A DNA stretch of 64,000 bases from Patescibacteria group bacterium (GTDB taxonomy: Bacteria > Patescibacteriota > Patescibacteriia > UBA10025 > JAHIVO01). Of the stretch, positions 1 to 64,000 are shown one piece after another; position 1 is the stretch's first letter, and every line of letters begins with the position of its first letter. The DNA is taken from contig JAZDEZ010000021.1 of the NCBI GenBank assembly GCA_043808365.1, positions 64,403-128,402 on the forward strand, in the 5' to 3' direction. The translations under genes were made by a program, and so were the position numbers. The notes below the pieces were generated by a model, which searched no databases, had not been told where the DNA came from, and saw only the letters and a program-made list of their open reading frames with translations.

Positions 1-471
1 AAACATGCTTATGATGCTGGCTTATATCTGTATGATCATCGTATCTGGATAAAAGATCCAACATGGGCAAACAGCCGATGGACTACCAACACACTAAAGG
101 CAGTTTCCGAATACGAGGACTTGTATATTTTCTGGAGACCCGGACAACAAGTTATCGATCGAAAGAAATTAACTCCCGATGAGTGGCGAGTTTGGGGTAG
201 TCGTGCATTATGGAATATGAGAAGTGTAAGAGCGAACGATATTCACGAGGCAATGTTCCCGCTTGAGTTAGCATCTCGTGTTGTTCGCCTATATTCTGAC
301 ACCGACGATATTGTACTTGACCCCTTTATTGGGAGCGGCACTACCGCGATCGCGGCAATAATGCATGGTCGCAAATATATTGGTATTGATAAAGAGGAAA
401 AGTACGTTAAATTAGCCCAGCAAAAAATAGCTACTTATTCTTCTCAAGCTACTTTACCTCTAAAATCCTGA
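1..471 (+). CDS. DNA methyltransferase, N4-cytosine/N6-adenine amino-MTase family, 5' end cut by window edge
   Basis: Frame 1 is open from base 1 to TGA 469-471; the track ORF 121..471 is only its TTG-initiated tail. AdoMet motif I 'VLDPFIGSGTTAIAA' lies near the C-terminus, followed by 'GRKYIGIDKEEKY', as in beta-class N6_N4 MTases. The gene converges on a putative endonuclease operon. Confidence 0.85.
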   Translation, partial: KHAYDAGLYLYDHRIWIKDPTWANSRWTTNTLKAVSEYEDLYIFWRPGQQVIDRKKLTPDEWRVWGSRALWNMRSVRANDIHEAMFPLELASRVVRLYSDTDDIVLDPFIGSGTTAIAAIMHGRKYIGIDKEEKYVKLAQQKIATYSSQATLPLKS

Positions 472-1348
472 CTCGCCACTCCGCAATGGATTTTAGGATT
501 GAAAAACTAATACGTGCTCGGACTTTGAGCGGATTTTTTTCCTTATCATCCTTCCCTGGATAAAATAATCCAGGATATTTCTTGAGATAGTTTGGTTTTT
601 TCAATAACAGTAACCCATTCGGAATAGATATCAACTCAATTCGTACCAACGGTTGACCAACTTTACCATTTCCATCGAGCGCGAGCATTTTGTAAATCGG
701 CTTAATCGCTAGCAGAACAGTAGGAGCGATAGCGCCGTCAGAAAGCACATAAAGAGGTGAAAGTGTTGGATAAAAATTGTGTTTACTTCTTGCTCCCGTC
801 GCTTTTAGTACTCTATTTTTAATTCCCGCTTCTTCTTTTCTCCATATACCATCGCCAGAAACTTGGTTGTGGCTCATAACCGTGTGGCTGAAATCGTCGC
901 GAGGTCCTACTGATTTTATATCTATCATTAACCATGCATGGGAAGTTAATCCTTTTGTGATTTTTTTTATTTCCGGATCTGCAATAATAAATCTCTGATC
1001 TGGTCCCGTCGGGAGTCCGGTGTCTCTAACCTCTTGGAATAAATTTACGATTTCTCGAGCAACCTTTACTCCAATGGTATGTTCGCCAACCTCTATCCAC
1101 GGAAACTGATCACCTCGTGGCTGTCGTCCCCGTTCGTCTGGTGGATAATTTTTCCAAAATGGGTATAAAAAACTTGCCTCATTGTAATCTCTTATGATTA
1201 TAGCTTCGTGGGTGTGCAGAATTTCAAATACCTTATCCGAGCAATACTTTTCAAGCCTAATGAGAATATCAGGATTTTCGAGAAGATAATCCCGCGTTTC
1301 GTTATATTTCTTAAACTGATTTTTTAAGTGAGTTTTAATCATAATCAA
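449..1348 (-). CDS. putative type II restriction endonuclease (family not recognised)
   Basis: 299-aa ORF convergent with the MTase and overlapping it by 23 nt. Its start overlaps the stop of the upstream HTH controller ORF (TTG at 1348, ATG alternative at 1342). Possible PD-(D/E)XK core 'GPDQRFIIADPE...WLMIDIKS'. The call rests mainly on context. Confidence 0.55.
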   Translation of the reverse strand: MIMIKTHLKNQFKKYNETRDYLLENPDILIRLEKYCSDKVFEILHTHEAIIIRDYNEASFLYPFWKNYPPDERGRQPRGDQFPWIEVGEHTIGVKVAREIVNLFQEVRDTGLPTGPDQRFIIADPEIKKITKGLTSHAWLMIDIKSVGPRDDFSHTVMSHNQVSGDGIWRKEEAGIKNRVLKATGARSKHNFYPTLSPLYVLSDGAIAPTVLLAIKPIYKMLALDGNGKVGQPLVRIELISIPNGLLLLKKPNYLKKYPGLFYPGKDDKEKNPLKVRARISFSILKSIAEWRVRILEVK

Positions 1349-1560
1349 AGCTTAGTGGTCAAGTCACGTACCTTGACACTAAGCGCTTTCGCTATTTTTT
1401 CTATGTTTTCGAGGGTAATATTTTTTTCTGCGCGTTCAATCATGCCAACATAGGTACGGTGCACCTTTGCTTTTTTTGCAAATTCCTCCTGAGACCAGCC
1501 TCTTTTTAGGCGTTCCTCGCGTACTTTTTGGCCGAAAGCTATTAAAACGTTGCTTTTCAT
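1345..1560 (-). CDS. R-M controller (C) protein, XRE-family HTH
   Basis: Start taken at the internal ATG (1558-1560), giving 71 aa 'MKSNVLIAFGQKVREERLKRGWSQEEFAKKAKVHRTYVGMIERAEKNITLENIEKIAKAL'. This is a typical HTH_3/C-protein sequence. It lies directly upstream of the endonuclease ORF and overlaps it. Confidence 0.8.
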   Translation of the reverse strand: MKSNVLIAFGQKVREERLKRGWSQEEFAKKAKVHRTYVGMIERAEKNITLENIEKIAKALSVKVRDLTTKL

Positions 1561-1580
1561 ACATATAAAGTATAAACACT

Positions 1581-1613
1581 TGCTAACTTTAGTGCTACAT
1601 ACTATAGTTAGCA
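1581..1613. promoter_or_regulatory. candidate C-box operator (33-nt palindrome) upstream of the controller gene
   Basis: TGCTAACTtTAGT-N7-ACTAtAGTTAGCA read directly from the sequence, 21 nt upstream of the C-gene ATG. Confidence 0.5.
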
Positions 1614-1639
1614 TTATTGGGAGCACGCCTTGCCCGCGC

Positions 1640-1830
1640 ACGGGTGGGTGGGGCAAGGGCAATCCCTCCCGCGGCGCATCCCGCTAATGCGGGATTACGA
1701 AAAATCTCTGGCTTTTTTGAACCTTCGGCTTCGCTCAGGTTTTTCAAGAAACCCCCCAAATGAATTTTCGGAAAGAGGGCGGGGCGGAATTCCCCCCAAC
1801 CCCCCCATCCGCCCCCCAGGCAAATAAAGA
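1640..1830. repeat. GC-rich hairpin-rich spacer (e.g. ATCCCGC-TAAT-GCGGGAT at 1678-1695)
   Basis: Short perfect palindromes and C/G runs in otherwise AT-rich DNA. The track ORF 1630..1827 is just their translation. Confidence 0.4.
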
Positions 1831-1869
1831 ATTCTCCTTAAAATAGGTTCGTACTTCGTTGTAAAGCCA

Positions 1870-2010
1870 TACCATCACCAAACTTTGCGAAATTTTCCCG
1901 ATTTTCTCTCTGGTACTCGGTACGGCAAACCAGTGTTTTTGTGGGCGAAAATTTAAAACAGGGCGGACTTTCCCGAAAGCCAGGACGAGGTTCGCCTCCC
2001 GCGCGATTTT
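1870..2010. repeat. left arm of inverted repeat: relic of a recombinase 3' end plus tRNA-junction sequence
   Basis: 1870-1994 matches the reverse complement of 3450-3574 with about 10 mismatches in 125 nt. A further 15 nt (1996-2010) match 3391-3405 after a ~45-nt deletion. The arm begins with TACCA, as does the tRNA-Glu 3' end. Confidence 0.8.
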
Positions 2011-2056
2011 GAAATTCTGTCTCGTTTTCCTTTCTTAATAATTAATTCCCAAATGT

Positions 2057-3610
2057 ATGACCAATCAAAAATATTTTCTCTACGCCCGCAAGTCCACTGA
2101 TGTAGAGGACAAACAAGTATTGAGTATTGAAGCGCAGATCGTGGAATTGCGCGCCTTTGCTAAAAAAGAAGGTCTAACAATCATTGAGGAATTAATTGAA
2201 AAGAAGTCGGCCAAAGTGCCCGGGCGCAAAATATTTAATGCCATGCTAGATAGAATAGTAAAAGGCGAAGCGCATGGCATTGTCAGCTGGCACCCAGACC
2301 GTCTGGCGCGCAATTCAGTGGATGGCGGGCGAATTATTTATTTGCTGGATACCGGCCAGCTTGCGGCTTTGAAATTTCCACAGTTCTGGTTTGAAAGCAC
2401 TCCGCAAGGCAAGTTCATGCTCAATATCGCCTTTGGGCAGAGTAAGTATTACATTGATTCATTAAGTGAAAACGTGAAACGAGGCTTGCGCCAAAAAGCT
2501 AGACGCGGAGAGTATTCAGGCATCGCTCCGATTGGCTACATTAACGACTTACGCACCAAAACTGTCGTAGTAGATAAAAAACAAGCCGAGATTGTCCAAC
2601 AGGCATTTGAACTGTACGCCCAGGGCAATTCTCGCCTAGAGGACATTTCCAGCTTTTTGGCGCGGCACAATATTACCTCGCGCAATGGTAAGTCACTAAA
2701 ACGAGACAGAATTTCTTTTATCCTTTCCAATCCTTTTTACGTTGGATTGTTTAGTTATGCTAAAGAACTCTATGAGGGCAAGCACCAGCCAGTCATCTCA
2801 AAGAAAATTTTTGACCAAGTGCAGGCAATACTGAAACAGAAAGGCAGACCGCACCACAAAACCAAGAATGAACCCCAACCCTATTGCGGTCTGCTGCGGT
2901 GTGCCACCTGCGGAATGGGCATAACTGGCGAAAACAAAGTGAAGCACCAAAAGAATGGCAACGAGCACCACTATATCTACTACCGGTGTACAAAAAAGAA
3001 CAAAGTAATTAAATGCAATGAGCCACATATCCGGCAGGAAGCAATGGATGAGCAAATCACACCGCTTATACAAAAATTTTCTTTGCGATCAGATTGGGCG
3101 GACAGCTTGTTACATCAACTAGAGCAAGACACTACAAAGTCCGCCCACTCCTCTGTTGCTTTTGTTCAAGAGACGAAAAACATCATTACCGCAATCGAAA
3201 CCAAGCTCCAGCGGCTACTGGATAGCTACCTGGAGCAGGATATTGACCGTGAAGCCTACCTAACGGCTAAGGCAGGACTCTTGAGCGAGAAAAAGACCCT
3301 GACGGAGAAAATAGTCCGTCTTGAACAAAAGCGGACTGGCTGGGTCGAACCGATGCGGAAATGGATACATACGGCAGCTCTGCTGCCGAAAATCGCGCGG
3401 GAGAGCGACCTTAATTCAAAAAAGGTCGCGGCCAAAGAAATCTTTGGCTCGAACCTCGTCCTGTCTTTCGGGAAAGTCCATCCTGTTCTAAATTTTCGCC
3501 CACAAAAACACTGGTTTGCCATATCCAGTGCCAGAGAGAAAATCGGGGAAATTTCACAAAGTTTGGTGATGGTAGCCCCACGGGGAATCGAACCCCGATT
3601 GTTGGCTTGA
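2057..3610 (+). CDS. large serine recombinase (resolvase/invertase N-domain + recombinase domain + zinc ribbon + coiled coil)
   Basis: 'YARKSTDVEDKQVLSIEAQ' catalytic Ser region, 'HPDRLARN', Cys cluster 'CATCG...YYRCTKKNKVIKC', and a C-terminal coiled coil. The ORF only stops inside the antisense of tRNA-Glu, so the last ~13 codons may not be native. Confidence 0.9.
   Translation: MTNQKYFLYARKSTDVEDKQVLSIEAQIVELRAFAKKEGLTIIEELIEKKSAKVPGRKIFNAMLDRIVKGEAHGIVSWHPDRLARNSVDGGRIIYLLDTGQLAALKFPQFWFESTPQGKFMLNIAFGQSKYYIDSLSENVKRGLRQKARRGEYSGIAPIGYINDLRTKTVVVDKKQAEIVQQAFELYAQGNSRLEDISSFLARHNITSRNGKSLKRDRISFILSNPFYVGLFSYAKELYEGKHQPVISKKIFDQVQAILKQKGRPHHKTKNEPQPYCGLLRCATCGMGITGENKVKHQKNGNEHHYIYYRCTKKNKVIKCNEPHIRQEAMDEQITPLIQKFSLRSDWADSLLHQLEQDTTKSAHSSVAFVQETKNIITAIETKLQRLLDSYLEQDIDREAYLTAKAGLLSEKKTLTEKIVRLEQKRTGWVEPMRKWIHTAALLPKIARESDLNSKKVAAKEIFGSNLVLSFGKVHPVLNFRPQKHWFAISSAREKIGEISQSLVMVAPRGIEPRLLA
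3391..3574. repeat. right arm of inverted repeat (3' end of recombinase gene up to the tRNA-Glu CCA end)
   Basis: Reverse complement matches 1870-2010 (see left arm). Confidence 0.8.
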
Positions 3611-3644
3611 AAAGCCAATGTCCTAACCATTAGACGATAGGGCC
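3570..3644 (-). tRNA. tRNA-Glu (anticodon UUC), CCA encoded
   Basis: Hand-folded cloverleaf: GGCCCTA/TC/GTCT-AATGGTTA-GGAC/A/TTGGC-TTTTCAA-GCCAA/CAAT/CGGGG-TTCGATT-CCCCG/TGGGGCT/A/CCA. Length is 75 nt. Confidence 0.9.
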
Positions 3645-3880
3645 GTGAAATTCTTCAGATAACGCTCAATGTGGCCAGATTTTTTAATCTTGAACTCTTT
3701 AACTCTTGCCAGTGAAAGTGTAGGGAACTTCTCTGTATGAATAAGTTTATAAGGTATGAAAGACTTTGTCGAACGAACTTTGCCTTGGTTATGTTTTATA
3801 ATGCGTTCATTGACATCCTCAGAAACTCCAACGTAGTACCTTCTTGCCTTAAAGCTTTTAATGATATAAAGATAAAACAT
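3600..3880 (-). mobile_element. putative GIY-YIG cassette carrying a replacement 5' segment of tRNA-Glu (boundaries approximate)
   Basis: The segment between the intact tRNA T-arm and the decayed duplicate of tRNA positions 1-~45 consists of the GIY-YIG ORF plus the functional tRNA 5' part. Confidence 0.35.
3623..3880 (-). CDS. GIY-YIG nuclease family protein (small, URI-domain type)
   Basis: 85 aa. 'FYLYIIKS...RYYVGVSEDVNERIIKHNQG' matches the GIY...YIG...R...H/N core of the family. The last 22 nt overlap the 5' end of tRNA-Glu. Confidence 0.8.
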   Translation of the reverse strand: MFYLYIIKSFKARRYYVGVSEDVNERIIKHNQGKVRSTKSFIPYKLIHTEKFPTLSLARVKEFKIKKSGHIERYLKNFTALSSNG

Positions 3881-4035
3881 ATATGTTGAAGGCTTGCCCC
3901 GCCGTACGGCGGGGTCCCGCCGAATGGCGGGAAAAAGCCAATGTCCCGCCCGCTTCGCCTGAAGCGAATCTTTGGCGGACGGGCCTAACCATTTCCGCCG
4001 AAGGCGGATCCGCCTTTGGCGGAAGGCATAGGGCC
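3881..4035 (-). pseudogene. decayed duplicate of tRNA-Glu positions 1 to ~45 interrupted by GC hairpins
   Basis: Minus-strand read: GGCCCTATG[hairpins 3994-4023]AATGGTTAGG[hairpin ~3947-3983]ACATTGGCTTTT[hairpins 3897-3932]CAAGCC. The D-stem 'CGTCT' is lost and no T-arm or 3' acceptor is present. It shares the upstream 'GTGA' flank with the intact gene. Confidence 0.7.
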
Positions 4036-4100
4036 GTGATTTGAAAATAGTACGGGTTTTTTACGGGATGGTCAAGAGGCAGCCGACCCTAGCATTATAA

Positions 4101-4129
4101 TTGTCAAAGCGGTTTTTGTATACTATACT
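4101..4129 (+). promoter_or_regulatory. sigma70-like promoter candidate for the Hsp20 gene
   Basis: TTGTCA (4101-4106), 17-nt spacer, TATACT (4124-4129), 30 nt upstream of the ATG. Confidence 0.35.
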
Positions 4130-4158
4130 AAAGGCATTAAAATAGTAATTTTTTAGCC

Positions 4159-4647
4159 ATGCCGATCCCACTCGAAGCCAAAAAAACCGCCACCCAGACT
4201 GGCAGTGTTGAATATAACTTTTTTAAGGGCGCGTCTGATAAAGTGGCGAAAACGCCGTTGTCCGAGCTGAAGAAATCCGCGGGCCAGGCTGATTGGCTGG
4301 ACGGGGACGATTATTCCGGACAGCTCGCCGTGGACGTATACCAAACCAACGAAGATATCGTCATCAAGTCCACCATTGCCGGGGTGCGCCCGGAAGACAT
4401 CGACATCGGCATCAATAATGACATGGTCACCATCCGCGGGAAACGCGACAAAGACCATGAGGTGACGGACGAAAACTATTATTACCGCGAATGCTATTGG
4501 GGCGGATTTTCCCGTTCCATCATCCTGCCGTGCGAGGTCAAAGTGGACCGGATCAAGGCGGCGATGAAAAATGGCGTGCTCACGATCATTTTGCCAAAAG
4601 CCACAAAAGTCAGCAAAGTAACCGTTGTCAAAGTAAAGGAGGAATAA
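4159..4647 (+). CDS. small heat-shock protein, Hsp20/alpha-crystallin family
   Basis: 'LAVDVYQTNEDIVIKSTIAGVRPEDIDIGINNDMVTIRGKR...GGFSRSIILPCEVKVDRIKAAMKNGVLTIILPK' is a canonical alpha-crystallin domain. Confidence 0.9.
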   Translation: MPIPLEAKKTATQTGSVEYNFFKGASDKVAKTPLSELKKSAGQADWLDGDDYSGQLAVDVYQTNEDIVIKSTIAGVRPEDIDIGINNDMVTIRGKRDKDHEVTDENYYYRECYWGGFSRSIILPCEVKVDRIKAAMKNGVLTIILPKATKVSKVTVVKVKEE

Positions 4648-4651
4648 ACAT

Positions 4652-4882
4652 ATGGCGTCTCCAGACATAGATTACTCGGTCGCTACTACGGTCAAGCGGT
4701 TTGAGGGGAAGTTCGCCGTGCTGGAAACCTCGGACCGCCAGTCAGTCCGCTGGCCGATAAAGAATCTGCCGGATGACGTCCAAGAGGGCGCGTCCGTACG
4801 GCTCCTGCTCTCATCGGCTAAAACCGACCAGGAGACTCGGGAGAAGCTGGCCCGGACGGTTATTAATTCTTTGCTCGCGTAA
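4652..4882 (+). CDS. small DUF3006-like protein
   Basis: 76 aa. 'VKRFEGKFAVLETSD...WPIKNLPDDVQEGASV' follows the DUF3006 pattern as I remember it. It starts 5 nt after the Hsp20 stop. Confidence 0.5.
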   Translation: MASPDIDYSVATTVKRFEGKFAVLETSDRQSVRWPIKNLPDDVQEGASVRLLLSSAKTDQETREKLARTVINSLLA

Positions 4883-4887
4883 ATTAT

Positions 4888-5292
4888 ATGGCTGTGAAGA
4901 TAATAAAAAAGCCGGCGGTAAAAGTTAAAAGACCGGTGCCGATGAAAAGTTTGCCGCCTGTTGAGCCGCATTTCTTGTTGCCCGCGCCAAAACCGCATAC
5001 GGCAATATTGCTCGCCGTCGCCCTTTTGCCGGTTTTAGTTGTTCTGCTCTATGCCCTCTACCCCTGGTTCTCGCTGTCAAGCGTTGCTTCCCGTAATTTA
5101 GTATTAGAAGCGACATTTTTGTTCCTTGTCGGGCTGGTGATATTGGCAATATATATTGCCAAGCTTTTTTATGACTTGTTAATGAAGAAATTGGATGCCG
5201 CCGAGAAAGACAAGCATGTCATCAGCCTGATGATGCTTTTCTCCCTCTCTATTATAATTTTTTCCGCAGTCCTCTATTTAATCCAGCCCTAG
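4888..5292 (+). CDS. hypothetical membrane protein
   Basis: 134 aa with a basic N-terminus and three hydrophobic helices. Tightly packed with its neighbours. Confidence 0.55.
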   Translation: MAVKIIKKPAVKVKRPVPMKSLPPVEPHFLLPAPKPHTAILLAVALLPVLVVLLYALYPWFSLSSVASRNLVLEATFLFLVGLVILAIYIAKLFYDLLMKKLDAAEKDKHVISLMMLFSLSIIIFSAVLYLIQP

Positions 5293-5333
5293 CGGACGCT
5301 TAAGCCAGGCCGTGTGAGTTATGGGATTGCCCC

Positions 5334-7331
5334 ATGTCCAAAAAAATCACCTTGCATGACAAGAAACCGGTCTCAGCCGCTATTGCCAACCGGCACATTT
5401 TTTTAGTGCTCGCCTGGTCCGCGGGCGGCGTTATAGTCCTGGCCGGTCTTATATTTGGGTTTGATGCGTATGTCGGTGACCGTATTCCGCCCGGGACTCG
5501 TGTTGGGCGCCAATATATCGGCGGACTGAGCGCGCCACAGGCTAAGGACCAATTAAGCAAGGCGGCATCAGCGGAGATAGATCGGGGGCTGTCCGTGCGT
5601 TTCCAGTCAGCGGATTATCCCATCCCATCCACCATTGACGATGAATCAAACCCGGATTTAGCCACTACGCCGCTATATGCTTATGATATCGAAACAACGG
5701 TCGCGTCAATCACGGCGGCCGGCCGGCAGTTCAATCCGTTTGAAAAAGTTTATTATGCGATTTTTGGCTGGAATATCAAGCCCTCAATCAGCGTAAATCG
5801 CGGGTCGTTAGGGATTTTATTGCAGGATAAATTAGGCAGTCTTGAATCGCCGGCAAAAAACGCTCAATTAACCGTCGGCGCCGATGGGGCGCTCAGTATC
5901 CAGCCGGCCACGGCCGGCCAGGCATTTCATTATGAATCAATCATTGACCAATTGATTGAGCGGTTGAATGCTTTTTCCAGCGATGCGGTGGCTATTGGCC
6001 TCGAACAGGACATCCCGGGTATCACTGAGCTGGAAGGAGGGAAGCTTTTGCCGCTGGCGCGGCAGGTTATTGATACTGCCCCGTTTACGCTTATCTATGG
6101 CCAGAAAAACTGGCCGCTCAAGCGAGACCAGGCTATCAGCTGGGTGGAATTTCAGATTATTAATAAACAAGCCACCATTGGGCTGAATATACAAAAACTT
6201 ACCGCCTATCTTGAGACTATTGCTCAGGAAGTGAATGTCCAGGTCAGCGAAGGCAGGTTTGCCATGAACGGCGGCAAGGTGACGTCATTTTCCCCTTCCC
6301 AGGCTGGCGTGGAAGTCCAGGTGCCAGAAACAATAGAGTTGATTAATGAAAAGATCCGCCAGGTTGGCATCAAGGAAATCGATTTACTGGTCAAGGAAAC
6401 ACAGCCGCAGGTAGCCGTGGGCGACGCGAATGATTTAGGCGTGAATGAATTGATCGGCGTCGGCCATTCAAATTTCAAAGGGAGCCCCGCTAACCGCCGG
6501 CACAACATCAAGACCGGCGCTGATAAGCTTGATGGCATTTTAATCAAGCCGGATGAGGAATTTTCCCTGGTCAGGACGCTTGGCGCGATTGACGCGTCGA
6601 CCGGGTATCTAACCGAGCTGGTGATCAAAGGCAATAAAACCACGCCGGAATTCGGCGGCGGCCTGTGCCAGATCGGGACAACCACCTTCCGTGCCGCGCT
6701 TGACGCCGGCCTGCCGATACTGGAGCGGGTCAATCATTCGTACCGCGTGTCGTATTATGAGCCGGCTGGTACGGACGCGACGATTTACGACCCAAAACCT
6801 GATTTCCGCTTTAAGAATGACACCGGGCATTACATATTATTCACCGCGGAAATTAAAGGCGATGACCTGTACTTCCGTTTTTACGGCACGCCAGACGGCC
6901 GCACGGTGGCGCAGACCAAGCCGCGCATTTATAACCAAAAAAGCCCTGCTCCAAAAAAGACGATCGAGACCACCGACCTGGCGCCCGGAAAAATAAAGTG
7001 CACCGAAAAGGCGCATGTCGGCGCGGACGCGGAATTCACCCGCACGATAACGTACGCAGATGGCACAAAGAAAGTGGACGCGTTCAAGAGCCATTACAAG
7101 CCCTGGCAGGAAGTATGCCTGGTCGGCGTGGCAAAGACTGCGCCTGCCCCGAAACCCGCCACGAACAGCAATACGAATGCCAATCCTAAAATTAATACGA
7201 ATACTGCCGTTAATGCCAATAGTAATGCAAACGTCAATACGAATTCGGCAATCAACACAGCGCCGGCGGCTGATCCAAATACTAACGCCGTCACGCCGGA
7301 GGTTCTTCCCTCGCCGGACACTGGAATATAA
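5334..7331 (+). CDS. VanW-domain protein with N-terminal TM anchor and Asn/Thr/Ala-rich tail
   Basis: 'GGGLCQIGTTTFRAALDAGLPILERVNHSYRVSYYEPAGTDATIYDPKPDFRFKNDTGHYILF' is the VanW core. The tail is 'NSNTNANPKINTNTAVNANSNANVNTNS'. Confidence 0.85.
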   Translation: MSKKITLHDKKPVSAAIANRHIFLVLAWSAGGVIVLAGLIFGFDAYVGDRIPPGTRVGRQYIGGLSAPQAKDQLSKAASAEIDRGLSVRFQSADYPIPSTIDDESNPDLATTPLYAYDIETTVASITAAGRQFNPFEKVYYAIFGWNIKPSISVNRGSLGILLQDKLGSLESPAKNAQLTVGADGALSIQPATAGQAFHYESIIDQLIERLNAFSSDAVAIGLEQDIPGITELEGGKLLPLARQVIDTAPFTLIYGQKNWPLKRDQAISWVEFQIINKQATIGLNIQKLTAYLETIAQEVNVQVSEGRFAMNGGKVTSFSPSQAGVEVQVPETIELINEKIRQVGIKEIDLLVKETQPQVAVGDANDLGVNELIGVGHSNFKGSPANRRHNIKTGADKLDGILIKPDEEFSLVRTLGAIDASTGYLTELVIKGNKTTPEFGGGLCQIGTTTFRAALDAGLPILERVNHSYRVSYYEPAGTDATIYDPKPDFRFKNDTGHYILFTAEIKGDDLYFRFYGTPDGRTVAQTKPRIYNQKSPAPKKTIETTDLAPGKIKCTEKAHVGADAEFTRTITYADGTKKVDAFKSHYKPWQEVCLVGVAKTAPAPKPATNSNTNANPKINTNTAVNANSNANVNTNSAINTAPAADPNTNAVTPEVLPSPDTGI

Positions 7332-7350
7332 ATTTTTTACAAAAAGAAAA

Positions 7351-7385
7351 CCCGGTCACATTCCTATATGACGCGGGCCTTTTTA
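7351..7385. terminator. stem-loop plus T-run between convergent genes
   Basis: CCCGGTCA-N9-TGAC(G)CGGG followed by CCTTTTT. Confidence 0.45.
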
Positions 7386-7451
7386 TGTAAGACCATTTTG
7401 AATCTCCACTAACTGTGGATGAATGAGCAAGGAGTAGTTCGATATTGGTGT

Positions 7452-8219
7452 TTAGTTGTTGTCAGGGCCGTGCTGGCGCGATGGCTGGGGAGAGGCGTTG
7501 GCCGCGTAATACTGCGCCGAAGTGTTTTTTTTCGGCTGATACTGCGCCGAGGCCATCTGCGCTCCGGTCTGTTCGTTCTCCTCGGGCACGTCGATTTCCT
7601 GGTGCCGAGGCGCGGCAGGCTGGCGTTCCTGAGCGCTGGTATTCTTCCAGTCATTCCTCTCGTTGGAACTATGAGAACTGCCGTCTCCGGTCGGAAATAT
7701 TTCTGCCCCGCTCGACAGGAGTTTCGAAACGAACCCCGCCGCCTGAGCCAGGGCTGCCCGTTCGGCATTCACTGCCCAGCGTCCTGGCTGATCGCCGGAC
7801 ATCTTGGTGTTATAGGCCCCGCCGACAGCCGCCATATACCCGCCTGCTAGCAGGAAGAATCCTGACAGGGCGACGGCACTGATGGGCGGCAGTTTGCCGG
7901 TATTATTAAGCATTTGGGCCAGCTTTGAGAGAGGCCAGCGCAGGGCCCAGACGCCGATGATGCCAAGTATTAATAAGAGAACGATCGGATTGAAATCCGC
8001 GCGGCTCTCCATTTCCGCTTCGGCGCCGAAAAACCATGGGATGGAATTATTGGTGAGGTACCAAACCTCCCCGCCGAAAACAGAGATAGACATCAGGACG
8101 ATGAAATAAATGTCACCGCTGCGCTTCCAGCCGTAGGTTTTGGCCCGTGTCCAGGCGAACAGCGTCAGGCCAAATATCCCTAAGGCGAGCGCCCAGTTCA
8201 TTAAGGTTGCCCAATTCAA
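7452..8219 (-). CDS. hypothetical membrane protein with disordered Gln/Ser/Ala-rich C-terminus
   Basis: 255 aa. AGGAGG lies 5 nt upstream of the TTG start. About 5 TM helices, then a low-complexity tail. Confidence 0.6.
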   Translation of the reverse strand: MNWATLMNWALALGIFGLTLFAWTRAKTYGWKRSGDIYFIVLMSISVFGGEVWYLTNNSIPWFFGAEAEMESRADFNPIVLLLILGIIGVWALRWPLSKLAQMLNNTGKLPPISAVALSGFFLLAGGYMAAVGGAYNTKMSGDQPGRWAVNAERAALAQAAGFVSKLLSSGAEIFPTGDGSSHSSNERNDWKNTSAQERQPAAPRHQEIDVPEENEQTGAQMASAQYQPKKNTSAQYYAANASPQPSRQHGPDNN

Positions 8220-8525
8220 TCAGACCTCCTGGGTTAGAGTTAATGTTTGTCCTCGAAAGACTTTTCAAAAGCGCTCGATGAGTTCGCGCCGTCTTTCAGG
8301 GTCGCCGTCAGCCGCGGCTTTTGTCGAGCCGAGTGCGGCGATCATCCATACGATCACGAGACAGCCGGCATGAGCCAGTTGTCCATTAATCGGTGCTACA
8401 TATGGAGCGATACCTCCTTTATGGTTATTGATTGTTAACGAGCTAAAAAGCCTGCCGTTACTTTACTACATACAGCAACAGCCGGCAATACATACAGAAG
8501 GGTCAGCCAAAAGCTGTCTGCAGAC

Positions 8526-8568
8526 AAGAAGAATGTTCTAAGGGTTGACCAAGGTTTGCACCCCGATG
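8526..8568 (+). repeat. 43-nt perfect direct repeat, copy 1
   Basis: CAAGAAGAATGTTCTAAGGGTTGACCAAGGTTTGCACCCCGAT, identical to 8782-8824. Confidence 0.9.
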
Positions 8569-8781
8569 AACTACCCCACTAGCCTAGCTGACGAGGTATC
8601 GTCAGCATAGAAAATGCGTTCATTCTCCGTAGCTGGCTATCCTCCTTCGCTTGCGCTATGGAGGATTCTCTCTATTTCATTTCTCCACAGCAAGCTGTGG
8701 AGTATAATAGCGGAGGAGAATTATCCTAGAAACGGTCTCTATGTCCCGCTACCAGTTGATTCAAAATATCGATCTGCGCTC

Positions 8782-8824
8782 AAGAAGAATGTTCTAAGGG
8801 TTGACCAAGGTTTGCACCCCGATT
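8782..8824 (+). repeat. 43-nt perfect direct repeat, copy 2 (contains TTGACC-17-TATCCT promoter-like spacing)
   Basis: Identical to 8526-8568. Only in this copy is it followed by TATCCT at -10 distance. Confidence 0.9.
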
Positions 8825-9127
8825 ATCCTAGGAACAGTCTCCATGCTTGTCGTGAGCGCAGGTCGATACATTAAATTTTTAACAGTACGCGGGATCCTCG
8901 GTTTTCTCATATTTCATAATATTGAGAATCGGGGCTTGTCGTGCCTGCCCCGTAAGAAATCGAAGATTTCGTGCGGGGAGCGCAGGTCGATATATTGATA
9001 CGTAAAATAACTGAGAAATTACGATAACAGACCATAGTATCATGTCCCGTGATCCTTGTCAAGGGGTGCTTAGGGGTGGTAAGATTGATTTGAAAAGGCA
9101 AAAAATAATAATTAATAATCTTTCAAT

Positions 9128-10102
9128 ATGTTAACCATTAAACAGATATATGACCTGGCCATCAGGCTGGGCACGCAGAACGACCTGCGCGGCATAACTG
9201 CGGTTCAAAAAAAACTGAAAAGGGTGCGCGAGCTCTATGACCGCCTGCCGGCTGAAGATAAAAAGGAGTTTGACCAGGAACGGCTAACGAACCCTTATTC
9301 CGACACGCGGATGTTCGCCTCAAATCCGAATAAGTCCATCAAACGCATTTTAGTCGGAATTGATATCGGTACTGAGGAATTATTGCTGGCCAAGGAATTG
9401 TCAAAACAAAAACCGATTGATTTAGTATTGTCTCATCATCCCCTGGGGCCGGCATTGGCCGGTTTGCATGAAGTGATGGATCTGCAGGCGGAGATTTTTG
9501 CCGGGTACGGGGTGCCGATCACGGTGGCTGAGCGCTTGATGACCATGCGGCTGGAGGAGGTGTCCCGACTGATCTCTTCAGCAAACCATAACCGCCCTCT
9601 TGACGCGGCCAGGCTTCTTGGGCTGGATGTCATATGCACGCATACGGCCACCGATAATATCGTGGCGCATTATTTGGCAGGTCTGATCAAAAAACAGGGC
9701 AAGAAGCTGGAACGTGTCAGTGATGTGATGAAGTTAATTAAAAGCATCCCAGAATATCAGGTAGCAATCAAGCTTAAGGCCGGCCCGATGCTGTTTGCCG
9801 GCGGTTTGGACCGGTATGCCGGCAACATCGCCCTGTCTGAGGTGACCGGCGGCACGTCTGGCAGTAAAGAGATGTATGAGAAGCTGTCACAGGCTGGCAT
9901 CGGCACGATTATCGGCATGCATATGCATGAGGAGTATAAGAAGGAAGCGGAAAAACAGCATATCAATGTCGTGATTGCCGGCCACATCTCTTCTGATTCG
10001 CTTGGCATGAATTTTTTCCTGGATGAATTAGAGAAGAAGGGCATTGAAGTCATCCCGTGCTCGGGGTTGATACGCGTAAAAAGATTTAAAAGGCGAAAGT
10101 AG
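9128..10102 (+). CDS. NIF3-like (DUF34, GTP cyclohydrolase 1 type 2 homologue) metal-binding protein
   Basis: 'IDLVLSHHPLGPA' and 'VIAGHISSDSLG' correspond to the conserved HHP and GH..(S/E) metal-ligand motifs of NIF3 proteins. Confidence 0.7.
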   Translation: MLTIKQIYDLAIRLGTQNDLRGITAVQKKLKRVRELYDRLPAEDKKEFDQERLTNPYSDTRMFASNPNKSIKRILVGIDIGTEELLLAKELSKQKPIDLVLSHHPLGPALAGLHEVMDLQAEIFAGYGVPITVAERLMTMRLEEVSRLISSANHNRPLDAARLLGLDVICTHTATDNIVAHYLAGLIKKQGKKLERVSDVMKLIKSIPEYQVAIKLKAGPMLFAGGLDRYAGNIALSEVTGGTSGSKEMYEKLSQAGIGTIIGMHMHEEYKKEAEKQHINVVIAGHISSDSLGMNFFLDELEKKGIEVIPCSGLIRVKRFKRRK

Positions 10103-10128
10103 TTGAATATTTCGAATTTTATTAAACA

Positions 10129-11157
10129 ATGACTGACCAAACACATCGAATAATTACTGTGAAAGAAAAGGGCGAGGACCGGACGCTTGACCTGACGCTC
10201 CGGCCAAAGAACCTGAAGGAGTTTGTCGGCCAGGAATCCATCAAGGACAGCCTGACGATTTTCATGCAGGCCGCGAAGAAACGCAACGAGCCCCTTGAGC
10301 ATGTCTTACTGCATGGCCCGCCCGGCATCGGCAAGACGACATTGGCCCATATCATCGGCAAAGAAATGGGAGTGGGCGTGCGCGTCACTTCCGGCCCGGC
10401 CATTGAGAAGGCCGGCGACCTTGGCGCGATCCTGACCAATTTGGAAGACGGCGACGTCTTGTTCATCGACGAGATCCACCGCCTCAACCGCGTGATTGAA
10501 GAGGTATTGTACCCGGCCATGGAAGAGTACGCCTTGGATATTATTGTCGGCAAAGGCCCGTCCGCCCGCACCTTGCGCTTGGATCTGCCGAAGTTTACGC
10601 TGGTCGGCGCGACCACGCGCATGAACCTGCTGTCCTCCCCGCTCCGCGACCGATTCGGCACCGTGTTCCGCCTGGATTTTTACGGCAATGAAGATATTGA
10701 AAAAATAATTAAGCGATCAGCAAAGATATTGGGAGTGGCCATAGACGCCGGTGCGTTGGCCATGATCGCCAGCCGGTCGCGCCGCACGCCGCGCGTCGCT
10801 AACCGCCTGTTGAAGCGCGTCCGCGATTTCGCCCAGGTGAAATCCGATGGTAAAATTACTGAAGACCTTGCCACGACCGCTTTGAGACAATTATCCATTG
10901 ATGAAGCCGGTCTGGATGAAATTGATCGAAAGATTCTTACTTTCATTATTGAAAAATACGGCGGCGGGCCGGTTGGCCTCAATACTATTGCCGCAGCCAT
11001 TGCTGAGGAGCAGTCTACTTTAGAAGATGTCTATGAGCCGTATCTGATGCAGTCCGGCTTCCTAGCCCGCACCTCGCGCGGCCGCGTTGTGACAGAATCA
11101 GGCTATAAGCATTTGGGCAAGGACATACCGGGCAATTTACAGAGTAAGCTAGTTTAA
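10129..11157 (+). CDS. ruvB: Holliday junction branch-migration helicase RuvB
   Basis: '[58 protein letters not shown]', 'LFIDEIHRL', 'TLVGATTR'. Confidence 0.95.
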
Positions 11158-11174
11158 TTTTTAATACATAAATT

Positions 11175-11927
11175 ATGAAAACATTTACCATTTTATTACT
11201 GTTTTGTGGGGGGTTATTTTTGGGGTTGCATGCGTCAGCCGCGACACACGTCGGTATCAGGACGGTGAATTGCGCATTTGTAAATGCTCGTGCAGAAGCG
11301 GATAACGCGCATGTTTACACCCTTAATCCAACTCATACATATCAGTTGAATGAGGCGTATAGAAATTTTTGGGCACGCGATGCCCGATGCAGTGAATTAC
11401 AGTTTCACATTGACCATAATACTACTTTATCCCGCCTGGATGCTTGGCTCAAGTCCGTCGCCCAAGGCTGGTACAAGAATATGGGCAGTTCTCCTTATAA
11501 TAATAAAACCGTAAGTACCTTGAGATATGAATGGTTCCTGGTTAAGGACGGGCAACTTAGGAGAATCCCCGATATATTGACTGGTTGGTCGTGGGGGTTG
11601 ATGGCCGGAGATCGAATGAACATCCCCTACGCCATGACTAATGATTTTTATGCATCAGTGAAAATCGGTGCACCATTGAAATTTGCCGATGGCGTCTATG
11701 CCAATGAAATTCTAGCTATATGGAAAGACGGAAAGCGGGATTACGACGCATTGCCAAGCGTCATGGCCACGGAAATTGATAAGGCGGTCAATAATACATT
11801 TGCCGGTGAGATGGTGGACGGGATTTTTAAAGCCTGTCTGTTTGGTAATCGTTATCCCGGAGATTCGTGGGGCAAGTTGTTTGATTGGTCATGGATGAAA
11901 CGGAATCCAAGGTGTAATGTCGTTTAG
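11175..11927 (+). CDS. secreted hypothetical protein
   Basis: Signal peptide 'MKTFTILLLFCGGLFLGLHASA'. No family recognised. Confidence 0.6.
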   Translation: MKTFTILLLFCGGLFLGLHASAATHVGIRTVNCAFVNARAEADNAHVYTLNPTHTYQLNEAYRNFWARDARCSELQFHIDHNTTLSRLDAWLKSVAQGWYKNMGSSPYNNKTVSTLRYEWFLVKDGQLRRIPDILTGWSWGLMAGDRMNIPYAMTNDFYASVKIGAPLKFADGVYANEILAIWKDGKRDYDALPSVMATEIDKAVNNTFAGEMVDGIFKACLFGNRYPGDSWGKLFDWSWMKRNPRCNVV

Positions 11928-12241
11928 TAGATAAAATTAGTCAATAACTACCAGTGTCTTTGACAGACGCAGGTGGTTTTGTTTTACTTATTACATCCTG
12001 CAGCAGACACCAGGTCATGGTACTTGTACAGCTGTAGGGAATGGCAACACATAGTCGCAGAACCCGCTACAACGGAGGTATGTGCTATGAAAAAGATCAA
12101 TGTGATTCCCGGATACTATCCGAACCCGTAGCTGCCAAGCTGGACGCACGTGGTTGGGGTTTATCCCAAGAATCACAACGACTTTGAGGGCGGACCTGAG
12201 TGTCCCCCTCTTTTTTATGGTAATGTGCTACTTTTCTTGGC

Positions 12242-12485
12242 GCCCCGCGACATTCGTCGGGGCGGGCTTCAAAGTGGCAGGAAAGAACCGCCGCCCTATT
12301 TTGTCATTCTGAGGAGTCCCGAACGAAAGGAGGGACGACGTGAGAATCTCGATTCCATTTGCACGGAGATTGCCACGTCACTCACTCCGCTCATTCCTCG
12401 TAATGACACAGAGTGGGGCGGCAGTCCTTTCCGTGTCAATCCCCCTCTACGATTACTGAGATTGCTTCGCTCGCAATGACAGAGA
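12242..12485. repeat. nested palindromic repeat block (GTCATT.../...AATGAC type)
   Basis: GCCCCG-N10-CGGGGC (12242-12263). GTCATTCTGAGG (12303) pairs with CCTCGTAATGAC (12397). ATTGC-TTCGCTC-GCAATGAC lies at 12461-12480. The track ORF 12150..12479 is its translation. Confidence 0.5.
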
Positions 12486-12530
12486 AAGGGGCAGTGTTAT
12501 TTTATTTATTTATGCGTTACAATATAGAAC

Positions 12531-13658
12531 ATGCAGACTTCAATGTTTGATTATCACCTGCCGTCAGGACGCATCGCCCAAGTACCGGCCTCGCCGCGTG
12601 ATAGTTCGCGGTTATTAGTGTTTAATCGGAAAACAAAAAAGGTTATTCATGACCGATTCAAACATTTGACCGAATATCTCCGGTCCGGTGATGTATTGGT
12701 ATTTAATGATACGAAAGTTTTTCCAGCTCGTTTACATGGCCAGAAGTCTACAGGAGGCCAGATGGAGGTTTTTCTTTTACGTCCATTGATCGGTAACGCG
12801 TGGGAGGTCTTGATTGGCGGGAAAGTCCGCCGGATTGGCTTGGTGATTACTTTCAAACTAGGTCTACGGTGTGAGGTGGTCAGGCAGCTGGAAGGTGGGG
12901 TCTGGCATGTGAGGTTCAATAAGGCGCCACAGCAGGTATTGGCAATCGCGGATAAAATCGGTTCAACGCCAACGCCGCCATATATAAAAAAGACCGCTTC
13001 AATGGCAGACTACCAGACAGTTTATGCGAAGAAAGTCGGTTCAGTGGCCGCGCCCACGGCCGGTTTCCATTTCACTAAACGCCTGTTAGCGCAGTTGAAA
13101 AAGAAAGGCGTGCAGTTTGAATTTGTTACGCTTCATGTCGGCCTCGGAACTTTTCAGCCGGTGAAGGTTGAGGATATTCGCCAGCACAAGATGCACGCGG
13201 AGTACGCGGAAATTTCTAAAAATACATTAAACCATTTGCGTCAGGCCAAGAAAGAAGGCCGCAGGATTATTGCAGTCGGCACGACGTCGGTGAGGGTGTT
13301 GGAGACAGTCTACGGACGATGGACTACCCGCCCGCTTCGCATTGCGAATCAAGGCGGGCGGGCTGACTACGGCCGAGACCGTACTGTTCAAAGTTCAAAG
13401 TTCATGGCTCATGGTTTTCGAGGTTGGATCAATACTTTTATTTACCCTGGTTACCGATTCAAAATAGTTGACGCCATGATCACTAATTTCCATTTGCCGA
13501 AGTCAACCTTGTTGATGCTGGTGGCAGCCTTTTTATCAGAGCGAAAGCGAGGGCTTTCGCCCACCCAAACTGTGGAGCGTTTACAAACGATTTACCAAAT
13601 CGCCATCAGGGAACAATACCGTTTCTACAGTTTCGGGGACGGGATGCTGATCGAATAA
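12531..13658 (+). CDS. queA: S-adenosylmethionine:tRNA ribosyltransferase-isomerase QueA
   Basis: 'FDYHLPSGRIAQVPASPRDSSRLLV', 'VAAPTAGFHFT', 'VGTTSVRVLE', 'ITNFHLPKSTLLMLVAAF', 'YRFYSFGDGMLI'. Confidence 0.93.
   Translation: MQTSMFDYHLPSGRIAQVPASPRDSSRLLVFNRKTKKVIHDRFKHLTEYLRSGDVLVFNDTKVFPARLHGQKSTGGQMEVFLLRPLIGNAWEVLIGGKVRRIGLVITFKLGLRCEVVRQLEGGVWHVRFNKAPQQVLAIADKIGSTPTPPYIKKTASMADYQTVYAKKVGSVAAPTAGFHFTKRLLAQLKKKGVQFEFVTLHVGLGTFQPVKVEDIRQHKMHAEYAEISKNTLNHLRQAKKEGRRIIAVGTTSVRVLETVYGRWTTRPLRIANQGGRADYGRDRTVQSSKFMAHGFRGWINTFIYPGYRFKIVDAMITNFHLPKSTLLMLVAAFLSERKRGLSPTQTVERLQTIYQIAIREQYRFYSFGDGMLIE
13327..13362. repeat. GC-rich palindromic element embedded in frame in queA
   Basis: CCCGCCCGCTTCGCATTGCGAATCAAGGCGGGCGGG. 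It has the same CCCGCCCGCTTCGC head as the elements at 3947 and 28408. Confidence 0.7.
13541..13560. repeat. second in-frame hairpin in queA
   Basis: GCGAAAG-CGAGGG-CTTTCGC, a perfect 7-bp stem, encoding part of 'SERKRGLSPTQ'. Confidence 0.55.
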
Positions 13659-13676
13659 GCGTTTTAAAATATAAAA

Positions 13677-13706
13677 CCTGACGTGCTTAATGCAAGTCAG
13701 GCTTTT
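13677..13706. terminator. bidirectional stem-loop between convergent queA and lipoprotein gene
   Basis: CCTGAC-N13-GTCAGG, flanked by an A-run on the left and CTTTTAAAAAAAA on the right. Confidence 0.5.
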
Positions 13707-13716
13707 AAAAAAAAGA

Positions 13717-14556
13717 TCAAGGAGCAGAATACGCGCACCACGCTTGCCGTAAGGCAATTGCTTCCGACCACCATGGCGGTTTGGGCTCCTCGGGCATCCA
13801 TTTACCGACGAACTCATAATCCCCATTTTCTTCCTGCTTGAAATAGCAGTGGGCGTAGTAGATGCAGCCGCAGTAACAGTCGCCCCAGCCGATGTCGACC
13901 AAAAAGTTTATTTTCCCCGTTGCTGAATCTATTCCCGGATAGCAGTTGCTGATGCCGCCGATAATGGACGGGGAATAGACGCGCTGCATCACCCCGGTGA
14001 AGATGTCGTACGCTTCGCTTATTTTTTTGGAGTCGAGCCGGCCATGGAAGAAGTGGGTAAGCAGAACGATTCCAAGTCTTGTCCAGTGCTTGACTTGCAG
14101 GCTGTCCAGCCGGTAAAAGGCGTTGAGCGAATCCCAGACCGGGTTGCCGGTTGGCTGTCCGGCCGTCAGCAGAGTATCCGGCAGGCGCAAATTAAATGAG
14201 TCGGAATAAAAATACAGCTCGAATCGGCCGGGCGTGCCTGGGTCAAAAAAACTGATGCGGGTCGGATTAATGACCCAGCCGGCACGACCTTCGTATGTCG
14301 TAACGCACCAGGCAGAATCGTCAGCCGCGTATTGCTCTCGCCAGCGGGCAAGCGCCTGGAAGCATTTTTCATAAGTCGATTCTGCCGCTACCAGGCGGTT
14401 CTCGGCATACCTCGCGATGTTTTCAGCCTCAGCGTCCGGCCATGGTGATTTGTCGATTTGGCAGGCGAGATCGCAGACCGGCGGTTGCGGTCCGACTGGA
14501 TCACTGCAGCCGCAGATGAGTAAAAATCCAAATGTAAACAATACAGCAGGTTTCAT
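13717..14556 (-). CDS. hypothetical lipoprotein (Cys-rich C-terminal part)
   Basis: Start moved to ATG 14556, giving 'MKPAVLFTFGFLLICGCSDP' (signal peptide plus a lipobox-like LICGC). No family recognised. Confidence 0.6.
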   Translation of the reverse strand: MKPAVLFTFGFLLICGCSDPVGPQPPVCDLACQIDKSPWPDAEAENIARYAENRLVAAESTYEKCFQALARWREQYAADDSAWCVTTYEGRAGWVINPTRISFFDPGTPGRFELYFYSDSFNLRLPDTLLTAGQPTGNPVWDSLNAFYRLDSLQVKHWTRLGIVLLTHFFHGRLDSKKISEAYDIFTGVMQRVYSPSIIGGISNCYPGIDSATGKINFLVDIGWGDCYCGCIYYAHCYFKQEENGDYEFVGKWMPEEPKPPWWSEAIALRQAWCAYSAP

Positions 14557-14653
14557 GTCCCCCCCTTGTGTTAAGGTGCAACAAACCAATTTTTATAGTG
14601 GATTTATTATGGCGCGGTAATTCCACGGTGTCAATGTGGTTTCCCCGATGAGG

Positions 14654-15030
14654 CTTCTTGCCGGAGAAAATGTAGTTTTTATGTCGGAATGCGGTTCAGT
14701 CTAGAAGTGTTTTGATTCTGCTAGCTTGCGCAGCCCCGCTAGTCAGCGGGACTTCCAGCCGGAATCGGGAGTAGTTAATTTTCGGAGTGATTTTCAGATG
14801 AGCAAAGTTTTGATTCTGCTGGCTTGGGCAGCCCCGCCATCCGGCGGGACTTCCAGCCGGAGTCCAAGGTGATTTGCTCACAGAATGTTTTTCAACTGAG
14901 TAGTGTCTTTATCCTACTAGCTTGGGCAGCCCCGCCATCCGGCGGGACTTCTTGCCGGAGAAAATGTAATTTTTATGTCGGAATGCGGTTCAGTCTAGAA
15001 GTGTTTTGATTCTGCTAGCTTGCGCAGCAA
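14654..15030. repeat. tandem array, 98-bp period (about 4 units), starting inside the 3' end of the 14990..15658 gene
   Basis: Minus-strand TGA stops (written tca on the + strand) occur at 14696, 14794, 14892 and 14990, exactly 98 nt apart. Each is followed on the + strand by 12 conserved codons and, in the three orphan units, by a CCCGCC-ATCC-GGCGGG-type hairpin. 14654-14735 repeats 14948-15029 with 1 mismatch. Confidence 0.85.
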
Positions 15031-15658
15031 ACGCGGCCCAGTAGTTCTTGTCGCGCTTAGCCTGCAGTTCGTCTGCCATTTCTTCCCAATCATGGGCTGA
15101 TATCCGGACTTGCTTGAATTTGGCCGGATCGATGATTTTCAGGTAGGAGGCGTGCTTGGTGAACTTGCCGCGGATGTCCTGCTGGCGGAATTCTTCCAGC
15201 TTGCCGATCATGCCGTCCCAAGCTTTCTGCTCAAAGGATAATCGGCTGAATTTGGCCGGGTCAATCAGCTTCATGTGATGCGCGTGCGAAGCAAACATGA
15301 TCCAGTTGTTCTGAGTGATGCATTTTTTTAATATTTCAATCATGCCGCGCCAGTGGCGTTCATTGACTTCAATATCTTTTGAATTGGCCGGATCGATCAG
15401 CTTCATGCGCGCCAGGCGCGAAGCAAAGGCGTCCCAATTGTCCTGGCGCCGATAATTTTCCAGCTCGCGCAGCATGCCGACCCAGTCGTTCGGCGAGATG
15501 AAGATGCCTGTGAATTTGGCCGGGTCGATGACTGCCATGCGGGACGCGTGCCAGGTATAGTCGCGCCAAAACTTGCCGCGGCTGTAATTGGCCAGCTCGG
15601 CGACCATGTTCTGCCAGTCGGCCGCAGAAACCTCCATGTTTGGACCGATGAGGGTCAT
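14990..15658 (-). CDS. hypothetical repeat protein (four to five ~45-aa 'W..FA..A..MKLIDPAKF' repeats)
   Basis: Internal periodicity is visible in the translation: 'HASRMAVIDPAKF', 'ASRLARMKLIDPANS', 'ASHAHHMKLIDPAKF', 'KHASYLKIIDPAKF', 'AAQASRIKTLLD*'. Confidence 0.65.
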   Translation of the reverse strand: MTLIGPNMEVSAADWQNMVAELANYSRGKFWRDYTWHASRMAVIDPAKFTGIFISPNDWVGMLRELENYRRQDNWDAFASRLARMKLIDPANSKDIEVNERHWRGMIEILKKCITQNNWIMFASHAHHMKLIDPAKFSRLSFEQKAWDGMIGKLEEFRQQDIRGKFTKHASYLKIIDPAKFKQVRISAHDWEEMADELQAKRDKNYWAAFAAQASRIKTLLD

Positions 15659-15712
15659 GTCCGTATTATAACAAAAAACACCCCTACCAGTGAGTAAGTC
15701 GGTATTTACTCG

Positions 15713-17641
15713 TTAATAGATTTTTTTCAGCGAGGTGGCGGTATAATAGTACCGTAAAATCCAATCGTAGGTTTTATTCTCTTTGGTGGCAAATCCTCGC
15801 GCGCCTTGTGCGGATAATCCCACCATGTGATTGCCGGTGAGCGTTGTGGCGTTGGAAATAACGCCGTATGGATCACTGACAGACAGGCACCAGGGGAAGC
15901 CGCCGCTATCCCATACTTCCTGCCAGCTTCTAGTCCGGCCGTCAGTGCCTGATGAATAAGCGGCGACAATGATGCCCTCGGGGTTCAATTGGGAAATTGC
16001 ATCGGGGTGGACGACAACCTGTCCGGCAGTGGCGGCGACTGCGGCGATCGGGTCGGTAGAACGCTGTTCAAACCCGTATCCCCTGTACACCTGGTCAGTG
16101 GTGGCGTTTATGTCAAAATGTTCATTGGGATGCTTGCCGCCGCGCAACGTATGCCACAGGATGTAGGATCGGGCACTGGTAATGAGCGCTTTCAGATATT
16201 CAGGCGGCTGGCCGTTGGACACCTCGGCCAGGCCTTTGAGGTAGGATTCCAGCGGCAACTCGTTGATTACCCAGAGTTTTTTATCAGTTGAGGCATAGCG
16301 CACTTCCAGCGTACCGCGGAAGGTATTATCGTTGAGGGTTGAGTTCCAGGCCGGCTTGTTAGTCCAGCTGGCGACAGTCATTATCGAGGCAGGATCTTTC
16401 TGTATTAACCGATAGTAAGCGGTATCAGAAAATATTATTGACGTTGATTCGTTTGCTGACTTGTCAGTCGCGGTGTTGGTATGGCCGTCAACGAGCTGGT
16501 AGGCGCCATTACTAGTGATAGTGATTGGATCAGTCGTGCTGTAGAGGCCGATGCGCACCGTCGGCTCGCCGACCGCGGCGGTCGTTGGCGCTGGATCAGG
16601 CGGGTCGCCTACCTTCATATCAATCGTAAATTCTCCGCCTTTGATCCAAGTCGCGTTTTCCGCCACCAGGGCGAAATGTTCCGTATAGTATCCGGCCACG
16701 TTAGGCGCGGTCATGGTAAAGGTGAATTTTCCGCCTTCGCCTGGATAGATCCTGGCCTGATCCAGCCTGGTTGGCCGGTAATAGAATTCTCTCCATAGGT
16801 CGGTTTTGAATAAGCTGACCCGGCTGACCGGCTGCGTGGCATTTACCGCGATGAAATGACGGCCGGCATTATACCAATTCTGCAATCCGACATTCTTGAA
16901 CCTGACCCAGAAGATAAACGTGTCCCCTGGCTTGATATGGAGCTGGCCGCTGTCGCTCCGGTTGATTTCCTGCGCCTGGTAATCCTGCGGCCGCGGGTAC
17001 GGCTGTCCGACGCCGATCGGTAGCCGGACATAGCCTCCGTCAATCGAGCCGATGCCGTTTGCCACGAGTCTGAATTCTTCCAGATAGATACCGGCAGTAT
17101 CCGGCGCCTGCACAGCAAAACGCCACCGGCCGATTTGGCCTGGTCTCACGGAGCTTTGCAGGAGTCGGGCGGGCTGGGTGGCAGTTTGCCAGAAACTATT
17201 AGTAAAAATACTCGAACGGTCATTCGGAAACGTGCGCAGGCTGATGAAATTAGTGCCGGTGTTCCGCCAGGTCGTATTGCCGGTGTTCAAAAAATCGACC
17301 CAGACGGTGACTGACCGGCCTGGGTTTAGATTGATGACGCTGTTGCTTCGACTGACTTCTTGGGCGGCGTATTTTGGGGCGGCGCGTGTCGTGGACACTC
17401 CCAGCACTTCAGGAGCGACCGTCATGCCGGGGGCGGGGTCCCGGAGTATATAATCTCCGACATATCCGGCACTGGTATAGTTAGTGATCTGATGGGCCGC
17501 AAAACCACCGTCGCGTGTAGTAAAGGTGTTTGCCTCGGCCGTGGACCCGTCCCTGACGCTGGCCAGGTATTGGGGCACAAACGGCAACAGGAGAAGGATC
17601 ATGACCACTGCAAATACGGAAGAGTAATGTTTCCGGTCCAT
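15713..17641 (-). CDS. SpoIID/LytB-domain protein with N-terminal Ig-like (NBR1-like) repeats
   Basis: C-terminal 'LESYLKGLAEVSNGQPPEYLKALITSARSYILWH...DINATTDQVYRGYG...AAYSSGTDGRT' is a SpoIID signature. The N-terminal repeats contain 'VWVDFLNTGNTTWRN'. Confidence 0.85.
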   Translation of the reverse strand: MDRKHYSSVFAVVMILLLLPFVPQYLASVRDGSTAEANTFTTRDGGFAAHQITNYTSAGYVGDYILRDPAPGMTVAPEVLGVSTTRAAPKYAAQEVSRSNSVINLNPGRSVTVWVDFLNTGNTTWRNTGTNFISLRTFPNDRSSIFTNSFWQTATQPARLLQSSVRPGQIGRWRFAVQAPDTAGIYLEEFRLVANGIGSIDGGYVRLPIGVGQPYPRPQDYQAQEINRSDSGQLHIKPGDTFIFWVRFKNVGLQNWYNAGRHFIAVNATQPVSRVSLFKTDLWREFYYRPTRLDQARIYPGEGGKFTFTMTAPNVAGYYTEHFALVAENATWIKGGEFTIDMKVGDPPDPAPTTAAVGEPTVRIGLYSTTDPITITSNGAYQLVDGHTNTATDKSANESTSIIFSDTAYYRLIQKDPASIMTVASWTNKPAWNSTLNDNTFRGTLEVRYASTDKKLWVINELPLESYLKGLAEVSNGQPPEYLKALITSARSYILWHTLRGGKHPNEHFDINATTDQVYRGYGFEQRSTDPIAAVAATAGQVVVHPDAISQLNPEGIIVAAYSSGTDGRTRSWQEVWDSGGFPWCLSVSDPYGVISNATTLTGNHMVGLSAQGARGFATKENKTYDWILRYYYTATSLKKIY

Positions 17642-18022
17642 AGGAGTATGTTTGTGTTTTTATTTTTGACTAGAGATAAAAAAATACATCAGCCACAGAA
17701 GGCCGGGCATCAGCGAGAGGTTTGCGTACATGTAGATTGGCCTTGTGTTTTTCGTTTTTGGAAAAGGCGGTAAAAATTTTGGTCTACTCCGCGTATAATC
17801 TTGGGAGTGGTTTTTATTTTTATTTTACTCAAGACTCACCTTTTCTGCCTTAATGATAGCACATTTTTAACGGATTGTCAACACATAATTTAAATGATAG
17901 GATGTAGGGAGGCCGATCAGCAAAATTTCTAATTCCCAATTTCTAATATCTAATAAATGTCCAATTTCCAATGCTAGAATGCCCAATTGGCCATTAATTC
18001 ATTGGGGGGTTGATTAGTAATT

Positions 18023-18052
18023 TCCGCCGGAGGCGGATCAGCCTCTGGCCGA
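18023..18052. repeat. pair of GC hairpins (TCCGCC-GGA-GGCGGA, TCAGCC-TCT-GGCCGA)
   Basis: Same TCCGCC...GGCGGA stem as the hairpins at 3994-4023 and 28521-28535. Confidence 0.5.
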
Positions 18053-18081
18053 AGTAATTAGGAATTAGTCATTCTTTTCAT

Positions 18082-19503
18082 ATGTCCTACACCAGGAAAA
18101 TTGCCCACAATACAATCATCCAGATCATCGGCAAGGTGGCTAGTACAGCAATCGGCCTGGTGGTCATCGGCTTGATGACCAGGTATCTCCGAGAGGAAGG
18201 TTTCGGCCAATATTATACCGTCATGTCATTCTTGCAGCTGTTCGGAATTTTGGTGGATTTGGGCTTGTATACCATATTGTTGAAAAAGAATTCTGAACCA
18301 GGCGTGGATCAGGATAAGATGACTAGCAACATTTTTACCATTCGACTGATATCAGCCGTGGTGTTTTTGGGTATCGCGCCGCTCGTCGCGCTGTTTTTCC
18401 CATACCCCAGTATTGTGAAATGGGGTATTGCCGCAACGAGCGTGTCATTCCTGTGCATCACGCTCAACCAAGTGCTGACTGGAGTATTTCAGAAGCATTT
18501 GCACATGGAACGGGTGGCGATGGCGGAAATGGCCGGACGGTTGGCATTGCTGGCCGGCACTTTCATGGCCATCAAGCTGGGGCTGAACCTAGTGTGGATC
18601 TTGGCCTCGGTTTCCATCGGCAGCCTGGTTAATTTTATTCTGCTGTTTGCTTACAGCCGGAAATACGTGCAGATACGATGGGCCATAGACTGGCCACTGT
18701 GGAAAGAAATTGTCCGTGAAACGTGGCCGATCGCCCTATCCATTGCTTTTAACCTGATTTACTTCAAGGCGGACGCAATCATCCTCTCGTTGTTCAAAAC
18801 CCAGTCTGATGTCGGGGTCTATGGGGCCCCATATAAGGTATTGGAAGTGCTGACGACATTTCCGGCCATGTTTGCGGGCTTGGTCATGCCGCTTCTAGCG
18901 GCCGCCTGGGCGGCCAATGACCGGGAGCGGTTTCAGCGCGTTATACGAAAATCGTTTAATGCCATGAGCTTGGTGGCCTTACCTCTTATTGTCGGCACAA
19001 TTTTCGTTGCCCAGCCGATAATGGACCTGGTGGCCCCGGAATTCAGGGATTCCGGCGCGCTACTCCAGATACTCATTATCGCCACGGGAATAATTTTTAT
19101 CGGCAATGTCTTCGGCGGCGCGGTGGTGGCGATAAACCGGCAGCGGGCCATGATGTGGCTCTATATGCTGGTCGCCGCCGTGTCGTTGGCAGGCTTTCTG
19201 ATATTTATTCCCCACTATTCATACTTCGGCGCCGCCTGGATCCGCGTCCTATCCGAATTACTAGTGACCATAGCGGCGGCGACAATTGTTTTGCGATTCG
19301 CGCATGCCAAGCTCTCCTTCAGCGTATTTGGCAAGGCTGTTATTGCCACCGGACTGATGGCCGGTTCATTATGGATATTCCGGCACCAACAATGGTTTAT
19401 ATCCATTGTCGTAGCCATGATCGTTTATGCCTCAGCAATTTTAGCCATGAAAGGTGTCACGCGAGAAACAATCCGTGAAATAATTAGCCGAAATGAAGCA
19501 TGA
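18082..19503 (+). CDS. polysaccharide/oligosaccharide flippase (MOP/Wzx family)
   Basis: 473 aa with about 12-14 TM helices. The N-terminus 'NTIIQIIGKVASTAIGLVVIGLMTRYL..EGFGQY' is typical of Polysacc_synt proteins. Confidence 0.8.
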   Translation: MSYTRKIAHNTIIQIIGKVASTAIGLVVIGLMTRYLREEGFGQYYTVMSFLQLFGILVDLGLYTILLKKNSEPGVDQDKMTSNIFTIRLISAVVFLGIAPLVALFFPYPSIVKWGIAATSVSFLCITLNQVLTGVFQKHLHMERVAMAEMAGRLALLAGTFMAIKLGLNLVWILASVSIGSLVNFILLFAYSRKYVQIRWAIDWPLWKEIVRETWPIALSIAFNLIYFKADAIILSLFKTQSDVGVYGAPYKVLEVLTTFPAMFAGLVMPLLAAAWAANDRERFQRVIRKSFNAMSLVALPLIVGTIFVAQPIMDLVAPEFRDSGALLQILIIATGIIFIGNVFGGAVVAINRQRAMMWLYMLVAAVSLAGFLIFIPHYSYFGAAWIRVLSELLVTIAAATIVLRFAHAKLSFSVFGKAVIATGLMAGSLWIFRHQQWFISIVVAMIVYASAILAMKGVTRETIREIISRNEA

Positions 19504-20624
19504 AAAATATCCTCATCATGAAATTCCCCCTGTCGTCGATGATGGGAGGCGGCGAGCGCCACACGATGTCGCTGGTGAATGAGCTGCGGCAGAAGGATTT
19601 TAATTTTTTCCTGGCGTCCAGTTGCCGGGTATTATTGTCCGAGTTCAAGAAAAACCGCTGGCCGGCCAAGCGGTGGTGGGGCGGCGTGGAGCCGGTTTCG
19701 ATTAGCCGGATTTTGATATGGCCGTTTGTCGCGCCTTTTGCGTGCATGTCGCTTGGCGCCGTGCTAGTGTATTACCGCTTGGTAAAAAAAACCACGGTAT
19801 TATATTGTTTGTCACTGACGGAAAAAATATTAGCCACTGTGCCGGCGCGGCTGCTGGGCATGAAAGTCATTTGGGTCGAGCATGTCACTGTGGAGCGCTG
19901 GCTGGCGCAAAATCCACTTAAGATTTTATACCGCTGGTTTTCGCGGGGAGTGTCAATCGTCGCCGTCTCTAAAGCGATAAAAGGCCAGTTAACCAAAGAT
20001 ATTCATGTCCGTGAGGACAATATCTCCGTCATATATAATGGCGTTGACCTGAAGAAATTTACCGTCAAGGAACGGCGCTGGGAGCAATCCGCCAGGTTTA
20101 ACATCGGATGCGTGGCGCGCCTGGAGCCGGAAAAGGGCGTGGAATTCCTGATCCAATCAGTGAAGATCGTCCAGGAGTTCATTCCGTTTGTCAGGCTGAT
20201 CATCGTTGGCGAGGGCAGTGAACGGAAGAAGCTGATCTGGCTGTCCGAGCGCCTGGGGCTGAAAGAAACCATCCAATGGGTCGGTTACCAGCGGGAGGTG
20301 GACAAATGGTATTCGTATTTTGACGCGCTGGTCCTGCCGTCAGTGCGGCGCGAGTCATTCGGCATCACGCTGGTTGAAGCCATGGCGACCGGCATTCCCG
20401 TGGTCGGCACGCGCCTGGGCGGCATCCCGGAAATTATCGGTCATAAATCAACTGGCCTGTTGGCCAAGCCGGGCGACAGCCAGGATATGGCTGACCAGCT
20501 CATCTACCTGTTTAACCACCGGGCAGAATCGCATGAGATGGTCCTGCGCGCCAGGCAGAAAGTGGAGACCATATTCAGCCTGGACCGGATGGTCCGTGAT
20601 TATTATCTTTTGTTACGCAAGTAG
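19500..20624 (+). CDS. glycosyltransferase family 4 (GT-B, Glycos_transf_1)
   Basis: 'LPSVRRESFGITLVEAMATGIPVVGTRLGGIPEII' contains the EX7E motif region. ATGA start/stop overlap with the flippase gene. Confidence 0.9.
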   Translation: MKNILIMKFPLSSMMGGGERHTMSLVNELRQKDFNFFLASSCRVLLSEFKKNRWPAKRWWGGVEPVSISRILIWPFVAPFACMSLGAVLVYYRLVKKTTVLYCLSLTEKILATVPARLLGMKVIWVEHVTVERWLAQNPLKILYRWFSRGVSIVAVSKAIKGQLTKDIHVREDNISVIYNGVDLKKFTVKERRWEQSARFNIGCVARLEPEKGVEFLIQSVKIVQEFIPFVRLIIVGEGSERKKLIWLSERLGLKETIQWVGYQREVDKWYSYFDALVLPSVRRESFGITLVEAMATGIPVVGTRLGGIPEIIGHKSTGLLAKPGDSQDMADQLIYLFNHRAESHEMVLRARQKVETIFSLDRMVRDYYLLLRK

Positions 20625-20627
20625 CAT

Positions 20628-22091
20628 ATGTTTTCAATCAGCAAAAATTCAATACTGTTTATCGGCGCATGCACGCTCGCCGTTGTAAGTATCCTGGCCA
20701 TTAATTTTATCAGCGTGAATATCGGCTGGTATATCGCTCTGGCGTTTTTACTCGGCTCGTCAATTTTTTATCTGATATTCCGAAAACCGCATTGGGGCGC
20801 GATCTTGATGGTTTTTGCTCTCCCCTTTGAGCGTCTTGGCGCGTATGAGGCTGGCGGGACGACGATCCGTCTCAGTCAAATATTTTTATTGGCTACGGTT
20901 GCGGCCTGGTTTTCCCGCCTGTATTTTTACAAGCAATACCGTTTCGCGCGCAATCCCGTGCTCATCCCGATCGTGCTGTTCATGGCCATCCAGGTCGCGT
21001 CACTGACCCAGGCTTTGAATAGCGGCCGGTCAATGACCGTGCTTGCCTATATATTGTTTACCGCCATAGCCGCCGCGGTTATCCCAAATATCGTCACGAC
21101 AAAACAGCAGTTGAATAAGATACTGGTAGCACTGCTTATTAGTTTTGTGCTCGTGTCAGGGTTTGGGCTGTTCCAATTCCTCGGTGACATGGCTGGCTTG
21201 CCGCAATCATTGACGGGACTGCGCGACTTATACACAAAAGACGTGCTTGGCTTCACCCGGGTGCAGTCTACGGCGTATGAGCCATTGTATTTCGCCAATT
21301 ATTTGTTGATTCCCATCGCGATCGTCTTTGCCTTGTGGCTGGCTGGCAGCCGGTCAGGCGATCGCTGGAAAACTGGACTGGGCACCGTGAGCGTAAGGTA
21401 CGGCATACTGCTATTGTTGCTTGGATTGGGCATGGTCAATCTTGTTTTGACGGTTTCGCGCGGCGGATATTTGGCGGTTGCCGCCGTCCTCCTGGTGGCC
21501 GGTTTTTGGTATTGGAAAAAGCTGTTTCGGCCGACGACCATTATTGTCATGATTATCTGCGTTGTCGCAGTCGGTTATGTGGTAGTCAAGACTTTTTCGC
21601 CTAGCGGCGAGGCGTTGACGCTGGATAAGTTCAAAGAGCATGTCAGTAACGTGTTTTATGGTGCCTCGTATAATGAGCGCGTTGATACCATCGAGACTGC
21701 CGTCCAGGCCTGGCGCGAACATCCGCTTATTGGCGTCGGCGTCGGCGGGTTCGGGCCGTATGCCGCGCCGCACCCGTTTTATGAGCCGAAAGACGGCTGG
21801 CGAATCGTGAATAATGAATATATTGAAGTGCTCGCCGAGAGCGGGCTTTTGGGCTTGGCTTGTTTTATTTCGTTAATAATTTTTTTGATTATCCGTTCAT
21901 GGGGCGCGGCACGCCGGACTGATGATCCGTATTTGAAATCGGTCATGGTTGGCCTGTTAGCCGCGTTCCTCGGGGTGCTGGTCCAATATCTGACTTTTTC
22001 CACTCTGTATGTCATGCATATCTGGGTGCTGATCGGCCTGATGATTGCCGTGCAGAATATGGCGTTATTACCCGTTAAAAAAGGAGCATAA
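20628..22091 (+). CDS. O-antigen ligase/polymerase-like (Wzy_C) membrane protein
   Basis: Polytopic membrane protein. 'LTVSRGGYLAVAAVLL' is the Wzy_C loop motif. Confidence 0.75.
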   Translation: MFSISKNSILFIGACTLAVVSILAINFISVNIGWYIALAFLLGSSIFYLIFRKPHWGAILMVFALPFERLGAYEAGGTTIRLSQIFLLATVAAWFSRLYFYKQYRFARNPVLIPIVLFMAIQVASLTQALNSGRSMTVLAYILFTAIAAAVIPNIVTTKQQLNKILVALLISFVLVSGFGLFQFLGDMAGLPQSLTGLRDLYTKDVLGFTRVQSTAYEPLYFANYLLIPIAIVFALWLAGSRSGDRWKTGLGTVSVRYGILLLLLGLGMVNLVLTVSRGGYLAVAAVLLVAGFWYWKKLFRPTTIIVMIICVVAVGYVVVKTFSPSGEALTLDKFKEHVSNVFYGASYNERVDTIETAVQAWREHPLIGVGVGGFGPYAAPHPFYEPKDGWRIVNNEYIEVLAESGLLGLACFISLIIFLIIRSWGAARRTDDPYLKSVMVGLLAAFLGVLVQYLTFSTLYVMHIWVLIGLMIAVQNMALLPVKKGA

Positions 22092-22157
22092 TTCATCGTG
22101 CTACTGAGTGAAAATGGCGCTGTTTTTTTGTTATCTTCCGCATGGTACAATAGGAAT

Positions 22158-23459
22158 ATGGAAGCGGTTTTGATTATTATTTTTACCCTAGTATTCGCTT
22201 ATATCGCCTGGCGGAAGCTGGACTGGGCGATCTGCTTGGCGATCTTGTTTTCCCCCGTCTATTTGATCCGTTTTACGGCCGGGTTTCTGCCGATGACGAT
22301 TTTGGAAGTCATGCTGCTAGTCATTGCCGCTGTATGGGGTCTTAAAACTTTGTTCAAAGTTCAGAGCGTGAGCTGGCCGTGGAAATGGCTACTGATATTA
22401 TTCGTCCTGGCCGGCACGATCGCGGTGATCATCTCGCCGGACAAACGGCAGGCACTCGGCCTGTGGAAAGCGTATATCATTGAACCGGCGCTTTTCTTTT
22501 TAGTTTTTGTAAATACAATTAAAACTAAAGAACAGGTCCGCAGCGTCATCTGGTCATTTGGCGCGGCGGTCGTAGTCATTGGGTATGTCGCCTTAATTCA
22601 ATACGTTGGCCTGCTGCACATCCCCAGCCCGTACGGCCTGGAGCATCCGCAACGGGCCACGTCCGTCTTTCCTTTTCCGACCGCGGTCGGAAAATTTATC
22701 GGGCCGATCCTGGCCATGTTCATCAGTTTTTGGCTGGTCAGGGTGCGGCCGCGGACCAGTTCACTCTGGGATGCGGCGAAGCGCCATATTTTTACTGGCG
22801 GCGTGGTATTGTTTGGAGTTATCGGGCTGTTGTTTTCTTTTTCGCGCGGCGCAGTCATTGGCGTTGCGGCTGCCATGCTGTTTGCCAGCTTTTTTTCGGT
22901 TCGTCGCAAGTGGATCTGGTTGACGATGTTGTTCGTGCTCGTGGCGTGTTTCATCATCCCGTTCACCAGGCATGAAATCATTTCAGTCGTCGACGTGAAG
23001 GATGCCTCAGCGGATGTCCATGTGGTGATGTGGAAAGGCGCCGCACGCATCATCAAAGCGAATCCAATTTTAGGTACGGGGCTTGCCAGCTTCCCGGTCG
23101 TTTATGAAAAATACAAGGAAGCCTCGCATACGGAGTTTTTCCCCAATCCAGACGAACTGTACCTGACCCTTTGGATTGAAATGGGTTTGTTGGGATTGTT
23201 AGTATTTATCTGGTTGGTCGTGAAATATTTTCATGACGCATGGCGGGCGGCAAGGAGTCTTATTAATGACAATTCAATATACGCCATGATGGTTGGCTTG
23301 ATGGCAGCCATGGTCGCCCTATTGGCGCACGGTTTTTTCGACACGCCGTATTTTAAAAATGACCTGGCGATAATTTTTTGGACGCTGGTTGGGCTGGCGG
23401 TGGTTTTACCGCGAATTTCAAAGGCAGACACAACACCTTTGCATATATCCGAACATTAA
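22158..23459 (+). CDS. O-antigen ligase/polymerase-like (Wzy_C) membrane protein, second copy
   Basis: 'LFSFSRGAVIGVAAAML'. ATG 22158 is preferred over GTG 22098 (the start is uncertain). Confidence 0.72.
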   Translation: MEAVLIIIFTLVFAYIAWRKLDWAICLAILFSPVYLIRFTAGFLPMTILEVMLLVIAAVWGLKTLFKVQSVSWPWKWLLILFVLAGTIAVIISPDKRQALGLWKAYIIEPALFFLVFVNTIKTKEQVRSVIWSFGAAVVVIGYVALIQYVGLLHIPSPYGLEHPQRATSVFPFPTAVGKFIGPILAMFISFWLVRVRPRTSSLWDAAKRHIFTGGVVLFGVIGLLFSFSRGAVIGVAAAMLFASFFSVRRKWIWLTMLFVLVACFIIPFTRHEIISVVDVKDASADVHVVMWKGAARIIKANPILGTGLASFPVVYEKYKEASHTEFFPNPDELYLTLWIEMGLLGLLVFIWLVVKYFHDAWRAARSLINDNSIYAMMVGLMAAMVALLAHGFFDTPYFKNDLAIIFWTLVGLAVVLPRISKADTTPLHISEH

Positions 23460-23469
23460 TACAATCATT

Positions 23470-24261
23470 ATGAAAAGGAGCCTAGTAATCATTTTCATCG
23501 CCATTGCTTCCGTTGCCCTGACCGCCGGGGTCGTCAAGGCGGCCAGCGCCGTGTATGACACCCTGACTATCGGGAGGCAGGGTACGGGCGGCGTGACGTA
23601 TTTCAACGGGACAATGAAAAATAATACCACCGGAGCAAATAACGCCGACAACCCCGTGACGATTGGCGATAATGTACGCATCGACGGCCGGGTTTACCGC
23701 GGCGCCACGGCTGGGACCGGCGACAGCCTGCCGTTTATCGTTAACGACAATTTGGAAGTGGCCGGCAGTTCCACGGTCAATGGCAATGAGTCTGTGGTTG
23801 GAACTTCAACTATCGCTGGTAATGCCTCAGTGGGCGGCAACCTCACTGTTACTGGCAGTTTGACTTTTGGCGGCGTTACGCCTGCGAAAAGCAAGACTTA
23901 CTCGGGCACGATCGATCTGACCCTGGCTGGGGATGAGGTAGTGACCACTGCGGATGGCGCCTGTGCCCAGCCAACTGACACGAAAAATTCCGCCTACCAT
24001 TACAAATTAATAAGTGTCCCGGAACTTAATATGGACACCGCTCCGGGAGTCCGGGTTTTCGCAAAGACGCCAACCACTGGCGGTATCGTAGCGCCCCCGT
24101 GGATCCCACAGAGCGGAGAAGTGTGGAGTGGAGCAAGCTATGCGTACTATAATACCGGCGTGGTCTACTTGGGTTTTAAAATTGTGACGACAATTTGCAA
24201 CGGTACTATTGTAACAGCGAATTTTATGACTGGCCCGTACCGCATTTCAATAGTCTATTAA
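23470..24261 (+). CDS. secreted hypothetical protein with short beta-helix-like repeats
   Basis: Start moved to ATG 23470, giving the signal peptide 'MKRSLVIIFIAIASVALTAGVVKA'. Repeats: 'VAGSSTVNGNESVVGTSTIAGNASVGGNLTVTGSLTFGG'. Confidence 0.6.
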   Translation: MKRSLVIIFIAIASVALTAGVVKAASAVYDTLTIGRQGTGGVTYFNGTMKNNTTGANNADNPVTIGDNVRIDGRVYRGATAGTGDSLPFIVNDNLEVAGSSTVNGNESVVGTSTIAGNASVGGNLTVTGSLTFGGVTPAKSKTYSGTIDLTLAGDEVVTTADGACAQPTDTKNSAYHYKLISVPELNMDTAPGVRVFAKTPTTGGIVAPPWIPQSGEVWSGASYAYYNTGVVYLGFKIVTTICNGTIVTANFMTGPYRISIVY

Positions 24262-24359
24262 GCATAGACTGCGGATAGCGTTTCATCCGATCAGAAGAGT
24301 GCGGTGATTTGTTTTAGGCTGGACAAAATGCCGAAAATGCGCTATAATATATAGGTAAA

Positions 24360-26597
24360 ATGAAAATAAAAACAAACAACAAAGCCCAGAGGATTCGGGC
24401 ACTTAAAATTTTTATAGCTGTTGCAATTGCTAGTATGGCAATTGTTTTTTTGTCCGGCGGCGCGCGCGCTTCAGGCCAACCTGAGGCAAGGCATGGGGAA
24501 GTTATTGATCGTCCGTCTCAGACTACTGGAGCCTATCTATCACCAGTTTTTGAGACGGATTTCACGTTTGGATTGGCGGGCGTAGCTTGGCAAGGCGGGG
24601 CACCGAATGATTTTTCCCTTCGGTACCGTACGGATGGGAGCTGGTCCCAATGGTTTTCTCCCGAGTCCATGGACGCGGTACGTCAGGGGGATTGGCAATA
24701 TTCCATTGAGCCGATTCTGGCAAACCAGGCAGATGCGGTGCAGTACCGGGTAACTATCCGGGAGACGGCGCCGGTTGTTAAATTAATTTATGTCGATACT
24801 TCCGGAAAAGCTTCCGTTTCAGTTTTTAATTTTTTAAAAAAAATAGTTTCCCCAGCCTCAGCCCAATCGGCGTTTACTATCGCCAGCCGGGCGCAGTGGC
24901 AGGCCGATGAAAACTGGCGAAAAAATTCAAGCGGCGCGGACACCTGGCCGGCAGAGTATGTCTGGCCGAAGAAATTCGTCATCCATCATACCGCCGGCAA
25001 TGACGGCGGAACTGATCCGGCCGCTACCGTCCGCGGGATATATTACTGGCATGCCATAGTCCTCGGGTGGGGGGATATCGGGTACAATTATTTAATCGAC
25101 CAAGCCGGCAATATCTATGAGGGCAGGTATGGCGGCGACGGGGTGGTCGCGGCGCATGTCTATCGCGACGCCGCGTGTGCCACACAGCGATTTGGCGGAG
25201 CCCAGTATGAGGCCAATTTCAACCGCGGCACCATCGGCATCTCGATATTAGGTGATTATGAAACCACAGTGACATTGAATGATAAGGTCAAGAACGCCCT
25301 CACTGACCTCATCGCTCAAAAAGGCCTGTCCCAGGAAATATCGCCGTCCGGGTCTGGGTATCTCATTGATGCGGACTATCCTAATATTGTCGGCCATAGG
25401 GATTTAGATTGCACGACATGTCCGGGCGGAAATTTGTATGGCCAAATATCGGTTATTCGGACTGAGGCCCAGACGAAATATGATGCTTTGGCCGCGGCTG
25501 CCGTCACACCCGTCTATAAAACGAGCTATGTCGGACAGAGTGAAAATCCAGTCGCCGTGAAATCTAACACGGACAAGCAGGTCTGGGTTGATTTTCGCAA
25601 TGACGGCAATACTACCTGGCGGAACTATATCGCAGCGCCGATTCAGTTAATTGCGAAAAACGCCTCCTCTTCCCTGCGGGCGGCGGGGTGGCAATCAGAA
25701 ACAATCGTCACTAACCTGACGACTGCCAATGTCGCGCCTGGTGAAGTCGGCCGATTCTCTTTCACTATCAAGGGGCCGACGGACCAGCTAGAGGTGATGG
25801 ACAATTTTCAGCTGCAGATCAACAACCAGCCGGTTGAAGGCGGAGATTTTTCATTGGCGGCGCTGGTGACTGATCTGCCGTTTGCGGCTGATTTAGTGCA
25901 GCAAAAAATAGCGCCGGCGGTTTTCGCCAAACAGCACTTCACGACCACCCTGCAGTTCAAGAATATGGGTACGGAGGCCTGGAAGCGAGGCGACGTGAAA
26001 TTGGTTATTGAGGACCTCGGGGGAGCAGTGAGCCGTTTTCTGGACGCATCATGGCCGGGCAGGCTGGGGAATATCAATTTCAGCGAGAGTGAAGTGCCGC
26101 CGGGTGCCGTTGCGAATTACTCGGTTCGCATGTTGAGTCCCGCCAACCCAGGCAAATATTTAAACAATTATCGCCTCACCGGCAAGCAGGAAATAATCAT
26201 GTCTCCGGTCTATTCCATTACACGCGTTGATTCGCCGTGGCAGGCCGCATTTGTTGAACATAACATTCCGCCTGCAGTCATGAACGTATGGAGGTTTGGA
26301 GCCGTTGTCCGCTTTAAAAATATCGGCATTACTACCTGGGACCGCAGTATTGTTCTTAAGGCTTACGACCTCGGCGACGCAGTCAGCCGGTTCCACGATA
26401 CATCGTGGGTGAGTAACTTTACCGCTGCGCGATTGAAAGAGCAGAGCGTGAAGCCGGGGGGAACCGGTACGTTTGAGTTCCGTTTCCGCTCCCCTGCTGA
26501 ACCCGGCGTGTATTTCAACCGGTTTGTCCTGGACCGTAATGGGAGTGCGGTGCAGAGCGGCACGTTCACGCTTCTGACGCGGGTGGATAAAAGGTAA
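24360..26597 (+). CDS. N-acetylmuramoyl-L-alanine amidase (Amidase_2/PGRP type) with C-terminal Ig-like (NBR1-like) repeats
   Basis: 'FVIHHTAGNDGG...GWGDIGYNYLIDQAGNIYEGRYGG...GHRDLDCTTCPG'. Four repeats follow, containing 'VWVDFRNDGNTTWRN', 'LQFKNMGTEAWKRG' and 'VRFKNIGITTWDRS'. Confidence 0.85.
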   Translation: MKIKTNNKAQRIRALKIFIAVAIASMAIVFLSGGARASGQPEARHGEVIDRPSQTTGAYLSPVFETDFTFGLAGVAWQGGAPNDFSLRYRTDGSWSQWFSPESMDAVRQGDWQYSIEPILANQADAVQYRVTIRETAPVVKLIYVDTSGKASVSVFNFLKKIVSPASAQSAFTIASRAQWQADENWRKNSSGADTWPAEYVWPKKFVIHHTAGNDGGTDPAATVRGIYYWHAIVLGWGDIGYNYLIDQAGNIYEGRYGGDGVVAAHVYRDAACATQRFGGAQYEANFNRGTIGISILGDYETTVTLNDKVKNALTDLIAQKGLSQEISPSGSGYLIDADYPNIVGHRDLDCTTCPGGNLYGQISVIRTEAQTKYDALAAAAVTPVYKTSYVGQSENPVAVKSNTDKQVWVDFRNDGNTTWRNYIAAPIQLIAKNASSSLRAAGWQSETIVTNLTTANVAPGEVGRFSFTIKGPTDQLEVMDNFQLQINNQPVEGGDFSLAALVTDLPFAADLVQQKIAPAVFAKQHFTTTLQFKNMGTEAWKRGDVKLVIEDLGGAVSRFLDASWPGRLGNINFSESEVPPGAVANYSVRMLSPANPGKYLNNYRLTGKQEIIMSPVYSITRVDSPWQAAFVEHNIPPAVMNVWRFGAVVRFKNIGITTWDRSIVLKAYDLGDAVSRFHDTSWVSNFTAARLKEQSVKPGGTGTFEFRFRSPAEPGVYFNRFVLDRNGSAVQSGTFTLLTRVDKR

Positions 26598-26619
26598 AAA
26601 GTTTTATAAATAAAAAACA

Positions 26620-26649
26620 CCCCACCTAAGGATACACTCCTTGGTGGGG
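26620..26649. terminator. bidirectional terminator hairpin
   Basis: CCCCACC(T)AAGGA-TACAC-TCCTTGGTGGGG, flanked by an A-run on the left and T-rich sequence on the right, between convergent genes. Confidence 0.6.
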
Positions 26650-26659
26650 ATTTCATGCG

Positions 26660-26887
26660 TCAGGCAGTCCTATTTTCCGCATTCTCTGGTTTCACTAAAA
26701 CAACTAATATGAAGCAAAATGCGCATATATAGATTGCCATAAACAATCCATGGTACGCGTTGAGCAGGTAGTTGAGCGCCTCACGATATGGCGCCCATAT
26801 CATCAACGGGTTGAGATCGACCGGTGCCAGGACAATCGCAAACGCGAATAGTCCGAGTAGGGCCTGCCATGTTTCTAAAGTTTTCAA
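26660..26887 (-). CDS. small membrane protein
   Basis: 75 aa with two TM helices. AAGGAGGT lies 5 nt upstream of the TTG start. Confidence 0.55.
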   Translation of the reverse strand: MKTLETWQALLGLFAFAIVLAPVDLNPLMIWAPYREALNYLLNAYHGLFMAIYICAFCFILVVLVKPENAENRTA

Positions 26888-27027
26888 ATATTACCTCCTT
26901 TGGGTGAGTTATCGCTTCATGAAAGGACATTTTAAAGTACGTATAAAGTAGCATATATAAAGTAGCATAACTGATTAATAAGTCAATAGAAAACCACTGG
27001 TGAATTGTCGGCGGCAGCTTGAAATAA

Positions 27028-27420
27028 TCACTTAATTTTCAGCTTTTTTTTCACTTTAGCCACCACATCAGCCAGCTTCCATTCCGCCTTAATGAGGTAT
27101 TCCTGGGATTTATCGCCAATGTCTTTGGCCGTATCCGCGGCAGACAGGTTTGTCAGGATTATTACTGGCACGTTTTTTCCCCACTGGTCATTACGTAGTT
27201 TTCTAAGGGCGGTGATGCCGTCCATTTTTGGCATGATAATGTCCAATAGTATCAGGTCAGGGTGCTCGCGGATGGCCAATTCCAGGCCCATTTCACCGTT
27301 CATGGCTTTATGCACGACAAACCCTTCTTTACTGAGAGTTTTTGCCAATGCCCACAGCAACACCGTGTCATCTTCTATGATAAGTATGGTTTTTTCTATG
27401 GCTCTTTTCGGCGCGCGCAT
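27028..27420 (-). CDS. single-domain response regulator (CheY-like receiver)
   Basis: 'ILIIEDD', 'PDLILLDIIMPKMDG' and 'PVIILTN...KA' supply the acidic pocket, phospho-Asp and conserved Thr/Lys positions. No output domain. Confidence 0.85.
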   Translation of the reverse strand: MRAPKRAIEKTILIIEDDTVLLWALAKTLSKEGFVVHKAMNGEMGLELAIREHPDLILLDIIMPKMDGITALRKLRNDQWGKNVPVIILTNLSAADTAKDIGDKSQEYLIKAEWKLADVVAKVKKKLKIK

Positions 27421-27437
27421 AGTGTTTGTGCTTTAGC

Positions 27438-27800
27438 CTATATGATTGCCTTGATTTTTTTTACGTAATCTTCAAGCTTCCAGTCTGATTTTTCGATATA
27501 CTCGCAATGCCACTCGTTCCGCACTTCAGCTTCTTTTTGGGGGTCATGCATATTCGTCATGACGATGATCGGGACATCTTTGCCCCATTCATCCATGCGC
27601 ACTTTCCGCAGCAAGGTCAATCCATGAAGTTTAGGCATCAGGATGTCTAATAATATCAGGTCTGGGTGGCTGGCGATGGCCATGGCCAGCCCCGCCTCCC
27701 CGTCGGGAGCGCTAGATACGCCATACCCCTCGAGAGTGAGTCGATGTGATAATAATTTGACCATCCCCGGCTCATCCTCTACGATAAGTATTTTTTTCAT
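27438..27800 (-). CDS. single-domain response regulator (CheY-like receiver)
   Basis: 'ILIVEDE', 'PDLILLDILMPKLHG', 'PIIVMTN'. No output domain. Confidence 0.85.
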   Translation of the reverse strand: MKKILIVEDEPGMVKLLSHRLTLEGYGVSSAPDGEAGLAMAIASHPDLILLDILMPKLHGLTLLRKVRMDEWGKDVPIIVMTNMHDPQKEAEVRNEWHCEYIEKSDWKLEDYVKKIKAII

Positions 27801-27828
27801 AGTATATTATATATTTAAATTATTATTA

Positions 27829-27901
27829 TGGACCCTACCGGGCTCGAACCGGTCACCTCCGCGATGCAAACGCGGCGCTCTACCAAATGAGCTAAGGGCC
27901 C
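27829..27901 (-). tRNA. tRNA-Ala (anticodon UGC), no encoded CCA
   Basis: GGGCCCT/TA/GCTC-ATTTGGTA-GAGC/G/CCGCG-TTTGCAT-CGCGG/AGGTG/ACCGG-TTCGAGC-CCGGT/AGGGTCC/A. The G3:U70 Ala identity pair is present. Confidence 0.9.
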
Positions 27902-27924
27902 ATGTTGTAATCATATCCACAATC

Positions 27925-28125
27925 GTTGTTTGGGGCGCTCTTCCGGGACGTTCGAACCTGTTCATTATGTCCCGACGATCGCTTTCAGCGATGTCGGGAT
28001 CCCGACTTTACGTCGGGACTAATGGCCCAGAGTGTACTCATTATACTAACATTGTTTGAGGGGTGTCTGTCACAGCCGTTCAGATTTGTCCATTATATCC
28101 CGATTATGCGTCGGGACTAACAGCT
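27925..28125 (-). pseudogene. tRNA-derived fragments interrupted by TCCCGAC...GTCGGGA hairpins
   Basis: Minus-strand reads: GGGAGCTGTTAG[TCCCGACGCATAATCGGGA]TATAATGG... and GGGCCATTAG[TCCCGACGTAAAGTCGGGA][TCCCGACATCGCTGAAAGCGATCGTCGGGA]CATAATGAACAGGTTCGAACGTCCC... Neither yields a foldable cloverleaf after hairpin removal. Confidence 0.55.
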
Positions 28126-28132
28126 CCCGGAT

Positions 28133-28384
28133 TTATTGATTTACCGTCTCGATTGAATTACTGAATATCGCGCGGAGGATTGAAGACAGTATTCCTGACA
28201 TGTAGAGGAATGACAGGACAATGGCAGATATGCCAATGAGCTTATACAACAGTCGTGTGCCGCCTTCCGTGCCGAGGTGTGCTTCTGCCCAAGCAACGCG
28301 TCCGAAATTGTCCATGATCCACTCAGCCTTCCAGGTGATGAGGAAGCCGACGCCGATGATGATAATGCCTAAGAAGTATTTCAT
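28133..28384 (-). CDS. small membrane protein
   Basis: 83 aa with two to three TM helices ('YFLGIIIIGVGFLITW', 'LIGISAIVLSFLYMSGILSSIL'). Confidence 0.5.
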   Translation of the reverse strand: MKYFLGIIIIGVGFLITWKAEWIMDNFGRVAWAEAHLGTEGGTRLLYKLIGISAIVLSFLYMSGILSSILRAIFSNSIETVNQ

Positions 28385-28452
28385 TGTAGTTTAGTTATGC
28401 TGGTGAGGCGGACCCCCCGCCCGCTTCGCCTTGCGCCTTATAATGATATCAA

Positions 28453-28487
28453 TGGGCTCGATAGGAGTTGAACCTATGACCTTGCGG
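28453..28487 (-). pseudogene. orphan tRNA 3' half (variable loop, T-arm, acceptor 3' strand)
   Basis: CCGCAAGGTC/ATAGG-TTCAACT-CCTAT/CGAGCCC/A. The region where the 5' half should be is replaced by GC hairpins at 28488-28545, and no GGGCTCG partner strand is present. Confidence 0.55.
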
Positions 28488-28569
28488 ACCCGCCTGCCTT
28501 CGCCATGGACGATGAAGGACTCTCCGCCAGAGGCGGACCTCGCCCTACTTTGATTAATTTTATTTATTG

Positions 28570-28635
28570 TGGCGGGGGAACCTTCAACCTCTCGGATGTA
28601 AACCGAACGCTCTAACCATTGAGCTAATCGTCCCC
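28570..28635 (-). pseudogene. tRNA-Val(UAC)-like copy lacking a proper T-arm and 3' acceptor
   Basis: GGACGAT/TA/GCTC-AATGGTTA-GAGC/G/TTCGG-TTTACAT-CCGAG, then a degenerate GGTTGAAGGTTCCCCCGCCA. Confidence 0.55.
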
Positions 28636-28710
28636 GGCAATGGCGGGCAGATGTCCCGCTCTATTTCATTTTTTTCGAATTGTATCGCGGGATCCTCGCC
28701 CGTCGAGGGC

Positions 28711-28929
28711 GGGATAAACCGAATGTTCTAACCGACTGAGTCCCGATGTTCCGACTAGTGTCGGAAATCGGGATCCCGACATCGCCTGCGGCGATCGTCG
28801 GGACTAATCACCCATACAGGTAAATGCGCTCGGAAGTCCCGCCGTTCCGTTTAACTGCGGGCGGGTAACTAATTCCAACGTTTCAGTCGGAATCCCGACC
28901 GCTTCGCGTCGGGACTGAGCTAATCTTGC
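28711..28929 (-). pseudogene. two tRNA-Val-like 5' fragments interrupted by hairpins
   Basis: GGGTGATTAG[two hairpins, 28741-28803]CTCAGTCGGTTAGAACATTCGGTTTAT... and GCAAGATTAGCTCAG[hairpins 28870-28913]... Confidence 0.55.
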
Positions 28930-28933
28930 TTTA

Positions 28934-29009
28934 TGGTGGGCAACGAGGGATTCGAACCCCCGACCCTACGGATGTAAACCGTATGCTCTAACCGCTGAGC
29001 TAGTTGCCC
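28934..29009 (-). tRNA. tRNA-Val (anticodon UAC), CCA encoded
   Basis: GGGCAAC/TA/GCTC-AGCGGTTA-GAGC/A/TACGG-TTTACAT-CCGTA/GGGTC/GGGGG-TTCGAAT-CCCTC/GTTGCCC/A/CCA. Confidence 0.9.
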
Positions 29010-29022
29010 TTACTTTTTAATT

Positions 29023-29095
29023 TGCGCCCGGAGGGAATTGAACCCCCAGCCTTCTGGTTCGAAGCCAGACGCTCTATCCATTGAGCCACGGGCGC
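29023..29095 (-). tRNA. tRNA-Arg (anticodon UCG), no encoded CCA
   Basis: GCGCCCG/TG/GCTC-AATGGATA-GAGC/G/TCTGG-CTTCGAA-CCAGA/AGGCT/GGGGG-TTCAATT-CCCTC/CGGGCGC/A. Confidence 0.9.
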
Positions 29096-29203
29096 TTGAT
29101 GAGCGCTGATAAAGTACCATAGTTTTAGAGGGCAATCAATGCCTTTAAGCAATAAAACCGCCTTACTATATGGCGGCCTTAAGTGTTTCCTGGCAATCTC
29201 CAA

Positions 29204-30253
29204 TTACTGTAAAAGCGATGGCGTGACCATATAGCTCTTGGCCACATCTTTGGTGATATACCCCTCCTCATAGAGCCGCTTCAGGTCCTGGTCCATGGTG
29301 AACATCCCCTCGTCAGCGCTAGTCTGGATGACCGTCTTGATTTGAGGAATTTTGTTTTCACGGATCAAGTTGGAAATTGCTGGAGTATTAATGAGGATTT
29401 CCCGTGAAGCGATTCGGCCGCCATTGATGCGCGGCAAGAGCTGTTGGGAAATGATGCCTTTTAGGAATAATGAAAGCTGCAGCCGGATTTGGGATTGCTG
29501 GTAGGGCGGGAACACGTCGATGATACGGTCCACGGTTTGGGCCGCGTTATGGGTATGGAGGGTAGCCAGCACTAAGTGTCCTGTTTCCGCCAGCGTAATG
29601 GTAGTGGCGATGGTTTCCAGGTCGCGCATTTCCCCGACGAGTATCACGTTCGGATCCTGCCGCAGGAGGTGCTTGAGGGCCTGGGGGAATGAAACCATGT
29701 CCGTACCGAGTTGGCGCTGGACGATCAGGCTTTTGCCGTCGCCTCCGTCATAGATGAATTCGATTGGGTCTTCGAGGGTGATGATATGCGCGGCCCGTTC
29801 ATGGTTGATCAGGTTGATCATGGCGGCCAGCGAAGTTGATTTGCCGCAGCCGGTCGGGCCGGTCACCAGGACTAATCCTTGCTTGAGGCGCATCATGTCA
29901 TAGACGATTTTTGGCAGCATGAGCTCTTCCATGGTCGGGACGGATTTGGCGATGATGCGGGCGGCCAGGCAGACACTGTCTTTTTCCCAGAAGCAATTAA
30001 CGCGGAACCTGGATAGCCCGTTGATTTCATAAGACAAATCAAGCTCCCGTTCATGCAGCAGGAGCTGGCGCTGTTTTTCCGTGAGGATTTCAGACACCAT
30101 TTCCTCTAATTCTTTGTCGGCGAATCTTTTATGGGTATCCGTCTCGGTCAGCTCGCCGTCAATGCGGAAAATTGGAGCATGGCCGACGGTTAAGTGGATG
30201 TCCGAAGCATGGCGTTTAACGGCCGACTTGAAGATATCATCTATTTTTGGCAT
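29204..30253 (-). CDS. pilT: type IV pilus retraction ATPase PilT
   Basis: 'ASDIHLTVGHAPIFRIDGEL', Walker A 'GPTGCGKSTS', 'ITLEDPIEF', 'ILVGEMRDLETI', 'GHLVLATLHT'. The 349-aa size is typical of PilT. Confidence 0.92.
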   Translation of the reverse strand: MPKIDDIFKSAVKRHASDIHLTVGHAPIFRIDGELTETDTHKRFADKELEEMVSEILTEKQRQLLLHERELDLSYEINGLSRFRVNCFWEKDSVCLAARIIAKSVPTMEELMLPKIVYDMMRLKQGLVLVTGPTGCGKSTSLAAMINLINHERAAHIITLEDPIEFIYDGGDGKSLIVQRQLGTDMVSFPQALKHLLRQDPNVILVGEMRDLETIATTITLAETGHLVLATLHTHNAAQTVDRIIDVFPPYQQSQIRLQLSLFLKGIISQQLLPRINGGRIASREILINTPAISNLIRENKIPQIKTVIQTSADEGMFTMDQDLKRLYEEGYITKDVAKSYMVTPSLLQ

Positions 30254-30471
30254 AGGATCGCGGTGAAAAAAAACGCTCGATGAGATTGAGCAGGGCTCGA
30301 TGGCCCTTTCTTTTCTTATAATACATAGTCTGCCCTAAGGAGAAGAGTGCCGCTTTATTCAGCATTATGGCTGAATTTTTTTCCATTGTTTATTTTTAGT
30401 TTTTATTTCTAATGTAATTGTAGCATATTATTTAAGAAATGTCAATGAAAAACAGAACATTACATTTTTGT

Positions 30472-30500
30472 TTGACAAAAGCCAATTTTCGTGTTATTTT
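30472..30500 (+). promoter_or_regulatory. sigma70-like promoter candidate for the HK-RR-pilBC operon
   Basis: TTGACA (30472-30477), 17-nt spacer, TATTTT (30495-30500). Confidence 0.35.
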
Positions 30501-30536
30501 ACATATGAAAAAGAATAATTTCGCCGTAGAATATAT

Positions 30537-31334
30537 ATGACAATTCTTGATTATATACTGGTGGTATTACTATTAATTCTTGGATATTATATAGTAGTCC
30601 TCCGAAGAAAGGTCCGCCGGCAAGCCCAGGAAGAAATCAAGAAAATGGAAGACCGCCGCTCTGGCTTTGTTTCCATTATCAGCCATCAATTACGCACCCC
30701 ATTGTCGATCATCAAGGGGTATATTGAGGCACTGGTCACTGGCGATCAGGGCCAATTGAATGACGGGCAAAAAGAATACCTGAATGATGCCCTGGCGATC
30801 AGTCAGGATTCGGTAAATCTGGTAAATGATTATCTTGATGCGGTCAAAATGGACATCGAACAGATGACTCTGAAAAAGGAACGGGTAGATTTTATTCAAC
30901 TAGTGAAGATAGAACTTAATAAGCTGCGCCCATTGGCGCTCGCCTCAAACTGCGAGATAACATTTACTCCGCCGGCCGAACAAATTCTCAATGCACCGGT
31001 TGATGTAATAAAAATCAGGCAGGTTATAGAAAATATTTTAGCGAATGCCGTCAAGTATTCTCGTGGCCGAGGGCAGGCGAGCGTATCGCTGGAGAAAAAA
31101 GGGGGCCAGGCCGTGTTTTCCTGCCGCGATACGGGCTTAGGCATACCCAAAGACCAACAGGTAGAGCTTTTTACTAAATTTTTCCGTGCCAAGAATATTG
31201 TCCACCGCAACACCAAGGGATCGGGCCTGGGGCTGTATTTATCAAAAATAATAGTAGAAGCGCACGGCGGGCACATCATGGTCGCCTCACAGGAGGGCCA
31301 AGGCACGACGGTGCAGTTCACCTTACCTCTCTAA
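30537..31334 (+). CDS. sensor histidine kinase (one TM, HisKA + HATPase_c)
   Basis: H-box 'FVSIISHQLRTPLSII', N-box 'ENILANAVKYS', and G-boxes 'DTGLGIP' and 'GSGLGLYLSK'. Confidence 0.85.
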   Translation: MTILDYILVVLLLILGYYIVVLRRKVRRQAQEEIKKMEDRRSGFVSIISHQLRTPLSIIKGYIEALVTGDQGQLNDGQKEYLNDALAISQDSVNLVNDYLDAVKMDIEQMTLKKERVDFIQLVKIELNKLRPLALASNCEITFTPPAEQILNAPVDVIKIRQVIENILANAVKYSRGRGQASVSLEKKGGQAVFSCRDTGLGIPKDQQVELFTKFFRAKNIVHRNTKGSGLGLYLSKIIVEAHGGHIMVASQEGQGTTVQFTLPL

Positions 31335-31344
31335 ATAAATTATC

Positions 31345-31719
31345 ATGGCAAAAAAAGTATTAATTATCGAAGACGATCTCTCGCTTTTGAAGATTTATAC
31401 CAATAAATTGAAATTAAACGGGTATGAAGTGTCCATGGCCACGACCGGCGACGAAGGCGTACGCAAGGCAAAAATCGAGCGTCCAAATATCATCCTGTTA
31501 GATCTGATACTTCCCGGCCAGGACGGTTTTCAGGTGCTGCAACTGCTCAAGGGCGCTCCGGCCACCAGCGGGATACCCGTCGTGATTATGTCAAACTTAG
31601 CCCAGCCGTCAGACAAGCAGCGCGCCGCCGATCTTGGCGCCGTCGCTTATTTGGTAAAAGCGGACATCAGTCTCGTAGACATGATTGCTAAGGTAAAGGA
31701 ATTAATAGCAACCGACTAG
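31345..31719 (+). CDS. single-domain response regulator
   Basis: 'VLIIEDD', 'PNIILLDLILPGQDG', 'PVVIMSN...KA'. It lies 10 nt after the HK stop and 3 nt before pilB. Confidence 0.88.
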   Translation: MAKKVLIIEDDLSLLKIYTNKLKLNGYEVSMATTGDEGVRKAKIERPNIILLDLILPGQDGFQVLQLLKGAPATSGIPVVIMSNLAQPSDKQRAADLGAVAYLVKADISLVDMIAKVKELIATD

Positions 31720-31722
31720 TTT

Positions 31723-33414
31723 ATGCCAATAGATTACCAAGAGCTTAAAAAAGTCCTGAAAGAATCCGAGCTCCTTACTGTTGAACAGATCCAGGACGCG
31801 CAGGAAAAAGCCTTAGTAGGCGACATGCCGTTGGAGCAATTCTTGATTGATGAAGAATACATTAGTGATGAAAATTTAGGCCAGGTCATCGCTGACATTT
31901 TTGGCGTGCCATATATGAATTTGAGCCAAAAGCAGATCAATGATGACGTGCTCCGCCTCATTCCGGAGATTGTCGCGAAACACCAGCATGTCATTGCCTT
32001 TGATCGGGGGCCGGCCGGGATAAAGTTGGGCATGTCTGACCCGGATAATGAGGAAATCATCCAGTATATCGTAAAAAAGACCGGGGAAAAGGTGGTGCCG
32101 TATTACTCCACGCCCCGGGATATCAGTGAGGCTCTCATCCATTACCGTCGGGGATTGAAAGAGGAGTTTGCTGATATTATCAAGCAAAATGTTGAGGCTA
32201 CGCGGCACGCTGATGAAAGCGGGCGCGAGCTGCCAGCCACCCGTATTATTGATACGATCCTGGAGTATGCCTATCAGAACAAGGCTTCCGACATCCATAT
32301 TGAGCCGCATGAAAAAAAGGTGATCATCAGGTATCGGATAGACGGCATCCTCCATGACGTGGTTACCCTGCCAAAAGACGTGCACCCTTTTATCATTACC
32401 CGCATCAAGATCATTGCCCGGCTGCGGACGGATGAGCACCGGGCCGCCCAGGACGGCCGTTTTGATTTCTTGGCGGACGGTAATAAGGTTGACGTGCGGG
32501 TATCCATTCTCCCGATTGCCGAGGGCGAGAAAGTGGTGCTGCGCATCCTGTCGGAAAAGTCCCGCCAGTTCAATTTATCCGAACTTGGTCTCAATCCGAC
32601 TGACCTGGAGAAGGTTGAGCATGCCCGTAACCGGCCATATGGCATGATCCTGGCGACCGGGCCGACTGGATCCGGCAAAACCACCACCCTGTATGCCATC
32701 CTGAAACTTTTGAATACAAGAGAAGTTAATATTTCCACAATTGAAGACCCGGTCGAATATGACGTGGAAGGCGTCAACCAGATACAGGTCAATACGCAGA
32801 CGAACCTGACGTTTGCCAAAGGCCTCCGATCCATCCTCCGGCAGGACCCGGACATCATCATGGTCGGCGAAATTCGCGATGAGGAAACCGCGGCCATTGC
32901 CATCAATTCCGCCATGACCGGGCATTTGGTCTTGTCGACGCTGCATACGAATGACGCGCCAACGACCCTGCCCCGCCTGTTTGACATGAAGATCGAGCCG
33001 TTCCTGATCGCTTCGACGGTCAACGTGGCCATCGCCCAACGCTTGGTCAGAAAGATCCATCAGCCCTGCCGTGAAAGTTATACCCCGACAGCTGATGAGC
33101 TGAAAACGTTAGTACGCATCATCGGCTCCGAGCGGGCGGCCAAACTCGGCGTACAGCGCGAGGGGTACCGTCTCTACCGCGGCAAGGGGTGCGATCTCTG
33201 CAGCCAAACCGGGTATGAAGGCCGGATCGGCATTTTTGAAGTAATGGAAATAACGGAGCAAATCAGGACGCTGATCATGCGGCGGGCGAATAGCGATGAA
33301 ATCCGCCGCCAGGCCGTGAGCCAAGGCATGACGACCATGCTTGACGACGGGTTGGCGAAAGTCATGGCCGGCATCACCAGCCTGGAAGAAGTCTTCCGGG
33401 CATCCCAAGAATAA
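31723..33414 (+). CDS. pilB: type IV pilus assembly ATPase PilB (GspE family)
   Basis: N-terminal GSPII_E_N-like region, 'ASDIHIEPHEKKVIIRYRIDG', Walker A 'GPTGSGKTTT', 'TIEDPVEY', 'IMVGEIRDEETA', and a tetracysteine-type 'C..C' region 'GKGCDLCSQTGYEGR'. Confidence 0.93.
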   Translation: MPIDYQELKKVLKESELLTVEQIQDAQEKALVGDMPLEQFLIDEEYISDENLGQVIADIFGVPYMNLSQKQINDDVLRLIPEIVAKHQHVIAFDRGPAGIKLGMSDPDNEEIIQYIVKKTGEKVVPYYSTPRDISEALIHYRRGLKEEFADIIKQNVEATRHADESGRELPATRIIDTILEYAYQNKASDIHIEPHEKKVIIRYRIDGILHDVVTLPKDVHPFIITRIKIIARLRTDEHRAAQDGRFDFLADGNKVDVRVSILPIAEGEKVVLRILSEKSRQFNLSELGLNPTDLEKVEHARNRPYGMILATGPTGSGKTTTLYAILKLLNTREVNISTIEDPVEYDVEGVNQIQVNTQTNLTFAKGLRSILRQDPDIIMVGEIRDEETAAIAINSAMTGHLVLSTLHTNDAPTTLPRLFDMKIEPFLIASTVNVAIAQRLVRKIHQPCRESYTPTADELKTLVRIIGSERAAKLGVQREGYRLYRGKGCDLCSQTGYEGRIGIFEVMEITEQIRTLIMRRANSDEIRRQAVSQGMTTMLDDGLAKVMAGITSLEEVFRASQE

Positions 33415-33423
33415 CCAAGCAAT

Positions 33424-34647
33424 ATGAAATTTGAATACGTTGCCACTACTGCCGCGGGCCAGCTTCAGCGGGGAACGCTCGAGGCGCCTTCGCAAAAGGC
33501 GGTTACGGATGTTTTGGAAAAACAGCGTCTTATTCCTGTTACTATCGTGGCGGCCGGCACCCACCGGCATTTGGTGACCGGCGGCATGACCTGGCAGTTT
33601 GGGAAAGGCGGCGTCTCCTATCTTGAACGGGTAACGTTTTGCCGTCATCTGGCGATTATGTTGAAGGCCGGGCTGTCCATCATAGAATCACTGAATGTCA
33701 TATTAGAGCAGACGAATAATAGAAAATACCGGCGTGTCCTTACCGGGGTTATTAAGGACGTCACTGACGGGAAAAATTTAGCTGACAGCCTCGGTGCCTA
33801 TCCCCGGATTTTTTCCGGGCTGATTTTAGGCATGGTGAAGGTGGGAGAAGCCAGCGGCACGCTGGAAAAGAACCTGGATTATGCGGCCAATGAGCTGGAA
33901 AAGGACTTTGAGCTCCGCCGGAAGGTGCAGTCAGCCATGCTGTATCCGGTCATCGTCCTGTCGGCCACGGTTATGATGGGCATCGGCCTGTCAATTTTTA
34001 TCCTCCCAAAGCTGGTCAAGATGTTCGATTCTTTCAATGTCGCCTTGCCGGTGATTACGAAAATTTTCCTTGGTATCGCGAATTTCCTGGTGTCGTACGG
34101 TATCATACTGATTATCATTCTGATAGTCATGATTTTTATCTGGCGCCTGCTGACCCGCTGGCCGCCGACGCAGCCATTTTTCCATAAACTGTACCTCTCG
34201 GTGCCGATTTTTAAAAAGATAATAGCCAACGTCAATACCGCCCGGATGCTGCGCATGCTTTCCATTTTATTGAAAAGCGGCGTGCCGATCATTGAAAGCC
34301 TGGAAATAACCTCTGGGTCCATCAGCAATGTAGTTTACCGGAAAATTTTATTAGATGCCATCGAATCGATCCAGCGCGGCCAGACCCTGACGTCCGTATT
34401 GTCTGATGAAAAATATTTCCCCAAAATGGCCAACCGCATGATCGATGTCGGAGAGCGCACGGGCAAGTTGGACGAAACCCTGGCGTATTTGAGCGGGTAT
34501 TATGATACAGAAGTTGATAATACCACGAAGAATTTGACCTCGGTCATCGAGCCGATATTGCTGATCGTGATCGGGGTGGTGCTCGGATTTCTGGCCGTGG
34601 CCATTATTTCCCCGATCTACCGTTTTACCGGCTCGATCCAAAGGTAA
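33424..34647 (+). CDS. pilC: type IV pilus platform protein PilC (GspF family)
   Basis: Two T2SSF repeats ('FCRHLAIMLKAGLSIIESL', 'MLRMLSILLKSGVPIIESL') and three TM segments. Confidence 0.92.
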   Translation: MKFEYVATTAAGQLQRGTLEAPSQKAVTDVLEKQRLIPVTIVAAGTHRHLVTGGMTWQFGKGGVSYLERVTFCRHLAIMLKAGLSIIESLNVILEQTNNRKYRRVLTGVIKDVTDGKNLADSLGAYPRIFSGLILGMVKVGEASGTLEKNLDYAANELEKDFELRRKVQSAMLYPVIVLSATVMMGIGLSIFILPKLVKMFDSFNVALPVITKIFLGIANFLVSYGIILIIILIVMIFIWRLLTRWPPTQPFFHKLYLSVPIFKKIIANVNTARMLRMLSILLKSGVPIIESLEITSGSISNVVYRKILLDAIESIQRGQTLTSVLSDEKYFPKMANRMIDVGERTGKLDETLAYLSGYYDTEVDNTTKNLTSVIEPILLIVIGVVLGFLAVAIISPIYRFTGSIQR

Positions 34648-34649
34648 TT

Positions 34650-35111
34650 ATGCATAAGGTACCATATATAATTCGGGCAGGGGGTTTTTCGCTTATTGAG
34701 CTGATGATGGTCATCGGCATTTTAGTGCTGTTAGCGGGCCTGTCCATACCTTTTTACCAATCGTTCCAAGTGGGTTCGCAGATGGACAATACGACGCGTG
34801 AAGTCGCATCGACATTACGCCGTGTCCAGGGGCTGGCCATGGGATCCCGGCAGTGGTCGCAGTGGGGGGTCCATTTGGAAGCCCACCGATATATTGTATT
34901 TGCCGGCGCGGCCTATAATGCCGGAGATCCGGCCAATGAAATTTTTACCGCTCCCACGACCATAACCATCAGTACCACGGCCGGCGCGGACATCATTTTT
35001 TCCCGCGTGAAAGGCGAGACTTCTAATGTCGGTACGATCACCCTCCAGTCAACCAATAATGAATCATCAGCCATAATCATTAATTCGCGGGGCATTATCA
35101 ATGTCCAGTAA
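34650..35111 (+). CDS. minor pilin / pseudopilin (prepilin-type N-terminal methylation domain)
   Basis: 'RAGGFSLIELMMVIGILVLLAGLSIPFY' is a class III signal with G/F cleavage and Glu+5. Confidence 0.75.
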   Translation: MHKVPYIIRAGGFSLIELMMVIGILVLLAGLSIPFYQSFQVGSQMDNTTREVASTLRRVQGLAMGSRQWSQWGVHLEAHRYIVFAGAAYNAGDPANEIFTAPTTITISTTAGADIIFSRVKGETSNVGTITLQSTNNESSAIIINSRGIINVQ

Positions 35112-37020
35112 AACCAGCAACCAATCCGGTCAAAGCTTGCTTGAGCTATTAGTGGCTATGGGCATATTCGTGCTGGTTATCGCCAGTACGATGTTCTTGA
35201 CGCTCGACGCCCACCTGGCAAATCAGGAGGGCGGGCAGAGGACCAGGGCCGCGGCATTGGCCCAAGAAGGCATGGAGGCCAGCAAGAGCCTGGCATCCCG
35301 TGGCTGGAAATATCTCACGGTTGGCACGCATGGCCTTTCAGCCGTCACGAATGTGTGGCAATACAATGGAGCTGTTGATTCTTTGGGAATTTTTTCCCGG
35401 GCAGTAACTGTGGCCAGTGTCAATCGTGATGTCAGTGGGAATATAACTACGTCTGGCGGGGCATTAGATTTAGATACTAAGTTAGTTACTTCCCAAGTGA
35501 CCTGGTCACCACGGCCCAATCGTCCCTCCAGCGTCATTGTGAATAGTTATATGACGAATTGGAAAAGTCGGCGGTGGATCCAAACACAACAAGCCGACTT
35601 TGATGCCGGCACGAAAAACCAGGTCGTATCCGCAAATATCTCGGGCGGTGAATTGGAACTGGCTTCGGCGGGCGGTGGGACGCTTGGGAACAAGTTCAAG
35701 ATTGACACGTCAGTTGCCACACAAAGATTAAATAATACAACAAATCGTATCTCATTCCGTTTTACGGCACAAAATAGCAAGACGGTTAATTCCATTCGTG
35801 TATTTATACATGAAAAAAACGGGACTGGAAATACATCTTTTCGTTATGGGTTGCAGGGTGATAATTCCGGAAATCCTAGTGGTACGTGGCTAGCGTCAGC
35901 TGATTTAGCCCTAAGTGGAACGGTAGCAACCAACAACTGGCAATCATTGACGCTTTCGTCAACGTATACCATTATTGCTGGGACCGTTTATCATTTAGTG
36001 GTCCAGCCGGTTCCTGGTACCAGTCCCGCACCGAATGGCAGCCGTTATATTTCTTTACGGGTTACTACACCACTGAATGCCATGATTCCACTGAGTAATA
36101 ATCCTGATTTACAGTCTAATGTTCTGTACTATACTGGTTCTTGGCAATTACCAATTAATCGGCAGCCGATATATGTCCTTGGTTTCACTGACGCCACGTT
36201 CGAAGGTGACCCGTATATTAGTCTGACGGAGGTTAACCAGGAAAGGATATTCGGCGGGAATTATGTCGGGGAGCAATTTACGCCAGGCAGTACTGTGACA
36301 GCCGCCGCCGTCACTTTTGAAGCCAAGAAGATCGGCGCACCGGCCGGAAACCTGATGGTTGCCTTATACGACGTGTCCGGGTCCTCATTAGTGGAGCAGG
36401 GCGTCCTGTCAGCCGCCGGCTCGGTTGGCACGTCGTACGGCTCCTTTACATATACTTTTACGTCCCCGCGTACTTTGAGTTTTGGCGCGACCTATCGTGT
36501 TTACGTTTTTTCGTCCGTAGCTAATAATAACTCGAATTATTTCCGTATTCGTAGGCTAGAGGTTACAAACAATGCAGTTTATCGAAACATATCGTACAAT
36601 GCCGTCGTTTCATTTTTAACCCGGAGCGCGAACAGCGGTGGCTCTTGGACGCCCTTTAACCAAGCGGATATCGGCGGGTATTATTTTACACTCCAATCAA
36701 GCTACCAGTTGACGGGCGATTTTATTTCCTCGGCATTTGATACGGGCAGCGCGAATACGGTAGATAATTATCTAGCCTGGACGTCTACGGTACCGGTGGG
36801 CACGACTCTGCAGTACCAGGTACGTACTGCCGCTACCCAAGTTGAATTGGCAAGCGCCACGTGGGTCGGCCCGGACGGCACTGGGGCCACGTTTTTTACG
36901 ACCGCGGGAGATATAATTGCCGATAATGCTAATACGCGGTGGATCCAGTATCGGGCGCATTTCACTTCTACTGGCGCAGCGACGCCGACGTTATCCGATA
37001 TTACGGTTAATTATGAATAA
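35101..37020 (+). CDS. large pilin-like protein (639 aa) with prepilin-type N-terminus
   Basis: 'NQSGQSLLELLVAMGIFVLVIAS' is followed by ~600 aa of unrecognised beta-rich sequence. The start overlaps the upstream stop. Confidence 0.65.
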   Translation: MSSKTSNQSGQSLLELLVAMGIFVLVIASTMFLTLDAHLANQEGGQRTRAAALAQEGMEASKSLASRGWKYLTVGTHGLSAVTNVWQYNGAVDSLGIFSRAVTVASVNRDVSGNITTSGGALDLDTKLVTSQVTWSPRPNRPSSVIVNSYMTNWKSRRWIQTQQADFDAGTKNQVVSANISGGELELASAGGGTLGNKFKIDTSVATQRLNNTTNRISFRFTAQNSKTVNSIRVFIHEKNGTGNTSFRYGLQGDNSGNPSGTWLASADLALSGTVATNNWQSLTLSSTYTIIAGTVYHLVVQPVPGTSPAPNGSRYISLRVTTPLNAMIPLSNNPDLQSNVLYYTGSWQLPINRQPIYVLGFTDATFEGDPYISLTEVNQERIFGGNYVGEQFTPGSTVTAAAVTFEAKKIGAPAGNLMVALYDVSGSSLVEQGVLSAAGSVGTSYGSFTYTFTSPRTLSFGATYRVYVFSSVANNNSNYFRIRRLEVTNNAVYRNISYNAVVSFLTRSANSGGSWTPFNQADIGGYYFTLQSSYQLTGDFISSAFDTGSANTVDNYLAWTSTVPVGTTLQYQVRTAATQVELASATWVGPDGTGATFFTTAGDIIADNANTRWIQYRAHFTSTGAATPTLSDITVNYE

Positions 37021-37537
37021 AGGGATTACAAAAAATCAGGTCGGCATGACCCTCATAGAATTGTCTATTTATATCACCCTCGTGGCGGCAATACTTGTCA
37101 TGGCCACGAGTTTCGCCTGGAATATCATCAACAGCCGGACCAAGGCATATGCGGTACAGGAAGTGGAGCAGAATGGCCGGTATATCATCGAGAAGTTCAG
37201 CCAGGCCGTCCGGCAGGCGAATGATATCACCGCTCCCGTCATCAGCACGTCCGGCGCGACCCTGACGCTGGTGATGAAAAGCGCGCCGGTCAGCCCGACT
37301 GTATTGAGCCTCAGTGGAACGCAGCTGACATTTAAAGAAGGGGCCGGCGCATCCGTAGCCTTAAATTCCGCCGCCGTGAAAGTTACAAACGTAAATTTCA
37401 GTAATATTTCATCGACCAATAATAAATCAAAACATGTACGCCTGCAATTCACTCTGCAAACGGTAAATCCAGGCGGACGCAATGAGCATGAGTTTAAAAA
37501 TGATTTTGATACGTCAGTCGAATTATTAGACCGCTAG
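37013..37537 (+). CDS. pseudopilin (prepilin-type N-terminus)
   Basis: Start moved to ATG 37013, giving 'MNKGITKNQVGMTLIELSIYITLVAAILVMA'. It overlaps the previous stop by 8 nt. Confidence 0.7.
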   Translation: MNKGITKNQVGMTLIELSIYITLVAAILVMATSFAWNIINSRTKAYAVQEVEQNGRYIIEKFSQAVRQANDITAPVISTSGATLTLVMKSAPVSPTVLSLSGTQLTFKEGAGASVALNSAAVKVTNVNFSNISSTNNKSKHVRLQFTLQTVNPGGRNEHEFKNDFDTSVELLDR

Positions 37538-37540
37538 CTT

Positions 37541-37942
37541 ATGCAGTACCCTCTTCACAACCAAAAAGGATATATTGCCCTCATTGCCCTGGTCATTATT
37601 TCAGTGGTGACGCTGGCTATCGCGCTGTCCATGAACAGTTTGAGCATTACGGAGACGGATACCGGCCTGGTGCGCCAGCAATCCACCCAGGCCGAACAGG
37701 CTGCGTATAGCTGTCTGCAGGAAGCCTATCTGCGTCTGATGCGTGATGGGGCCTATACAGGCGGAACCACCCTGACCGTGGCGCCTGGTTCCTGTACGGT
37801 TGTGTCCGTGGCCACCCCGATCCCCGCTGACCGCGTCGTGACGGTGGCCGCCGATGTCGGAGGGGTACAGCGCCAGTTTACCGGACAGGTGACTTGGTCA
37901 GCCGCTGGGTTGACGCTGGTCTCTTGGCAGGAAAATAATTAG
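37541..37942 (+). CDS. PilX-like minor pilin candidate
   Basis: 'NQKGYIALIALVIISVVTLAIALS' hydrophobic N-terminus, 133 aa, with position in the pilin gene run. Confidence 0.5.
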   Translation: MQYPLHNQKGYIALIALVIISVVTLAIALSMNSLSITETDTGLVRQQSTQAEQAAYSCLQEAYLRLMRDGAYTGGTTLTVAPGSCTVVSVATPIPADRVVTVAADVGGVQRQFTGQVTWSAAGLTLVSWQENN

Positions 37943-37993
37943 CGTTACCAGACCCGATATTAATGCTACAATTACCGGTGAATTAAAACGATT

Positions 37994-39238
37994 ATGTCAT
38001 TATTCTCAAAAAACGCACTGGGCATCGACATTTCCGATTCATCGATCGAGATGCTTGAGCTGAAAGAAAAAGGCAGGGCGCTGCGGGTAGTAGCGTACCG
38101 CCGGTTGGAGTTGCCCGACGGCATCGTTAATAACGGACGCATCGTTAACCAGCAGCTACTGATATCAAAACTCATCGAGACCCTGTCATTGCCGGGATAT
38201 GGGAATTTCAGCACCAAGGCGGCCGTAGTGTCATTGCCGGAATCCCAAACTTATATCCATCTGTTCCGTTTGCCGGCAGTCATATCCAGCCAGCAGCTGG
38301 GGGAGGCAATACAGTATGAGGCGGAAGAAACCTTGCCGTTGTTCTGGGACCAGACAGCGCATGATTACCAAGTAGTCAGGAAAGACAAGGATAACCAAGA
38401 CGTGCTCTACGTCGCCGGTTCCAATGAAATCGTCCATTCATACCAGCGGGTGGTAAGTGGTGCCGGATTTGAGCTTGAAGCGCTCGAGGCAGAATCGGCT
38501 TCTTTAGCGCGCGCGCTAGTCGGCAACCAGGCGTCTGAGCCCGTGCTCATCGCTGACATTGGGGCCCGGACTACCATTCTGACGATTTATGACCAGCAGG
38601 CCGTCCACTTTTCCGAAAATATTCAGATTGGCGGACGGCATATTTCTGACGCACTCGCGCAAACTCTTTCTGTTCCCCTGGCAGAAGCAGAAGCACTTAA
38701 GAAAAAATCCGGGTTGAATTCCTTGCCGTCAGCGCAGGCCATCGAGCCATGGCTATTGAAGATCGTTGAGGCCGCGCGGAAAGTCATGCTTAATTACAAA
38801 AAGAATTCTGGGCGCCAGGTCAGCCAGATTATTATGTGCGGCGGGTCTAGCCTGTTACCGGGCGTTGTCGAGCATATTTCCAAACAATTACATGTACAGG
38901 CAATATTAGGCAATCCCCTTTCTAACATGGCGCCCGGCGATAAAGTTTTCAATTCCCAGCCGCCCATCCTTTTTTCCACGGTCATTGGCTTGGCCAAACG
39001 CGGCCTGGATCACGTGAAGTTGCAGGTGGGCATTAATCTACTGCGCCATGCAAAAGGAAAGGATGCCCAGTCTGCCAAGGGGGGTACAAAAGCCACGCAA
39101 CCAAAGCAAGCGGCCGCTACGTTAGGCAGTAATTGGATCGCTCGCAATAAGCGCGGCTTGGTCATGATCGGCGTGTTCATGGTATTAGTGATTGCGTTCG
39201 GAATTTTGTATGTCGTAAAAATGAGACCTTTCGGCTAA
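37994..39238 (+). CDS. pilM: type IV pilus assembly protein PilM with C-terminal PilN-like TM segment
   Basis: Actin-like ATPase pattern 'ALGIDISDSSIEMLELK...', 'LIADIGARTTILTIY', 'IIMCGGSSLLPGV'. The C-terminal end carries 'RGLVMIGVFMVLVIAFGILYVV'. Confidence 0.85.
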   Translation: MSLFSKNALGIDISDSSIEMLELKEKGRALRVVAYRRLELPDGIVNNGRIVNQQLLISKLIETLSLPGYGNFSTKAAVVSLPESQTYIHLFRLPAVISSQQLGEAIQYEAEETLPLFWDQTAHDYQVVRKDKDNQDVLYVAGSNEIVHSYQRVVSGAGFELEALEAESASLARALVGNQASEPVLIADIGARTTILTIYDQQAVHFSENIQIGGRHISDALAQTLSVPLAEAEALKKKSGLNSLPSAQAIEPWLLKIVEAARKVMLNYKKNSGRQVSQIIMCGGSSLLPGVVEHISKQLHVQAILGNPLSNMAPGDKVFNSQPPILFSTVIGLAKRGLDHVKLQVGINLLRHAKGKDAQSAKGGTKATQPKQAAATLGSNWIARNKRGLVMIGVFMVLVIAFGILYVVKMRPFG

Positions 39239-39326
39239 GCGACTTAAGCAGTCAACGCATTTGTGATATAATGTAAGCGTTAAATAATTAATAAGGGCCA
39301 ACCCCTTAATTACAAGGAAATTTTAT

Positions 39327-39800
39327 ATGGCAGGACATGCACACAAAAAAGGCCGGGGCTTCACGCTCCTCGAACTCCTCGTCGTGATCGGCATCATCGG
39401 CATCCTGGCCGCGATCGTGATCGTCGCCATCAACCCGGGCCGCCAGTTCGCCCAGGCGCGCAACGCCCAGCGCTGGAATGACGTGAATGCTCTCCTGAAC
39501 GCCATTCACCAGTACGCGGTGGATAACCAGGGGCTGGTTCCAGCTTCCATCGGCGCGGGCCTGTATACGATTACCGATACTGTTGCCGTCGGCAATATTG
39601 ATCTCTGTCCGCAATTAGTCGGGACCACGGGCATTTACCTGACAGTCATGCCAGTTGATCCATCGACAGGCACTGCCTCGCCTACCTCCAACTGCATTGG
39701 CTATGATACGAAGTACACGGTAACGAAGGCCGCCGCAACTGGACGTATTACGGTCAATGCCACTGGTGAGCAGGGCGTTACCATTAGTGTGACAAGATAG
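39327..39800 (+). CDS. major type IV pilin (PilA-like)
   Basis: 'KKGRGFTLLELLVVIGIIGILAAIVIVAINP' is a canonical prepilin leader with the conserved N-terminal helix. It is 157 aa and followed by a strong terminator. Confidence 0.85.
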   Translation: MAGHAHKKGRGFTLLELLVVIGIIGILAAIVIVAINPGRQFAQARNAQRWNDVNALLNAIHQYAVDNQGLVPASIGAGLYTITDTVAVGNIDLCPQLVGTTGIYLTVMPVDPSTGTASPTSNCIGYDTKYTVTKAAATGRITVNATGEQGVTISVTR

Positions 39801-39825
39801 ACGGTTCTAGCTGAGTAAAATTTAT

Positions 39826-39851
39826 CCCCCCACACCTTAAGGTGTGGGGGG
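39826..39851. terminator. strong bidirectional terminator
   Basis: CCCCCCACACC-TTAA-GGTGTGGGGGG, a perfect 11-bp stem followed by AGTTTTT, between convergent pilA and the cohesin gene. Confidence 0.8.
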
Positions 39852-39856
39852 AGTTT

Positions 39857-42280
39857 TTACCTTATTTTTTTCTTTTTTTGCGTCGTAATTAATGGCGGCG
39901 GCTTGAATACGGATTTGTTGACGCCTTCCTTTGTTTCGCTTTGGGACTGGCTTGTTCCTAATCCATTTTTTATTTTTGACGCCCCGCCTGATGCGGCAGA
40001 CTTGGCCCGCTTTGGATAATCGACGGATTCCAGGTTGATGACTTCTTCGCCTTCAGGGAGGCCCTTGACCTTATTTTTTTGCAGCAGTTCAGCCTTCATG
40101 CGGATCAGGCCGCGATGCTTGGTGACGGTAATCGGTTTGCTGCGGAACGGCTCGTATCCTTCTTTCAGGATGACCACATAGTATTCGCCGGGCATGATGA
40201 AGGACGTGTACTGCCCGAGCTGGTTCGTGACGCGCGTGCCCATGATATTGCCGGTGTTGGCGTCATAGATCCTGATGACGGCCAATTCGACCGGCTGGCC
40301 CGTATCTTCGTCCACCACCAGGCCCCATGACCGGCCGATCAGGAATCCCATGATGAATTTGACGAAAACGAGCAGGATGTACACGCCAAAAATAATGAAG
40401 TTTGTAGAATATGGCTCAATGACCACCGTTAATAAACTCAGGAGAAATCCGGCGATGAGGAGCGGCGTGCTGACTTTTTCCAATACCATGCCAACAGCAT
40501 TCAGGAGGCGCAGCCATTTCATCCGCGTTTTGGTCAAAATTGACAATTTCGGGTCAAGCGGGATATTGATGGTGATGACGCCGTCATCTTTTGGACTGAC
40601 GGTGAAAAGGCCGCCCCGGTAGATTTCTTCATACTGGCTGACGATGGCGGTGCGTAAAAATTGCGAGGGGAAGACAAACCCCGCTTTTCCGGCTGTTGCC
40701 AGATACTCGCCAGGGCTGACCAGGAAGCCAAACCGGCCTTCCGCATCGGTTATTTGGCTTTCCTTCAGCTTGTTGAATTCCTTGGCGAAAATCCGGACCA
40801 GAGTCCGCGGGACCGGACGTCCGGTCGTGCTGTCAAAAACGATCCCCCATGGCCGGCGACGCTTGCCGAAGTGGATAGGCGCCATCCAAAGGTAGCTGAA
40901 GCGCAGGAAGAAATACAGCAGGTTGGTGAATTGCAAGGCTGAACTGGTCGTGACTACGCCGACTGTGGTGATGATGGCCGTGGTGGTCAGCGTGGGCTTG
41001 ATTACATCCTCAAAGGTATTGGCTACTCCCTGGTTTTGCCGTAGGTTTTTTACCGTATCACTTATTTTTTTGGTAACGTTTTGGATGGGTGCGGGCAGGA
41101 TTTTATTGATTGATTTTAGGATTTTATTGATCGTTACGGCAATCCCTGGCAGTGGCTGTTCGGGGCCAGTCGGCGCGGTCGGCGTGACTGCCGTTTCTGA
41201 ATAGACGGCAAATGTCGCTACGGTAGTGGTGGAGTTGCCGGCATTATCATTGGCGGTTATGGTGATCGTATAATCACCGTCGCCGAGACCGGCCAAGGTG
41301 TATGGTTGCGTGGCGTCAGACGCGATGGTCGTGGCTGGCCCGCCATTGACCGCCAAGGAGTAATCTTTTATCCCGGACAGCGCGTCGGTAGCGGAAAAAT
41401 TTAGACGCGGGGACTGGCTGATGGTGCGGGCGCCGTCGAGCAATTCTACCGTGAATGGGTTTGGCGGGGCGGTGTCGATGTTGATTTTGAAATGGCCGGC
41501 CGCACCCCACCCATCCTTATTCTGCGCCCGGACATGGAAATACCAGGTACCGTCCTTGATGCCGGTAAATAACTGCTTATTGTCAGTCGTATCCTGGTTA
41601 GTATCCGGCGCGGCGGTCGGTTTGTCGTCTAGCGCAGTGCTGAAGCCGGTAACTTCAGACTCGCGCGCCCAGCTGAAACCCGGGCCGCTGTTGCTGTACC
41701 ACGCGGTTTGGTCCTTGTGGGTGGCGGAGGAGATGGTCGGGGCTGACGGAACTTTTTTTTCACTCGGCGTCGGGGTGGGCGTCGGGGTGGGCTCTGCGGT
41801 CGGAGTGTTTATAGTGAAGGTCCCCGACCCCGCTGAGGCGAATAAATCCGTGCCGATGCCGTCATTGGCCAGGACGCTGGCGCCGCTGATCGTGACGCTC
41901 GCTTTACCGGCCGCTTTTGTCTTGAAGACAATGCCAATGACGGTTCCGGACGATCCGGTATAGCCAGGACTCGGCAGCCCGCCGGCGAAGGTGGACTTGC
42001 CGGTGGCATTGGAGTAGGTCGGGCTGATCGCCCACAGAGTGAATATGCCCTGGGAAGAAATCCCGGTTGCTTCCAGCAGGCTGGTCGGATAGGAGACGGT
42101 CGCTTGCGCGGAGTTGATGGCCACGCCCCCAGTATTAACCCTGACACTGACGGTAAAACTATCCCCAACCTCAACGGTTTTTGTGGACGGGCTGATGCTT
42201 AAGGTGGCCGCCTTGAGCATGCTTGGCATGGCCAGGATGATGGCTATCGCACCGAAAATAATAATCAACTTTTTTTTCAT
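39857..42280 (-). CDS. cohesin-domain surface protein with polytopic membrane region and two carboxypeptidase-regulatory-like domains
   Basis: Signal peptide, then a cohesin-like module 'ATLSISPSTKTVEVGDSFTVSVRVNTGGVAINSAQATVSYPTSLLEATGISS...GTVIGIVFKTKAAGKASVTISGASVLANDGIGTDL'. A 'PTPTPTPTP' linker and TM helices follow, then 'GIVFDSTTGRPVPRTLVRIF...DAEGRFGF' and 'GLVVDEDTGQPVELAVIRIYD...'. Confidence 0.7.
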   Translation of the reverse strand: MKKKLIIIFGAIAIILAMPSMLKAATLSISPSTKTVEVGDSFTVSVRVNTGGVAINSAQATVSYPTSLLEATGISSQGIFTLWAISPTYSNATGKSTFAGGLPSPGYTGSSGTVIGIVFKTKAAGKASVTISGASVLANDGIGTDLFASAGSGTFTINTPTAEPTPTPTPTPSEKKVPSAPTISSATHKDQTAWYSNSGPGFSWARESEVTGFSTALDDKPTAAPDTNQDTTDNKQLFTGIKDGTWYFHVRAQNKDGWGAAGHFKINIDTAPPNPFTVELLDGARTISQSPRLNFSATDALSGIKDYSLAVNGGPATTIASDATQPYTLAGLGDGDYTITITANDNAGNSTTTVATFAVYSETAVTPTAPTGPEQPLPGIAVTINKILKSINKILPAPIQNVTKKISDTVKNLRQNQGVANTFEDVIKPTLTTTAIITTVGVVTTSSALQFTNLLYFFLRFSYLWMAPIHFGKRRRPWGIVFDSTTGRPVPRTLVRIFAKEFNKLKESQITDAEGRFGFLVSPGEYLATAGKAGFVFPSQFLRTAIVSQYEEIYRGGLFTVSPKDDGVITINIPLDPKLSILTKTRMKWLRLLNAVGMVLEKVSTPLLIAGFLLSLLTVVIEPYSTNFIIFGVYILLVFVKFIMGFLIGRSWGLVVDEDTGQPVELAVIRIYDANTGNIMGTRVTNQLGQYTSFIMPGEYYVVILKEGYEPFRSKPITVTKHRGLIRMKAELLQKNKVKGLPEGEEVINLESVDYPKRAKSAASGGASKIKNGLGTSQSQSETKEGVNKSVFKPPPLITTQKKKKIR

Positions 42281-42290
42281 GGAAAATATT

Positions 42291-43418
42291 TTATCTGTGT
42301 CGAATACGCATTTTGATCAGGAGGGCGGTGGCGATGGCCAGAATGACTGCCGCGGCTATCGCAAAATAATATTTATTCTGTGGACGTTCGGTATCCGGGG
42401 CGAAGCCCCGGCTCCATTGCGCCACGTTCCCGGCCCGGTCATATGCGGTGATGAGGAGCCAGCTATGGGGGTCTTGGCTTTTTATGACAAATGGCGACGT
42501 TGAATTTCGATAAGTGGCGTTATTATCGGTGATGTCATAGCGGTCAATGCCGGAGGTGGCGTCAGTGGCGTTGAATACAACATAATATTGGCCGACGAGG
42601 ACGGTGTTGTCCTGATTGACTGAAGCCGTGACGGGCTCGGGCGGCGTGGCATCAATCTGGATGCGGCGCCGGCCGACAATTTGCCAGGTTTTGTTTTGTT
42701 GTTTTTCCTTGAGTATGAAGTAATGCGTACCGTCGGCAATATTTTCAAATGTGACCTGACCGTTTGTCCGCTCTGCCGTGTCGTCCGGCACCTCGTCCGG
42801 ATTAATGCCGAGCGTATAGCTATATTCGGCGTTTTTGATGGTCGGCCATTCGAATACTGCTTTCCGGGTGCGGTACCATTCATTCTCATCAGGGTGCGAT
42901 GGCGACGTGACGTTAATGAAATTCAGGGAATCGACCTTATAGATTCCGGAATTCAAGGTAAGTTTGGCAGGGGTGCCGGCCCCGTCATTGAGTAGGACTT
43001 GGGAGAGGGCTTGGTCGAACTTCACCTCGACGCCCCCGACATCTTTTGGCGCGAAGGTGATGGTTAGGATTTTTCCGTCAACAACATAGCTGCCGTTGGG
43101 GATGCCGCCAGTCAGGGTAATCGTACCCGCGTTTGTATCAACCGTCGGGGCGACCGGCCAGAGGGTCAGAAAAGAGCCGCCATTCGATACGCTGACCACA
43201 TTAAGCAGGTTTTTCGGATAGATGATGGTGGTGGAGATGGCATTGATGACCTGCTGTTCGCTATTCACGCGAATATCGACCATAAAGGTCTCTCCGACTG
43301 AAATAGTCCGATGGTCAGGGTAAGCCGAAAGCGTGGCCGCTTGAGCATGGTGCGCGGCACCGAAGCCAGCCCCCACGGAGAGTATCAGGAAAAGAATTGT
43401 ATAGCGAAGTAGTTTCAT
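42291..43418 (-). CDS. cohesin-domain protein with C-terminal TM anchor
   Basis: 'ATLSAYPDHRTISVGETFMVDIRVNSEQQVINAISTTIIYPKNLLNVVSVS...KILTITFAPKDVGGVEVKFDQALSQVLLNDGAGT' is paralogous to the N-terminus of the 39857..42280 protein. The C-terminal anchor is 'YYFAIAAAVILAIATALLIKMRIRHR'. Confidence 0.7.
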   Translation of the reverse strand: MKLLRYTILFLILSVGAGFGAAHHAQAATLSAYPDHRTISVGETFMVDIRVNSEQQVINAISTTIIYPKNLLNVVSVSNGGSFLTLWPVAPTVDTNAGTITLTGGIPNGSYVVDGKILTITFAPKDVGGVEVKFDQALSQVLLNDGAGTPAKLTLNSGIYKVDSLNFINVTSPSHPDENEWYRTRKAVFEWPTIKNAEYSYTLGINPDEVPDDTAERTNGQVTFENIADGTHYFILKEKQQNKTWQIVGRRRIQIDATPPEPVTASVNQDNTVLVGQYYVVFNATDATSGIDRYDITDNNATYRNSTSPFVIKSQDPHSWLLITAYDRAGNVAQWSRGFAPDTERPQNKYYFAIAAAVILAIATALLIKMRIRHR

Positions 43419-43422
43419 ACGG

Positions 43423-44337
43423 TTAGCCGGTCCAATAGAATAGTAAGATGCTAAAGTCGGTAATATTCACCCGCGTATCGCGGTTGATGTCAGCTCGCGC
43501 GTTGGTCGGGTTGGTCGTATTCCAGAAAAAAAGCAAAATACTGAAGTCAATCAGGTTGACCTTGCCGTCGCAGTTGATGTCGGCGGCCAGGGAGGTGGAA
43601 CACCGGTCTGACGTGCCGCCTTTTATTTCAAAGGCAACGGTCTTGCTGAATTCTGAAACGGAAGAATCCGACGGTTCGATGGCTTGGGCCTTGGCCGTAT
43701 ATGGGCCGGTGCTCAAATCATTGGCCCGCACCAATTGGAGCCATCGCCCGTTATTATCCGCACTGGCAGTATGCACTGCTTGCTGGGGCCCGCTCGCCGC
43801 AGACGTGCCGCTTGTTGCCGTGCTGATAGTTACATTTACCGAGCTGTTCGGCGCTGTCGTACCGGAGAGGGTGGCTGTTTCGCCGGTGGTAATGGTTGAT
43901 TTGTCGATGGTGATGGTCGGCCCCAGGAAAATACCGCTGATGGTAGTGGTGGTGCCTTCGGACATGGTGAGCGTGAAATTCGACGTGCGCCCCTGGATGC
44001 CGTCTGAGTCAGTGCCGACAATCGTGTAGGTATGGTTGCCGGGAGTTATTTTGTAGGTCACTTCAAAACGTGCCTGGGCGGACAGGGTGAACGAGGAGAG
44101 GATGGTCGCCCCTTCACTGATGGTCAAGTTTGATGAGGGGTAGGCGATACCTTTGAACGTGACGATGGTATCGGGCGTTTCTAATGGAGGCTTTTCTGGT
44201 ACGGTCGCAGTCACGACAACTTGCTGCGAAACTTGGGCCAATACAACAGAATATCCCGTGATCATGACGATCAACGGGATTATGATCAGAAGTAAAGTTA
44301 GGCGCCCATGCTGACGGGCAATTTTTTTTACATTCAT
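43423..44337 (-). CDS. dockerin-domain protein with N-terminal signal anchor
   Basis: C-terminal duplicated Ca-binding segments 'DINCDGKVNLIDFSILLFFW' and 'DINRDTRVNITDFSILLFYW' form the type I dockerin pattern. Confidence 0.75.
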   Translation of the reverse strand: MNVKKIARQHGRLTLLLIIIPLIVMITGYSVVLAQVSQQVVVTATVPEKPPLETPDTIVTFKGIAYPSSNLTISEGATILSSFTLSAQARFEVTYKITPGNHTYTIVGTDSDGIQGRTSNFTLTMSEGTTTTISGIFLGPTITIDKSTITTGETATLSGTTAPNSSVNVTISTATSGTSAASGPQQAVHTASADNNGRWLQLVRANDLSTGPYTAKAQAIEPSDSSVSEFSKTVAFEIKGGTSDRCSTSLAADINCDGKVNLIDFSILLFFWNTTNPTNARADINRDTRVNITDFSILLFYWTG

Positions 44338-45335
44338 TTAATACCCTGGGATTTTTTTACAATCCATTGGTTGTATTTTTTTATCCCCATAATCAGCGCC
44401 AGCACGACGAGTACGAGTACGACAAACCAGACCAGGAGGATATGCCACGGGAAAACCCAGAACGTCATCTGCGCGTTATCGGCCACGCTATTTGCAGATC
44501 CGGCTGTGACGCTCACTTTTGCCGTAAACCGGCCAATGGCGAAATTAGTCCGCTCATTTGCATATTCTTGCCAGAAGCCTGACCAGGCATTGCCAGTTGA
44601 TTCGTTCACTGACATTTTTTCCCATGTCGTTTCATACCGACGGCTTGAGCTGGGCAATGTGGCGCCATTCGCTGAATTGAATGCCAGCTTGGCCTGCTCT
44701 TTGCCGAACATATTGGTAATGGCGATGCTGCCCGTCGGCCGCAGGTGGATATTGCCGGTATTTTTAAATATCGTGTAGAATTTGACCGGTAAACGGTTAA
44801 ATCCTTTTTGGGCGCTAAAACTGTCGAACTCGGAAATTGAGCCGCTTTCCTTAACATCACCACTTACCTGAGCCAGGAGCAATGTGCCTATTTTAGAAGC
44901 GATACGCACTTGTCCGTCAGCCGGCGGAGAGGTGGTGAAAAAAACCGCCGCGTAATGGCCGCCCGGGTCAGCGTCTGTCGGCGTATTGATGGTGACCGGC
45001 ACCTCGAACCGCGCGCCCGGGTTCACGGTAATCGGTCCCTTTTGCACGGTGACCCAGGTGCTGAAGCCAACCTGCTCCGCATCGGTGAAATCAAAGGCAG
45101 GCTGGCCGGAGTCGCCGCTCGCAGTGAAATTTTTCACCTCGGTATATAGTTCCACCGGCGCCGTGGTTTCATTGAAAATTTTAATGGATGTTTTTGTCGG
45201 CTCGCCTTTGATCAGTCCAAACTCAAGCATGGGCGGAATCAGGGTAATGGCTTTTGCCGTCCCGGGGACGGCCACAAAGGCCAAGCTGACGGCCAAACAA
45301 AATAGAATTGTTTTTAGAACCATTTTTTGGTTCAT
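44334..45335 (-). CDS. DUF916/DUF3324-like cell-surface protein (signal peptide, two beta-rich domains, C-terminal TM)
   Basis: Architecture plus motifs 'SIKIFNETTAPVELYTEVKNF...GQPAFDF', 'PGGHYAAVFF' and 'GNIHLRPTGSIAITNMFG', with the anchor 'WHILLVWFVVLVLVVLALIMGIKK'. The family assignment is by resemblance, not by search. Confidence 0.5.
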   Translation of the reverse strand: MNQKMVLKTILFCLAVSLAFVAVPGTAKAITLIPPMLEFGLIKGEPTKTSIKIFNETTAPVELYTEVKNFTASGDSGQPAFDFTDAEQVGFSTWVTVQKGPITVNPGARFEVPVTINTPTDADPGGHYAAVFFTTSPPADGQVRIASKIGTLLLAQVSGDVKESGSISEFDSFSAQKGFNRLPVKFYTIFKNTGNIHLRPTGSIAITNMFGKEQAKLAFNSANGATLPSSSRRYETTWEKMSVNESTGNAWSGFWQEYANERTNFAIGRFTAKVSVTAGSANSVADNAQMTFWVFPWHILLVWFVVLVLVVLALIMGIKKYNQWIVKKSQGIK

Positions 45336-45369
45336 AACTGCTGGGTTTATGGAAAAGTTTTTTTTAAGC

Positions 45370-46293
45370 CTATTTTTTCTGAGCCGCCGGCGGAATCACA
45401 GGCGTCCCTTGGGACCGCTTCAAAAGCATGACTGCCAGGAGGATGAGGATGATGGCAAGCACGATGATGACGATCATCGATGTGCCCGAGAAGAACCAGA
45501 AGTGCAGGGTTTCGGTATTGACCACAGTTCCGTATTTCAAGGTGAGAGTGGCCGTATATTGGCCGTATCCGTTGCCGATGTTTTGCCAATCCGCAACGCC
45601 GTATTCCCTGGTTGTGCCAGGCAATGTCGCGCCAAGCTCCTCATTGATCGTGATGGTTTTCGCTACTTTGCCCCACATATTCTTAACGACGATGGAGCCG
45701 GTCGGCTTCAAGTGCACGTCGCCGGTATTGGCATAGCGGACGATGAAAGAGATCGGACCTTTATCGAAGTAGGCTTTGCTGTTTTCTGTGGTGAAGGTAG
45801 CAACTTCGCCTGACTGCGTGTACGTTCCTTTGACCGTGGCCAGGAACAGGGCGCCAAGCTTGGACTCGATGTTCACTTTTGTCGCGTCTGTGCCGGGAAT
45901 TTCATTGAAGAAGACGGCAACATAGTGGCCGCCCGGAGTAGCCGTGGCGGGCGTGTTGAATGTCACCAGTACGGACTGCTTTTGGCCCGGCGCGAGCGTG
46001 AATGGGCCGCTTTCTGGCGAGGTCCAAGTGGCGATATCAGTTGGCGTGGCATTGAAATCAAAGGCCGGTTCGCCAGTTTCGTTTTTCGCGATGAAATTGA
46101 CCACTTGGGTCGTGAGTATAATTTCTTTTTGTGTTTCGTTTTCCAGGTCGACTGACGTGACTGTCTTTTCGCCCGGGGTCAGCATCACTTCGCGGGAGGT
46201 CGGCTTGAGCGTTAACGCTCCGACTTGGTTCGGCAGAGCCAGGGCGGCCACAAACAGGGCGGCCATGGCTAGGAGTGAAATTTTTTTCGCCAT
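45370..46293 (-). CDS. DUF916/DUF3324-like cell-surface protein, paralog
   Basis: Collinear with the 44334..45335 protein: 'SVDLENETQKEIILTTQVVNF...GEPAFDF', 'PGGHYVAVFF', 'GDVHLKPTGSIVVKNMWG', and the C-terminal TM 'MIVIIVLAIILILLAVMLLKR'. Confidence 0.5.
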   Translation of the reverse strand: MAKKISLLAMAALFVAALALPNQVGALTLKPTSREVMLTPGEKTVTSVDLENETQKEIILTTQVVNFIAKNETGEPAFDFNATPTDIATWTSPESGPFTLAPGQKQSVLVTFNTPATATPGGHYVAVFFNEIPGTDATKVNIESKLGALFLATVKGTYTQSGEVATFTTENSKAYFDKGPISFIVRYANTGDVHLKPTGSIVVKNMWGKVAKTITINEELGATLPGTTREYGVADWQNIGNGYGQYTATLTLKYGTVVNTETLHFWFFSGTSMIVIIVLAIILILLAVMLLKRSQGTPVIPPAAQKK

Positions 46294-46373
46294 AGGATGA
46301 CTAAATTATTTAATAAATGATCCTACCCTCCCCTCCAAAAGTCCTTTGGCGGAGGAAAGAAAAATTAAAGCAC

Positions 46374-47408
46374 TTAGAACAAACCGACGGTTACGAAGGT
46401 GACGGTCTGGGTGTAGGCGCCAGCCACCGTATCAGCGGCGATAGCGGCGGCATAGCAGATAGTTCTCGTCTCATCAACCGGACCCGAAGTCGCTCCAGCG
46501 ATTGATTGTTGGCTGGTGGTCAGGGCAGTGACGGTGTATGGCGCGCTGCCGCAAGCCGCATCATTGGCGATGGTTTGGTCGGTATCAGTAGTGGCGATAC
46601 CATAACCAGCCGTAGCGGCTACTAGATTAGTCGTAACGGCGGCGATCGTGTTTGAGCCGTTGCGGAGGTTGCCGTCAGAATATACGTAGGTCGCGTAGCC
46701 GTTTGCCGCATTAGTAATCGTTTGAACCGTGTGGCTTGAATTCGCTACCGAGCCGGTGGAGAGCGTGCCGAGATTGATGCTGGTCGCGCTCAGCGTGAAG
46801 GTGATGCTCGGCGGGACGGTGGCGGACACGGACACCTGGTCAAGGGCGATGATGTCAATAGCTGCCTGGGCCGTATCGATGGGATCAGTCCCGTCATTTG
46901 TTGTTATCGTAATTAGGCCAGTGGTGGTATTAGCAGGAGTCCCTAATTTACCGGTCGAACCGCCAGCAATTTGGACGCCGTATTTGGTAGTGGCGGCCAG
47001 GTCGGTTACTGCTTCGACGGTGATCGTGTCATAATTAGAAGCGCCAACACCTTTTACGCATTTTGCGGTTAAAGTACCTGGGAGCGCGGTGGCGCTTTCC
47101 GTGCCGCCGGTGGGGTTGGTAATACCGGTGGCGACTAGGTCAGTTCCCGCGGTGGCGCACCACGTACCATCATCACCGTCCGGAAAGACGATTATGACTT
47201 TATTGGCGGTTCCACCGCCAGCTACTGCGCCGAAAGTGGTAAAGAACACCTGGTGGACCTCGCCTGTGGTCAGGTTTTCCTGCACGCGGCTGAGGTAGTC
47301 GCGGGGCGTGGTTAGCGTGGCGGCCTGGGCGGCAGTCCATGGCATAACCATGGTAAATACAAAAAGCGCCGCATAGAGGGCCACTGAGAGTTTTTTGGCA
47401 ATCTTCAT
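46374..47408 (-). CDS. secreted protein ending in the same 143-aa C-terminal domain as the giant protein (WxL/SCPU-like by pattern)
   Basis: Signal peptide 'MKIAKKLSVALYAALFVFTMVMPWTAAQA'. The last 143 aa are about 70% identical (by eye) to the last 143 aa of the 47608..59220 protein, and both end in 'VTFVTVGLF'. Confidence 0.6.
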   Translation of the reverse strand: MKIAKKLSVALYAALFVFTMVMPWTAAQAATLTTPRDYLSRVQENLTTGEVHQVFFTTFGAVAGGGTANKVIIVFPDGDDGTWCATAGTDLVATGITNPTGGTESATALPGTLTAKCVKGVGASNYDTITVEAVTDLAATTKYGVQIAGGSTGKLGTPANTTTGLITITTNDGTDPIDTAQAAIDIIALDQVSVSATVPPSITFTLSATSINLGTLSTGSVANSSHTVQTITNAANGYATYVYSDGNLRNGSNTIAAVTTNLVAATAGYGIATTDTDQTIANDAACGSAPYTVTALTTSQQSIAGATSGPVDETRTICYAAAIAADTVAGAYTQTVTFVTVGLF

Positions 47409-47607
47409 ATACGTTTGCTTTAGCTTATTAATTATATTTTAATTATTCTTTGTTTTTTCAGACGTTTTAGACGAAAAACGTCTATTATTAGTATATTTCA
47501 ATATCATTATAACACACTTTTTGAAACTTGGCAAGAATATATTAGTCGTTTCTGGTCTAATCCTTGCCAATATCTAGTATTGATTTATTATACAACCAAA
47601 AAGTCAT

Positions 47608-50600
47608 TTAGAACAATCCGACCGTCACGAAGGTGACTATTTGAGAATAATTGCCAGCTACCGTATCGCTGGCAATGGCGGCCTGATAGCAGACCGTTGA
47701 GGTTTCGTCGGCTGGGCCTGATGTGGCGCCGGCCACGGCTTGTTGTGAAGTGGTCAGGGCGGTGACATTGTATGGCGCGCTCCCACAGCTTGCATCCTGG
47801 GTTATGGTTTGGCTGGCATCGGACGTGGCAATGCCATACCCTTCGGTCCCGGATGATAAAGTGCCGGTTGCTGAATTTATCGTGTTGCCGCCGTTAAGCA
47901 GGTCGCCATCCACGTAAACATAGGTCGCGTATCCGCTATCAGCACTGGTGACAGTCTGGATAGTGTGTGAAGCAGTCGCCACGCTCCCAGTCGCTAAGGT
48001 GCCCAGATTAAGGCTATTGGCGCTAAGCGTGAAGGTCAGGGCGGTAAAATCCCAACAGGTGTTGCCGGCGGAATTTTTATTGGAGACATGAGTGCCGTCA
48101 ATATCAGGCGGCTGGCCGCAGGCATAGGAGTCCTTGACGTCCGTATTCTTCACGGTCCGGGTGCCGGCAGAGTTCAGGTTCCAGGCACTGCCGCCGGCAG
48201 AACTGCGGAGGTAGACCCGGGTATGCTGGGCCTGGCCATTGAAGCTGATGTTTTGGAACGTATATGTATTGGTGGCAGTGAATCGCAGTTTTGTATTGGC
48301 CGTGGTAGCGGTAAACGTACCGGCCGTTTCAGCGCCGGCGGCGAATATGACTGACGGGGACGTGTCTGGATCCGAGCCGGAAGCATTGGTAATGGTCAAA
48401 TTATTGAATTTCCCGGTGGCACCGGTCAAAGTGCCGGAGAACGTTTGTTGGCTAGCGCCATCAGCAGTGACTGTTCCGGAGTTGGCCGTGAAGGTGTCGT
48501 TGTTTGTCCAGTTGCCGGCAATAGTGACGGCAAAATTTGATCCGCTCTTGGTGTCGAGCGTGCCGCCGGTGATCAGCAGGCTGCCGTTCACGTCCAGCGC
48601 CGAGTCGAGCTGGAAGGTGGCCGGTCCCCCGCCGTCGTTCAGCGTCAAGTTATTGAATGACGCGCTGGCCGCCCCGGTTGAGTTGATGGTCCTGGTGCCG
48701 GAAGCGGCATCGAGGGTGACGGTGCCGCTATTTGCCGTGAACGTGCCGGCGTTTGTCCAGCCAGCGCCCACGGTGAAGCTGGCCGTGGAGGAGGCTTGCA
48801 AAACGCCTGACCCGCCGATGGTGACGTCGCCGCCGACATCCAGTATCCGGTCATTCGTTTCATTGTCCATAGTGCCGGCAGTAACGTTCAAATTATTGGC
48901 TACCGTCAGCGTATTGGTGGCTGGCCGCCAGGTGCCGCCTGAACCGTTGAAGGTGAGTACGTAGAAGGCGGACGAGCCGGGGTTAATAGACTTCGGGCCC
49001 GATGTCGCATCGAAGGTAACGGTTCCATTGTTGTGGGTGAAGGCGCCGGCATTGGTCCACCCGCCAGCCACCGTGAAGCTGGCGGAGGCTGGAGCGGTAA
49101 AGGTAACATTGGCCGTACTGATATTGACATCTCCATTCACATCCAGAATGCGGTTAGCGGCATCGGTCACGGCCAGCGAGGTGCCGGCATTGGTCATGGT
49201 CAGGGCGTTGGCTACGGTGATGGTGCCGGTGTTTGTCCCGTTGAAAGTAATGGTCGGCGCTGTCGCGGCAGTATTGGTAAACGTCAGGTTATAAAAACTC
49301 CACGCAGTCGACCCGGCCACTTGGGCACCGAATGCCTTACTGGCACTGACTGACTGGGTAAACGTGTTCGTCCCCGCGCTGTTCATGGTAATGGTGCCGC
49401 ACGAGGCGCCGCACTGGACATTGCCGTTCACGGTGACATTGGCCGTGCCGGCGGCCGTATTGAACGTGCCGTTGGTCATGGTCAAATCGTTCGTTATCGT
49501 CATGGTGTTGGTAAGAGGCGACCAGGCTCCGCCACTGCCGTTAAAAATGACGTCGTAGAACGACGACGAGCCGGGATTGATGGTGTTGCCAGAATCCGTC
49601 GCGTCAAACGTTACCGGCGCTGTCCGGGCAGTGAATATGTCGCTGTTCAACCAGTTATTGCCGACATTGATGGCGTTGTTTTCGCCGGTCACCGTATCCA
49701 GCGTGCCGCCGGTGATAGTAAGGTCGTTTTTTACGACTAACGGATCCTCAACTTCAACAGTAAGGGAATTGCCTCCATCGTTGATCGTTAGGTTGTACAG
49801 AGCATAACTGTCGCCGCTTCCGTTCGTGATCAGATCGTCAGTTCCGGTGGTGCCATCGAATTGGACGGTCGACTGATCGTAGATGAATTGCCCCCCACTC
49901 TGGATATCAAACTCGTCCCCGGTGGTGATAAGGGATTCATCAGAATCACACCCAGCCCCTTCGCAGGTCGTTGCGTCGAGCGTCCCCTCGATTTGGATGC
50001 CGTTTGAACCGACGTCAACCTCATACCCGTCAGTTTCGAATACATCACCGGTCCTGACGCGTAGCCTGCTCGCTGCAAAATCGCTGTCGAGATTGGTAGT
50101 ATCGGGTGAAGTGCCAATTTCCACGCTGCCAATATCTTGCTTAACCGCAGTACCATCGGTATAAATCAGATCCCCGTCAAAAATTACCAAACCAGTTCCC
50201 GACGCTTTAGTGAAGGTCGTGCCGGCGCTGAGAGTGAAATCGTCCGCCACATTGAGATTGGCGTTCGCCGCCTGGGTAAAACCGCCGCTGGTTACTTTGA
50301 AAGTGCCGTTGACATCCTGGGCGTCGGCCGATGAAACGCTGCCGCCCGACACCTCGAAGTTCTGCAATGTCTGGCTGGCTGAGGTCAGGCTCTTTGAGGA
50401 GCCGTTCATTTTCAAAGTGTTGCCGGCCGTAGCGGTGTACGTGCCATTGGTGAAATTGACATTGCCGCCGACCGTCCAGATGCCCGTCCCAGAAGTGATG
50501 GCCGGGGTGGCGGATCCGCCCTTGGTAAAGGTGAGATCGCCGGTTGCGTTGACTGTCGGATTGACGGACGCGTCGAGCGTCAGAACCTGGCTCTGGCTCG

Positions 50601-53600
50601 CGCCGGTAATGACTTTCAGGCTGCCGTTAATTTGCTGGGTACCTGACGCCATGGCAATGGACCGAATAGCGGCCGTATCCGCGTACGCCTCGACGTCGCC
50701 GCCGTAGGTCCGGGCGTCAAAAGTGGTGTTCACCACATTGCCGCCGGTAGCGTCATAGCGGACTATCGCGGAAATCGTACCTTCAGTTCCCGGACCACTG
50801 GAAGTATTAGTAAACCGCAAAGTACCGGCTCCGGAAACCGTGTCAAACAAGCCAAATTCAGAACCAGTAACCGAGAAGGTGCGGCTAGCTGGAATAATTA
50901 AGTCACTATACAAGCCAGCTTCATAATTAGACACAGTCAGGTCAGTATTTTGGATAGTGACAGTATTGCTGTTCCCATTATTCAGCAACTTTGTAAAGGT
51001 TTCATTGTTAGCATCTATAGTTCCGTTACCGTACATGGCTAGTTGTGAAGAACCGGCATTAATTGTGGCGTTATTATTCACGTAAAAATTGCCCCATAAT
51101 CCAACGTCAACAGTATATTCTTGGGAGGTAGCCGGGCTGAGCTCTAAACTATGGAAACTGTAAGATGAAACATTAACCGAAGCGTCGCCAGTGAAACGGA
51201 AAGTGGAATCTTCTGTATCCACGTTGACCAGATGTAACTCATTAAGCGGAGTGATAGTATCGCCGGAGACTACCCAGAGCTTGGAACCCTGGGGAGCGGC
51301 TGAGATATAATGAACGCTAGAGCAAGTTTCTCCGCAATAACAATCCAGATCACTTAAAACATTAGCGACATTAATCTGGCCCGTGCCCAGCGCCGTGGCC
51401 TGGAAATCAGTTCCGTTGCAAACCCCATTCAAGCCAAAGGTTAGATTATTGAAATTCCAGGCAGTATTGCCGCTGAAATTACCAGTGCCGTTAAGCGTGA
51501 CGGTGCCGCCGGTCAGGGTAACCGTACCCGCGCCGGAAAAGTCGCCGCCCGAAACGGTGATGTTGTTAGTGCCGGACAGCGTACCGGCGGTAACCGTCAG
51601 GTCGCCGGCCAGCGTTGTGGCATCAGCGAATGACCAGCCGCCGCCCGTGCCGTTGAAAATGACATTCCTCCAATCGGATCCGCCGTCGGTGATGGTCCGG
51701 CCGGTCGTGGTGCTGTCAAAAGTCACCCAGCCGCTGTTGGCGGTAAACGTGCCGGAGTTGGTCCAGTTGCCGCCGACGGTGAAGGAGGCAGTGTTTGGCG
51801 CCTGCAGCGTGGTGCCGGCGCCTATCGACACGTCATTGCCCACGTCGAAGATCCGGTTATTGGTGTTGTTCTGCAGAGTAAGTGCCGTCCCACTGTTTGT
51901 TGTAGATAGATTGTTGGCCACGATAACCTGGCCGGTACCGGTGCCGTTTACGGTGATGGCATTGGTCCCCGAGGCGTTGGCGAACGTCAGGTTGTAGAAT
52001 GTCCAGTCGGTAGCGACGGCCACGTTGGTCCCGAACGCTTCAGCGGCGCTGACTGACTGGGTGAACGTATTGGTCCCCGCGCTGTTCATAGTTATCGTGC
52101 CACAGGAGGCGCCGCACTGGACCGTGCCGTTCACGGTGACGCTGGCCGTGCCGGTAGCAGTATTGAACGTGCCGTTGGTCATGGTCAAATCATTCGTTAT
52201 CGTCATGGTGTTGGTCAGCGGCGACCAGGCTCCGCCACTGCCGTTGAAAATGACGTTGTAGAATGACGATGCGCCGGGGTTGATGGTTTGGCCCGTAGCC
52301 GTGGAAGTGAAATTGACCGTACTTGTCGCGCCGGTAAAGGTAGCGGAATTAGTCCAGGATCCTGACACGTTGTAGGTCGCGGTCGTGGTGCTGGTCAGGG
52401 TGCCGGCATTGGTCAGGTCATGCGTATTCACGGCTTCTGATGATGCTCCAGCCACGGTCAGGGTGTTGGAGGCCAGGATGGCCATACCCTCGCTGGTGTA
52501 GCTGTTCGCTGGATTGGCTCCGCATCCGGCGTCCGTCCCCTCCACCTCCACGACGCTCGAGGCCACGCTGTGCATGACATCCTCGTCATTGGAGCAGGTG
52601 TACTGCGATAAATTCGTTACCGTGAGGCTCTGGTTATTTGCGGATCCGATGGTCAGGATGTTGGTATTCAGCGCCATGCCGGAAATGTTGCCGGAGCTGA
52701 ATTTGGTTGCGGCCGTTGACTCATTCGCGTCAGTGACGTTATCCACCCAGACGGTGACGACGTCGCCGGCTGTCGGCTCGGTAACGCCGGTAATGCTCCA
52801 GGTGTTGTTAGGCGCCGTGCTGGTCATGGTGGCAGTCTGTATTTGCGCCGCGCCGTTTACCGCGACTTTTACCGTGGCGCCATTGTTGCCGTTGGCGGTG
52901 CCGGCGATGTTGATGGTGGCTGACGGCCAGGTCCAGTTGGTGGTATTGCCGGAGTCGACGTTGGTGCCGTTGCTGGCGTTGATGGCGGCGCCCCCGCTGG
53001 CGTTGGAGTACGATACGTCAACGCGCGTCACGGTCGGGGCGTTGGTCACGTTGAATAGCCAGGCGATAGTGGTATCGCTGCGCAGGTAGACGTAGCTGGA
53101 GGCGGGGGCCAGGCTGACGGTGGCCGCCGCGAAGATGACGGAATTTTTGAATTGGATTTTGGAATCAGCCGTGCTGGCGGTGAAGGTGCCGGAGACGGTG
53201 TTGGCCGCCCCAAAGATGACCGACGGCGCCCAGGGCGAAACAGTGCCGCTGGCATTAGTCACGGTCAGGTTGTTGAATGTAGTAGTGCTATTCACGGTCT
53301 GCTGGGCAGAGCCATTCAGGGTGACGGTGCCGCTCGAGTGGGTGAACGTGCCGGAGTTGGTGAAGTTGCCGCTGATAGTCAGCGTCTGTCCGCTGGCGCC
53401 CGTGAGGGTGGCGGTAGCGCCGATAGACACGTTGCCAGTGACGCCCAGCGCGCCGGCGCCCTGGGTGAGCGCGCAGGCTGTCCCCGAGCCGACGGTCAAG
53501 TTGCCGCCGATGGTCGTGCCAGCAATGGTGGTGGCCGAGGCTGTGCCGGCCATGGTGAAGTTGCCGGTGACGCTGGTGATGCCGGTCAGCGTTTTCGCTC

Positions 53601-56600
53601 CGCTGCCGGACAGGCCCAAATGATAATAATTATTTGTCGTCGGTGCATGAACAGTTTGGCCAGCGCCCGTATAGTTGATAGTATTGGCTGCTGCTGCTGG
53701 AGTTAACGTGGTGATGCCGGATGTGCCGTTAATATTCAGGGTTGCGCCGCTCCCATTAGTCAGTCCGCCGGTGCCGCCCAAAGCCGTACTTACCGTAAAA
53801 GTGCCGTTATTGGTCACTGTCACCGTGGTGATGGTGGCAGTGGCAATGGCGACAGTGCCAGCCAGGGCTTGGCTGTTGGTGTTGAAAGTCGCCGTGCCGG
53901 TGATGGCCACCGATCCGGTACTGCTCTGGGTGATGCCGCCGCGCATAACAATGGCCGTACTCGCCCCGTTTAGCGTACCGCTGCTGACAGCCACCGCGCC
54001 GGTCAGAAGTTTGGTGCCGGTGTTGTTGTCCAGCGTCAGGGTGCCGCCGTTGACGGTAGTGGTGCCGGTGACGGTGAGCGCGTAGCCGGCAGTGGTGAGC
54101 GTGCCCAAGGTAACTGTCAAATTATGGGACACTGTTAATTCCGCCGCGGGCGACCAGCCGCCGCCCGAACCGTTGAAAACAACGTCATAAAAGAAAGATT
54201 CGTTGGAAATTGTTTTACTGCCCGCCGTGGCGTCAAAAGTGACAGTGCCGCCGCTTGCCGTGAAAAAAGCGCCGCCGCTCCAGCTGCCGCCCACGGTGAA
54301 GCTGGCAGTTGGGGCAGCGCTGAACTCAAGAACCGCGCCGCTCAGAGTGACATTGTTTCCCACGTCCAGAATCCGATTACAGGATGCATTGTCAACGACC
54401 ATGGCAGACCCGGTCTGAGTTATGGCAAAATTATTGCTGACGATTATTTGTCCGGTGCCAAGGCAGGCAAAACCAAGAGATGGTGCACTGTAAGTATTCG
54501 TCAAAGTCAGGTTGTAGAATGTCCAGTTAGTAGCGACGTCCACGTTGGTCCCGAACTCTTCAGATGCGCTGGCTACGCTTTGAGTGAAAGTCCCGCCGGT
54601 CATGGTGACGGCACCGCCACCTGTTACCGAGCCGCTGACCGTGATGTCAGAGATGCCGGACAGGGTGCCGCCGGTATTGACGGTTACGTCCCCGGTCAGG
54701 AGTTTGGTGCCGGTGGCGTTGCTGAAGATGAGGGAGCCGGTAATGCTCGATGTGCCGGTTACGGTGAAATTGAACCCGCCCGAGGTCAGCGCGGCGGTGT
54801 TGTCAATTTGCAGATTGCCGCTGACGGTGAAGTTAGCCGCGGTGGTAGCGGTGCAGGTGCCGGCCATAGTCAGGTTTCCAGCCACGGTGGTGATGTCAGT
54901 CAGGGTCTTCGCTCCGCTGCCCGAGAGGCCGAGGTGGTGGTAGGCGTTGTTATGGACGGTCTGCGCGGCGCCAGTGTAGTTTACGGTGTTCCCCGAAGCG
55001 GTAGCGGTCAGGGTGGTAATGCCGGAAGTGCCCCCGATATTCAGCGTGCCGGTGGCGGCATTCGTAAAGCCGCCCAGGCCGCTCAAAGCCGTGGCAGCCG
55101 TGACCGTCCCATTGTTGGTCAGGGTAATGCCCGAGTCAACAGTAAGCAGAGTGGCGACCGTCAACGTATTGGTATTGGCAGTCGCCGCTTGGATACTGAC
55201 GCTGGGGATTACCGTGGCGGTGGCGCCGCTGATGGTCTTGCTGGCGCCGGCAAAAATATGCACTCCGGTGCTGGCCGTCCAGGTGGTGGCATTATTGGTC
55301 AAGTTGCCGGTGAACGCGATATTCTCCGCCGCGGTTTCATTCCACGTGCCGCCGCTATTGACGGTTACGTCCCCGTAAAAGGATTTAGTGCCGGTGGCGG
55401 ACGAGACCGTCAGCGTGCCGGTGATGCTCGACGCGCCGGACACCGTCAGGTTGTGGGCGCCCACGGTCAGCAGCCCGCTCGCGTCAATGGTTAGGTTCTG
55501 GGCGACAGTGGTGGTGCCGCCGGTGGTCATGGCTCCGCTGTCGTCGATGTGCAGGCCGCCGGTACCCTGGGTGGTCACCGTACCGCCCGGCGCGTACGTT
55601 TTGCCTGTCCAGACGTGGAGCTCGATGTTTGAATTGGTTAAGTTGCCAGCGGTCAGTGCCGGAGAACCGGCCGTGTAATACAAAATATCCGTGTCGGCGT
55701 AGGTGCCGTAGCCAGTCAAAATTTGGGTGTTGGTAATGGACGAGCCGGTTTCGTACCGCACGATCAGCCGGTTCTGATACAGGTTGATGCCGGTCAGGCT
55801 GGAGCCGCTGCCGACGGTGACGGTGGTAGCCAGCGGCGTACCGGCGGTGTCCAGGTACAGGGTGAGGACATCGCCGCTGACCGTGGTGATGTTGGATATG
55901 GTGTAGGCGCCGCCGCTGACCGTGGCGGTGCAGGCGCCTCCGGAGCAGGCGGTATTGGTCCCGTTGACCAGCAGGCGGATGGTCGGGGTGCCACCGATGA
56001 GCGACGAGCCTTCGTCAGAGTACACGTTGCCGGCCACCGAGTACGTCGTGCCGCCGCTACACCCGCCGGCGTTCGTGCACTTGGCCAGGACGAAGTTCAC
56101 GTATGGCGGGGTGTGGTCGCTCCCGGCGGTGATGGTGGCGGTGACGGTGTGGGTGTGGTCATCCTGCGCAATATCTGTTCCGGAAGTGAAGTTGGCTTCA
56201 GACGTTGCGATTGCTCCGGAAGTAGCAGTCGCAGTGTCATCATGCGTGGCAGAGCCGCCCGTCCCGCTCTCGGTGGAATAGCCCTGGACAAAATTGTTCA
56301 AGTAGGGCGAGGCGTCAGAAATGACGTCCCAGCCGGTGCCGGGGTCGGCGTCGAACATGCCGATCACGTTCTGGGGGATGGGCTGCGGAGTGGCGTTGGT
56401 CTGCTGGTAAATCATGGTCTGGACGTACGGCGGGACGGATGTGGCACTGGTTGAGTTTGAGTTGGCTGGAGCAGTATGGGTATGCGAAGCTGCGGCGTAC
56501 GAAGGCGGGGCGGTCACTAGTACTAAAGCGACATTCGCCGTACCGACTGCCGCGGCCAGCGAACCCCACGAGGTCATGGCATGGGTGTGCGTATCGCTGC

Positions 56601-59220
56601 CGCCGGTGGTGTGGGAGTTGGTCAGCTTGACCAGCCGGCTGTCCGCCGCGGAGAAGCGGGTCCAGCTGCCGCTCTGGCTGGCTGAGGAGAACAGGAAAGT
56701 GTTCTGGGGGATAGTGGTTGGGTTCTGCGCGTCACTCTTCCATAGGTAAAAGGAGTGGTAAGCGGGGTCGTTATTTGCAGATCCTGCGGTCGGCGCTGTC
56801 GTAGTGTGGGTGTGGGCGTATGATGCCCGAGCGTTGCATCTTGAAACGCACGTGTGAGCGAGACCGCTGGTAGTTGCGCCGGCCGTGGCGCCGGTGACCG
56901 TCGGCGTATGTGTGGTGGCGCCGCCTGTGCCTCCGTAGGTAGCGGCACCGCGGAGAAACCGGGCGCTGGCGCCGTCGTAGGTGGTCTGGTTTGTCCAGCC
57001 GTCGGGATCGGTGCCGGAGGTAGCCAGCAGGTACATGTAGGCCGGATCGATCACGAGCTGCCAGGCGCGGTGCTCCTGCCAGTCCCCGACCTGCGCCGGG
57101 CCGAGGGTGTACAGCGCCGGGCTCTTCTCTGGCGACTTGAACGTGTACCCGAGCGTGACCGTACTGCCGGCTTTCAGGTCTACGTTCCACGCGATCAGGC
57201 GAACAACCTCCGTGCCGTTGAAATAGGGCTGGTTGTAGCCGCCGTGCTCTGGCCGAATATCGAAGTCTGCGGGAAACGCTTCCTGGATCGTCCCTTTGAA
57301 ATCATCGCGCACCGTCACTTCCAGCTTCATCGGCTGGTAGATGTTCGGGAAGACGCGGGTCGGGCCGGCGCGGTTAATGGTGTAGGCGGGCTGGTCTTCC
57401 ACGATGAGCGTGTCGGTGAGCGTACTGGTGTTGCCGCGCACGGTGGCGGCCAGGTCCAGGCTGTACGTACCGGACCGGGCGAGTTTTTCCCGGGCGACCA
57501 TGTCCTGTTTCAGGTACAGCTCCTTCTTGCCGCAAAAATCGGTGACCTCGATCGTCTGGTCCGCCGTGCGTTTGACGGTTTTTTTGCCGGCCGGGTCGGT
57601 GATAGTCAGCGTGACGTCCGCGTCGCACACGATGCCCCCGTGCTCGTCCAGAGCGCCGATGGAGAAGACGGCCGTGTCGCCTTTTTTATACAGGGACTGG
57701 TCCGGGTTCATGGCGAGCGCCCCCCAGATGAACGTCTCGGTCACGTCCTTGGTATAGCCATTTTGTTCGATCGAGGTGGTGACCGTGTATTGGCCGGGAG
57801 CGGACAGCGCGTCGGGATTGATGGCATAGGCGGCTGTGGTAACCCCGTCGGCGGTCGTGCTGGCTATGGCCGCGTCGACTTTCTTTTGCCGGCCGGCCGG
57901 ATCAGTCAGAGTGACTGACTTGACCTGCCGTTTGGTCGATGCCGCGCCAAGGAATGCCAGCTTGGATTTTTCCTCCACGGCCACATCCAGGGTAGGCGTC
58001 TCTTTTGCCGAAAAAGTTTTTTTATTAAGGGCGACGCTCTGGTCAATCTTGTCGACTGTTTTTTCCGAGGGAGGTTCGATGAGGGTGACGCGCAGGTTAG
58101 CGCCGTCTACATAGGCGGTGGCCGTCTGCGGGCCTGGCACGGCGTTATAATTTATTTTTATCCGCAATTTTTCCAGGTTTCGGATGGTGCCGATTTTTTC
58201 CGTCAGCGGGAACTCCCAGTACCCATTGTGCGTCGCGTTGCTTACCTTGGCGGACAGGGCGAATGAATCCAGCGTTTGCCAGGCGGCTCCAGCGTCCAAT
58301 GAATATGAAAAAGTCACGACATCTTCATTATTGGGGAAAGAGTCGCCGCCGAACGAGATGACGACTGCCGCGCTGTTAAGCAGGCTGTCCCCGGAGATTT
58401 CGCCGGGCAGTTGGAATCCGCTCAGTTCCAGGTTTGGGCTGCTCTGATCAAGCGATGCCGCTTCGGCTTCGGCGGCTGGGGCGGGGGCCGGGGACGGCGG
58501 CGCGTCAGCGGGCGGCACGACTGTCGGCTCTTCCGTCGGCATGTCAACGGCCGGCCCTTCCGCGAGTGCCGGGGCATCGGTTGCTTCTCCCTTTACCACC
58601 ACCGGCCGGTTGGTGTAGGTGGCGGAGTTTTTGTCAGTAAATGAAGCGGTATCGCCAGTGCTGAGGACATCCAGATGTTTGGCTTGGTTTGGGTTGGCCC
58701 AGCCGGTAGCTATATTCGGCTCCAGGGTCAGCAGTCTGGGTTGCGCCTGGGTAGCCTCGGCCCGCACTATGAAAATGTGGGCAAAGAAAAAAGTTTGGAT
58801 GATGAAAAAAGCGAACGCCACGGCCGCGATTGAATAGACGAAAAGAGAAAATTTCTTGCTGATGAGCAAGAGCTTGATTTTCGCGGCCGACCAGCCTGGT
58901 TTGAGGACATATTTCCCCCCATCGATCGGTTCGGGCAGTTTGGAGGCTGGCTGGGCCGGCTGGATTGGTTGCTCTAGGAGGCATATTTTTTGGATAGCCT
59001 CCTTTTCATACCGGCGATCCTTGCGGGCGCCGACACGGATTGCTTTCAGGCGGCCGGAGTCGTCCCAGTTGCGGAGGGTGTTCGGGTGGACGCTAAGGAT
59101 CTCACAAACCTGTTTGATCGTGAGTAGTTTTGGCAGGGCCAGCCAGTCAATATTCTTGGCTGTCTTGCCCCCAAGCAAAGTTGGTTTTTGTTTTTTGCCG
59201 CCCTTGGAGAAAAAAGTCAC
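47608..59220 (-). CDS. giant (3,870 aa) surface protein: N-terminal MerR/excisionase-type HTH, one TM helix, Ig-like modules, tail-collar-like HTH-T/PPY motifs, ~2,500 aa beta-helix-like repeats, shared C-terminal domain
   Basis: Single uninterrupted ORF with a GTG start. HTH: 'LLTIKQVCEILSVHPNTLRNWDDSGRLKAIRVGARKDRRYEKEAI'. TM: 'FSLFVYSIAAVAFAFFIIQTFFFAHIFIV'. Repeats are of the type 'FNGSGGAWSP...LTVT.GTL'. All + strand ORFs in this span are antisense artefacts. Confidence 0.85.
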   Translation of the reverse strand: MTFFSKGGKKQKPTLLGGKTAKNIDWLALPKLLTIKQVCEILSVHPNTLRNWDDSGRLKAIRVGARKDRRYEKEAIQKICLLEQPIQPAQPASKLPEPIDGGKYVLKPGWSAAKIKLLLISKKFSLFVYSIAAVAFAFFIIQTFFFAHIFIVRAEATQAQPRLLTLEPNIATGWANPNQAKHLDVLSTGDTASFTDKNSATYTNRPVVVKGEATDAPALAEGPAVDMPTEEPTVVPPADAPPSPAPAPAAEAEAASLDQSSPNLELSGFQLPGEISGDSLLNSAAVVISFGGDSFPNNEDVVTFSYSLDAGAAWQTLDSFALSAKVSNATHNGYWEFPLTEKIGTIRNLEKLRIKINYNAVPGPQTATAYVDGANLRVTLIEPPSEKTVDKIDQSVALNKKTFSAKETPTLDVAVEEKSKLAFLGAASTKRQVKSVTLTDPAGRQKKVDAAIASTTADGVTTAAYAINPDALSAPGQYTVTTSIEQNGYTKDVTETFIWGALAMNPDQSLYKKGDTAVFSIGALDEHGGIVCDADVTLTITDPAGKKTVKRTADQTIEVTDFCGKKELYLKQDMVAREKLARSGTYSLDLAATVRGNTSTLTDTLIVEDQPAYTINRAGPTRVFPNIYQPMKLEVTVRDDFKGTIQEAFPADFDIRPEHGGYNQPYFNGTEVVRLIAWNVDLKAGSTVTLGYTFKSPEKSPALYTLGPAQVGDWQEHRAWQLVIDPAYMYLLATSGTDPDGWTNQTTYDGASARFLRGAATYGGTGGATTHTPTVTGATAGATTSGLAHTCVSRCNARASYAHTHTTTAPTAGSANNDPAYHSFYLWKSDAQNPTTIPQNTFLFSSASQSGSWTRFSAADSRLVKLTNSHTTGGSDTHTHAMTSWGSLAAAVGTANVALVLVTAPPSYAAASHTHTAPANSNSTSATSVPPYVQTMIYQQTNATPQPIPQNVIGMFDADPGTGWDVISDASPYLNNFVQGYSTESGTGGSATHDDTATATSGAIATSEANFTSGTDIAQDDHTHTVTATITAGSDHTPPYVNFVLAKCTNAGGCSGGTTYSVAGNVYSDEGSSLIGGTPTIRLLVNGTNTACSGGACTATVSGGAYTISNITTVSGDVLTLYLDTAGTPLATTVTVGSGSSLTGINLYQNRLIVRYETGSSITNTQILTGYGTYADTDILYYTAGSPALTAGNLTNSNIELHVWTGKTYAPGGTVTTQGTGGLHIDDSGAMTTGGTTTVAQNLTIDASGLLTVGAHNLTVSGASSITGTLTVSSATGTKSFYGDVTVNSGGTWNETAAENIAFTGNLTNNATTWTASTGVHIFAGASKTISGATATVIPSVSIQAATANTNTLTVATLLTVDSGITLTNNGTVTAATALSGLGGFTNAATGTLNIGGTSGITTLTATASGNTVNYTGAAQTVHNNAYHHLGLSGSGAKTLTDITTVAGNLTMAGTCTATTAANFTVSGNLQIDNTAALTSGGFNFTVTGTSSITGSLIFSNATGTKLLTGDVTVNTGGTLSGISDITVSGSVTGGGAVTMTGGTFTQSVASASEEFGTNVDVATNWTFYNLTLTNTYSAPSLGFACLGTGQIIVSNNFAITQTGSAMVVDNASCNRILDVGNNVTLSGAVLEFSAAPTASFTVGGSWSGGAFFTASGGTVTFDATAGSKTISNESFFYDVVFNGSGGGWSPAAELTVSHNLTVTLGTLTTAGYALTVTGTTTVNGGTLTLDNNTGTKLLTGAVAVSSGTLNGASTAIVMRGGITQSSTGSVAITGTATFNTNSQALAGTVAIATATITTVTVTNNGTFTVSTALGGTGGLTNGSGATLNINGTSGITTLTPAAAANTINYTGAGQTVHAPTTNNYYHLGLSGSGAKTLTGITSVTGNFTMAGTASATTIAGTTIGGNLTVGSGTACALTQGAGALGVTGNVSIGATATLTGASGQTLTISGNFTNSGTFTHSSGTVTLNGSAQQTVNSTTTFNNLTVTNASGTVSPWAPSVIFGAANTVSGTFTASTADSKIQFKNSVIFAAATVSLAPASSYVYLRSDTTIAWLFNVTNAPTVTRVDVSYSNASGGAAINASNGTNVDSGNTTNWTWPSATINIAGTANGNNGATVKVAVNGAAQIQTATMTSTAPNNTWSITGVTEPTAGDVVTVWVDNVTDANESTAATKFSSGNISGMALNTNILTIGSANNQSLTVTNLSQYTCSNDEDVMHSVASSVVEVEGTDAGCGANPANSYTSEGMAILASNTLTVAGASSEAVNTHDLTNAGTLTSTTTATYNVSGSWTNSATFTGATSTVNFTSTATGQTINPGASSFYNVIFNGSGGAWSPLTNTMTITNDLTMTNGTFNTATGTASVTVNGTVQCGASCGTITMNSAGTNTFTQSVSAAEAFGTNVAVATDWTFYNLTFANASGTNAITVNGTGTGQVIVANNLSTTNSGTALTLQNNTNNRIFDVGNDVSIGAGTTLQAPNTASFTVGGNWTNSGTFTANSGWVTFDSTTTGRTITDGGSDWRNVIFNGTGGGWSFADATTLAGDLTVTAGTLSGTNNITVSGGDFSGAGTVTLTGGTVTLNGTGNFSGNTAWNFNNLTFGLNGVCNGTDFQATALGTGQINVANVLSDLDCYCGETCSSVHYISAAPQGSKLWVVSGDTITPLNELHLVNVDTEDSTFRFTGDASVNVSSYSFHSLELSPATSQEYTVDVGLWGNFYVNNNATINAGSSQLAMYGNGTIDANNETFTKLLNNGNSNTVTIQNTDLTVSNYEAGLYSDLIIPASRTFSVTGSEFGLFDTVSGAGTLRFTNTSSGPGTEGTISAIVRYDATGGNVVNTTFDARTYGGDVEAYADTAAIRSIAMASGTQQINGSLKVITGASQSQVLTLDASVNPTVNATGDLTFTKGGSATPAITSGTGIWTVGGNVNFTNGTYTATAGNTLKMNGSSKSLTSASQTLQNFEVSGGSVSSADAQDVNGTFKVTSGGFTQAANANLNVADDFTLSAGTTFTKASGTGLVIFDGDLIYTDGTAVKQDIGSVEIGTSPDTTNLDSDFAASRLRVRTGDVFETDGYEVDVGSNGIQIEGTLDATTCEGAGCDSDESLITTGDEFDIQSGGQFIYDQSTVQFDGTTGTDDLITNGSGDSYALYNLTINDGGNSLTVEVEDPLVVKNDLTITGGTLDTVTGENNAINVGNNWLNSDIFTARTAPVTFDATDSGNTINPGSSSFYDVIFNGSGGAWSPLTNTMTITNDLTMTNGTFNTAAGTANVTVNGNVQCGASCGTITMNSAGTNTFTQSVSASKAFGAQVAGSTAWSFYNLTFTNTAATAPTITFNGTNTGTITVANALTMTNAGTSLAVTDAANRILDVNGDVNISTANVTFTAPASASFTVAGGWTNAGAFTHNNGTVTFDATSGPKSINPGSSAFYVLTFNGSGGTWRPATNTLTVANNLNVTAGTMDNETNDRILDVGGDVTIGGSGVLQASSTASFTVGAGWTNAGTFTANSGTVTLDAASGTRTINSTGAASASFNNLTLNDGGGPATFQLDSALDVNGSLLITGGTLDTKSGSNFAVTIAGNWTNNDTFTANSGTVTADGASQQTFSGTLTGATGKFNNLTITNASGSDPDTSPSVIFAAGAETAGTFTATTANTKLRFTATNTYTFQNISFNGQAQHTRVYLRSSAGGSAWNLNSAGTRTVKNTDVKDSYACGQPPDIDGTHVSNKNSAGNTCWDFTALTFTLSANSLNLGTLATGSVATASHTIQTVTSADSGYATYVYVDGDLLNGGNTINSATGTLSSGTEGYGIATSDASQTITQDASCGSAPYNVTALTTSQQAVAGATSGPADETSTVCYQAAIASDTVAGNYSQIVTFVTVGLF
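49343..49583. repeat. 241-nt intragenic repeat, copy B
   Basis: Aligns without gaps to 52046-52286, roughly 85-90% identical by eye. It encodes 'INPG.SSFY.VIFNGSGGAWSPLTNTMTITNDLTMTNGTFNTA.GTA.VTVNG.VQCGASCGTITMNSAGTNTFTQSVS'. Confidence 0.8.
52046..52286. repeat. 241-nt intragenic repeat, copy A
   Basis: See 49343-49583. Confidence 0.8.
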
Positions 59221-59448
59221 TTTTTTTAGAAATTGCTCTAACCAAAGGCTAATTTTGCAGGTGACTTACTAACTTGCTAACCTAACAAAATTAACAATTT
59301 TCATTATAGCAGAAATGATTGGTTCTGTCCAATAGTAGGTCCCATGATTTTCATAAAACAGCCTCCAAGGGGCGCCTCAGGAGGATTGGTAGGTGAGGGG
59401 CTATATCGCCTTTATTTTGAGGTTGTTGGATTATTCAACAATCTCATT

Positions 59449-61056
59449 TTATATGATTTCATCCTTTTTCTCCCGCTGGAAGCTCACCCAGTCCTCAACG
59501 ATCTCAATCAGGATTTTAAACGGGGCTTCGATGATAAAATCGAGGATAAACAGGAAGATGTTGATCTGGCTGGTTTTACTGGAGATCCACCGTCCGGCCC
59601 GCAGGACCGGCATGGCAAAAAAATCGAACAGGATGGCGCCGGCTCCCTGGCGCGGCGTGACCATAACCATTTCTTTGGCGTTGTGCCGGAGGCGCAGGCC
59701 GAAGAAGCTGATGATGGAGAGGAAGAACAGGAATAAAAACGCGCTGACCACGCTGAATTCGAAAACTTTAAGCATCCAGATGATGCCGCCGAAGGTAATG
59801 ATGAATGCCAGGCCGTAAAAAGCCGTGAAGATCGCGTTCAAGAAGCCGCTTGTCCGGATGCGTTCTTCGCGGGTGCCGAGGATTTCTTTTTCCGGCGGGT
59901 TGTAGACTACTTCCCGGATGCCCTGGATGATGCGGGCGGTGTTGGCCGCCGCTGGCACCCGGATCGAGGTGGCGATCAGGAACATCAGGATCGGATGGAA
60001 TATGACGTTGATGGCCAGCGGAGTGATTTTGACCGTGTGCAGGAAAATCGCTTCGTAGGGCAGTTCTAGGATGAAGGCCATGATGGTTTTTGTCAGGAAG
60101 ATATAAATAATGCTTCGCGTTACGCCGCGGGACAGCCGAACGCTGGCGTCGCGATATCTTTTTTCGATCGCTTGCCGGATGGCAATTTCAAATTTCTGCG
60201 GGTCGGCCACGACGTGGTCGATATGCTCTTCGTGCTCATTGAGGACGTCCCTGAGGGTGATGAATAGCGGGGCAAACCGGCGGACATACCGGAACAGCCG
60301 GTCAGAGGTGGTATTGTTTATTTGCCGTTCTATATGGCTGACCAATCCCGGCAAATAGGTGGCATATGTCGGGATTTCCGCGGTTGTCGCGTACCGCCAG
60401 CCCGGCGCGTAGTAATGGACGAGATGGTAGCGCAGCATGCCGGCATCTGATTTGATCAATGCCCGATGGATGGCGATGTAGATCTGGATGTCCTGGTCCT
60501 CTTGGCTGGGGATTTCTTCCGAGATGTTTATCTGCGGGCGGATGATCTTGTACATGCATTCCACCAGCGCGTCATCCTTGATTGACGGGTTCAGGTATTC
60601 TTCCAGCTCAAATGACGCGACAGAAATTATCCATTTGAACAGGCGCTGCCTGGATTTATAATCCAGCTGCTGTTCGCTGGAGAGCTTGGTCAGTAATACG
60701 TATTTATTGATGATCCGCTCGATGTCTGGGATGCGGGCAATCGGGAAATAGTCGTTTGGCAGGTAACCGGCCCGGATCAGCTCGCGGATGAGCGGTTCGG
60801 CGATATTCGCGCCGCGTTCGCGCATTAGGATGCGGCGTTTCAGCATGCGGGCGATGGAATTTTTTCGGATCAGGTGCTCCTCCTGGTAATCAATGGCATT
60901 TCGGACTTTTTCATACAGAAAGGCCGCTTTGGCCACGGTTTCGTGTGTTTTTACCCGGGGGTCTTCATTGGCCGTTTTAAACGCGTCAAAACCGCGCTGG
61001 TCCTGGAAAACCTTGATCAGTTCGCTGACGGCTGGCGATGTTGTCGGCTTATTCAT
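59449..61056 (-). CDS. hypothetical protein: ~330-aa soluble N-terminal region + 4-5 C-terminal TM helices
   Basis: 535 aa, with TM helices 'IIYIFLTKTIMAFILELP', 'LAINVIFHPILMFLIATSI', 'AIFTAFYGLAFIITFGGIIWML', 'VVSAFLFLFFLSIISFFGL' and 'INIFLFILDFIIEAPF'. No family recognised with confidence. Confidence 0.65.
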   Translation of the reverse strand: MNKPTTSPAVSELIKVFQDQRGFDAFKTANEDPRVKTHETVAKAAFLYEKVRNAIDYQEEHLIRKNSIARMLKRRILMRERGANIAEPLIRELIRAGYLPNDYFPIARIPDIERIINKYVLLTKLSSEQQLDYKSRQRLFKWIISVASFELEEYLNPSIKDDALVECMYKIIRPQINISEEIPSQEDQDIQIYIAIHRALIKSDAGMLRYHLVHYYAPGWRYATTAEIPTYATYLPGLVSHIERQINNTTSDRLFRYVRRFAPLFITLRDVLNEHEEHIDHVVADPQKFEIAIRQAIEKRYRDASVRLSRGVTRSIIYIFLTKTIMAFILELPYEAIFLHTVKITPLAINVIFHPILMFLIATSIRVPAAANTARIIQGIREVVYNPPEKEILGTREERIRTSGFLNAIFTAFYGLAFIITFGGIIWMLKVFEFSVVSAFLFLFFLSIISFFGLRLRHNAKEMVMVTPRQGAGAILFDFFAMPVLRAGRWISSKTSQINIFLFILDFIIEAPFKILIEIVEDWVSFQREKKDEII

Positions 61057-61100
61057 AGAGTAAAGTTAATCTGACACCCTATCGCATTTCACGTGGAATG

Positions 61101-61210
61101 TCAACCCCGTTAGAGAATGCACAATTATTATTAATTCAATTAAGGAAAATGATACAGATTACCGTCATTCTGCTAGAGATGGTATTTTGTACATTCTCTA
61201 ACGGGGTTGA
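61101..61210. repeat. 22-nt inverted repeat pair flanking a 66-nt AT-rich core (MITE-like or operator)
   Basis: TCAACCCCGTTAGAGAATGCAC (61101-61122) against GTACATTCTCTAACGGGGTTGA (61189-61210), with 1 mismatch. Confidence 0.7.
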
Positions 61211-61216
61211 GGGTAA

Positions 61217-61450
61217 TCAGAACCAGCTTGAGGTGATGGGTTTCTTGCGCAGGCTGCCCGTCCCATCCTTGTCCACGACGAATTCATACGTGCGGCCCTT
61301 GATTTTCACTTCCATCCGCTGTTTCTGGCGGGTCTCGTGGGCTGCCTGCATGAGCGGGTAGAATTTTTCCATTTTCTCATGGTAAGAAAAATAATTGAGC
61401 ATGCCGTCCTCGTCGACGACATTGCGCTCCCAATCCACCAGCATAGCCAT
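61217..61450 (-). CDS. hypothetical small protein
   Basis: 77-aa ORF in the only plausible frame. No motif recognised. Confidence 0.45.
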   Translation of the reverse strand: MAMLVDWERNVVDEDGMLNYFSYHEKMEKFYPLMQAAHETRQKQRMEVKIKGRTYEFVVDKDGTGSLRKKPITSSWF

Positions 61451-61546
61451 AGTATTGTTGGTTAGTTATTGAAAAGTAATTTCCAAATTTATCTACCTAG
61501 TGTCATTCTACCAAATCCTTGCCATTACGTCATATGCCTTGTGCTA

Positions 61547-61575
61547 TTGACATATTGTTGGCTAACTGGTAGCAT
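61547..61575 (+). promoter_or_regulatory. sigma70-like promoter candidate for the RRM gene
   Basis: TTGACA (61547-61552), 17-nt spacer, TAGCAT (61570-61575). The ~100-nt leader contains the hairpin TCTAATGT-GTTCGTA-ACATTAGA. Confidence 0.35.
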
Positions 61576-61678
61576 ATACGCGTGAATCTTTTTAGGGGTA
61601 TCTAATGTGTTCGTAACATTAGAGGAAAAGGTCTGCCTAAGTAGGGTGCACAATTTAATAAAGTTATTTCAAAATGAC

Positions 61679-62014
61679 ATGGCAAAGAAGTTGTACGTAG
61701 GAAACCTTTCCTACAATGTTACGGACGATCAGCTCCGCGACCAATTCGCCCAAGCGGGCGCAGTGGGATCGGCGCAGGTCATCATGGACCGTATGTCAGG
61801 CCGCTCCAAGGGCTTCGGCTTCGTGGAGATGGCGTCTGATGAAGAAGCGTTGAAAGCCATCGAAATGTTCAACGGCCAGGAAATGGCTGGTCGGGCCCTC
61901 GTCGTGAACGAGGCGCGTCCGATGACTGATCGCCCCCGCCGCACTGGCGGATTCGGCGGCGGTCGTGATCGAGGCGGATTCGGCGGCGGCCGGGGCGGTT
62001 CCAGCTCATGGTAA
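61679..62014 (+). CDS. RNA-binding protein, RRM (RNP-1/RNP-2) with Gly/Arg-rich tail
   Basis: Start moved to ATG 61679. RNP-2 'KLYVGNLSY', RNP-1 'KGFGFVEM', tail 'RRTGGFGGGRDRGGFGGGRGG'. Confidence 0.9.
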   Translation: MAKKLYVGNLSYNVTDDQLRDQFAQAGAVGSAQVIMDRMSGRSKGFGFVEMASDEEALKAIEMFNGQEMAGRALVVNEARPMTDRPRRTGGFGGGRDRGGFGGGRGGSSSW

Positions 62015-62032
62015 TCCTTCCGTAAGAAATAC

Positions 62033-62063
62033 AAAAAGACTCCCAGTTTTCGGGAGTCTTTTT
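62033..62063. terminator. rho-independent terminator
   Basis: AAAAAGACTCCC-AGTTTTC-GGGAGTCTTTTT, a 12-bp stem with a T-run. Confidence 0.75.
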
Positions 62064-62248
62064 GGGTAGGGACTATTCGGTTTCGCGGTTGTTGTTTGAC
62101 TTTAGGGATGTATGGAGGTAAGCTATGTAACTAAATATAAAAAACCCTTAAAACAAGCACATTAACAATTTAAAATATGATCAGAGTATACTTTGGGGCA
62201 ATTAACAAACTGGAATTTTAATCTTGACCTCATAGATTGGAGGAAAAA

Positions 62249-64000
62249 ATGTCAATTGAACAGTTGTTTTGTGATAAGTACAGCATTACCCAACAGCTTA
62301 TTGAACGTGGCGGATCCCACGAGAGTCTGCGCGATGAGTACCTTATTGGCCATGATGACAAGCGGCACGACCCGTTTGCTCATAATTTTTTTGTCTGTTG
62401 CTCGGATGACTCGGGTACGCCATGCCTCACCCTTGAGGAATATCATGCCGTCATTCACCAGATTGAACTTGGCGTGGCCGAACTTCCAGACAGGCAATTC
62501 CTTAACACCTACCTGCAAAATCGTATCCGTGAATATTGGAGCAACCGTCGCGGTGCCTGTGTGGCATTGCGCGGCCGATCATATTACCGGATGATCGAGA
62601 CTCGTGATGCGGAAGTCGTATACCGCAGTCTCATTGGAGATTTTGACGAAGATGTCAAAGTCCTCAATTTTATGGCTCGCTCAAAGGATGATTTTCCGAA
62701 AGAATTGTCATCACTGGTAGTCGAGCATGTCAAGAATGCGGTATTCCGGATCATGTATGCTTACGCCAGCAGATCGGTAACTGAACCAAGTTTCTTTAGA
62801 GTAGCGGAGTGGTATTTGCTTGATAATACTGCTCGTACGCTTTGGGAAATGCTAGTGCGCATCTTATTGCAGACGGGCTATCAGATAGAATCCCCGATTG
62901 CGGTTCACGAGGTTATTGAGATCGCTGAACGGCTGGGGATGTCAGATGATCTTTTGCGCATAAAGGAATTGGACAGCGCCAAAACACTTTTGCGCATGGC
63001 TGACGTCGTACTTGAGCATGAAGACGACATCTATGATGTCTGTATGCACATCCTATTTGGTGGGATTGAGATTCCCTACGCGCTCTATGCATATGGCATC
63101 TACCGTGGTTACCGCCATAAATTCGGCTATTTCATTCCGGCGATTTTTTCCTTGAACCGTGTCAAGAAAAGCCATATCAAGCCGGAACTTCTCGGCGATG
63201 ACGGGCATATAACCAGGGAAAGCATGTCCGCGCTGACGCCAAAACATTTCATGGATCAATTATCCTTGAAGCCTGGTGCGAATATTTTACTCGTGGATAA
63301 CAATATCACTACGGGTTATTCTATTCGCATGATGGCTGAGTCGCTCAAGCGTCATGGGTACCGGGTGCACATGGCGGTGGCCGAGGTCAATATCCAGGAG
63401 ATCAAAGGGATCTGCGATGGATTGGCCAATGTCCGGAATAAGGCGGTAGTTCTCAGTGGAAATGACCTGCATTACCGGCCTGTAGGCGAGTACGTGACGT
63501 GTTTCGGCATTAACGACTCAAGTCGGGTCTTAAACCGTATCCATGTCTTGCTGGGCCGATCTGGCAACCAGCCTCTCGATGGGTATGATTTTGATGGAAC
63601 AATCTTTAAGACCGGCCAGCTGCATCGCATGTCCTGGAACGTGGCGTTAGACAAACTGGGCATCGAATTTGACGTCGTGAATCTTCCAGACAACTCCGGT
63701 TTGACTTATAAACAAGCCGCCCTCAATACGTACAAATATCTGATTTCTCAGGGGGTGGAAATCATGATTCCCGAGGATGCGTTTGTAAAGAAGTTATGTT
63801 CCAGCAAGTTGGAGCAAATGCTGACTTTTACCGCAAACGACATCATCGCGATCGCCAAGACGGTAAACCGTATCCGGGAGGATCGGCATACGACTAAGGT
63901 TATCGTCACGAATAATCGTCTGGATTTTGTGCTCCACTGTCTTCAGCAGAAGAAATTGCTGGAGCATTTCAGCTATTTGTTTTGCGAGGATTATGCCTAT
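62249..64000 (+). CDS. multidomain protein, 3' end beyond window: unknown N-terminal ~330 aa + phosphoribosyltransferase-like + HAD-hydrolase-like
   Basis: Not in the supplied track because it has no stop in the window. Hand translation from ATG 62249 (GGAGG 6 nt upstream) gives 584 codons with no stop. PRPP-binding-type motif 'ANILLVDNNITTGYS' (about 63278-63316). HAD motif I 'YDFDGTIF' (about 63584-63607). Confidence 0.7.
   Translation, partial: MSIEQLFCDKYSITQQLIERGGSHESLRDEYLIGHDDKRHDPFAHNFFVCCSDDSGTPCLTLEEYHAVIHQIELGVAELPDRQFLNTYLQNRIREYWSNRRGACVALRGRSYYRMIETRDAEVVYRSLIGDFDEDVKVLNFMARSKDDFPKELSSLVVEHVKNAVFRIMYAYASRSVTEPSFFRVAEWYLLDNTARTLWEMLVRILLQTGYQIESPIAVHEVIEIAERLGMSDDLLRIKELDSAKTLLRMADVVLEHEDDIYDVCMHILFGGIEIPYALYAYGIYRGYRHKFGYFIPAIFSLNRVKKSHIKPELLGDDGHITRESMSALTPKHFMDQLSLKPGANILLVDNNITTGYSIRMMAESLKRHGYRVHMAVAEVNIQEIKGICDGLANVRNKAVVLSGNDLHYRPVGEYVTCFGINDSSRVLNRIHVLLGRSGNQPLDGYDFDGTIFKTGQLHRMSWNVALDKLGIEFDVVNLPDNSGLTYKQAALNTYKYLISQGVEIMIPEDAFVKKLCSSKLEQMLTFTANDIIAIAKTVNRIREDRHTTKVIVTNNRLDFVLHCLQQKKLLEHFSYLFCEDYAY

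Follow-up and report, generated by a model that had tools for sequence, protein, structure and literature searches.

How does a gene for a very small nuclease come to lie between an intact tRNA gene and a broken copy of the 5' part of that same gene? The question is raised by a locus on the minus strand of the window (the whole 64-kb stretch of DNA analysed here), where a sigma70-like promoter is followed by positions 1-41 of tRNA-Glu broken up by hairpins, an 85-aa GIY-YIG ORF and an intact tRNA-Glu (Table 1). The preliminary description of this DNA had reported the intact tRNA-Glu, the ORF with its 22-nt overlap, three hairpin sites with five hairpins and the loss of the D-stem, and we found all of these at the same positions. 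The ORF is present as a single copy in the window and its last seven codons and TAG stop are encoded by tRNA-Glu positions 1-22, with the stop in the D-loop. The blocks of the partial copy are collinear with the intact tRNA-Glu and the D-stem strand (positions 9-13) is absent from it. The ORF does not begin directly after the copy, as had been described, since a 10-nt spacer (ttcaacatat) separates CAAGCC from the ATG. The predicted start of the promoter, at ~4040, coincides with the first base of the partial copy. Judged from its sequence, this is presumably the native tRNA-Glu promoter; its -35 hexamer is kept in L001, a related assembly, and in the cassette-free locus L105 it directly precedes a tRNA-Glu gene that is intact.

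Table 1. Features of the tRNA-Glu locus, all on the minus strand, in window coordinates.
Feature	Coordinates	Strand	Details
sigma70-like promoter	4047..4075	-	TTGACC, 17-nt spacer, TACTAT; 9/12 match
Partial tRNA-Glu copy	3881..4039	-	TCAC + positions 1-8, 14-23, 22-35, 36-41; hairpin-interrupted
Copy block TCAC + positions 1-8	4039-4028	-	exact, 12 nt
Site I double hairpin	3993..4024	-	TTCCGCCAAAGGCGGA + TCCGCCTTCGGCGGAA; in place of tRNA positions 9-13
Copy block AATGGTTAGG	3993-3984	-	exact, 10 nt
Site II nested hairpin	~3946..3983	-	after tRNA position 22 (between GGTTAG and GAC); outer stem CCCGTCCGC/GCGGGCGGG, inner TTCGC-TTCAG-GCGAA
Copy block GGACATTGGCTTTT	3946-3933	-	exact, 14 nt
Site III double hairpin	3897..3932	-	TCCCGCCATTCGGCGGGA + CCCCGCCGTACGGCGGGG; exactly between anticodon positions 35 and 36
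Copy block CAAGCC	~3896-3891	-	
GIY-YIG ORF, 85 aa	3623..3880	-	Pfam PF01541, E = 1.6e-10
tRNA-Glu(TTC), intact, CCA-encoding	3570..3644	-	ARAGORN; Rfam tRNA 66.5 bits

Orthologous cassettes occur in two further Patescibacteria assemblies (L001 and L092), and the arrangement is therefore real and inherited rather than an artefact of assembly. Amino acid identity is higher in the cassette (76%) than in its neighbours (56% and 37%), and the cassette has been kept since the window and L001 split. The partial copy shares in this conservation. In the three genomes 35/35, 41/42 and 40/42 of its tRNA-derived bases match the intact tRNA, while the ORFs of the same genomes have diverged by dS values of 0.5-1.9, and the region of hairpins II and III is 91-97% identical between the window and L001 in sliding windows. 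The hairpin-bearing copy is retained under constraint and is not, as had been proposed, a resident 5' part left to decay. As anticipated, it does not score as a tRNA, having no Rfam tRNA match even at E <= 10; together with the absence of a 3' half and the loss of positions 9-13, this led us to reject a functional second tRNA or an intron-bearing tRNA. A group I intron or other known RNA was likewise rejected, as no Rfam family matched at the gathering or a permissive threshold and an uninterrupted tRNA follows the ORF. Possible roles of the copy include a homology arm, a leader or stabiliser of the mRNA, a shield against repeat deletion or cleavage, and a structure recognised by the nuclease. 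The tetranucleotide that precedes both tRNA segments (given as GTGA in the preliminary description and as TCAC here) is indeed repeated in the window, but the intact tRNA is preceded by TTAT in L001 and TGTG in L092, and the shared flank probably reflects chance at a variable codon.

The three insertions have different distributions among the relatives. The site I hairpin is missing at that site in both L001 and L092, based on which we regard it as a recent gain; L092 has another double hairpin after position 13. The site II hairpin occurs at the same site in L001 and not in L092, and double hairpins are found at this position in five other loci (L005, L008, L033, L083 and L042). The site III insertion, whose end is 16 nt 5' of the ATG, is common to L001 and L092, and its position holds double hairpins of other sequence in six loci (L041, L025, L057, L055, L032 and L042).

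The ORF product belongs to the GIY-YIG superfamily, with a PF01541 score of 41.5 bits against a cut-off of 22.6. Among 47 homologues, seven of its residues (Y5, Y16, G18, R26, H30, N31 and E62) are conserved without exception or in at least 90% of the sequences, and the catalytic ones (Y5, Y16, R26, H30 and E62) show little or no variation. An AF2 model (pLDDT 95.7) has strands at residues 2-9, 15-20 and 44-52 and helices at 23-31 and 55-68, which is the beta-beta-alpha-beta-alpha fold. Profile searches against the PDB matched the UPF0213 structures 1zg2 (6e-15) and 1ywl (5e-13), then SLX1 (4e-7 to 2e-5) and I-TevI (6e-3), and Foldseek gave the same order (UPF0213, Slx1, I-TevI, UvrC). The product thus falls in the UPF0213/Slx1-like clade, nearer to it than to the homing endonuclease and UvrC clusters, and shares with UPF0213 proteins (BH0048, EF2693) and Slx1 the same bare core with conserved Y, Y, R, H and E; Slx1 itself depends on Slx4 and contains a zinc-finger domain in addition. 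The conserved 78-aa region is the catalytic domain only, the final seven residues being encoded by the tRNA, and searches revealed neither a second Pfam domain nor a DNA-binding module (NUMOD or HTH, as in I-TevI and Seg). Homing enzymes of the I-TevI type carry a C-terminal DNA-binding module (PMC1564403), and with this bare domain an I-TevI-like homing role for the product remains a suggestion; its similarity to I-TevI is marginal. Searches of NCBIfam, PHROGs and PADLOC gave no meaningful match and thus no sign of a phage or defence-system protein, and no relatives of the clade were found on viral contigs. The dN/dS ratio of the ORF, about 0.10, indicates purifying selection.

The arrangement is not a peculiarity of this one locus, as the homologues show. 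These were obtained with an exhaustive HMMER search (a word-index protein search gave one homologue), and their loci were found with a 12-sequence alignment, the 47-sequence alignment being too diverse. The survey covers the 80 nearest relatives (36-76% identity; 79 loci, mostly from MAGs) of a family with about 3,540 clusters at 50% identity. A same-strand tRNA lies within 120 nt of the ORF in 63 of the 79 loci, the tRNAs being of more than 10 species and the loci from at least eight phyla. In agreement with the prediction that GIY-YIG ORFs would be found at tRNA 5' ends in relatives, the tRNA is downstream of the ORF in 50 loci, 29 of which have the stop codon inside the tRNA; it is upstream in 14. 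Independently of this survey, 17 of 150 HMMER representatives terminate in residues that exactly translate the 5' end of a real tRNA, versus 0.15 in shuffles. A second, disrupted tRNA copy is present across the ORF in 37/62 loci (z >= 5) versus 21/202 control flanks (odds ratio 12.8, p = 2e-14), a sixfold difference in frequency. The extent of the copies varies from positions 1-22 to positions 1-75, and in the 14 loci with the intact tRNA upstream a 3' copy lies downstream of the ORF, which does not fit the proposed insertion near the variable loop. The copies at control flanks (~10%) have no ORF, and since some ORF-less copies in the window bear hairpins, neither duplication nor the insertion of hairpins goes strictly with the presence of an ORF.

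The cassette is also polymorphic, as had been predicted. Among loci with an identical tRNA-Glu 5' 41-mer, 43 are empty (~70%), 14/61 have an ORF-less copy (~23%) and 4-6 have the cassette (~7-10%); the occupied sites hold at least three divergent ORF lineages. GC hairpins are absent from the ORF-less tRNA-Glu copies, a comparison confounded by the AT-rich genomes in which these copies occur. No strictly isogenic pair of empty and occupied sites was recovered among the loci surveyed, and the inserted unit is therefore bounded only approximately. We rejected L105 as a clean empty site: the TTGACC promoter and the Hsp20 neighbour are both found there, but with ~600 nt of further DNA lying between the two.

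Several features point to exchange of the cassette between lineages. The nearest-neighbour ORF is at the same tRNA type in 38/62 cases (expected 0.14), cross-phylum pairs included, and tRNA type switches between ORFs at about 70% identity; both configurations, with the tRNA downstream or upstream, occur within one ORF lineage. The clearest case is that of L092 and L001, whose ORFs differ by a dS of 0.52, whereas Hsp20 and orf72 beside them have reached saturation (dN 0.5-0.9). The ORF and the diagnostic bases of the tRNA join L092 with L001, whereas Hsp20 and orf72 join it with the window. All four informative tRNA sites (15, 28, 42 and 44) group with the ORF lineage, and the breakpoints of the mosaic are the junction of copy and ORF and the tRNA 3' end. 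The conflict between the phylogeny of the ORF and those of the flanking genes points to a lateral exchange whose limits lie in tRNA-derived sequence. On the 3' side of the tRNA there are only two differences, both L001-specific singletons, which are uninformative as to a chimeric tRNA in L092 made of a cassette 5' part and a resident 3' part.

We believe, with a probability of about 55%, that the locus is old, has been inherited both vertically and laterally, and belongs to a widespread group of selfish miniature cassettes that reside within bacterial tRNA genes and spread in a homing-type manner. The cassette proposed in the preliminary description survives in its family-wide link to tRNA genes, its polymorphism and its incongruent phylogenies, but not in the decay of the resident part, the fixed insertion point or the I-TevI-type enzyme. 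Such a cassette, about 0.3-0.45 kb in length, would comprise a gene for an ~80-aa UPF0213/Slx1-like GIY-YIG nuclease with sequence of the same tRNA on either side, one flank being a complete functional tRNA and the other silenced by GC-rich (double) loop hairpins and often truncated. The nuclease would cut a tRNA gene that lacks the cassette, or the folded form of its DNA, and repair would proceed from the cassette-bearing allele with the tRNA sequence on both sides serving as near-universal homology arms, as the mosaic breakpoints suggest. An intact tRNA gene is always present, and insertion into an essential gene would be tolerated by the host for this reason. Expression of the ORF is probably parasitic on the tRNA promoter, and where the stop lies inside the tRNA, processing by RNase P would compete with translation and keep the nuclease low. 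Self-immunity is a difficulty for simple homing, since any target within the tRNA should persist in the restored gene. More tentatively, and with doubt outweighing belief, we suggest that the bare Slx1-like nuclease may recognise tRNA genes not by sequence but by DNA structure (a cloverleaf or cruciform, or single-stranded loops) and cut the D, anticodon or T loops. Under this extension the cassettes might form a pan-bacterial class in which homology arms of tRNA sequence permit interphylum spread, the stop in the tRNA couples expression to RNase P, and the double hairpins are footprints, immunity marks or recognition elements.

The nearest parallel to the proposed cassettes is found in fungal mitochondria. 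The preliminary description knew of no described system of this kind; for bacterial tRNA genes we also found none, but the general design is known from the mORFs of atp6 in Allomyces macrogynus and of atp6, atp9, cox2 and nad3 in Glomus (PMC3630166). In these, a free-standing endonuclease ORF (GIY-YIG in atp9) has entered an essential gene along with a second copy of the part that it displaces; the gene stays functional, the other copy lies beside the ORF, the ORF may run in frame without a stop of its own, and there is evidence of horizontal origin (PMC3630166). Our locus likewise combines an endonuclease ORF with a duplicated part of the host gene in one functional and one displaced copy. 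It differs in that the host gene is a bacterial chromosomal tRNA rather than a mitochondrial protein gene, that either the 5' or the 3' part is duplicated, that the nuclease is an ~80-aa bare UPF0213/Slx1-like domain, and that the non-functional copy is conserved and bears loop-specific hairpins, whereas the displaced copy of mORFs diverges. In phage T4, the GIY-YIG gene segB has tRNA genes around it; its product cuts the tRNA region of a related genome, and segB is passed on preferentially together with flanking markers, which is intronless homing (PMC2330249). Unlike that phage enzyme and those of the I-TevI type, the nuclease here has no DNA-binding module, and for SegB neither tRNA duplication nor a hairpin-laden copy has been reported. 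The cassettes resemble free-standing homing endonuclease genes in their presence/absence polymorphism at a conserved site and in their incongruence with the host, with co-conversion of flanking markers. Insertion of those genes destroys the target and confers self-immunity; at the cassettes an intact tRNA is regenerated, in which a target within the tRNA would persist, and the second copy is hairpin-disrupted. A 2006 neighbourhood analysis of the UPF0213/Slx1 cluster makes no mention of an association with tRNA genes (PMC1564403). No published bacterial cassette of a small GIY-YIG gene and a tRNA was found in the full-text literature searched, which takes in few of the subscription journals, and an earlier description is possible.

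The hairpins themselves invite another explanation. GC-rich (double) hairpins such as mitochondrial GC clusters and REP/REPIN sequences come and go between close relatives and accumulate in non-essential DNA, and those of mitochondria co-occur with endonuclease ORFs. By analogy with RAYT and REP/REPIN, a structure-specific GIY-YIG nuclease might mobilise or process double hairpins, with redundant tRNA copies as landing pads by way of their single-stranded loops or cloverleaf DNA and with the spread of the ORF secondary. Mobile GC-rich palindromic elements are treated in PMC4478555 and PMC7218506, and the nearest solved relatives of the ORF product include Slx1, which cuts branched and stem-loop DNA (PMC6902002). 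In the survey loci GC hairpins are 12-fold enriched next to the ORF, on the side away from the intact tRNA (5.8/kb vs 0.49/kb elsewhere), the last hairpin ends 7-46 nt before the start codon in 31/36 loci, and the same double-hairpin type recurs at varying tRNA sites across genomes (loop positions about 10-13, 22/23, 35/36 and 56/57) with quick turnover between close relatives; within the window, 5 of 23 GC-rich perfect hairpin calls lie inside the ~130 nt of the partial copy and others occur elsewhere. Against this, perfect hairpins by a strict definition are absent from 27/63 survey loci (for example the cassettes L116 and L097), their sequences are lineage-specific while the ORF is conserved, and they occupy one side of the ORF only, its tRNA side being free of them. 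The protein is also GIY-YIG and not HUH as in REP/RAYT, and the hairpins sit at defined tRNA loop positions of the redundant copy. Such a system alone leaves the tRNA duplication and the tRNA-type fidelity of the ORF lineages unexplained. We consider it unlikely.

Equally unlikely in our estimation is a nuclease that serves the host, with a cellular role tied to tRNA genes or to tRNA/RNA metabolism, regulatory co-transcription, mainly vertical inheritance, and copies and hairpins as by-products of local recombination. The strong purifying selection, the conservation of the cassette beyond that of its neighbours and the conserved partial copy would all suit such a role, and an RNA role has been suggested for prokaryotic Slx1-like domains that are fused to TrmH-type and COG4123 methyltransferases or share operons with them (PMC1564403). 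It is at odds with the small share of identical tRNA-Glu genes that are occupied, the presence at more than 10 tRNA species with switches between close ORF relatives and the incongruence of ORF and host phylogenies, and the excess of disrupted second copies over control flanks is a hallmark of insertion rather than of a stable operon. Integrating elements classically make partial tRNA copies (10.1101/2022.07.05.498093), and the copy here could be the att-type trace of an element with a site-specific recombinase, with the GIY-YIG ORF as surviving cargo; a large serine recombinase gene does adjoin the tRNA 3' end here and at six or more other tRNA-Glu loci, and L001 has a 3'-end tRNA duplicate. 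But this recombinase lies beyond the tRNA 3' end and so not within the segment that is duplicated, has 125-nt inverted repeats of its own, is absent from the cassette-bearing L001 and is present at cassette-free loci, and on its position and distribution we reject it as the agent of the duplication. Prophages, ICEs and islands that target tRNA genes are 9-120 kb in size, carry an integrase gene and in most cases duplicate the 3' part (10.1101/2022.07.05.498093), whereas the insert here is ~0.3 kb, usually duplicates the 5' part and has hairpins in the copy; the GIY-YIG ORF alone, and no integrase or recombinase gene, lies between the tRNA repeats. With the ORF and tRNA tightly arranged in 63/79 loci and no integrase inside the unit, we regard an integration scar as very improbable. 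The plain tandem duplication of the tRNA 5' half that had been named as the alternative, with an unrelated ORF between the copies by chance, formally fits the A-X-A-B structure and the ORF-less upstream copies in 14/61 tRNA-Glu loci. It fails on the association of one ORF family with tRNA copies across species and phyla, on the polymorphism and on the lateral exchange seen in the incongruent phylogenies, and is the explanation to which we give the least credence.

The selfish cassettes that we favor are best classed as a variant of homing-type mobile ORF elements in which the mechanism of cutting is inferred, and they apparently form an undescribed family of miniature elements that colonise tRNA genes without destroying them. 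If this is correct, it would provide a function and life-style for the UPF0213-like family of small GIY-YIG orphans, which are annotated only as "GIY-YIG nuclease family protein", and would mean that essential bacterial tRNA genes host ~0.3-kb selfish cassettes using a replacement of gene parts seen so far in mitochondrial protein genes. It would also account for partial tRNA genes and tRNA-like fragments that confuse annotation and are now ascribed to large integrase elements, and would open a path for gene exchange among Patescibacteria and other phyla with universally conserved tRNA homology as its sole requirement. The nuclease would be a very small one with possibly structure-based targets, and the cassette a natural case in which tRNA processing controls how much of a protein is made.

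The hairpin insertions, with their loop-specific placement and rapid turnover, call for an explanation of their own. Their sense-strand mismatches, which bear on function at the RNA versus the DNA level, number 3 G.T versus 6 A.C, few counts in either class. The window also contains ORF-less, hairpin-bearing copies of Val and Ala tRNAs, and further hairpins are located at 18023-18052, in the Val-Ala spacer and at 14735-14946.

The 85-aa ORF is the single GIY-YIG domain in the whole window. The preliminary description placed it between an intact tRNA-Glu and a hairpin-bearing partial duplicate of that gene, and this was confirmed by exact blocks, ARAGORN, Rfam and Pfam (see table). The 12-, 10- and 14-nt tRNA-Glu blocks of the partial copy are collinear, the 3' end of the ORF and the 5' end of the intact tRNA share 22 nt, and the third hairpin insertion, read as TCCCGCCATTCGGCGGGA + CCCCGCCGTACGGCGGGG, falls precisely between positions 35 and 36 of the anticodon. 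The ~130 nt of the partial copy hold five of the 23 GC-rich perfect-hairpin calls of the 64-kb window. Tested as a functional tRNA, the copy had no tRNA match, even at E <= 10. Two details of the earlier account needed correction: the ATG does not directly follow the tRNA-Glu segment, as a 10-nt spacer intervenes, and the common 5' flank of the two tRNA-Glu copies holds in the window (TCAC), but relatives do not keep it at the intact copy.

Features of the tRNA-Glu/GIY-YIG locus in the order of the minus strand
Feature	Position in window	Strand	Remark
Sigma70-like promoter, TTGACC-17 nt-TACTAT	4075-4047	minus	
TCAC + GGCCCTAT, tRNA-Glu positions 1-8	4039-4028	minus	12-nt exact block
Double hairpin, first insertion (site I)	4024-3993	minus	
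AATGGTTAGG	3993-3984	minus	10-nt exact block shared with tRNA-Glu
Nested hairpin, second insertion (site II)	~3983-3946	minus	
GGACATTGGCTTTT	3946-3933	minus	14-nt exact block shared with tRNA-Glu
Double hairpin, third insertion (site III)	3932-3897	minus	
CAAGCC, then ttcaacatat	between third hairpin insertion and ATG at 3880	minus	
85-aa GIY-YIG ORF	ATG at 3880	minus	Pfam E = 1.6e-10
Intact tRNA-Glu(TTC)	3644-3570	minus	ARAGORN; Rfam 66.5 bits

At E <= 1e-3, an exhaustive HMMER search for homologues of the ORF product returned 3,540 representative clusters. A profile built from 47 homologues matched UPF0213 structures best (1zg2 at 6e-15, 1ywl at 5e-13), then SLX1 at about 1e-6 and I-TevI at only 6e-3. 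The AF2 model (pLDDT 95.7) has a beta-beta-alpha-beta-alpha fold, and a fold search ranked the same relatives in the same order. Residues Y5, Y16, G18, R26, H30, N31 and E62 are conserved among the homologues. The 85-aa protein belongs to the Slx1-like branch and consists of the catalytic domain alone, without a DNA-binding module; it had no matches in NCBIfam, PHROGs or PADLOC, and a search of viral contigs found no relatives.

To survey the homologues we used the 80 best loci from species-representative genomes, which are the nearest 80 relatives; 79 are independent, and they span Patescibacteria, Bacteroidota, Ignavibacteria/Chlorobiota, Gammaproteobacteria, Planctomycetota, Margulisiibacteriota, Elusimicrobia and others. 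A same-strand tRNA lies <=120 nt from the ORF in 63 of the 79. The tie to tRNA 5' ends that the preliminary description anticipated was borne out: a tRNA is immediately downstream at 50 of the 79 loci (Glu, Arg, Ser, Gln, Tyr, Ala, Met, Cys, Pro or Lys), with the stop codon inside the tRNA in 29 of these 50. At 14 loci the tRNA is immediately upstream, and in this class Thr and Gly occur as well. Checked independently, 17/150 HMMER representatives have a C-terminus that exactly translates the 5' end of a real tRNA, vs 0.15 in shuffles. While most surveyed loci come from MAGs, the pattern recurs in hundreds of independent assemblies, including one complete genome, that of the cultured Flavobacteriaceae bacterium GF1 (AP035880.1, L034), where the tRNA is tRNA-Met. 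The nuclease gene is shown to be selected and catalytically intact, and to be fused tightly and on the same strand to tRNA genes.

A second copy of the adjacent tRNA was sought by gap-tolerant alignment with the 350 nt across the ORF (threshold z >= 5). It was found at 37/62 loci, vs 21/202 control flanks (OR 12.8, p = 2e-14), the controls being modest-sized sets of flanks of other tRNAs and far flanks of the same tRNAs. Where the intact tRNA is downstream the copy runs from position 1 to an end point between 22 and 75; where it is upstream the copy is a 3' part (e.g., 8-75 or 54-88). Since both configurations occur among close ORF relatives, the general form is tRNA-ORF-tRNA with either copy inactivated. 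In a conserved CPR Thr-Tyr-Thr tRNA array the ORF lies upstream of tRNA-Tyr in four loci (L040, L063, L019 and L073) and downstream in a fifth (L054), consistent with retention of either flanking copy or with independent insertions.

Outside their hairpins the inactivated copies are nearly identical to the live tRNA (e.g., 74/75 in L022 and 66/68 in L039). The insertions, GC-rich palindromes or double hairpins, recur at particular positions of the cloverleaf: after positions about 10-13; between 21 or 22 and 23, just before GAGC or GAC; between 35 and 36 in the anticodon loop; and between 56 and 57 in the T loop (GGTTC/RAATCC). Hairpin sequence is lineage-specific, the Bacteroidota type being CCTGCCTGCCGGCAGGCAGG and the CPR types TCCGCC-AAA-GGCGGA + YCCGCC-TYY-GGCGGR, CCCGCC..GGCGGG, or TCCCGAC..GTCGGGA; the tRNA site at which the same CPR double hairpin sits varies from genome to genome. 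Across the ORF there are 5.8 hairpins per kb, vs 0.49 per kb in the remainder of the loci, and the last hairpin ends 7-46 nt 5' of the start codon in 31/36 loci. In a comparison bearing on RNA-level selection on the hairpins, sense-strand G.T and A.C mismatches numbered 3 and 6, giving no clear sign either way.

Hairpins also occur elsewhere in the window. Between tRNA-Val and tRNA-Ala (28930-27905, minus strand) lie several tRNA copies interrupted by hairpins, without a GIY-YIG ORF: Val-like copies at 28759-28641 and 28634-~28500 have double hairpins after TTAG (10/11), at 35/36 and in the T loop, and an Ala-like copy (28029-27940), ~40 nt upstream of the intact tRNA-Ala, has one after TTAG. 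These may be relics of lost cassettes (ORF plus disrupted tRNA copy) or targets of hairpins acting in trans. An isolated double hairpin of the type seen in the tRNA copy (TCCGCCGGAGGCGGA + TCAGCCTCTGGCCGA) at 18023-18052, ~30 nt upstream of an ORF starting at 18082, indicates that the hairpin family is dispersed outside tRNA-like DNA too. Intergenic positions 14720-14960 contain three ~98-nt tandemly spaced repeats, each with a CCCGC(T/C)...GCGGG hairpin followed by ACTTCCAGCCGGA.

The sole word-index homologue of the 85-aa ORF, P0001, is a 76% identical protein of a Patescibacteria MAG which likewise ends ...ALSSNG, and its locus (L001) has the same architecture as the window locus. A metagenome contig (L092) is also syntenic with the window (~84% nucleotide identity: serine recombinase, tRNA-Glu, GIY ORF, partial copy, Hsp20). 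The 35/36 hairpin insertion is common to the three. Sites I, II and III are all occupied in the window, II and III in L001, and III plus a different D-loop site in L092, where II is empty; hairpins therefore turn over quickly. Purifying selection on the ORF is strong (dN/dS ~0.10), with dS of 0.5-1.9 among the three loci, values above about 1.5 being saturated. Despite this divergence, 35/35, 41/42 and 40/42 tRNA-derived bases of the partial copies are identical to the intact tRNA of their own genome, and the window and L001 are 91-97% identical over the hairpin II/III stretch. The disrupted copy accompanies the ORF and is conserved, with a promoter at its start. By this comparison it is constrained or homogenised, and the earlier proposal that the resident 5' part was left to decay does not hold. 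L001 also has, at 8312-8452, an intact tRNA-Glu, ~115 nt of unrelated DNA and a second tRNA 3'-end copy (TCGGGGT-CCCCCGTGGGGCTACCA) with its T loop deleted, beyond which lies the flank common to the window and L001; this 3'-side duplication is independent of the GIY cassette.

ORF lineages are linked more strongly to tRNA identity than to host phylum: the nearest-neighbour ORF is on the same tRNA type in 38/62 cases (expected 0.14) and in the same phylum in 33/62 (expected 0.28). Cross-phylum ORF pairs on the same tRNA exist, and tRNA switches are seen at ~70% identity. The host tree, taken from the flanking Hsp20 and orf72, is (window, L092), L001 (Hsp20 dN 0.11, 0.44 and 0.50; dS saturated), while the ORF tree is (L092, L001), window, with L092-L001 dS 0.52 and dN 0.06. 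Four informative tRNA sites (15, 28, 42 and 44) put L092 with L001, as the ORF does. Sliding-window identity reveals a mosaic whose breakpoints fall at the copy/ORF junction and the tRNA 3' end, the pattern expected of recombination through tRNA-derived arms.

Presence/absence polymorphism, which the preliminary description had made a test of its idea, was found by scanning metagenomes for the exact tRNA-Glu 5' 41-mer of this lineage. Among 61 distinct loci with >=450 nt upstream, 43 have no upstream copy, 14 an ORF-less partial copy and four the ORF and copy (six counting short or duplicate contigs). The ORFs at this identical tRNA-Glu represent three or more divergent lineages (87-100% and ~50% identity to P0001-, P0010- and P0025-type proteins). 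The cassette is polymorphic, and its lateral exchange is bounded by tRNA sequence. In AT-rich relatives, ORF-less partial copies 40-110 nt upstream of tRNA-Glu (L093, L094, L096, L099, L102, L109 and L110) share a 16-nt D-loop insertion (CAAGTTAGAATATAGC), and their anticodon arm, seemingly extended at position 36, has become a perfect palindrome (GGCTTTTCGAAAAGCC); none of these copies contains GC-rich hairpins.

We class the cassette as a homing-type mobile ORF with target-gene duplication, and give the homing-type model a probability of roughly 55%. Transfer would start with a break that the nuclease makes in tRNA genes lacking the cassette, or in the folded DNA of such genes, and repair would copy the cassette, with tRNA sequences serving as homology arms. 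The ORF would be transcribed from the tRNA promoter, and where its stop codon lies inside the tRNA, RNase P processing may compete with translation. Counting against this model are a nuclease without a DNA-binding domain, a problem of self-immunity, as the regenerated tRNA would keep any target that lies within it, and the occurrence of ORF-less copies, hairpin-bearing ones among them. That the nuclease instead mobilises the hairpins, which are concentrated across the ORF and also occur away from it, is in our view unlikely, and we are equally doubtful that it is a tRNA-linked nuclease serving the host, a reading in favour of which the strong selection on the ORF counts. Prokaryotic partial tRNA genes are now ascribed to 9-120-kb integrase elements or CRISPR (10.1101/2022.07.05.498093); an integrase scar is a very improbable origin for the copy described here, and plain tandem duplication, the alternative named at the outset, is the least probable of all when set beside the recurrence of the arrangement across the survey.

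Of the known systems, two come closest to the cassette in design: the mORFs of fungal mitochondria, each bringing along a replacement gene end (PMC3630166), and the GIY-YIG homing enzyme SegB of T4, whose gene lies in a cluster of tRNA genes (PMC2330249). A 2006 superfamily survey of prokaryotic Slx1-like nuclease neighbourhoods did not report tRNA-gene adjacency (PMC1564403), and our full-text literature search, of incomplete coverage, found no description of the bacterial ORF-tRNA arrangement. Four features appear to be new: the clade of the nuclease, the use of bacterial chromosomal tRNA genes as the target class, a conserved tRNA copy laden with hairpins, and the breadth across phyla.

On the other side of tRNA-Glu, a large serine recombinase ORF (2057-3610, plus strand; domains Resolvase, Recombinase and Zn_ribbon_recom) is bracketed by a 125-nt inverted repeat (1870-1994 and 3450-3574, 92% complementary) that begins exactly at the terminal TACCA of tRNA-Glu. 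Its last ~13 codons are antisense tRNA, its C-terminus lying within the right repeat arm, and homologues are at the same spacing from tRNA-Glu in seven other loci (L092, L142, L125, L143, L114, L106 and L099). It resembles an independent second element, either invertible or integrative, that uses the 3' end of tRNA-Glu. The window also has a single 3,870-aa ORF of 11.6 kb at 47608-59220 on the minus strand.

Follow-up and report, generated by a model that had tools for sequence, protein, structure and literature searches.

Hairpin-separated copies of a gene end stacked in tandem behind a helical-repeat protein gene of Patescibacteria

Known systems with displaced or stacked gene ends

Genes whose original 3' end lies displaced behind a replacement have been described before, the e14/icd case reportedly by Hill et al. 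in 1989. In Escherichia coli, mobile DNA in the 3' end of icd (prophage e14, and also phage 21) supplies a replacement end, while the original end, icdC, is kept downstream, untranslated and with mostly synonymous differences, and recombination gives an intact chimeric gene (PMC13626634). The locus described here resembles e14/icd in that the differences between an orphan 3' end and the live end are mainly silent. It differs in scale and distribution: there a 15-kb prophage with an integrase is accompanied by one orphan of about 50 codons, whereas here about 60 nt lie between copies, the orphans are of 12 codons and number up to three, recombinases are absent within 8 kb, and the structure recurs across a family of uncultured bacteria. 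A profile search for a distant copy of the gene end beyond the neighboring region of variable gene content found none at any locus.

Displaced 3' coding ends also pile up in tandem behind the main gene at rhs and cdiA loci, where a short homologous stretch permits recombination. Those orphans carry different toxins with their immunity genes and are kept for diversity, whereas the copies here encode the same 11 residues and hold no gene. As in an integron, units end in a hairpin-forming site that the next unit follows directly, they appear to enter on a fixed side and their number varies; unlike an integron, the locus has no intI, attI or attC, its stem-loop spans 20 nt as against 57-141 nt, and its units are gene-less and all contain the same coding segment, while integron attC sites have paired core sites and extrahelical bases. 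The diversity-generating retroelement of BPP-1 has an orphan 3'-end copy downstream and a GC-rich stem of 8 bp with a 4-nt loop by the gene end, and the array shares with it both the downstream copy and the 8-bp/4-nt stem-loop. In contrast to VR/TR differences, those between the copies here are synonymous rather than amino-acid-changing and are not confined to the adenines of one copy: of the seven that separate copies 1 and 2, two are free of adenine (GCG/GCC, AGC/AGT), three have adenine in copy 1 and two have it in copy 2. Pfam scans of ORFs of at least 180 aa between 7.5 and 24 kb of the window found no reverse transcriptase. Unlike a CRISPR, the array has as its conserved parts the hairpin and a coding segment that varies at third bases, and there are no nearby cas genes. 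Neisserial intergenic mosaic elements, with units of about 50-150 nt split by dRS3 inverted repeats, and 'minimal mobile elements' lie behind genes where strains differ in content, and presumably evolve through recombination with DNA from outside. They share with our array the short units and small inverted repeats at a site of variable gene content; unlike ours, their units are not copies of the adjacent coding end, and they occupy many loci. We know of no earlier description of stacked, hairpin-separated copies of a gene end, and the literature searched contained nothing comparable.

The host gene and its array in the window

The window is the whole 64-kb stretch of DNA that we analyzed. The host gene of the array (14990..15658, minus strand), defined by its ORF and translation, encodes 222 aa with the C-terminus AAQASRIKTLLD followed by TGA. 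The protein is made of five 44-aa helical repeats, which appear in the DNA as internal 132-nt repeats, and matches neither Pfam nor NCBIfam. Its AlphaFold2 model is all-helical with a pLDDT of 94, and a fold search of the PDB with this model returned nothing at E<=0.001, the weak best matches being TPR-type helical repeats. The final 12 codons are the best-conserved stretch of the protein. Upstream neighbors encode a SpoIID-like protein, a Wzx-like flippase and a glycosyltransferase, and queA lies downstream. Orthologues of the gene occur in 24 lineages with conserved synteny. Searching with the neighboring SpoIID-like protein brought in further relatives, whereas queries with the 222-aa protein itself or its alignment returned P0001 alone. 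Exact look-ups of RuvB, QueA and the array-gene product returned no close strains of the window genome. A viral origin was considered and rejected, the tail pattern of the gene having 0 matches in 2.9 million viral contigs. The array forms the border of a region whose gene content is different in almost every lineage and whose fixed flanks are the SpoIID-like gene and the array gene on one side and queA on the other.

The array occupies 14654-15028 on the minus strand and comprises 3.8 units of 98 nt. Tandem Repeats Finder places it at 14660-15028 with a period of 98 and 3.8 copies, and a separate repeat search gave four copies with spacings of 98, 98 and 98. Each unit is composed of 12 codons (AAQASRIKTLL plus a last residue), a TGA stop, a 41-nt spacer and an 8-bp stem-loop. 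The gene-end copies with their stops lie on the minus strand at 14990-15028, 14892-14930, 14794-14832 and 14696-14734, end in D, S, I and D respectively and all use TGA, just as an earlier sequence-only reading of this DNA had described. The back-translated 11-residue pattern has four matches in the 64 kb, which are these copies, against 0.00 expected by chance.

Unit 1 (14931..15028, minus strand) contains the live end E1 (14993-15028), its stop (14990-14992), the 41-nt spacer and hairpin 1, which reaches 14929 (14929..14948, minus strand; GTCCCGCC-GGAT-GGCGGGGC). The final two stem bases of this hairpin are also the opening two bases of the next copy. That copy, the orphan E2 (AAQASRIKTLLS, 14895-14930), begins unit 2 (14833..14930, minus strand) and is followed by its stop (14892-14894), a spacer and hairpin 2 (14831..14850, minus strand), which has the same sequence as hairpin 1. 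Unit 3 (14735..14832, minus strand) consists of the orphan E3 (AAQASRIKTLLI, 14797-14832), its stop (14794-14796), a spacer and hairpin 3 (14733..14752, minus strand; GTCCCGCT-GACT-AGCGGGGC), in which the loop-closing pair C:G of hairpins 1 and 2 has become T:A, with both sides altered. Each orphan copy is preceded by a hairpin, as had been noticed from the letters. The partial unit 4 (14654..14734, minus strand) holds the orphan E4 (14699-14734), its stop (14696-14698) and a spacer with no intact hairpin after it. It is nearly the same as unit 1, with 1 mismatch over the 81 nt of gene end and spacer, and the identity ends exactly where the hairpin would start. A possible decayed fourth hairpin (14638..14653, minus strand; CCTCATCGGGGAAACC), an uncertain assignment read from the sequence, has CTCATCGG in common with the second hairpin of the related locus L004. 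The distal boundary of the array is a promoter-like site, TTGACA-17-CATAAT (14606..14634, minus strand), that belongs to the next gene, a lipoprotein-like ORF with its ATG at 14556. The window units have in common a motif TCCGGCWRGAAG before the hairpin, and each is exactly 98 nt long.

Among the copies, residue-level change is confined to the last position, as had been claimed. Copy 2 differs from copy 1 at 7 positions, throughout third positions and the same ones that the sequence-only reading had listed; for copy 3 that reading gave five third-position differences, which are there together with a sixth, a first-position change in a Leu codon (CTT>TTG) that is also synonymous. Every pairwise difference among the three distinct copies is synonymous, and the probability that randomly placed substitutions would all be synonymous is 5e-5 for copies 1 and 2, 1.2e-4 for copies 1 and 3 and below 1e-5 for copies 2 and 3 in a permutation test. 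Identity among units 1-3 is 95-100% at first and second codon positions and 80-100% in the hairpins, and falls to 36-55% at third codon positions and 40-50% in the spacers. Since neutral drift of untranslated copies is expected to give about 60% non-synonymous changes and only synonymous ones are seen, the divergence happened under translation. The mark of protein-level selection that had been proposed is thus significant in the window, and the pattern is repeated in nine other lineages; such a period-3 substitution signature is by itself no proof of present-day translation. The last residue of E3, Ile, is absent from all live ends examined, which end in D, N, S, T or E.

Recurrence, hairpin conservation and decay of the orphans

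The same layout, with 1-3 orphans each, is found behind the same gene in 10 of the 24 related Patescibacteria lineages, and behind no other gene in the 253 kb examined. A profile of the 39-nt end, run on the window and on about 250 kb of related loci, detected copies only directly behind the array gene, and a scan of all ORFs of at least 60 aa in the 253 kb for a downstream copy of their own tail returned the array gene only, bar one pair. This sole other pair, in L005 and L008, is on the opposite strand. The suggestion that the copies are ends of paralogous repeat-protein genes found no support: tblastn found no paralogue of the 222-aa protein in the window, and none was found in the related loci either. 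The most plausible source of the copies is the end of the array gene itself in other alleles. Arrays occur patchily over the gene tree: over half of the lineages lack one, and sister lineages carry unequal copy numbers (three orphans in the window against none in L002 and L003, two in L004 against none in L026, one in L007 against none in L014). A third, decayed copy in L001 was suspected by eye, was undetected by the profile and was left out of the counts.

The units are alike in form across lineages. Unit size is 96-100 nt in 9 of 14 units, with all three classes of length modulo 3 represented; the distance from stop to hairpin is 39-43 nt in 12/14, although the spacers are unalignable; and the junction register is the same in 14/14, the stem ending in ..GGGRC followed by N GCN CAR. 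Some features are shared within a genome. TGA closes all four window units, as against about 21% of long window ORFs and 1 of 23 other live ends; all three units of L005 end in AAC TAA; and the Ser and Ile codons are AGT..ATA in both copies of L009 as against AGC..ATC in both copies of L031. Equivalent orphans in sister lineages differ synonymously only, at 6/6 differences between L001.2 and L007.2 and 5/5 between L009.2 and L031.2.

The hairpin is a 20-nt stem-loop with an 8-bp stem and a 4-nt loop, and it is a structure under selection. In a test for compensatory changes 95.5% of cells were paired and six cells had both sides changed; the covariation score was matched by 1 of 500 shuffles, and slid controls were 40-60% paired. 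The stem TCCCG..CGGG is invariant across lineages and the loops vary, and in 8 of 11 hairpins a U.G pair forms on the sense strand only. The stem-loop may serve in RNA as a 3'-end or terminator-like element, or may instead be a hot spot of recombination. A consensus scan called no intrinsic terminator in the array; the sense stem is followed by (U/C/G)GCNCAR without a U tract, and the antisense side by CUUUUU in L020 and L031 and by CUUCUU/CUUCCA in the window. Rfam 15 gave no family at its gathering score, the best matches being far lower (e.g. 19.7 against 75 bits). An RNA hairpin inside the 36 nt of the gene end, pairing the Ser-Arg with the Leu-Leu codons, was seen in single folds and was rejected as inconsistent between copies. 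Elsewhere in the window, a dead tRNA-Glu fragment that adjoins a GIY-YIG gene and a serine recombinase has the same type of hairpin inserted five times, from which we take it that hairpins of this kind move in this genome.

The orphan copies are not translatable at present. In 9 of 13 orphans the stretch from the copy back to the closest in-frame stop contains no ATG, GTG or TTG; that stop lies 2-6 codons upstream of the orphan in L027, L001 and L032, and the frames of E2 and E3 are open for 14 and 15 codons upstream, respectively, with no start codon. The sequence-only reading was right that simple readthrough cannot join the copies, and this holds for frameshifting too, given stops in the relevant frames. 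For bypass as for frameshifting, the target frames have stops downstream of the live stop and offer no open path. We considered hopping because hairpin 1 has in its loop the Asp codon GAT, which shares the frame of copy 2 and corresponds to the take-off codon GAC. Of the last sense codons GAC, AGT and ATC, only that of unit 1 has such a match in the next hairpin (GAC/GAT), and this explanation was dropped because units 2 and 3 and the other genomes show no such match. Orphans are also damaged more often than live ends, a replaced residue, truncation or lost stop being present in 7 of 14 as against 2 of 24 (Fisher P=0.006), and in L004 the distal orphan is the more damaged one.

Origin of the stacked ends

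Comparison of related loci places recombination at the copies. Structural variation, proposed as a check in the sequence-only reading, was found between sister genomes: L007 equals L014 plus exactly one 100-nt unit, and the flank past the distal copy of L007 matches the flank past the sole copy of L014 (z=8.9). Over the 120 nt that precede the gene end, L001 shares about 93% identity with L007; the first spacers of the two are unalignable, and the match is good again over the hairpin and the first 27 nt of the orphan (26 of these 27 nt). The likeness stops inside the orphan, where gene order also changes. In L007, L020 and L027 the distal orphan adjoins the start of the downstream gene (GAT TAATG... 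and the like), and in the array-free L006, L015, L023 and L026 the live end adjoins the downstream gene in the same way. Since the distal orphan is placed like an array-free live end, the extra module lies on the gene side of the resident end.

We give a probability of roughly 55% to the explanation that recombination left a stack of displaced former gene ends here, and not a working cassette system; each copy would once have been the live end in some allele, modules having been put repeatedly before the resident end, with the relics decaying. In part of this Patescibacteria family the gene end comes as such a 3'-end module of about 100 nt, in which the 12 codons and their stop are followed by about 41 nt of spacer and a GC-rich stem-loop of 8 bp. 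Recombination with diverged alleles from relatives may insert it between the gene body and the resident end, the left crossover falling in the gene body and the right one in either the hairpin or the conserved 36-nt gene end; alternatively, a local duplication could be followed by ordinary allelic replacement of the first unit. The newcomer would become the live end, and the resident would be shifted downstream behind the hairpin and lose its translation. Repeated rounds would give 1-3 orphans, gene conversion or unequal exchange within the array may also take place (window unit 4 is nearly unit 1), and displaced copies would decay and finally be lost. We propose that the differences are synonymous because each copy diverged while it was the live end in some allele. 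We infer that the donors were other alleles and that insertion was by homologous recombination rather than by a dedicated enzyme; since no window unit could be matched to a donor allele, import is deduced rather than seen directly. The features shared within a genome (TGA, AAC TAA, the 98-nt length, the motif) suggest either that the units arose locally or that their donors belong to a closely related subclade missing from the sample, and the purely synonymous differences between sister orphans need either replacement after the split or some constraint in place. Counting against displaced ends, a passive relic predicts neither an invariant stem nor a fixed distance from stop to hairpin, and recombination between alleles near synonymous saturation should be rare. 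If the ends were displaced by recombination, each array preserves, like a small fossil bed, the past allelic replacements of a single locus, and would allow a direct estimate of the rate of DNA exchange across species-level divergence in Patescibacteria. Arrays of this kind can also be a trap for gene callers and repeat finders.

The regularity of the units would also suit a miniature non-autonomous integrative element, site-specific at the codon 210/211 junction, with its recombinase encoded elsewhere; we hold this to be unlikely. The hairpin would be recognized as folded single-stranded DNA, new units would enter at a gene-proximal site as at an integron attI, and a recoded gene end would be carried so that the array gene, which looks essential, survives, as with e14 in icd. 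That the arrays are chronological records of successive invasions, laid out like an integron or CRISPR, is a similarly doubtful extension, and if such an element exists it is the smallest known to repair its own target gene. The constant junction register in all 14 cases, the closing of each unit at the 3' base of the hairpin with the next starting immediately, the narrow size (96-100 nt in 9/14), the addition of units on the gene-proximal side and a stem conserved where silent sites are saturated and loops vary are all in its favor, as are the five insertions in the dead tRNA-Glu fragment. However, recombinase, transposase and reverse transcriptase are all absent within 8 kb of the array, the nearest recombinase being a large serine recombinase 11 kb away, and we know of no use of hairpins by that family. 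The unit is restricted to one gene in the 253 kb examined, a version with cargo was not found there, and the breakpoints inside copies, like the identity of units 1 and 4 that ends at the 5' base of the hairpin, resemble homologous exchange rather than cutting at a fixed site. Tandem duplication in place, with the orphans under protein-level constraint where they sit, is more doubtful. The constraint might be indirect, in the manner of silent pilin cassettes, if a damaged orphan becomes harmful once it recombines with the live end, or direct, the copies being translated or active as RNA by an unknown hairpin-linked mechanism. It would account for the lineage-specific features within a genome (four TGA stops in the window, three AAC TAA in L005, the codon choices of L009 and L031), the synonymous differences between sister orphans, the compensatory changes and sense-strand U.G pair (8/11) of the hairpin and the conserved distance from stop to hairpin. 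It meets the absence of a route to translation (in-frame stops, missing starts, three phases, no match of take-off and landing codons) and the decay of orphans by residue replacement, frameshift and truncation. Third positions are near random between copies, so gene conversion must be rare relative to mutation and indirect selection very weak; all copies give the same peptide, and switching brings no gain. Moreover, the spacer and hairpin of L007, L020 and L027 are without counterpart in array-free relatives, in which the start of the next gene lies no more than 9 nt from the stop; a simple local duplication cannot have given rise to them.

Of the replacement cassettes that the sequence-only reading had suggested, the recombination was borne out by breakpoints in the copies, and the function was not, as all copies encode the same peptide and decay; we saw no sign of a system selected for variation. 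Silent cassettes that exchange the last residue or the 3' untranslated region are accordingly very improbable, although the last residue does vary (D, S and I in the window, D, N, S, T and E in live ends) and the copies are in register, so that exchange between them leaves the gene intact. With an identical peptide in all cassettes a swap alters at most the last residue, and this is the same in orphan and live end in L005, L007, L001 and L031; uninterrupted identity between copies reaches 8-14 nt at its longest, which makes them poor substrates for recombination, and more than half of the lineages have no array while existing orphans decay. An assembly artefact, in which strain variants of the gene end were chained by the assembler at the palindrome, is hardly credible. 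In its favor, the DNA comes from a metagenome-assembled genome, and a palindrome can tangle an assembly graph; but the junction of hairpin and copy has about 5 nt in common with the true gene junction, far under any k-mer size. The architecture is present with different sequences in 10 lineages (NCBI, JGI, ENA and Logan assemblies), and independent assemblies carry identical arrays, that of L004 in a JGI/NCBI and a Logan assembly and that of L032 in three assemblies.

Structure of the array and divergence of its copies

The gene heading the array is a minus-strand ORF of 222 aa (14990..15658) whose C-terminus, from the ORF and its translation, is AAQASRIKTLLD, followed by TGA. A minus-strand array of 3.8 copies, repeating every 98 nt exactly, begins at the gene's 12th-last codon. 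In gene orientation, each 98-nt unit consists of the 12 codons of the gene end (E), a TGA stop, a 41-nt spacer and a 20-nt stem-loop, with the motif TCCGGCWRGAAG ahead of the hairpin common to the units, and the final two stem-loop bases are the initial two bases of the following E. The stem-loops are GTCCCGCC-GGAT-GGCGGGGC (twice) and GTCCCGCT-GACT-AGCGGGGC (once). The four copies, counted outward from the gene, encode AAQASRIKTLL followed by D, S, I and D in turn; a back-translated pattern of the 11 constant residues gave four matches in 64 kb, all in the array, against a chance expectation of 0.00. Unit 4 differs from unit 1 by 1 mismatch in 81 nt, with identity ending where the hairpin would begin, and beyond it lie a promoter-like site and then the start of the next gene. 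The site, immediately beyond the array (14606-14634, minus strand), is TTGACA-17-CATAAT (11/12, strong); the lipoprotein-like ORF after it (MKPAVLFTFGFLLICGCS..., 13717-14556, minus strand) is lineage-specific, no counterpart being present at the equivalent position of the related loci.

The differences among window copies 1-3 are 100% synonymous, including a two-step Leu change from CTT to TTG, and number 7 (copies 1 and 2), 6 (1 and 3) and 8 (2 and 3) within 33 nt; the last codon of E is free to vary. When equal numbers of substitutions were placed at random, an all-synonymous outcome had P = 5e-5, 1.2e-4 and below 1e-5, respectively, so the codon pattern exceeds chance. Third codon positions (36-55% identity) and spacers (40-50%) are about equally scrambled, while first and second positions are 95-100% and hairpins 80-100% identical. 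The sequence-only reading had described a 98-bp array with regularly spaced stops and copies of the gene end that differ almost purely by synonymous substitutions; this is confirmed in full.

The gene product has no Pfam or NCBIfam match. Its AlphaFold2 model (pLDDT 94) is all-helical with five repeats, and a PDB fold search with this model gave nothing at E<=0.001, the weak best matches being TPR-type helical repeats. The protein falls in an undescribed family of 44-aa helical repeats (motif W..M..EL..Y.....W..FA..A..MK.IDP) with 286 distant relatives, mostly of 265-300 aa, in a library of 1.84 billion proteins. Its most conserved part is the last 16 residues.

Recurrence and recombination in related lineages

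We gathered 24 lineages of the gene by a GTDB scan, a metagenome scan with a degenerate tail pattern, the contig of the single database homologue and look-ups through the neighboring SpoIID-like gene, whose protein in the window has a 100% identical match in an NCBI 'Patescibacteria group bacterium' MAG. The order SpoIID-like gene, the gene, a variable stretch and queA holds in 24/24. Extra copies of E (orphans) lie directly behind the gene in 10 of the 24: three in the window, two each in the related loci L004 and L005, one each in L001, L007, L020, L027, L031 and L032, and a truncated one in L009. In every array-bearing locus the orphan comes after a stem-loop of one type, and the register between the two is constant. 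The arrays are scattered on the gene tree, copy number differs between sister lineages, and their recovery in independent assemblies shows that they are not artefacts. The live-versus-orphan pairs tested in other genomes differ purely synonymously (8/8 in L001, 10/10 in L007), and equivalent orphans in sister lineages show synonymous differences only. Units within a genome also share traits, namely the TGA stop in 4/4 window units and the ending AAC TAA in 3/3 units of L005. A nucleotide profile of E found no additional copies anywhere in the loci, and a scan of 253 kb for other ORFs with a downstream copy of their own tail yielded none that we accepted. The one other match pair in that scan (RFSATRANFS / RFSETRLNFS, 366 nt apart, in L005 and L008) sits ~1.1 kb upstream of the gene; it is on the opposite strand to the SpoIID-like gene and probably represents the antisense reading of a repeat internal to the SpoIID-like gene.

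Recombination is evident from four observations. L007 matches its close relative L014 except for exactly one extra 100-nt unit, and the flank after its distal copy is the flank after the only copy of L014 (z = 8.9). L001 and L007 share about 93% identity over the last 120 nt ahead of the gene end and have first spacers that do not align; they match well again in the hairpin and the opening 27 nt of the orphan (26/27 of those nt), and similarity then stops inside the orphan, the downstream genes being different. In L007, L020 and L027 the distal orphan directly adjoins the next gene's start (e.g. GAT TAATG) exactly as the live end does in the array-free L006, L015, L023 and L026; therefore, the resident end is the distal one and the extra module lies on the gene side. 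Because spacer and hairpin are wholly absent from these four array-free relatives, simple local duplication was rejected as the source of the module. Finally, the near-identity of window units 1 and 4 shows recent conversion within the array or unequal exchange.

The stretch between the gene and queA differs in gene content in almost every lineage: it holds a membrane protein coupled by TAATG in L006 and L007, a different membrane protein in L023 and L027, DUF2079 in L032, TPM phosphatases in L026 and nothing in L011 and L019. Since the flanks are conserved, gene turnover has a local hot spot here.

The stem-loop and the fate of the orphans

Across 11 hairpins, pairing holds in 95.5% of cells, compared with 40-60% in slid controls. 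Two-sided changes (C:G to U:A) occur in 3/8 pairs, a covariation matched by only 1/500 shuffles, and pair 2 is U.G in 8/11 hairpins, a pair that forms on the sense strand only. The stem core TCCCG..CGGG is invariant while the loops vary (GGAT, GACT, GAAT, ACAT, GTAA, GTAT), and the stop-to-stem distance is 39-43 nt in 12/14 units despite spacers that cannot be aligned between lineages. The stem-loop matches no Rfam family, and a canonical terminator was rejected because the sense strand has no U tract after the stem. Hairpins of this type are rare in the sampled DNA: besides those of the arrays, there is a single one upstream of the L005 gene, and a tRNA-Glu region of the window has others. 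In L001 (1660-1695) a second hairpin sits in the loop of the first; in L009 (reverse strand) a 60-nt hairpin, TCCCGCACCTTTT...AAAAAGGTGCGGGA, cuts the orphan after codon 8; and in L032 (6950-7040) additional GC-rich hairpins follow the orphan, one of them of array type (GTCCCGAT-GAAT-ATCGGGAG) with no recognizable copy after it.

As judged from the reading frames, the orphans cannot be translated by any ordinary route. An in-frame stop closes each frame 2-70 codons upstream (in L027 within the hairpin loop itself), and ATG, GTG or TTG is missing between that stop and the orphan in 9/13. Window copy 2 has a stop in its frame downstream of the live stop, so that no frameshift made ahead of the live stop can reach this copy. 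Units range from 65 to 121 nt and cover all three phases, and matched take-off and landing codons of the kind known from T4 gene 60 bypassing are present for window unit 1 only. Damage is found in 7/14 orphans versus 2/24 live ends (Fisher P = 0.006). It comprises replaced residues (Val or Thr at codon 1; I>F, T>I, R>W and A>V), loss of the last codon, a frameshift of 1 nt and a truncation; of the two L004 orphans the distal one is more heavily damaged, and the final Ile of window copy 3 is found in no live end. For codons 2-11 only, the excess is 5/130 in orphans versus 2/240 in live ends (P = 0.055). Overall, the orphans are protected only weakly, if at all.

Origin of the array

The finding is real, statistically solid and recurrent in related genomes. 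Divergence of untranslated copies in place would be mostly amino-acid-changing; because the copies are synonymous yet decaying, an origin as live ends is the simplest. Each copy would have gathered its differences as the live gene end of some allele and have been orphaned only recently. The recombination events show a route to this: alleles do recombine here, crossing over within E and at the hairpin, and whole modules (12 codons, stop, spacer, hairpin) are gained and lost between the gene and its resident end. The locus also edges a stretch of variable gene content, a setting in which recurrent exchange with foreign DNA is to be expected. We thus favor, at a probability of roughly 55%, the reading of the array as a stack of displaced gene ends, a record of recombination and not a functioning recoding or cassette system.

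This reading does not account for the traits shared by the units of one genome (TGA in four, AAC TAA in three, 98 nt) or for the synonymous-only differences of equivalent orphans in sister lineages; stem sequence and stop-to-stem distance are conserved far beyond the need of a passive relic, and no donor allele was found. These points keep two alternatives alive. A miniature mobile element, a hairpin-ended unit homing into the gene end by an enzyme encoded elsewhere, would suit the exact junction, the gene-proximal addition, the narrow unit size and the insertion-like behavior of the same hairpin type elsewhere in the window, but it is doubtful given its restriction to a single gene, the breakpoints inside copies and the absence of a recombinase within 8 kb of the array. 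Units that arose locally and are held under constraint where they lie are the other live alternative, against which stand the lack of a route to translation, the visible decay, the absence of the module from array-free relatives and near-random third positions, which imply that gene conversion happens too seldom for indirect selection to work. Because all copies encode the same peptide, a switching system under selection is unlikely.

We compared the array with the defining features of diversity-generating retroelements, e14-type attachment-site duplications, integrons, intrinsic terminators, CRISPR arrays and translational bypass, and each was rejected as its identity because the array lacks at least one of the defining features. 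Attachment-site duplication comes closest in workings and the integron array in layout, but the array is a member of neither. To our knowledge, arrays of this sort are undescribed. The orphan tips behind rhs genes are displaced gene ends and the array, on the favored reading, is the same in kind, but with units of ~100 nt and no element genes between them. The same likeness and difference hold for icdC behind prophage e14, also a displaced gene end (PMC13626634).

The window region 2057-4040 holds a second displaced gene fragment. There, the 3' end of tRNA-Glu(UUC) (3570-3644, minus strand) is overlapped by a large serine recombinase ORF (2057..3610, plus strand), and a GIY-YIG ORF (3623..3880, minus strand) ends within the 5' end of the same tRNA. 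Upstream of the GIY-YIG ORF lies a partial second tRNA-Glu copy (~3885-4035, minus strand), the 5' half to the anticodon stem. It looks as though a selfish gene inserted here, replacing part of the tRNA gene while the old part stayed behind. Five GC-rich stem-loops, alike in kind to the array hairpin, interrupt the partial copy at three sites: TCCGCC-N3-GGCGGA twice, one nested, CCCGCC-ATTC-GGCGGG and CCCCGCC-GTAC-GGCGGGG.

Follow-up and report, generated by a model that had tools for sequence, protein, structure and literature searches.

A region of about 1 kb in a Patescibacteria genome (positions 27970-28914 and neighbours) contains, in layers, the remnants of tRNA-Val and tRNA-Ala genes into which small GC-rich twin hairpins are inserted. 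It lies in the 64-kb stretch analysed here (the window), whose positions are counted from its first letter. We compared the window with about 190 related and metagenomic loci. Given the general cassette design observed across these loci and a cassette found at the tRNA-Glu gene of the window, we read the Val/Ala region as most likely an "onion" of relics around the resident tRNA-Val and tRNA-Ala genes. As to its origin, we lean towards a selfish element that would have invaded tRNA genes by means of a nuclease, bringing a spare tRNA of its own.

Results

Hairpin inserts in the window

The pattern TCCCGA-N(2-30)-TCGGGA had six matches in the window, all of them within 27970-28914 (0.18 expected; none of 100 shuffles reached six). 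Three TCCCGA hairpins were inserted exactly at the G10/C11 junction of tRNA-like 5' ends (a slash marks an insertion point between tRNA positions or bases). These are the three D-arm interruptions after G10 that an earlier note on this DNA had described, and we found them in the minus-strand pieces at 28813, 28028 and 28128. The note had also seen that hairpins often come in pairs; the pairs indeed folded as two neighbouring stems (z = -6.7, -7.1 and -3.6 against shuffles). The inserts of the region were 19-63 nt long. Their in-silico removal restored the exact tRNA sequence at 10/11, 35/36 and 56/57, which means that there was no target-site duplication.

Rfam searches gave no group I intron match in the whole window at the gathering threshold, no match to a group I intron (RF00028) or a ribozyme in 27700-29200 at E<=10, and no group I intron signal at 15 key loci. 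The ORF list of the window contained no integrase. A relaxed tblastn search of 27800-29150 for a degraded GIY-YIG gene returned noise only, with no ORF or remnant. A promoter and terminator scan of the region did not rise above shuffles, and for this reason we make no claim on the TATAAT boxes of units C and D (see below). A match to YrlA (Y RNA-like) at 28397-28506 was set aside as chance, with 19.4 bits compared to a gathering score of 69 (E=0.52).

Intact tRNA genes of the cluster

The Arg, Val and Ala genes are normal tRNAs, as had been noticed before, with ARAGORN calls and Rfam scores of 62.7-75.2 bits:

29095-29023, minus strand: tRNA-Arg(UCG), intact, first gene of the cluster (ARAGORN; Rfam 75.2 bits)
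29009-28934, minus strand: tRNA-Val(UAC) "Val1", intact, GGGCAAC...GTTGCCCACCA (ARAGORN; Rfam 69.4 bits)
27902-27828, minus strand: tRNA-Ala(UGC), intact (ARAGORN; Rfam 62.7 bits)

Val1 is an additional copy compared to the closest relatives; the relative with an empty site, L015, carries only a Val gene of the GGACGAT type. Val1 probably supplies the tRNA-Val function. The 5' 37-mer of tRNA-Ala(UGC) was identical in eight independent relatives.

Layers at the Val site

The following features were located between Val1 and ORF83:

28930-28814, minus strand: unit A, decayed Val 5' piece, about positions 1-26 (sequence; hairpin list)
28813-28651, minus strand: unit B, Val 5' piece, positions 1-38 (sequence; folds)
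28650-28634, minus strand: leader arm CTGCCCGCCATTGCCGG, complementary to the trailer arm, the two enclosing Val2 (inverted-repeat search; conserved in L006)
28633-28506, minus strand: Val2, resident tRNA-Val(UAC), GGACGAT...ATCGTCCA, complete, split at C56/G57 (in-silico removal)
28577-28523, minus strand: T-loop insert of Val2, 55 nt, two hairpins, no target-site duplication (removal test; hairpin list; folds)
28505-28488, minus strand: trailer arm TGGCGAAGGCAGGCGGGT, partner of the leader arm (inverted-repeat search; nearly identical in L006)
28487-28453, minus strand: orphan 3' piece (..CGAGCCCA) of a Val gene of the GGGCTCG type, positions 39-73 (comparison with L014 and L006)
28437-28401, minus strand: relics of the outermost layer, right arm GGCGCAAGGCGAAGCGGGCGGGG (28437-28415) and ..CGCCTCACCA (28410-28401) (relatives; spliced alignment)

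Unit A begins with GCAAGAT-TA-GCTC-AG, followed by the twin hairpin 28914-28873 (28914-28893 and 28892-28873). This is the fourth insertion reported in the earlier note as following CTCAG, with GCTCAG at 28920-28915. The remainder of the unit is made of TTAGTTA, an arm hairpin CCCGCC..GGCGGG (28865-28838), ACTTCC-GAGC-G and a TTTAC relic, a layout matching the outer genes of L014, L025 and L030.

Unit B opens with GGGTGATTAG (28813-28804; GGGTGAT-TA-G), has hairpins 28803-28774 and 28773-28741 at 10/11, and continues with CTCAGTCGGTTAGAAC, so that the part behind the first twin hairpin reads CTC-AGTCGGTTA-GAAC-A-TTCGG-TTTA. A second twin hairpin, missed before, sits exactly at 35/36 of the anticodon loop (28714-28693 and 28692-28654, between TTTA and CAT). 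Homologous modules were found in L006, L008 and L010.

The stretch 28570-28635 had been taken for a Val(UAC)-like copy whose T-arm was destroyed. We found that it belongs to a complete gene, Val2, whose T-loop holds an insert of two hairpins, CCCCGCC-(AT-rich loop)-GGGCGAGG and TCCGCC-TCT-GGCGGA. Upon removal of 28577-28523 (T-loop 56/57) ARAGORN called a perfect 73-nt tRNA-Val(UAC). Orthologues without the interruption are present in L002 (11327-11399, T-loop TTCGAGT) and in L015. In 1.14 Mb of sequence holding hundreds of intact tRNAs, Val2 was the only clean case of a complete but interrupted tRNA. The TCCGCC-NNN-GGCGGA module recurs in L012 (T-loop 55/56) and in the pseudo-Glu copy of the window.

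When introns were allowed, ARAGORN joined the 5' part of Val2 to the orphan 3' half via a "92-nt intron"; we rejected this since the true partner of Val2 is ATCGTCC at 28513-28507, with the 55-nt insert in the T-loop. Spliced alignment with four Val queries recovered Val2 cleanly, while its results for the other types were opportunistic stitching of short exons and were dropped. The pairing of the leader and trailer arms around Val2 is a further feature that the first inspection had missed.

The orphan 3' half seen earlier was placed at 28487-28453, and its intact version is the inner tRNA of L014 (2748-2821). Together with unit B it makes an outer layer split at 38/39, in which just 4 of 7 acceptor pairs are formed. 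A run of 62 nt that includes the trailer arm and the orphan piece had 96.8% identity between the window and L006 (82% for PilT), which is higher than expected of a neutral relic. As for the outermost layer, the rest of its outer gene is deleted; in L006, L012, L014 and L030 the same right arm stands before GAGC and the rest of the outer tRNA.

Tandem units at the Ala site

28384-28133, minus strand: ORF83, conserved 83-aa membrane protein (alignment; 62 species loci)
28128-28031, minus strand: unit D, degenerate Ala 5' piece (sequence; repeat search)
28028-27903, minus strand: unit C, tandem copy of unit D (sequence; repeat search; folds)

ORF83 sits between tRNA-Val and tRNA-Ala across Patescibacteria (62 species loci); it is a bystander and served as a synteny anchor. 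A Pfam search of ORF83 found no family, and the PilT and ORF83 proteins of the window had no exact-protein matches.

Unit D consists of GGGAGCTGTTAG (28128-28117; GGGAGCTG-TTAG), a single hairpin (28116-28098) at 10/11, and TATAATGG...CACCCCTCAAACAA; it is homologous to 11590-11750 of L001. Unit C has GGGCCATTAG (28028-28019; GGGCCAT-TAG), hairpins 28018-28000 and 27999-27970 at 10/11, and CATAATGAAC...CCCCAAACAA. At 27 of 30 positions the second hairpin of unit C matched the same-site hairpin of the distant L028. The two units are direct repeats, tandem copies of one degenerate Ala 5' piece that has a single homologous copy in L001. Thus, the proposal that an interrupted pseudo-tRNA was itself amplified holds locally, in units C and D. 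Identities favoured the resident Ala allele of the relatives clearly in unit D (15 versus 5) and marginally in unit C (17 versus 16); because of the latter, we treat the derivation of both units from this allele as weak.

A cassette at the tRNA-Glu gene

A cassette of the same design, missed in the earlier note, was present outside of the Val/Ala region:

4036-3400, minus strand: full cassette of the same family at tRNA-Glu (tblastn; sequence; Pfam; feature map)
4036-3891, minus strand: pseudo-Glu 5' piece (sequence)
3880-3650, minus strand: GIY-YIG ORF (Pfam PF01541, E=1.5e-10)
3644-3570, minus strand: intact tRNA-Glu inside the cassette (sequence; feature map)
~3460-3405, minus strand: 3' relic with a T-loop twin hairpin (sequence; feature map)

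The pseudo-Glu 5' piece carries a D-loop twin hairpin (4024-3994), an arm hairpin (3983-3945) and a twin hairpin at 35/36 (3932-3897).

Cassette design across loci

The stems of the cassettes are GC-rich, typically two adjacent ones, with the conserved base TCCCGAY/RTCGGGA, CCCGCC/GGCGGG or TCCGCC/GGCGGA. Several fuller versions carry as cargo a GIY-YIG-only ORF of about 80 aa, a complete tRNA of the target's identity, or both; the cargo accompanies the hairpins and in some cassettes is enclosed in hairpin loops. Insertion is exact, without target duplication, and occurs at 10/11, 13/14, ~16/17, 21/22, 35/36, 55/56 and 56/57. The invaded tRNA gene persists as a 5' piece and a 3' piece, insertions of later date are nested in older ones, and the outer pieces degenerate. 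Short twin hairpins are confined to split tRNA pieces beside an intact tRNA, yet about 75% of the metagenomic ones had no recognisable tRNA flank.

L006 has the layered layout of the window. In L014 a complete Val gene lies within complementary arms inside the D-loop of another Val gene, and L010 and L030 are similar. The outer Ala gene of L118 is split at 35/36 as arm-[GIY-YIG ORF]-arm, arm-[tRNA-Ala]-arm. Arms surround the GIY-YIG ORF in L021 and L189 and abut the inner tRNA in L131 (17 bp) and L121 (12 bp). Only in a subset of cassettes was the cargo clearly enclosed by complementary arms, and the test for arm complementarity was significant for a subset only, with a control that was inflated because arms share motifs across loci.

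Outer copies have lost conserved features: G53 is A in L014, U8 and G53 are both A in L010, and in L030 the T-stem has 3 of 5 pairs and the acceptor 6 of 7. Partial copies had scores of 30-38 bits compared to 50-77 for intact tRNAs. Some outer genes are still perfect: Val(GAC) of L126 and Val2 of the window form perfect cloverleaves once the insert is removed. All loci studied in detail retained, next to the interrupted tRNA, an intact gene for that tRNA. The inner tRNA of L131 does not differ from the split outer copy in its anticodon-arm sequence, so that a simple sequence-specific "immune allele" logic does not readily apply.

Cassette presence varies among close relatives. The content of the Val site was wholly different in L001 and L002 (PilT at least 94% identical) and in L015, which indicates fast turnover. 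Just 10 twin hairpins were found in the viral contigs scanned.

The GIY-YIG protein

The GIY-YIG ORFs are 77-86 aa long and matched Pfam PF01541 above the cut-off (E from 1.5e-10 to 1.6e-20). The catalytic domain alone covers them, with no separate DNA-binding domain. A TIGR01453 match was below the cut-off and limited to profile positions 2-74 of 215. Similarity to homing-endonuclease families was weak, and among solved structures the closest relatives belong to the UPF0213 family, whose function is unknown and which exists outside of the tRNA context as well.

An intact tRNA was located directly downstream of 21 of the 26 GIY-YIG ORFs and directly upstream of 4. Partial tRNA pieces surround the ORFs, with [1-35] or [1-42] before and [36-74] or [43-74] after, so that the 5' and 3' split points match each other, e.g. 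[1-35] with [36-74]. When the 410 ORFs within 1.2 kb of twin hairpins were clustered, GIY-YIG was the sole recurring protein family (12 loci); neither a Y1 (HUH) transposase/RAYT nor an integrase recurred among them.

Target preference and hairpin removal

The pattern used to search metagenomes for twin hairpins contained no tRNA sequence. TAG preceded 16 of the 82 twin hairpins found (19.5%), compared to 2.0% of control positions (p~1e-11), and the exact G10/C11 context TAG/YTC was seen in 9 of the 82 compared to 0.06% of controls. Four exact tRNA junctions held 24 of the 82 twin hairpins versus 0.4% of controls, an enrichment of about 70-fold that involved many tRNA identities. Besides TAG, GCT, GTTC and GGTT preceded twin hairpins as well. 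The proposal in the earlier note of a miniature element preferring the tRNA D-arm has statistical support, but the preference extends beyond the D-arm, as 35/36, 55/56 and 56/57 were equally used. In that proposal the targets would be duplicated tRNA genes; the copies appear instead to be halves of genes split by a larger, tRNA-bringing cassette.

Flanks resembling tRNA were found for 20 of 81 elements compared to 2 of 249 controls, and an intact tRNA was within 300 nt of 19 of these 20. About 75% of the metagenomic twin hairpins had AT-rich flanks with no recognisable tRNA, therefore the hairpin may also spread or persist independently. Within the lineage of the window hairpins occurred in tRNA-copy contexts only. 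Insertion at 10/11 was also seen in Val-like and Ala-like sequences of the distant relatives L028 and L020. The G-U pairs of the hairpins showed no strand bias (15 sense, 14 antisense).

Hairpin removal, a check proposed earlier, restored Val2, while none of 83 twin hairpins sat in a tRNA that became callable. A generic screen removing any hairpin produced mostly artefacts at the ends of intact tRNAs, did no better than controls and was rejected.

Discussion

Origin of the layered region

We propose that a cassette family repeatedly invaded the resident tRNA-Val(UAC) and tRNA-Ala(UGC) genes and so produced a layered scar field. The invaded gene would stop making tRNA and the cargo tRNA would take over; at the Val site Val1 would be the working gene. 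The GIY-YIG protein, a putative nuclease, would make a DNA break upon which the cassette is copied into uninvaded alleles. Lacking a DNA-binding domain, the protein may recognise structured DNA, as tRNA genes and hairpins can extrude stem-loops. The short twin hairpins appear to be the empty form of the larger cassette, collapsed or miniature derivatives without cargo. The GIY-YIG gene would have been lost from the Val/Ala region of the window.

This reading is backed by the exact insert in Val2 compared to the empty alleles of L002 and L015, the nesting, the cargo held by the stems, the link between GIY-YIG ORFs and tRNA genes, the junction preference, the avoidance of working tRNA genes by the hairpins, the decay of outer copies, the fast turnover and the tRNA-Glu cassette. 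Against it speak the small size of the GIY-YIG protein compared to characterised homing endonucleases, the anticodon arms of L131, the limitation of clear complementary arms to a subset of cassettes, the many metagenomic hairpins with no tRNA flank, the lack of a GIY-YIG remnant in the Val/Ala region, the high conservation of the 62 nt shared with L006 and the outer genes that are still perfect.

The hairpins could also have accumulated passively, as ordinary REP/MITE-like palindromes that insert or arise at any place but persist solely where DNA is dispensable, for example in dead tRNA copies; the partial tRNAs would come from unrelated duplication or recombination, and the GIY-YIG genes would be housekeeping neighbours. 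The many metagenomic hairpins with AT-rich, non-tRNA flanks, the lack of strand bias, the existence of UPF0213 proteins outside of the tRNA context and the simple tandem duplication of units C and D agree with this. However, the same positions (10/11, 13/14, 55/56 and 56/57) are used across many tRNA identities at ~70-fold over controls, a fixed position that survival bias alone would not produce. Moreover, the stems enclose cargo (ORF, tRNA), the 5' and 3' split points correspond, and the hairpins in the lineage of the window are limited to tRNA-copy contexts. We consider passive accumulation unlikely. Scars of integrase-mediated islands or prophages, later deleted, are scarcely credible and already largely refuted: tRNA genes are well-known targets of integration, after which partial tRNA copies remain, but an integrase or recombinase is neither present in the region nor recurrent near the elements, the duplicates are mostly nested 5' pieces rather than 3' direct repeats, and the inserts are tens to a few hundred nt long with junctions within the D-arm and loops.

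Another explanation places the process at the RNA level, with introns or split tRNAs in which the twin hairpins are recognition modules of an endonuclease/ligase (or RNase III-type) system; the interrupted genes would be expressed and the inserts removed, or the halves held together by the arms, giving functional tRNAs. It would fit the exact insertions without target duplication, the sites at loops and junctions of the tRNA fold, including 35/36 and 56/57 (the latter a known archaeal non-canonical tRNA intron site), the cloverleaves of Val2 and the L126 gene, the two-fold symmetric substrate that two identical stems would form, and the conservation of the trailer arm and orphan piece in L006. 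On the other hand, none of the 83 twin hairpins yielded a callable tRNA, Val2 remains the single clean case in 1.14 Mb, universal nucleotides and stem pairs are lost in outer copies, and the G-U pairs are not biased to one strand. At all loci studied in detail the interrupted tRNA is accompanied by an intact gene for it, and there would be no point in carrying a spare tRNA if splicing removed the insert. Rfam showed no ribozyme, and in the predicted folds, judged by eye, the outermost inserted bases already belong to the stems and bulges are absent. A bulge-helix-bulge consists of a 4-bp helix with a 3-nt bulge on either side, located at the exon-intron junctions; this geometry is absent because the stems start directly at the junctions. 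We therefore agree with the earlier note that functional intron-containing tRNAs are quite improbable. A related long shot is that twin hairpins mark a protein-dependent interruption and reassembly of tRNAs, with transcripts cut at the paired stems and then rejoined or held by arms; in bacteria this would correspond to the split and multi-intron tRNAs of Archaea, with processing by the solo GIY-YIG protein or another enzyme.

If invasion by a tRNA-bearing cassette is the right reading, a widespread selfish element of Patescibacteria invades an essential gene with neither intron nor intein, by carrying a spare copy of it. This would explain the fast change of tRNA loci between close relatives with reduced genomes, the horizontal replacement of tRNA alleles, and the clusters of GC-rich hairpins and "orphan" tRNA pieces for which genome annotation offers no explanation. 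It would also provide the first biological context for small UPF0213-type GIY-YIG proteins and suggests that they may act on structured DNA such as tRNA-gene stem-loops. Interrupted tRNA copies confuse tRNA finders and could pass for introns.

Comparison with known systems

Our literature search found no description of a split-tRNA hairpin cassette arrangement, and the combination of twin hairpins, GIY-YIG ORF and spare tRNA is apparently undescribed. REP/BIME and IS200/IS605-derived elements are small GC-rich palindromes, often paired, that insert without duplication 3' of a fixed 4-5-nt target. The cassettes share the paired GC-rich palindromes, the lack of duplication and a tendency to follow a short motif (here NTAG). 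They differ in that a Y1 (HUH) transposase does not recur nearby, genes can lie within the hairpin loops, and several target motifs are used, all at structural landmarks of tRNA. The lack of target-site duplication also separates them from MITEs derived from DDE transposons.

Archaeal multi-intron, split and permuted tRNA genes have short inserts at many non-canonical positions, several per gene, and split halves flanked by complementary arms. Short inserts at multiple positions and tRNA halves with complementary arms are seen here too; unlike in Archaea, the host is bacterial and the interrupted copies are redundant and decayed. With the integrative elements that rebuild tRNA genes the cassettes have in common that the invader compensates the damage with tRNA sequence and that partial copies are left behind. 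Conversely, they carry a whole tRNA gene rather than a 3' segment, have no integrase, are 0.1-0.5 kb long, and their copies are nested, not flanking.

The Seg proteins of phage T4, among them SegB in the tRNA cluster, are free-standing GIY-YIG homing endonucleases with no intron, and SegB has been linked to the preferential inheritance of the tRNA region and to its rearrangement or amplification (PMC2988022; PMC13096335). Here as well, a gene for a predicted GIY-YIG nuclease lies among tRNA genes without an intron. In contrast to Seg, and to characterised homing endonucleases generally, the cassette ORF is a catalytic domain of ~80 aa with no DNA-binding domain; it is located within a split tRNA gene, has twin hairpins on its flanks and is accompanied by a replacement tRNA, and its hosts are cellular Patescibacteria, not phage.

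Group I introns of 184-894 nt occur at 35/36 of Patescibacteria tRNA genes, with endonucleases of the HNH, LAGLIDADG and PD-(D/E)XK types, not GIY-YIG (Nakagawa et al. 2026, PMC13011429). Unlike them, the inserts described here are hairpins of 19-63 nt or an ORF with a tRNA, contain no ribozyme, and use D-arm and T-loop sites as well. Both systems are found in the same phylum, both use 35/36 (here in unit B, pseudo-Glu, L118 and L021), and in both the interrupted genes escape standard tRNA finders.

tRNA genes and hairpins of the window

All relevant features of the region 27902-28933 lie on the minus strand. The tRNA genes of the window are listed below; ARAGORN and Rfam agree on the Arg, Val and Ala genes.

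tRNA-Arg(UCG), 29095-29023, minus strand, normal
tRNA-Val(UAC), 29009-28934, minus strand, normal (Val1)
tRNA-Ala(UGC), 27902-27828, minus strand, normal
tRNA-Glu(UUC), 3644-3570, minus strand, the fourth tRNA, outside the region

The pattern TCCCGA-N(2-30)-TCGGGA had six matches in the 64 kb, all inside 27970-28914, compared to 0.18 expected by chance. The observation of an earlier note that hairpins interrupt tRNA-like sequences here is real and statistically solid, with the hairpins present at the positions it reported, while its interpretation is about half correct. The hairpin pairs consist of two adjacent stems (twin hairpins) and fold far better than shuffled sequences (z = -6.7, -7.1 and -3.6). 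Three tRNA-like 5' ends are broken exactly after G10 (GGGTGAT-TAG, GGGCCAT-TAG and GGGAGCTG-TTAG), and a fourth insertion follows GCTCAG within the D-loop. In unit B, a Val 5' piece at 28813-28651, a second hairpin pair sits exactly in TTTA/CAT (a slash marks the insertion point), which is anticodon-loop position 35/36.

The hairpin scan of the window also returned three copies, at 98-nt spacing, of ..GGAAG-TCCCGCC-GGAT-GGCGGGG-CTGCCCAAGC.. at 14734-14947 (minus strand). This is probably a tandem repeat in a coding region, unrelated to the tRNA elements.

A complete tRNA-Val gene with an insert

Val2 (28633-28506), described earlier as a Val-like copy whose T-arm was destroyed, is a complete gene bearing a fresh insert. 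Its acceptor strand GGACGAT (28633-28627) is perfectly paired with ATCGTCC (28513-28507), and GAAGG pairs with CCTTC. When the 55 nt between C56 and G57 (28577-28523) are removed in silico, a textbook tRNA-Val(UAC) of 73 nt results, and ARAGORN calls it. The same gene is uninterrupted in the related locus L002 (neighbouring PilT 94% identical), where the predicted T-loop TTCGAGT is present, and likewise in L015, the closest relative by the neighbouring protein ORF83. Therefore, the insert is a precise gain or loss with no target duplication. The label 'graveyard' of the earlier note is fair for most of the pieces, but they appear to be halves of invaded genes, not random fragments, and one 'fragment' is this complete gene.

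Nested copies in related loci

The window comes from a Kerfeldbacteria-like member of the Patescibacteria. Its relatives keep the gene order PilT, Arg, Val, ORF83, Ala, but spacers vary from ~20 nt to more than 1 kb; turnover is rapid. In L014 the D-loop of a Val gene is split by an insert of ~190 nt, which contains another complete Val gene (GGGCTCG..CGAGCCCA) flanked by complementary arms. In the window, the orphan 3' half (28487-28453) is the 3' part of this inner Val type (GGGCTCG..), and 28437-28415 is the right arm. L010 and L030 are nested too, with further inserts at 35/36 and in the T-arm. L006 (PilT 82%) has a layout in common with the window, and over the 62 nt that contain the trailer arm of Val2 and the orphan piece the two share 96.8% identity. 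Given this nesting and the shared layout, the window can be interpreted as an onion with the resident Val2 at its centre:

Layer 1: unit B (tRNA positions 1-38) and the orphan piece (39-73)
Layer 2: unit A, a Val 5' piece at 28930-28814 (about 1-26), and the right-arm relic
Val1: an additional intact copy
Units D (28128-28031) and C (28028-27903): one degenerate Ala 5' piece, repeated in tandem here and present once in L001

Several side observations were made in these loci. In L006 (11160-11250), L012 (11125-11260) and L002 (11160-11215), the intact tRNA-Arg is preceded by Arg-like partial 5' pieces with GC-rich D-loop hairpins, so Arg(UCG) is also a target; the window's Arg gene is clean. 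In L017 (2045-2140) and L022 (300-400 and 675-730) the whole anticodon arm of some partial tRNA copies is swapped for GTCGCC-(ATAG or TACG)-GCGAC. This stable stem with a tetraloop has no anticodon, and different species share it in pieces derived from Val and from Ala. For the window's tRNA-Ala(UGC) (27828-27902), the first 37 nt at the 5' end recur unchanged in eight independent, partly distant species (L002, L008, L010, L020, L028, L031, L034 and L050); the very close relatives L001 and L015 have a quite different Ala allele. This pattern is compatible with horizontal gene replacement or strong conservation. ORF83 (28133-28384, minus strand; L015-L076) is an 83-aa predicted membrane protein; at least 62 Patescibacteria species have it between tRNA-Val(UAC) and tRNA-Ala(UGC). 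It has many invariant residues (e.g., WK..W, GR..WAE, EGGTR) and matched no Pfam family.

Cassettes with GIY-YIG ORFs

Pfam identifies the small junction ORFs of L002, L017, L020, L021, L022, L025 and L028 as GIY-YIG domains (PF01541, E 1e-10 to 1e-20). Over all fetched DNA we counted 26 GIY-YIG ORFs. An intact tRNA lies directly downstream of 21 of them, ~50 nt or less from the stop codon, and directly upstream of 4, with a hairpin-cut partial copy downstream in 3 of these 4. The ORFs are flanked by tRNA pieces, 1-35 or 1-42 before and 36-74, 43-74 or 49-75 after. No other candidate enzyme was recurrent among ORFs neighbouring the elements. Pfam detected no DNA-binding domain in the GIY-YIG protein, and the only related proteins with solved structures belong to the functionally uncharacterised UPF0213 family.

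The window itself holds a full cassette, of the same family as the elements of the Val/Ala region:

3400-4036, minus strand: full cassette at tRNA-Glu
Pseudo-Glu 5' piece: D-loop hairpin pair, arm hairpin, and hairpin pair at 35/36
3880-3650, minus strand: GIY-YIG ORF of 77 aa, followed by intact tRNA-Glu (3644-3570)
3' relic, after the intact tRNA-Glu: hairpin pair in the T-loop

The arm hairpin of the pseudo-Glu piece carries GGCGAAGCGGGCGGG, which is also present in the Val region. In the metagenomic locus L118, an outer Ala gene is split exactly at 35/36 by two adjacent stems, the first enclosing the ORF and the second an intact tRNA-Ala; arms as clear were seen in L021, L189, L131 and L121. 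The short twin hairpins of 27902-28933 look like this structure minus its cargo and appear to be what is visible of a larger, widespread family of cassettes.

At 3180-6300 of L118, cassettes lie beside the 16S rRNA gene (4049-5557), one splitting the adjacent tRNA-Ala at 35/36 and another adjoining tRNA-Thr; genes around the rRNA gene are thus invaded too.

Twin hairpins in metagenomes

A metagenome search with TCCCGAY-N-RTCGGGATCCCGAY, a pattern free of tRNA sequence, gave at least 120 matches; all figures in this paragraph are among the matches listed. Of 81 elements, 20 had a tRNA-profile match no more than 70 nt away, compared to 2 of 249 control positions; the match spanned the junction in 12/81 (positions 10, 12-15, 22, 45 and 54-56) versus 1/249. 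Among the tRNA identities were Val, Ala, Arg, Phe, Thr, Glu, Ile, Gly, Trp, Met and Pro, and 19 of the 20 tRNA-flanked elements had an intact tRNA within 300 nt. The exact 10/11 context TAG/YTC was found at 9 of 82 elements (0.06% in controls), and four tRNA junctions together held 24/82 (0.4% in controls). The earlier note had proposed a census of TCCCGAC hairpins and their flanks to test a preference for sites after TTAG; here, TAG precedes 16 of 82 elements versus 2.0% in controls. However, ~75% of elements have no recognisable tRNA flank, so outside the window's lineage the hairpin is not exclusively tRNA-associated.

A second type of context is formed by the metagenome loci L085, L097, L107, L123 and L143, where many twin hairpins without tRNA flanks lie inside short AT-rich tandem repeats (e.g., caatttc and aaatcca motifs).

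Working genes or relics

None of 83 twin-hairpin removals produced an ARAGORN-callable tRNA. A screen of 1.14 Mb, with removal of each GC-rich hairpin or pair of hairpins, gave a single clean complete-but-interrupted gene, Val2; apart from it, the screen did no better than random deletions (57/30,826 vs 33/30,819). In favour of splicing, Val2 and the outer Val(GAC) gene of L126 remain perfect, and conservation of the trailer arm with the orphan piece is higher than expected (96.8% against L006). The older outer copies have lost universal features: G53 is A in L014, U8 and G53 are both A in L010, only 3 of 5 T-stem pairs remain in L030, and only 4 of 7 acceptor pairs in the window's unit B plus orphan piece.

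With the Rfam tRNA model, partial copies reach 30-38 bits and intact genes 50-77, and each of the loci studied in detail had an intact copy of the same tRNA. Stem G-U pairs showed no bias to the tRNA-sense strand (15 vs 14), and Rfam found no ribozyme in the window, the region or the key loci. Moreover, a spare tRNA as cargo makes sense only where insertion kills the target. Overall, a splicing system is unlikely on this evidence. Intact genes are avoided by the insertions, and the outer copies decay.

Proposed mechanism and known systems

We propose that the GIY-YIG protein would break uninvaded tRNA genes and that repair of the break would copy the cassette in. Insertions fall in loops and at the junctions of stem-loops, which leads us to suspect, as a speculation, that the protein recognises structure and not sequence. 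Type IV pilus genes directly adjoin the locus, and type IV pili can serve DNA uptake; such uptake would bring alleles together.

A full-text literature search found no description of the arrangement of twin hairpins, GIY-YIG ORF and spare tRNA. Among the nearest known systems are the free-standing GIY-YIG genes in the tRNA cluster of phage T4, group I introns at 35/36 of tRNAs, recently described in the Patescibacteria phylum (PMC13011429), archaeal multi-intron and split tRNAs, REP-like palindromes, and integrative elements that rebuild their own tRNA target; the tRNA cassettes lack a defining property of each. We rate the cassette as a selfish, nuclease-associated element aimed at a conserved gene, a kind already known, whose solutions are unusual: the twin-hairpin architecture, the loop-held cargo and the replacement tRNA.
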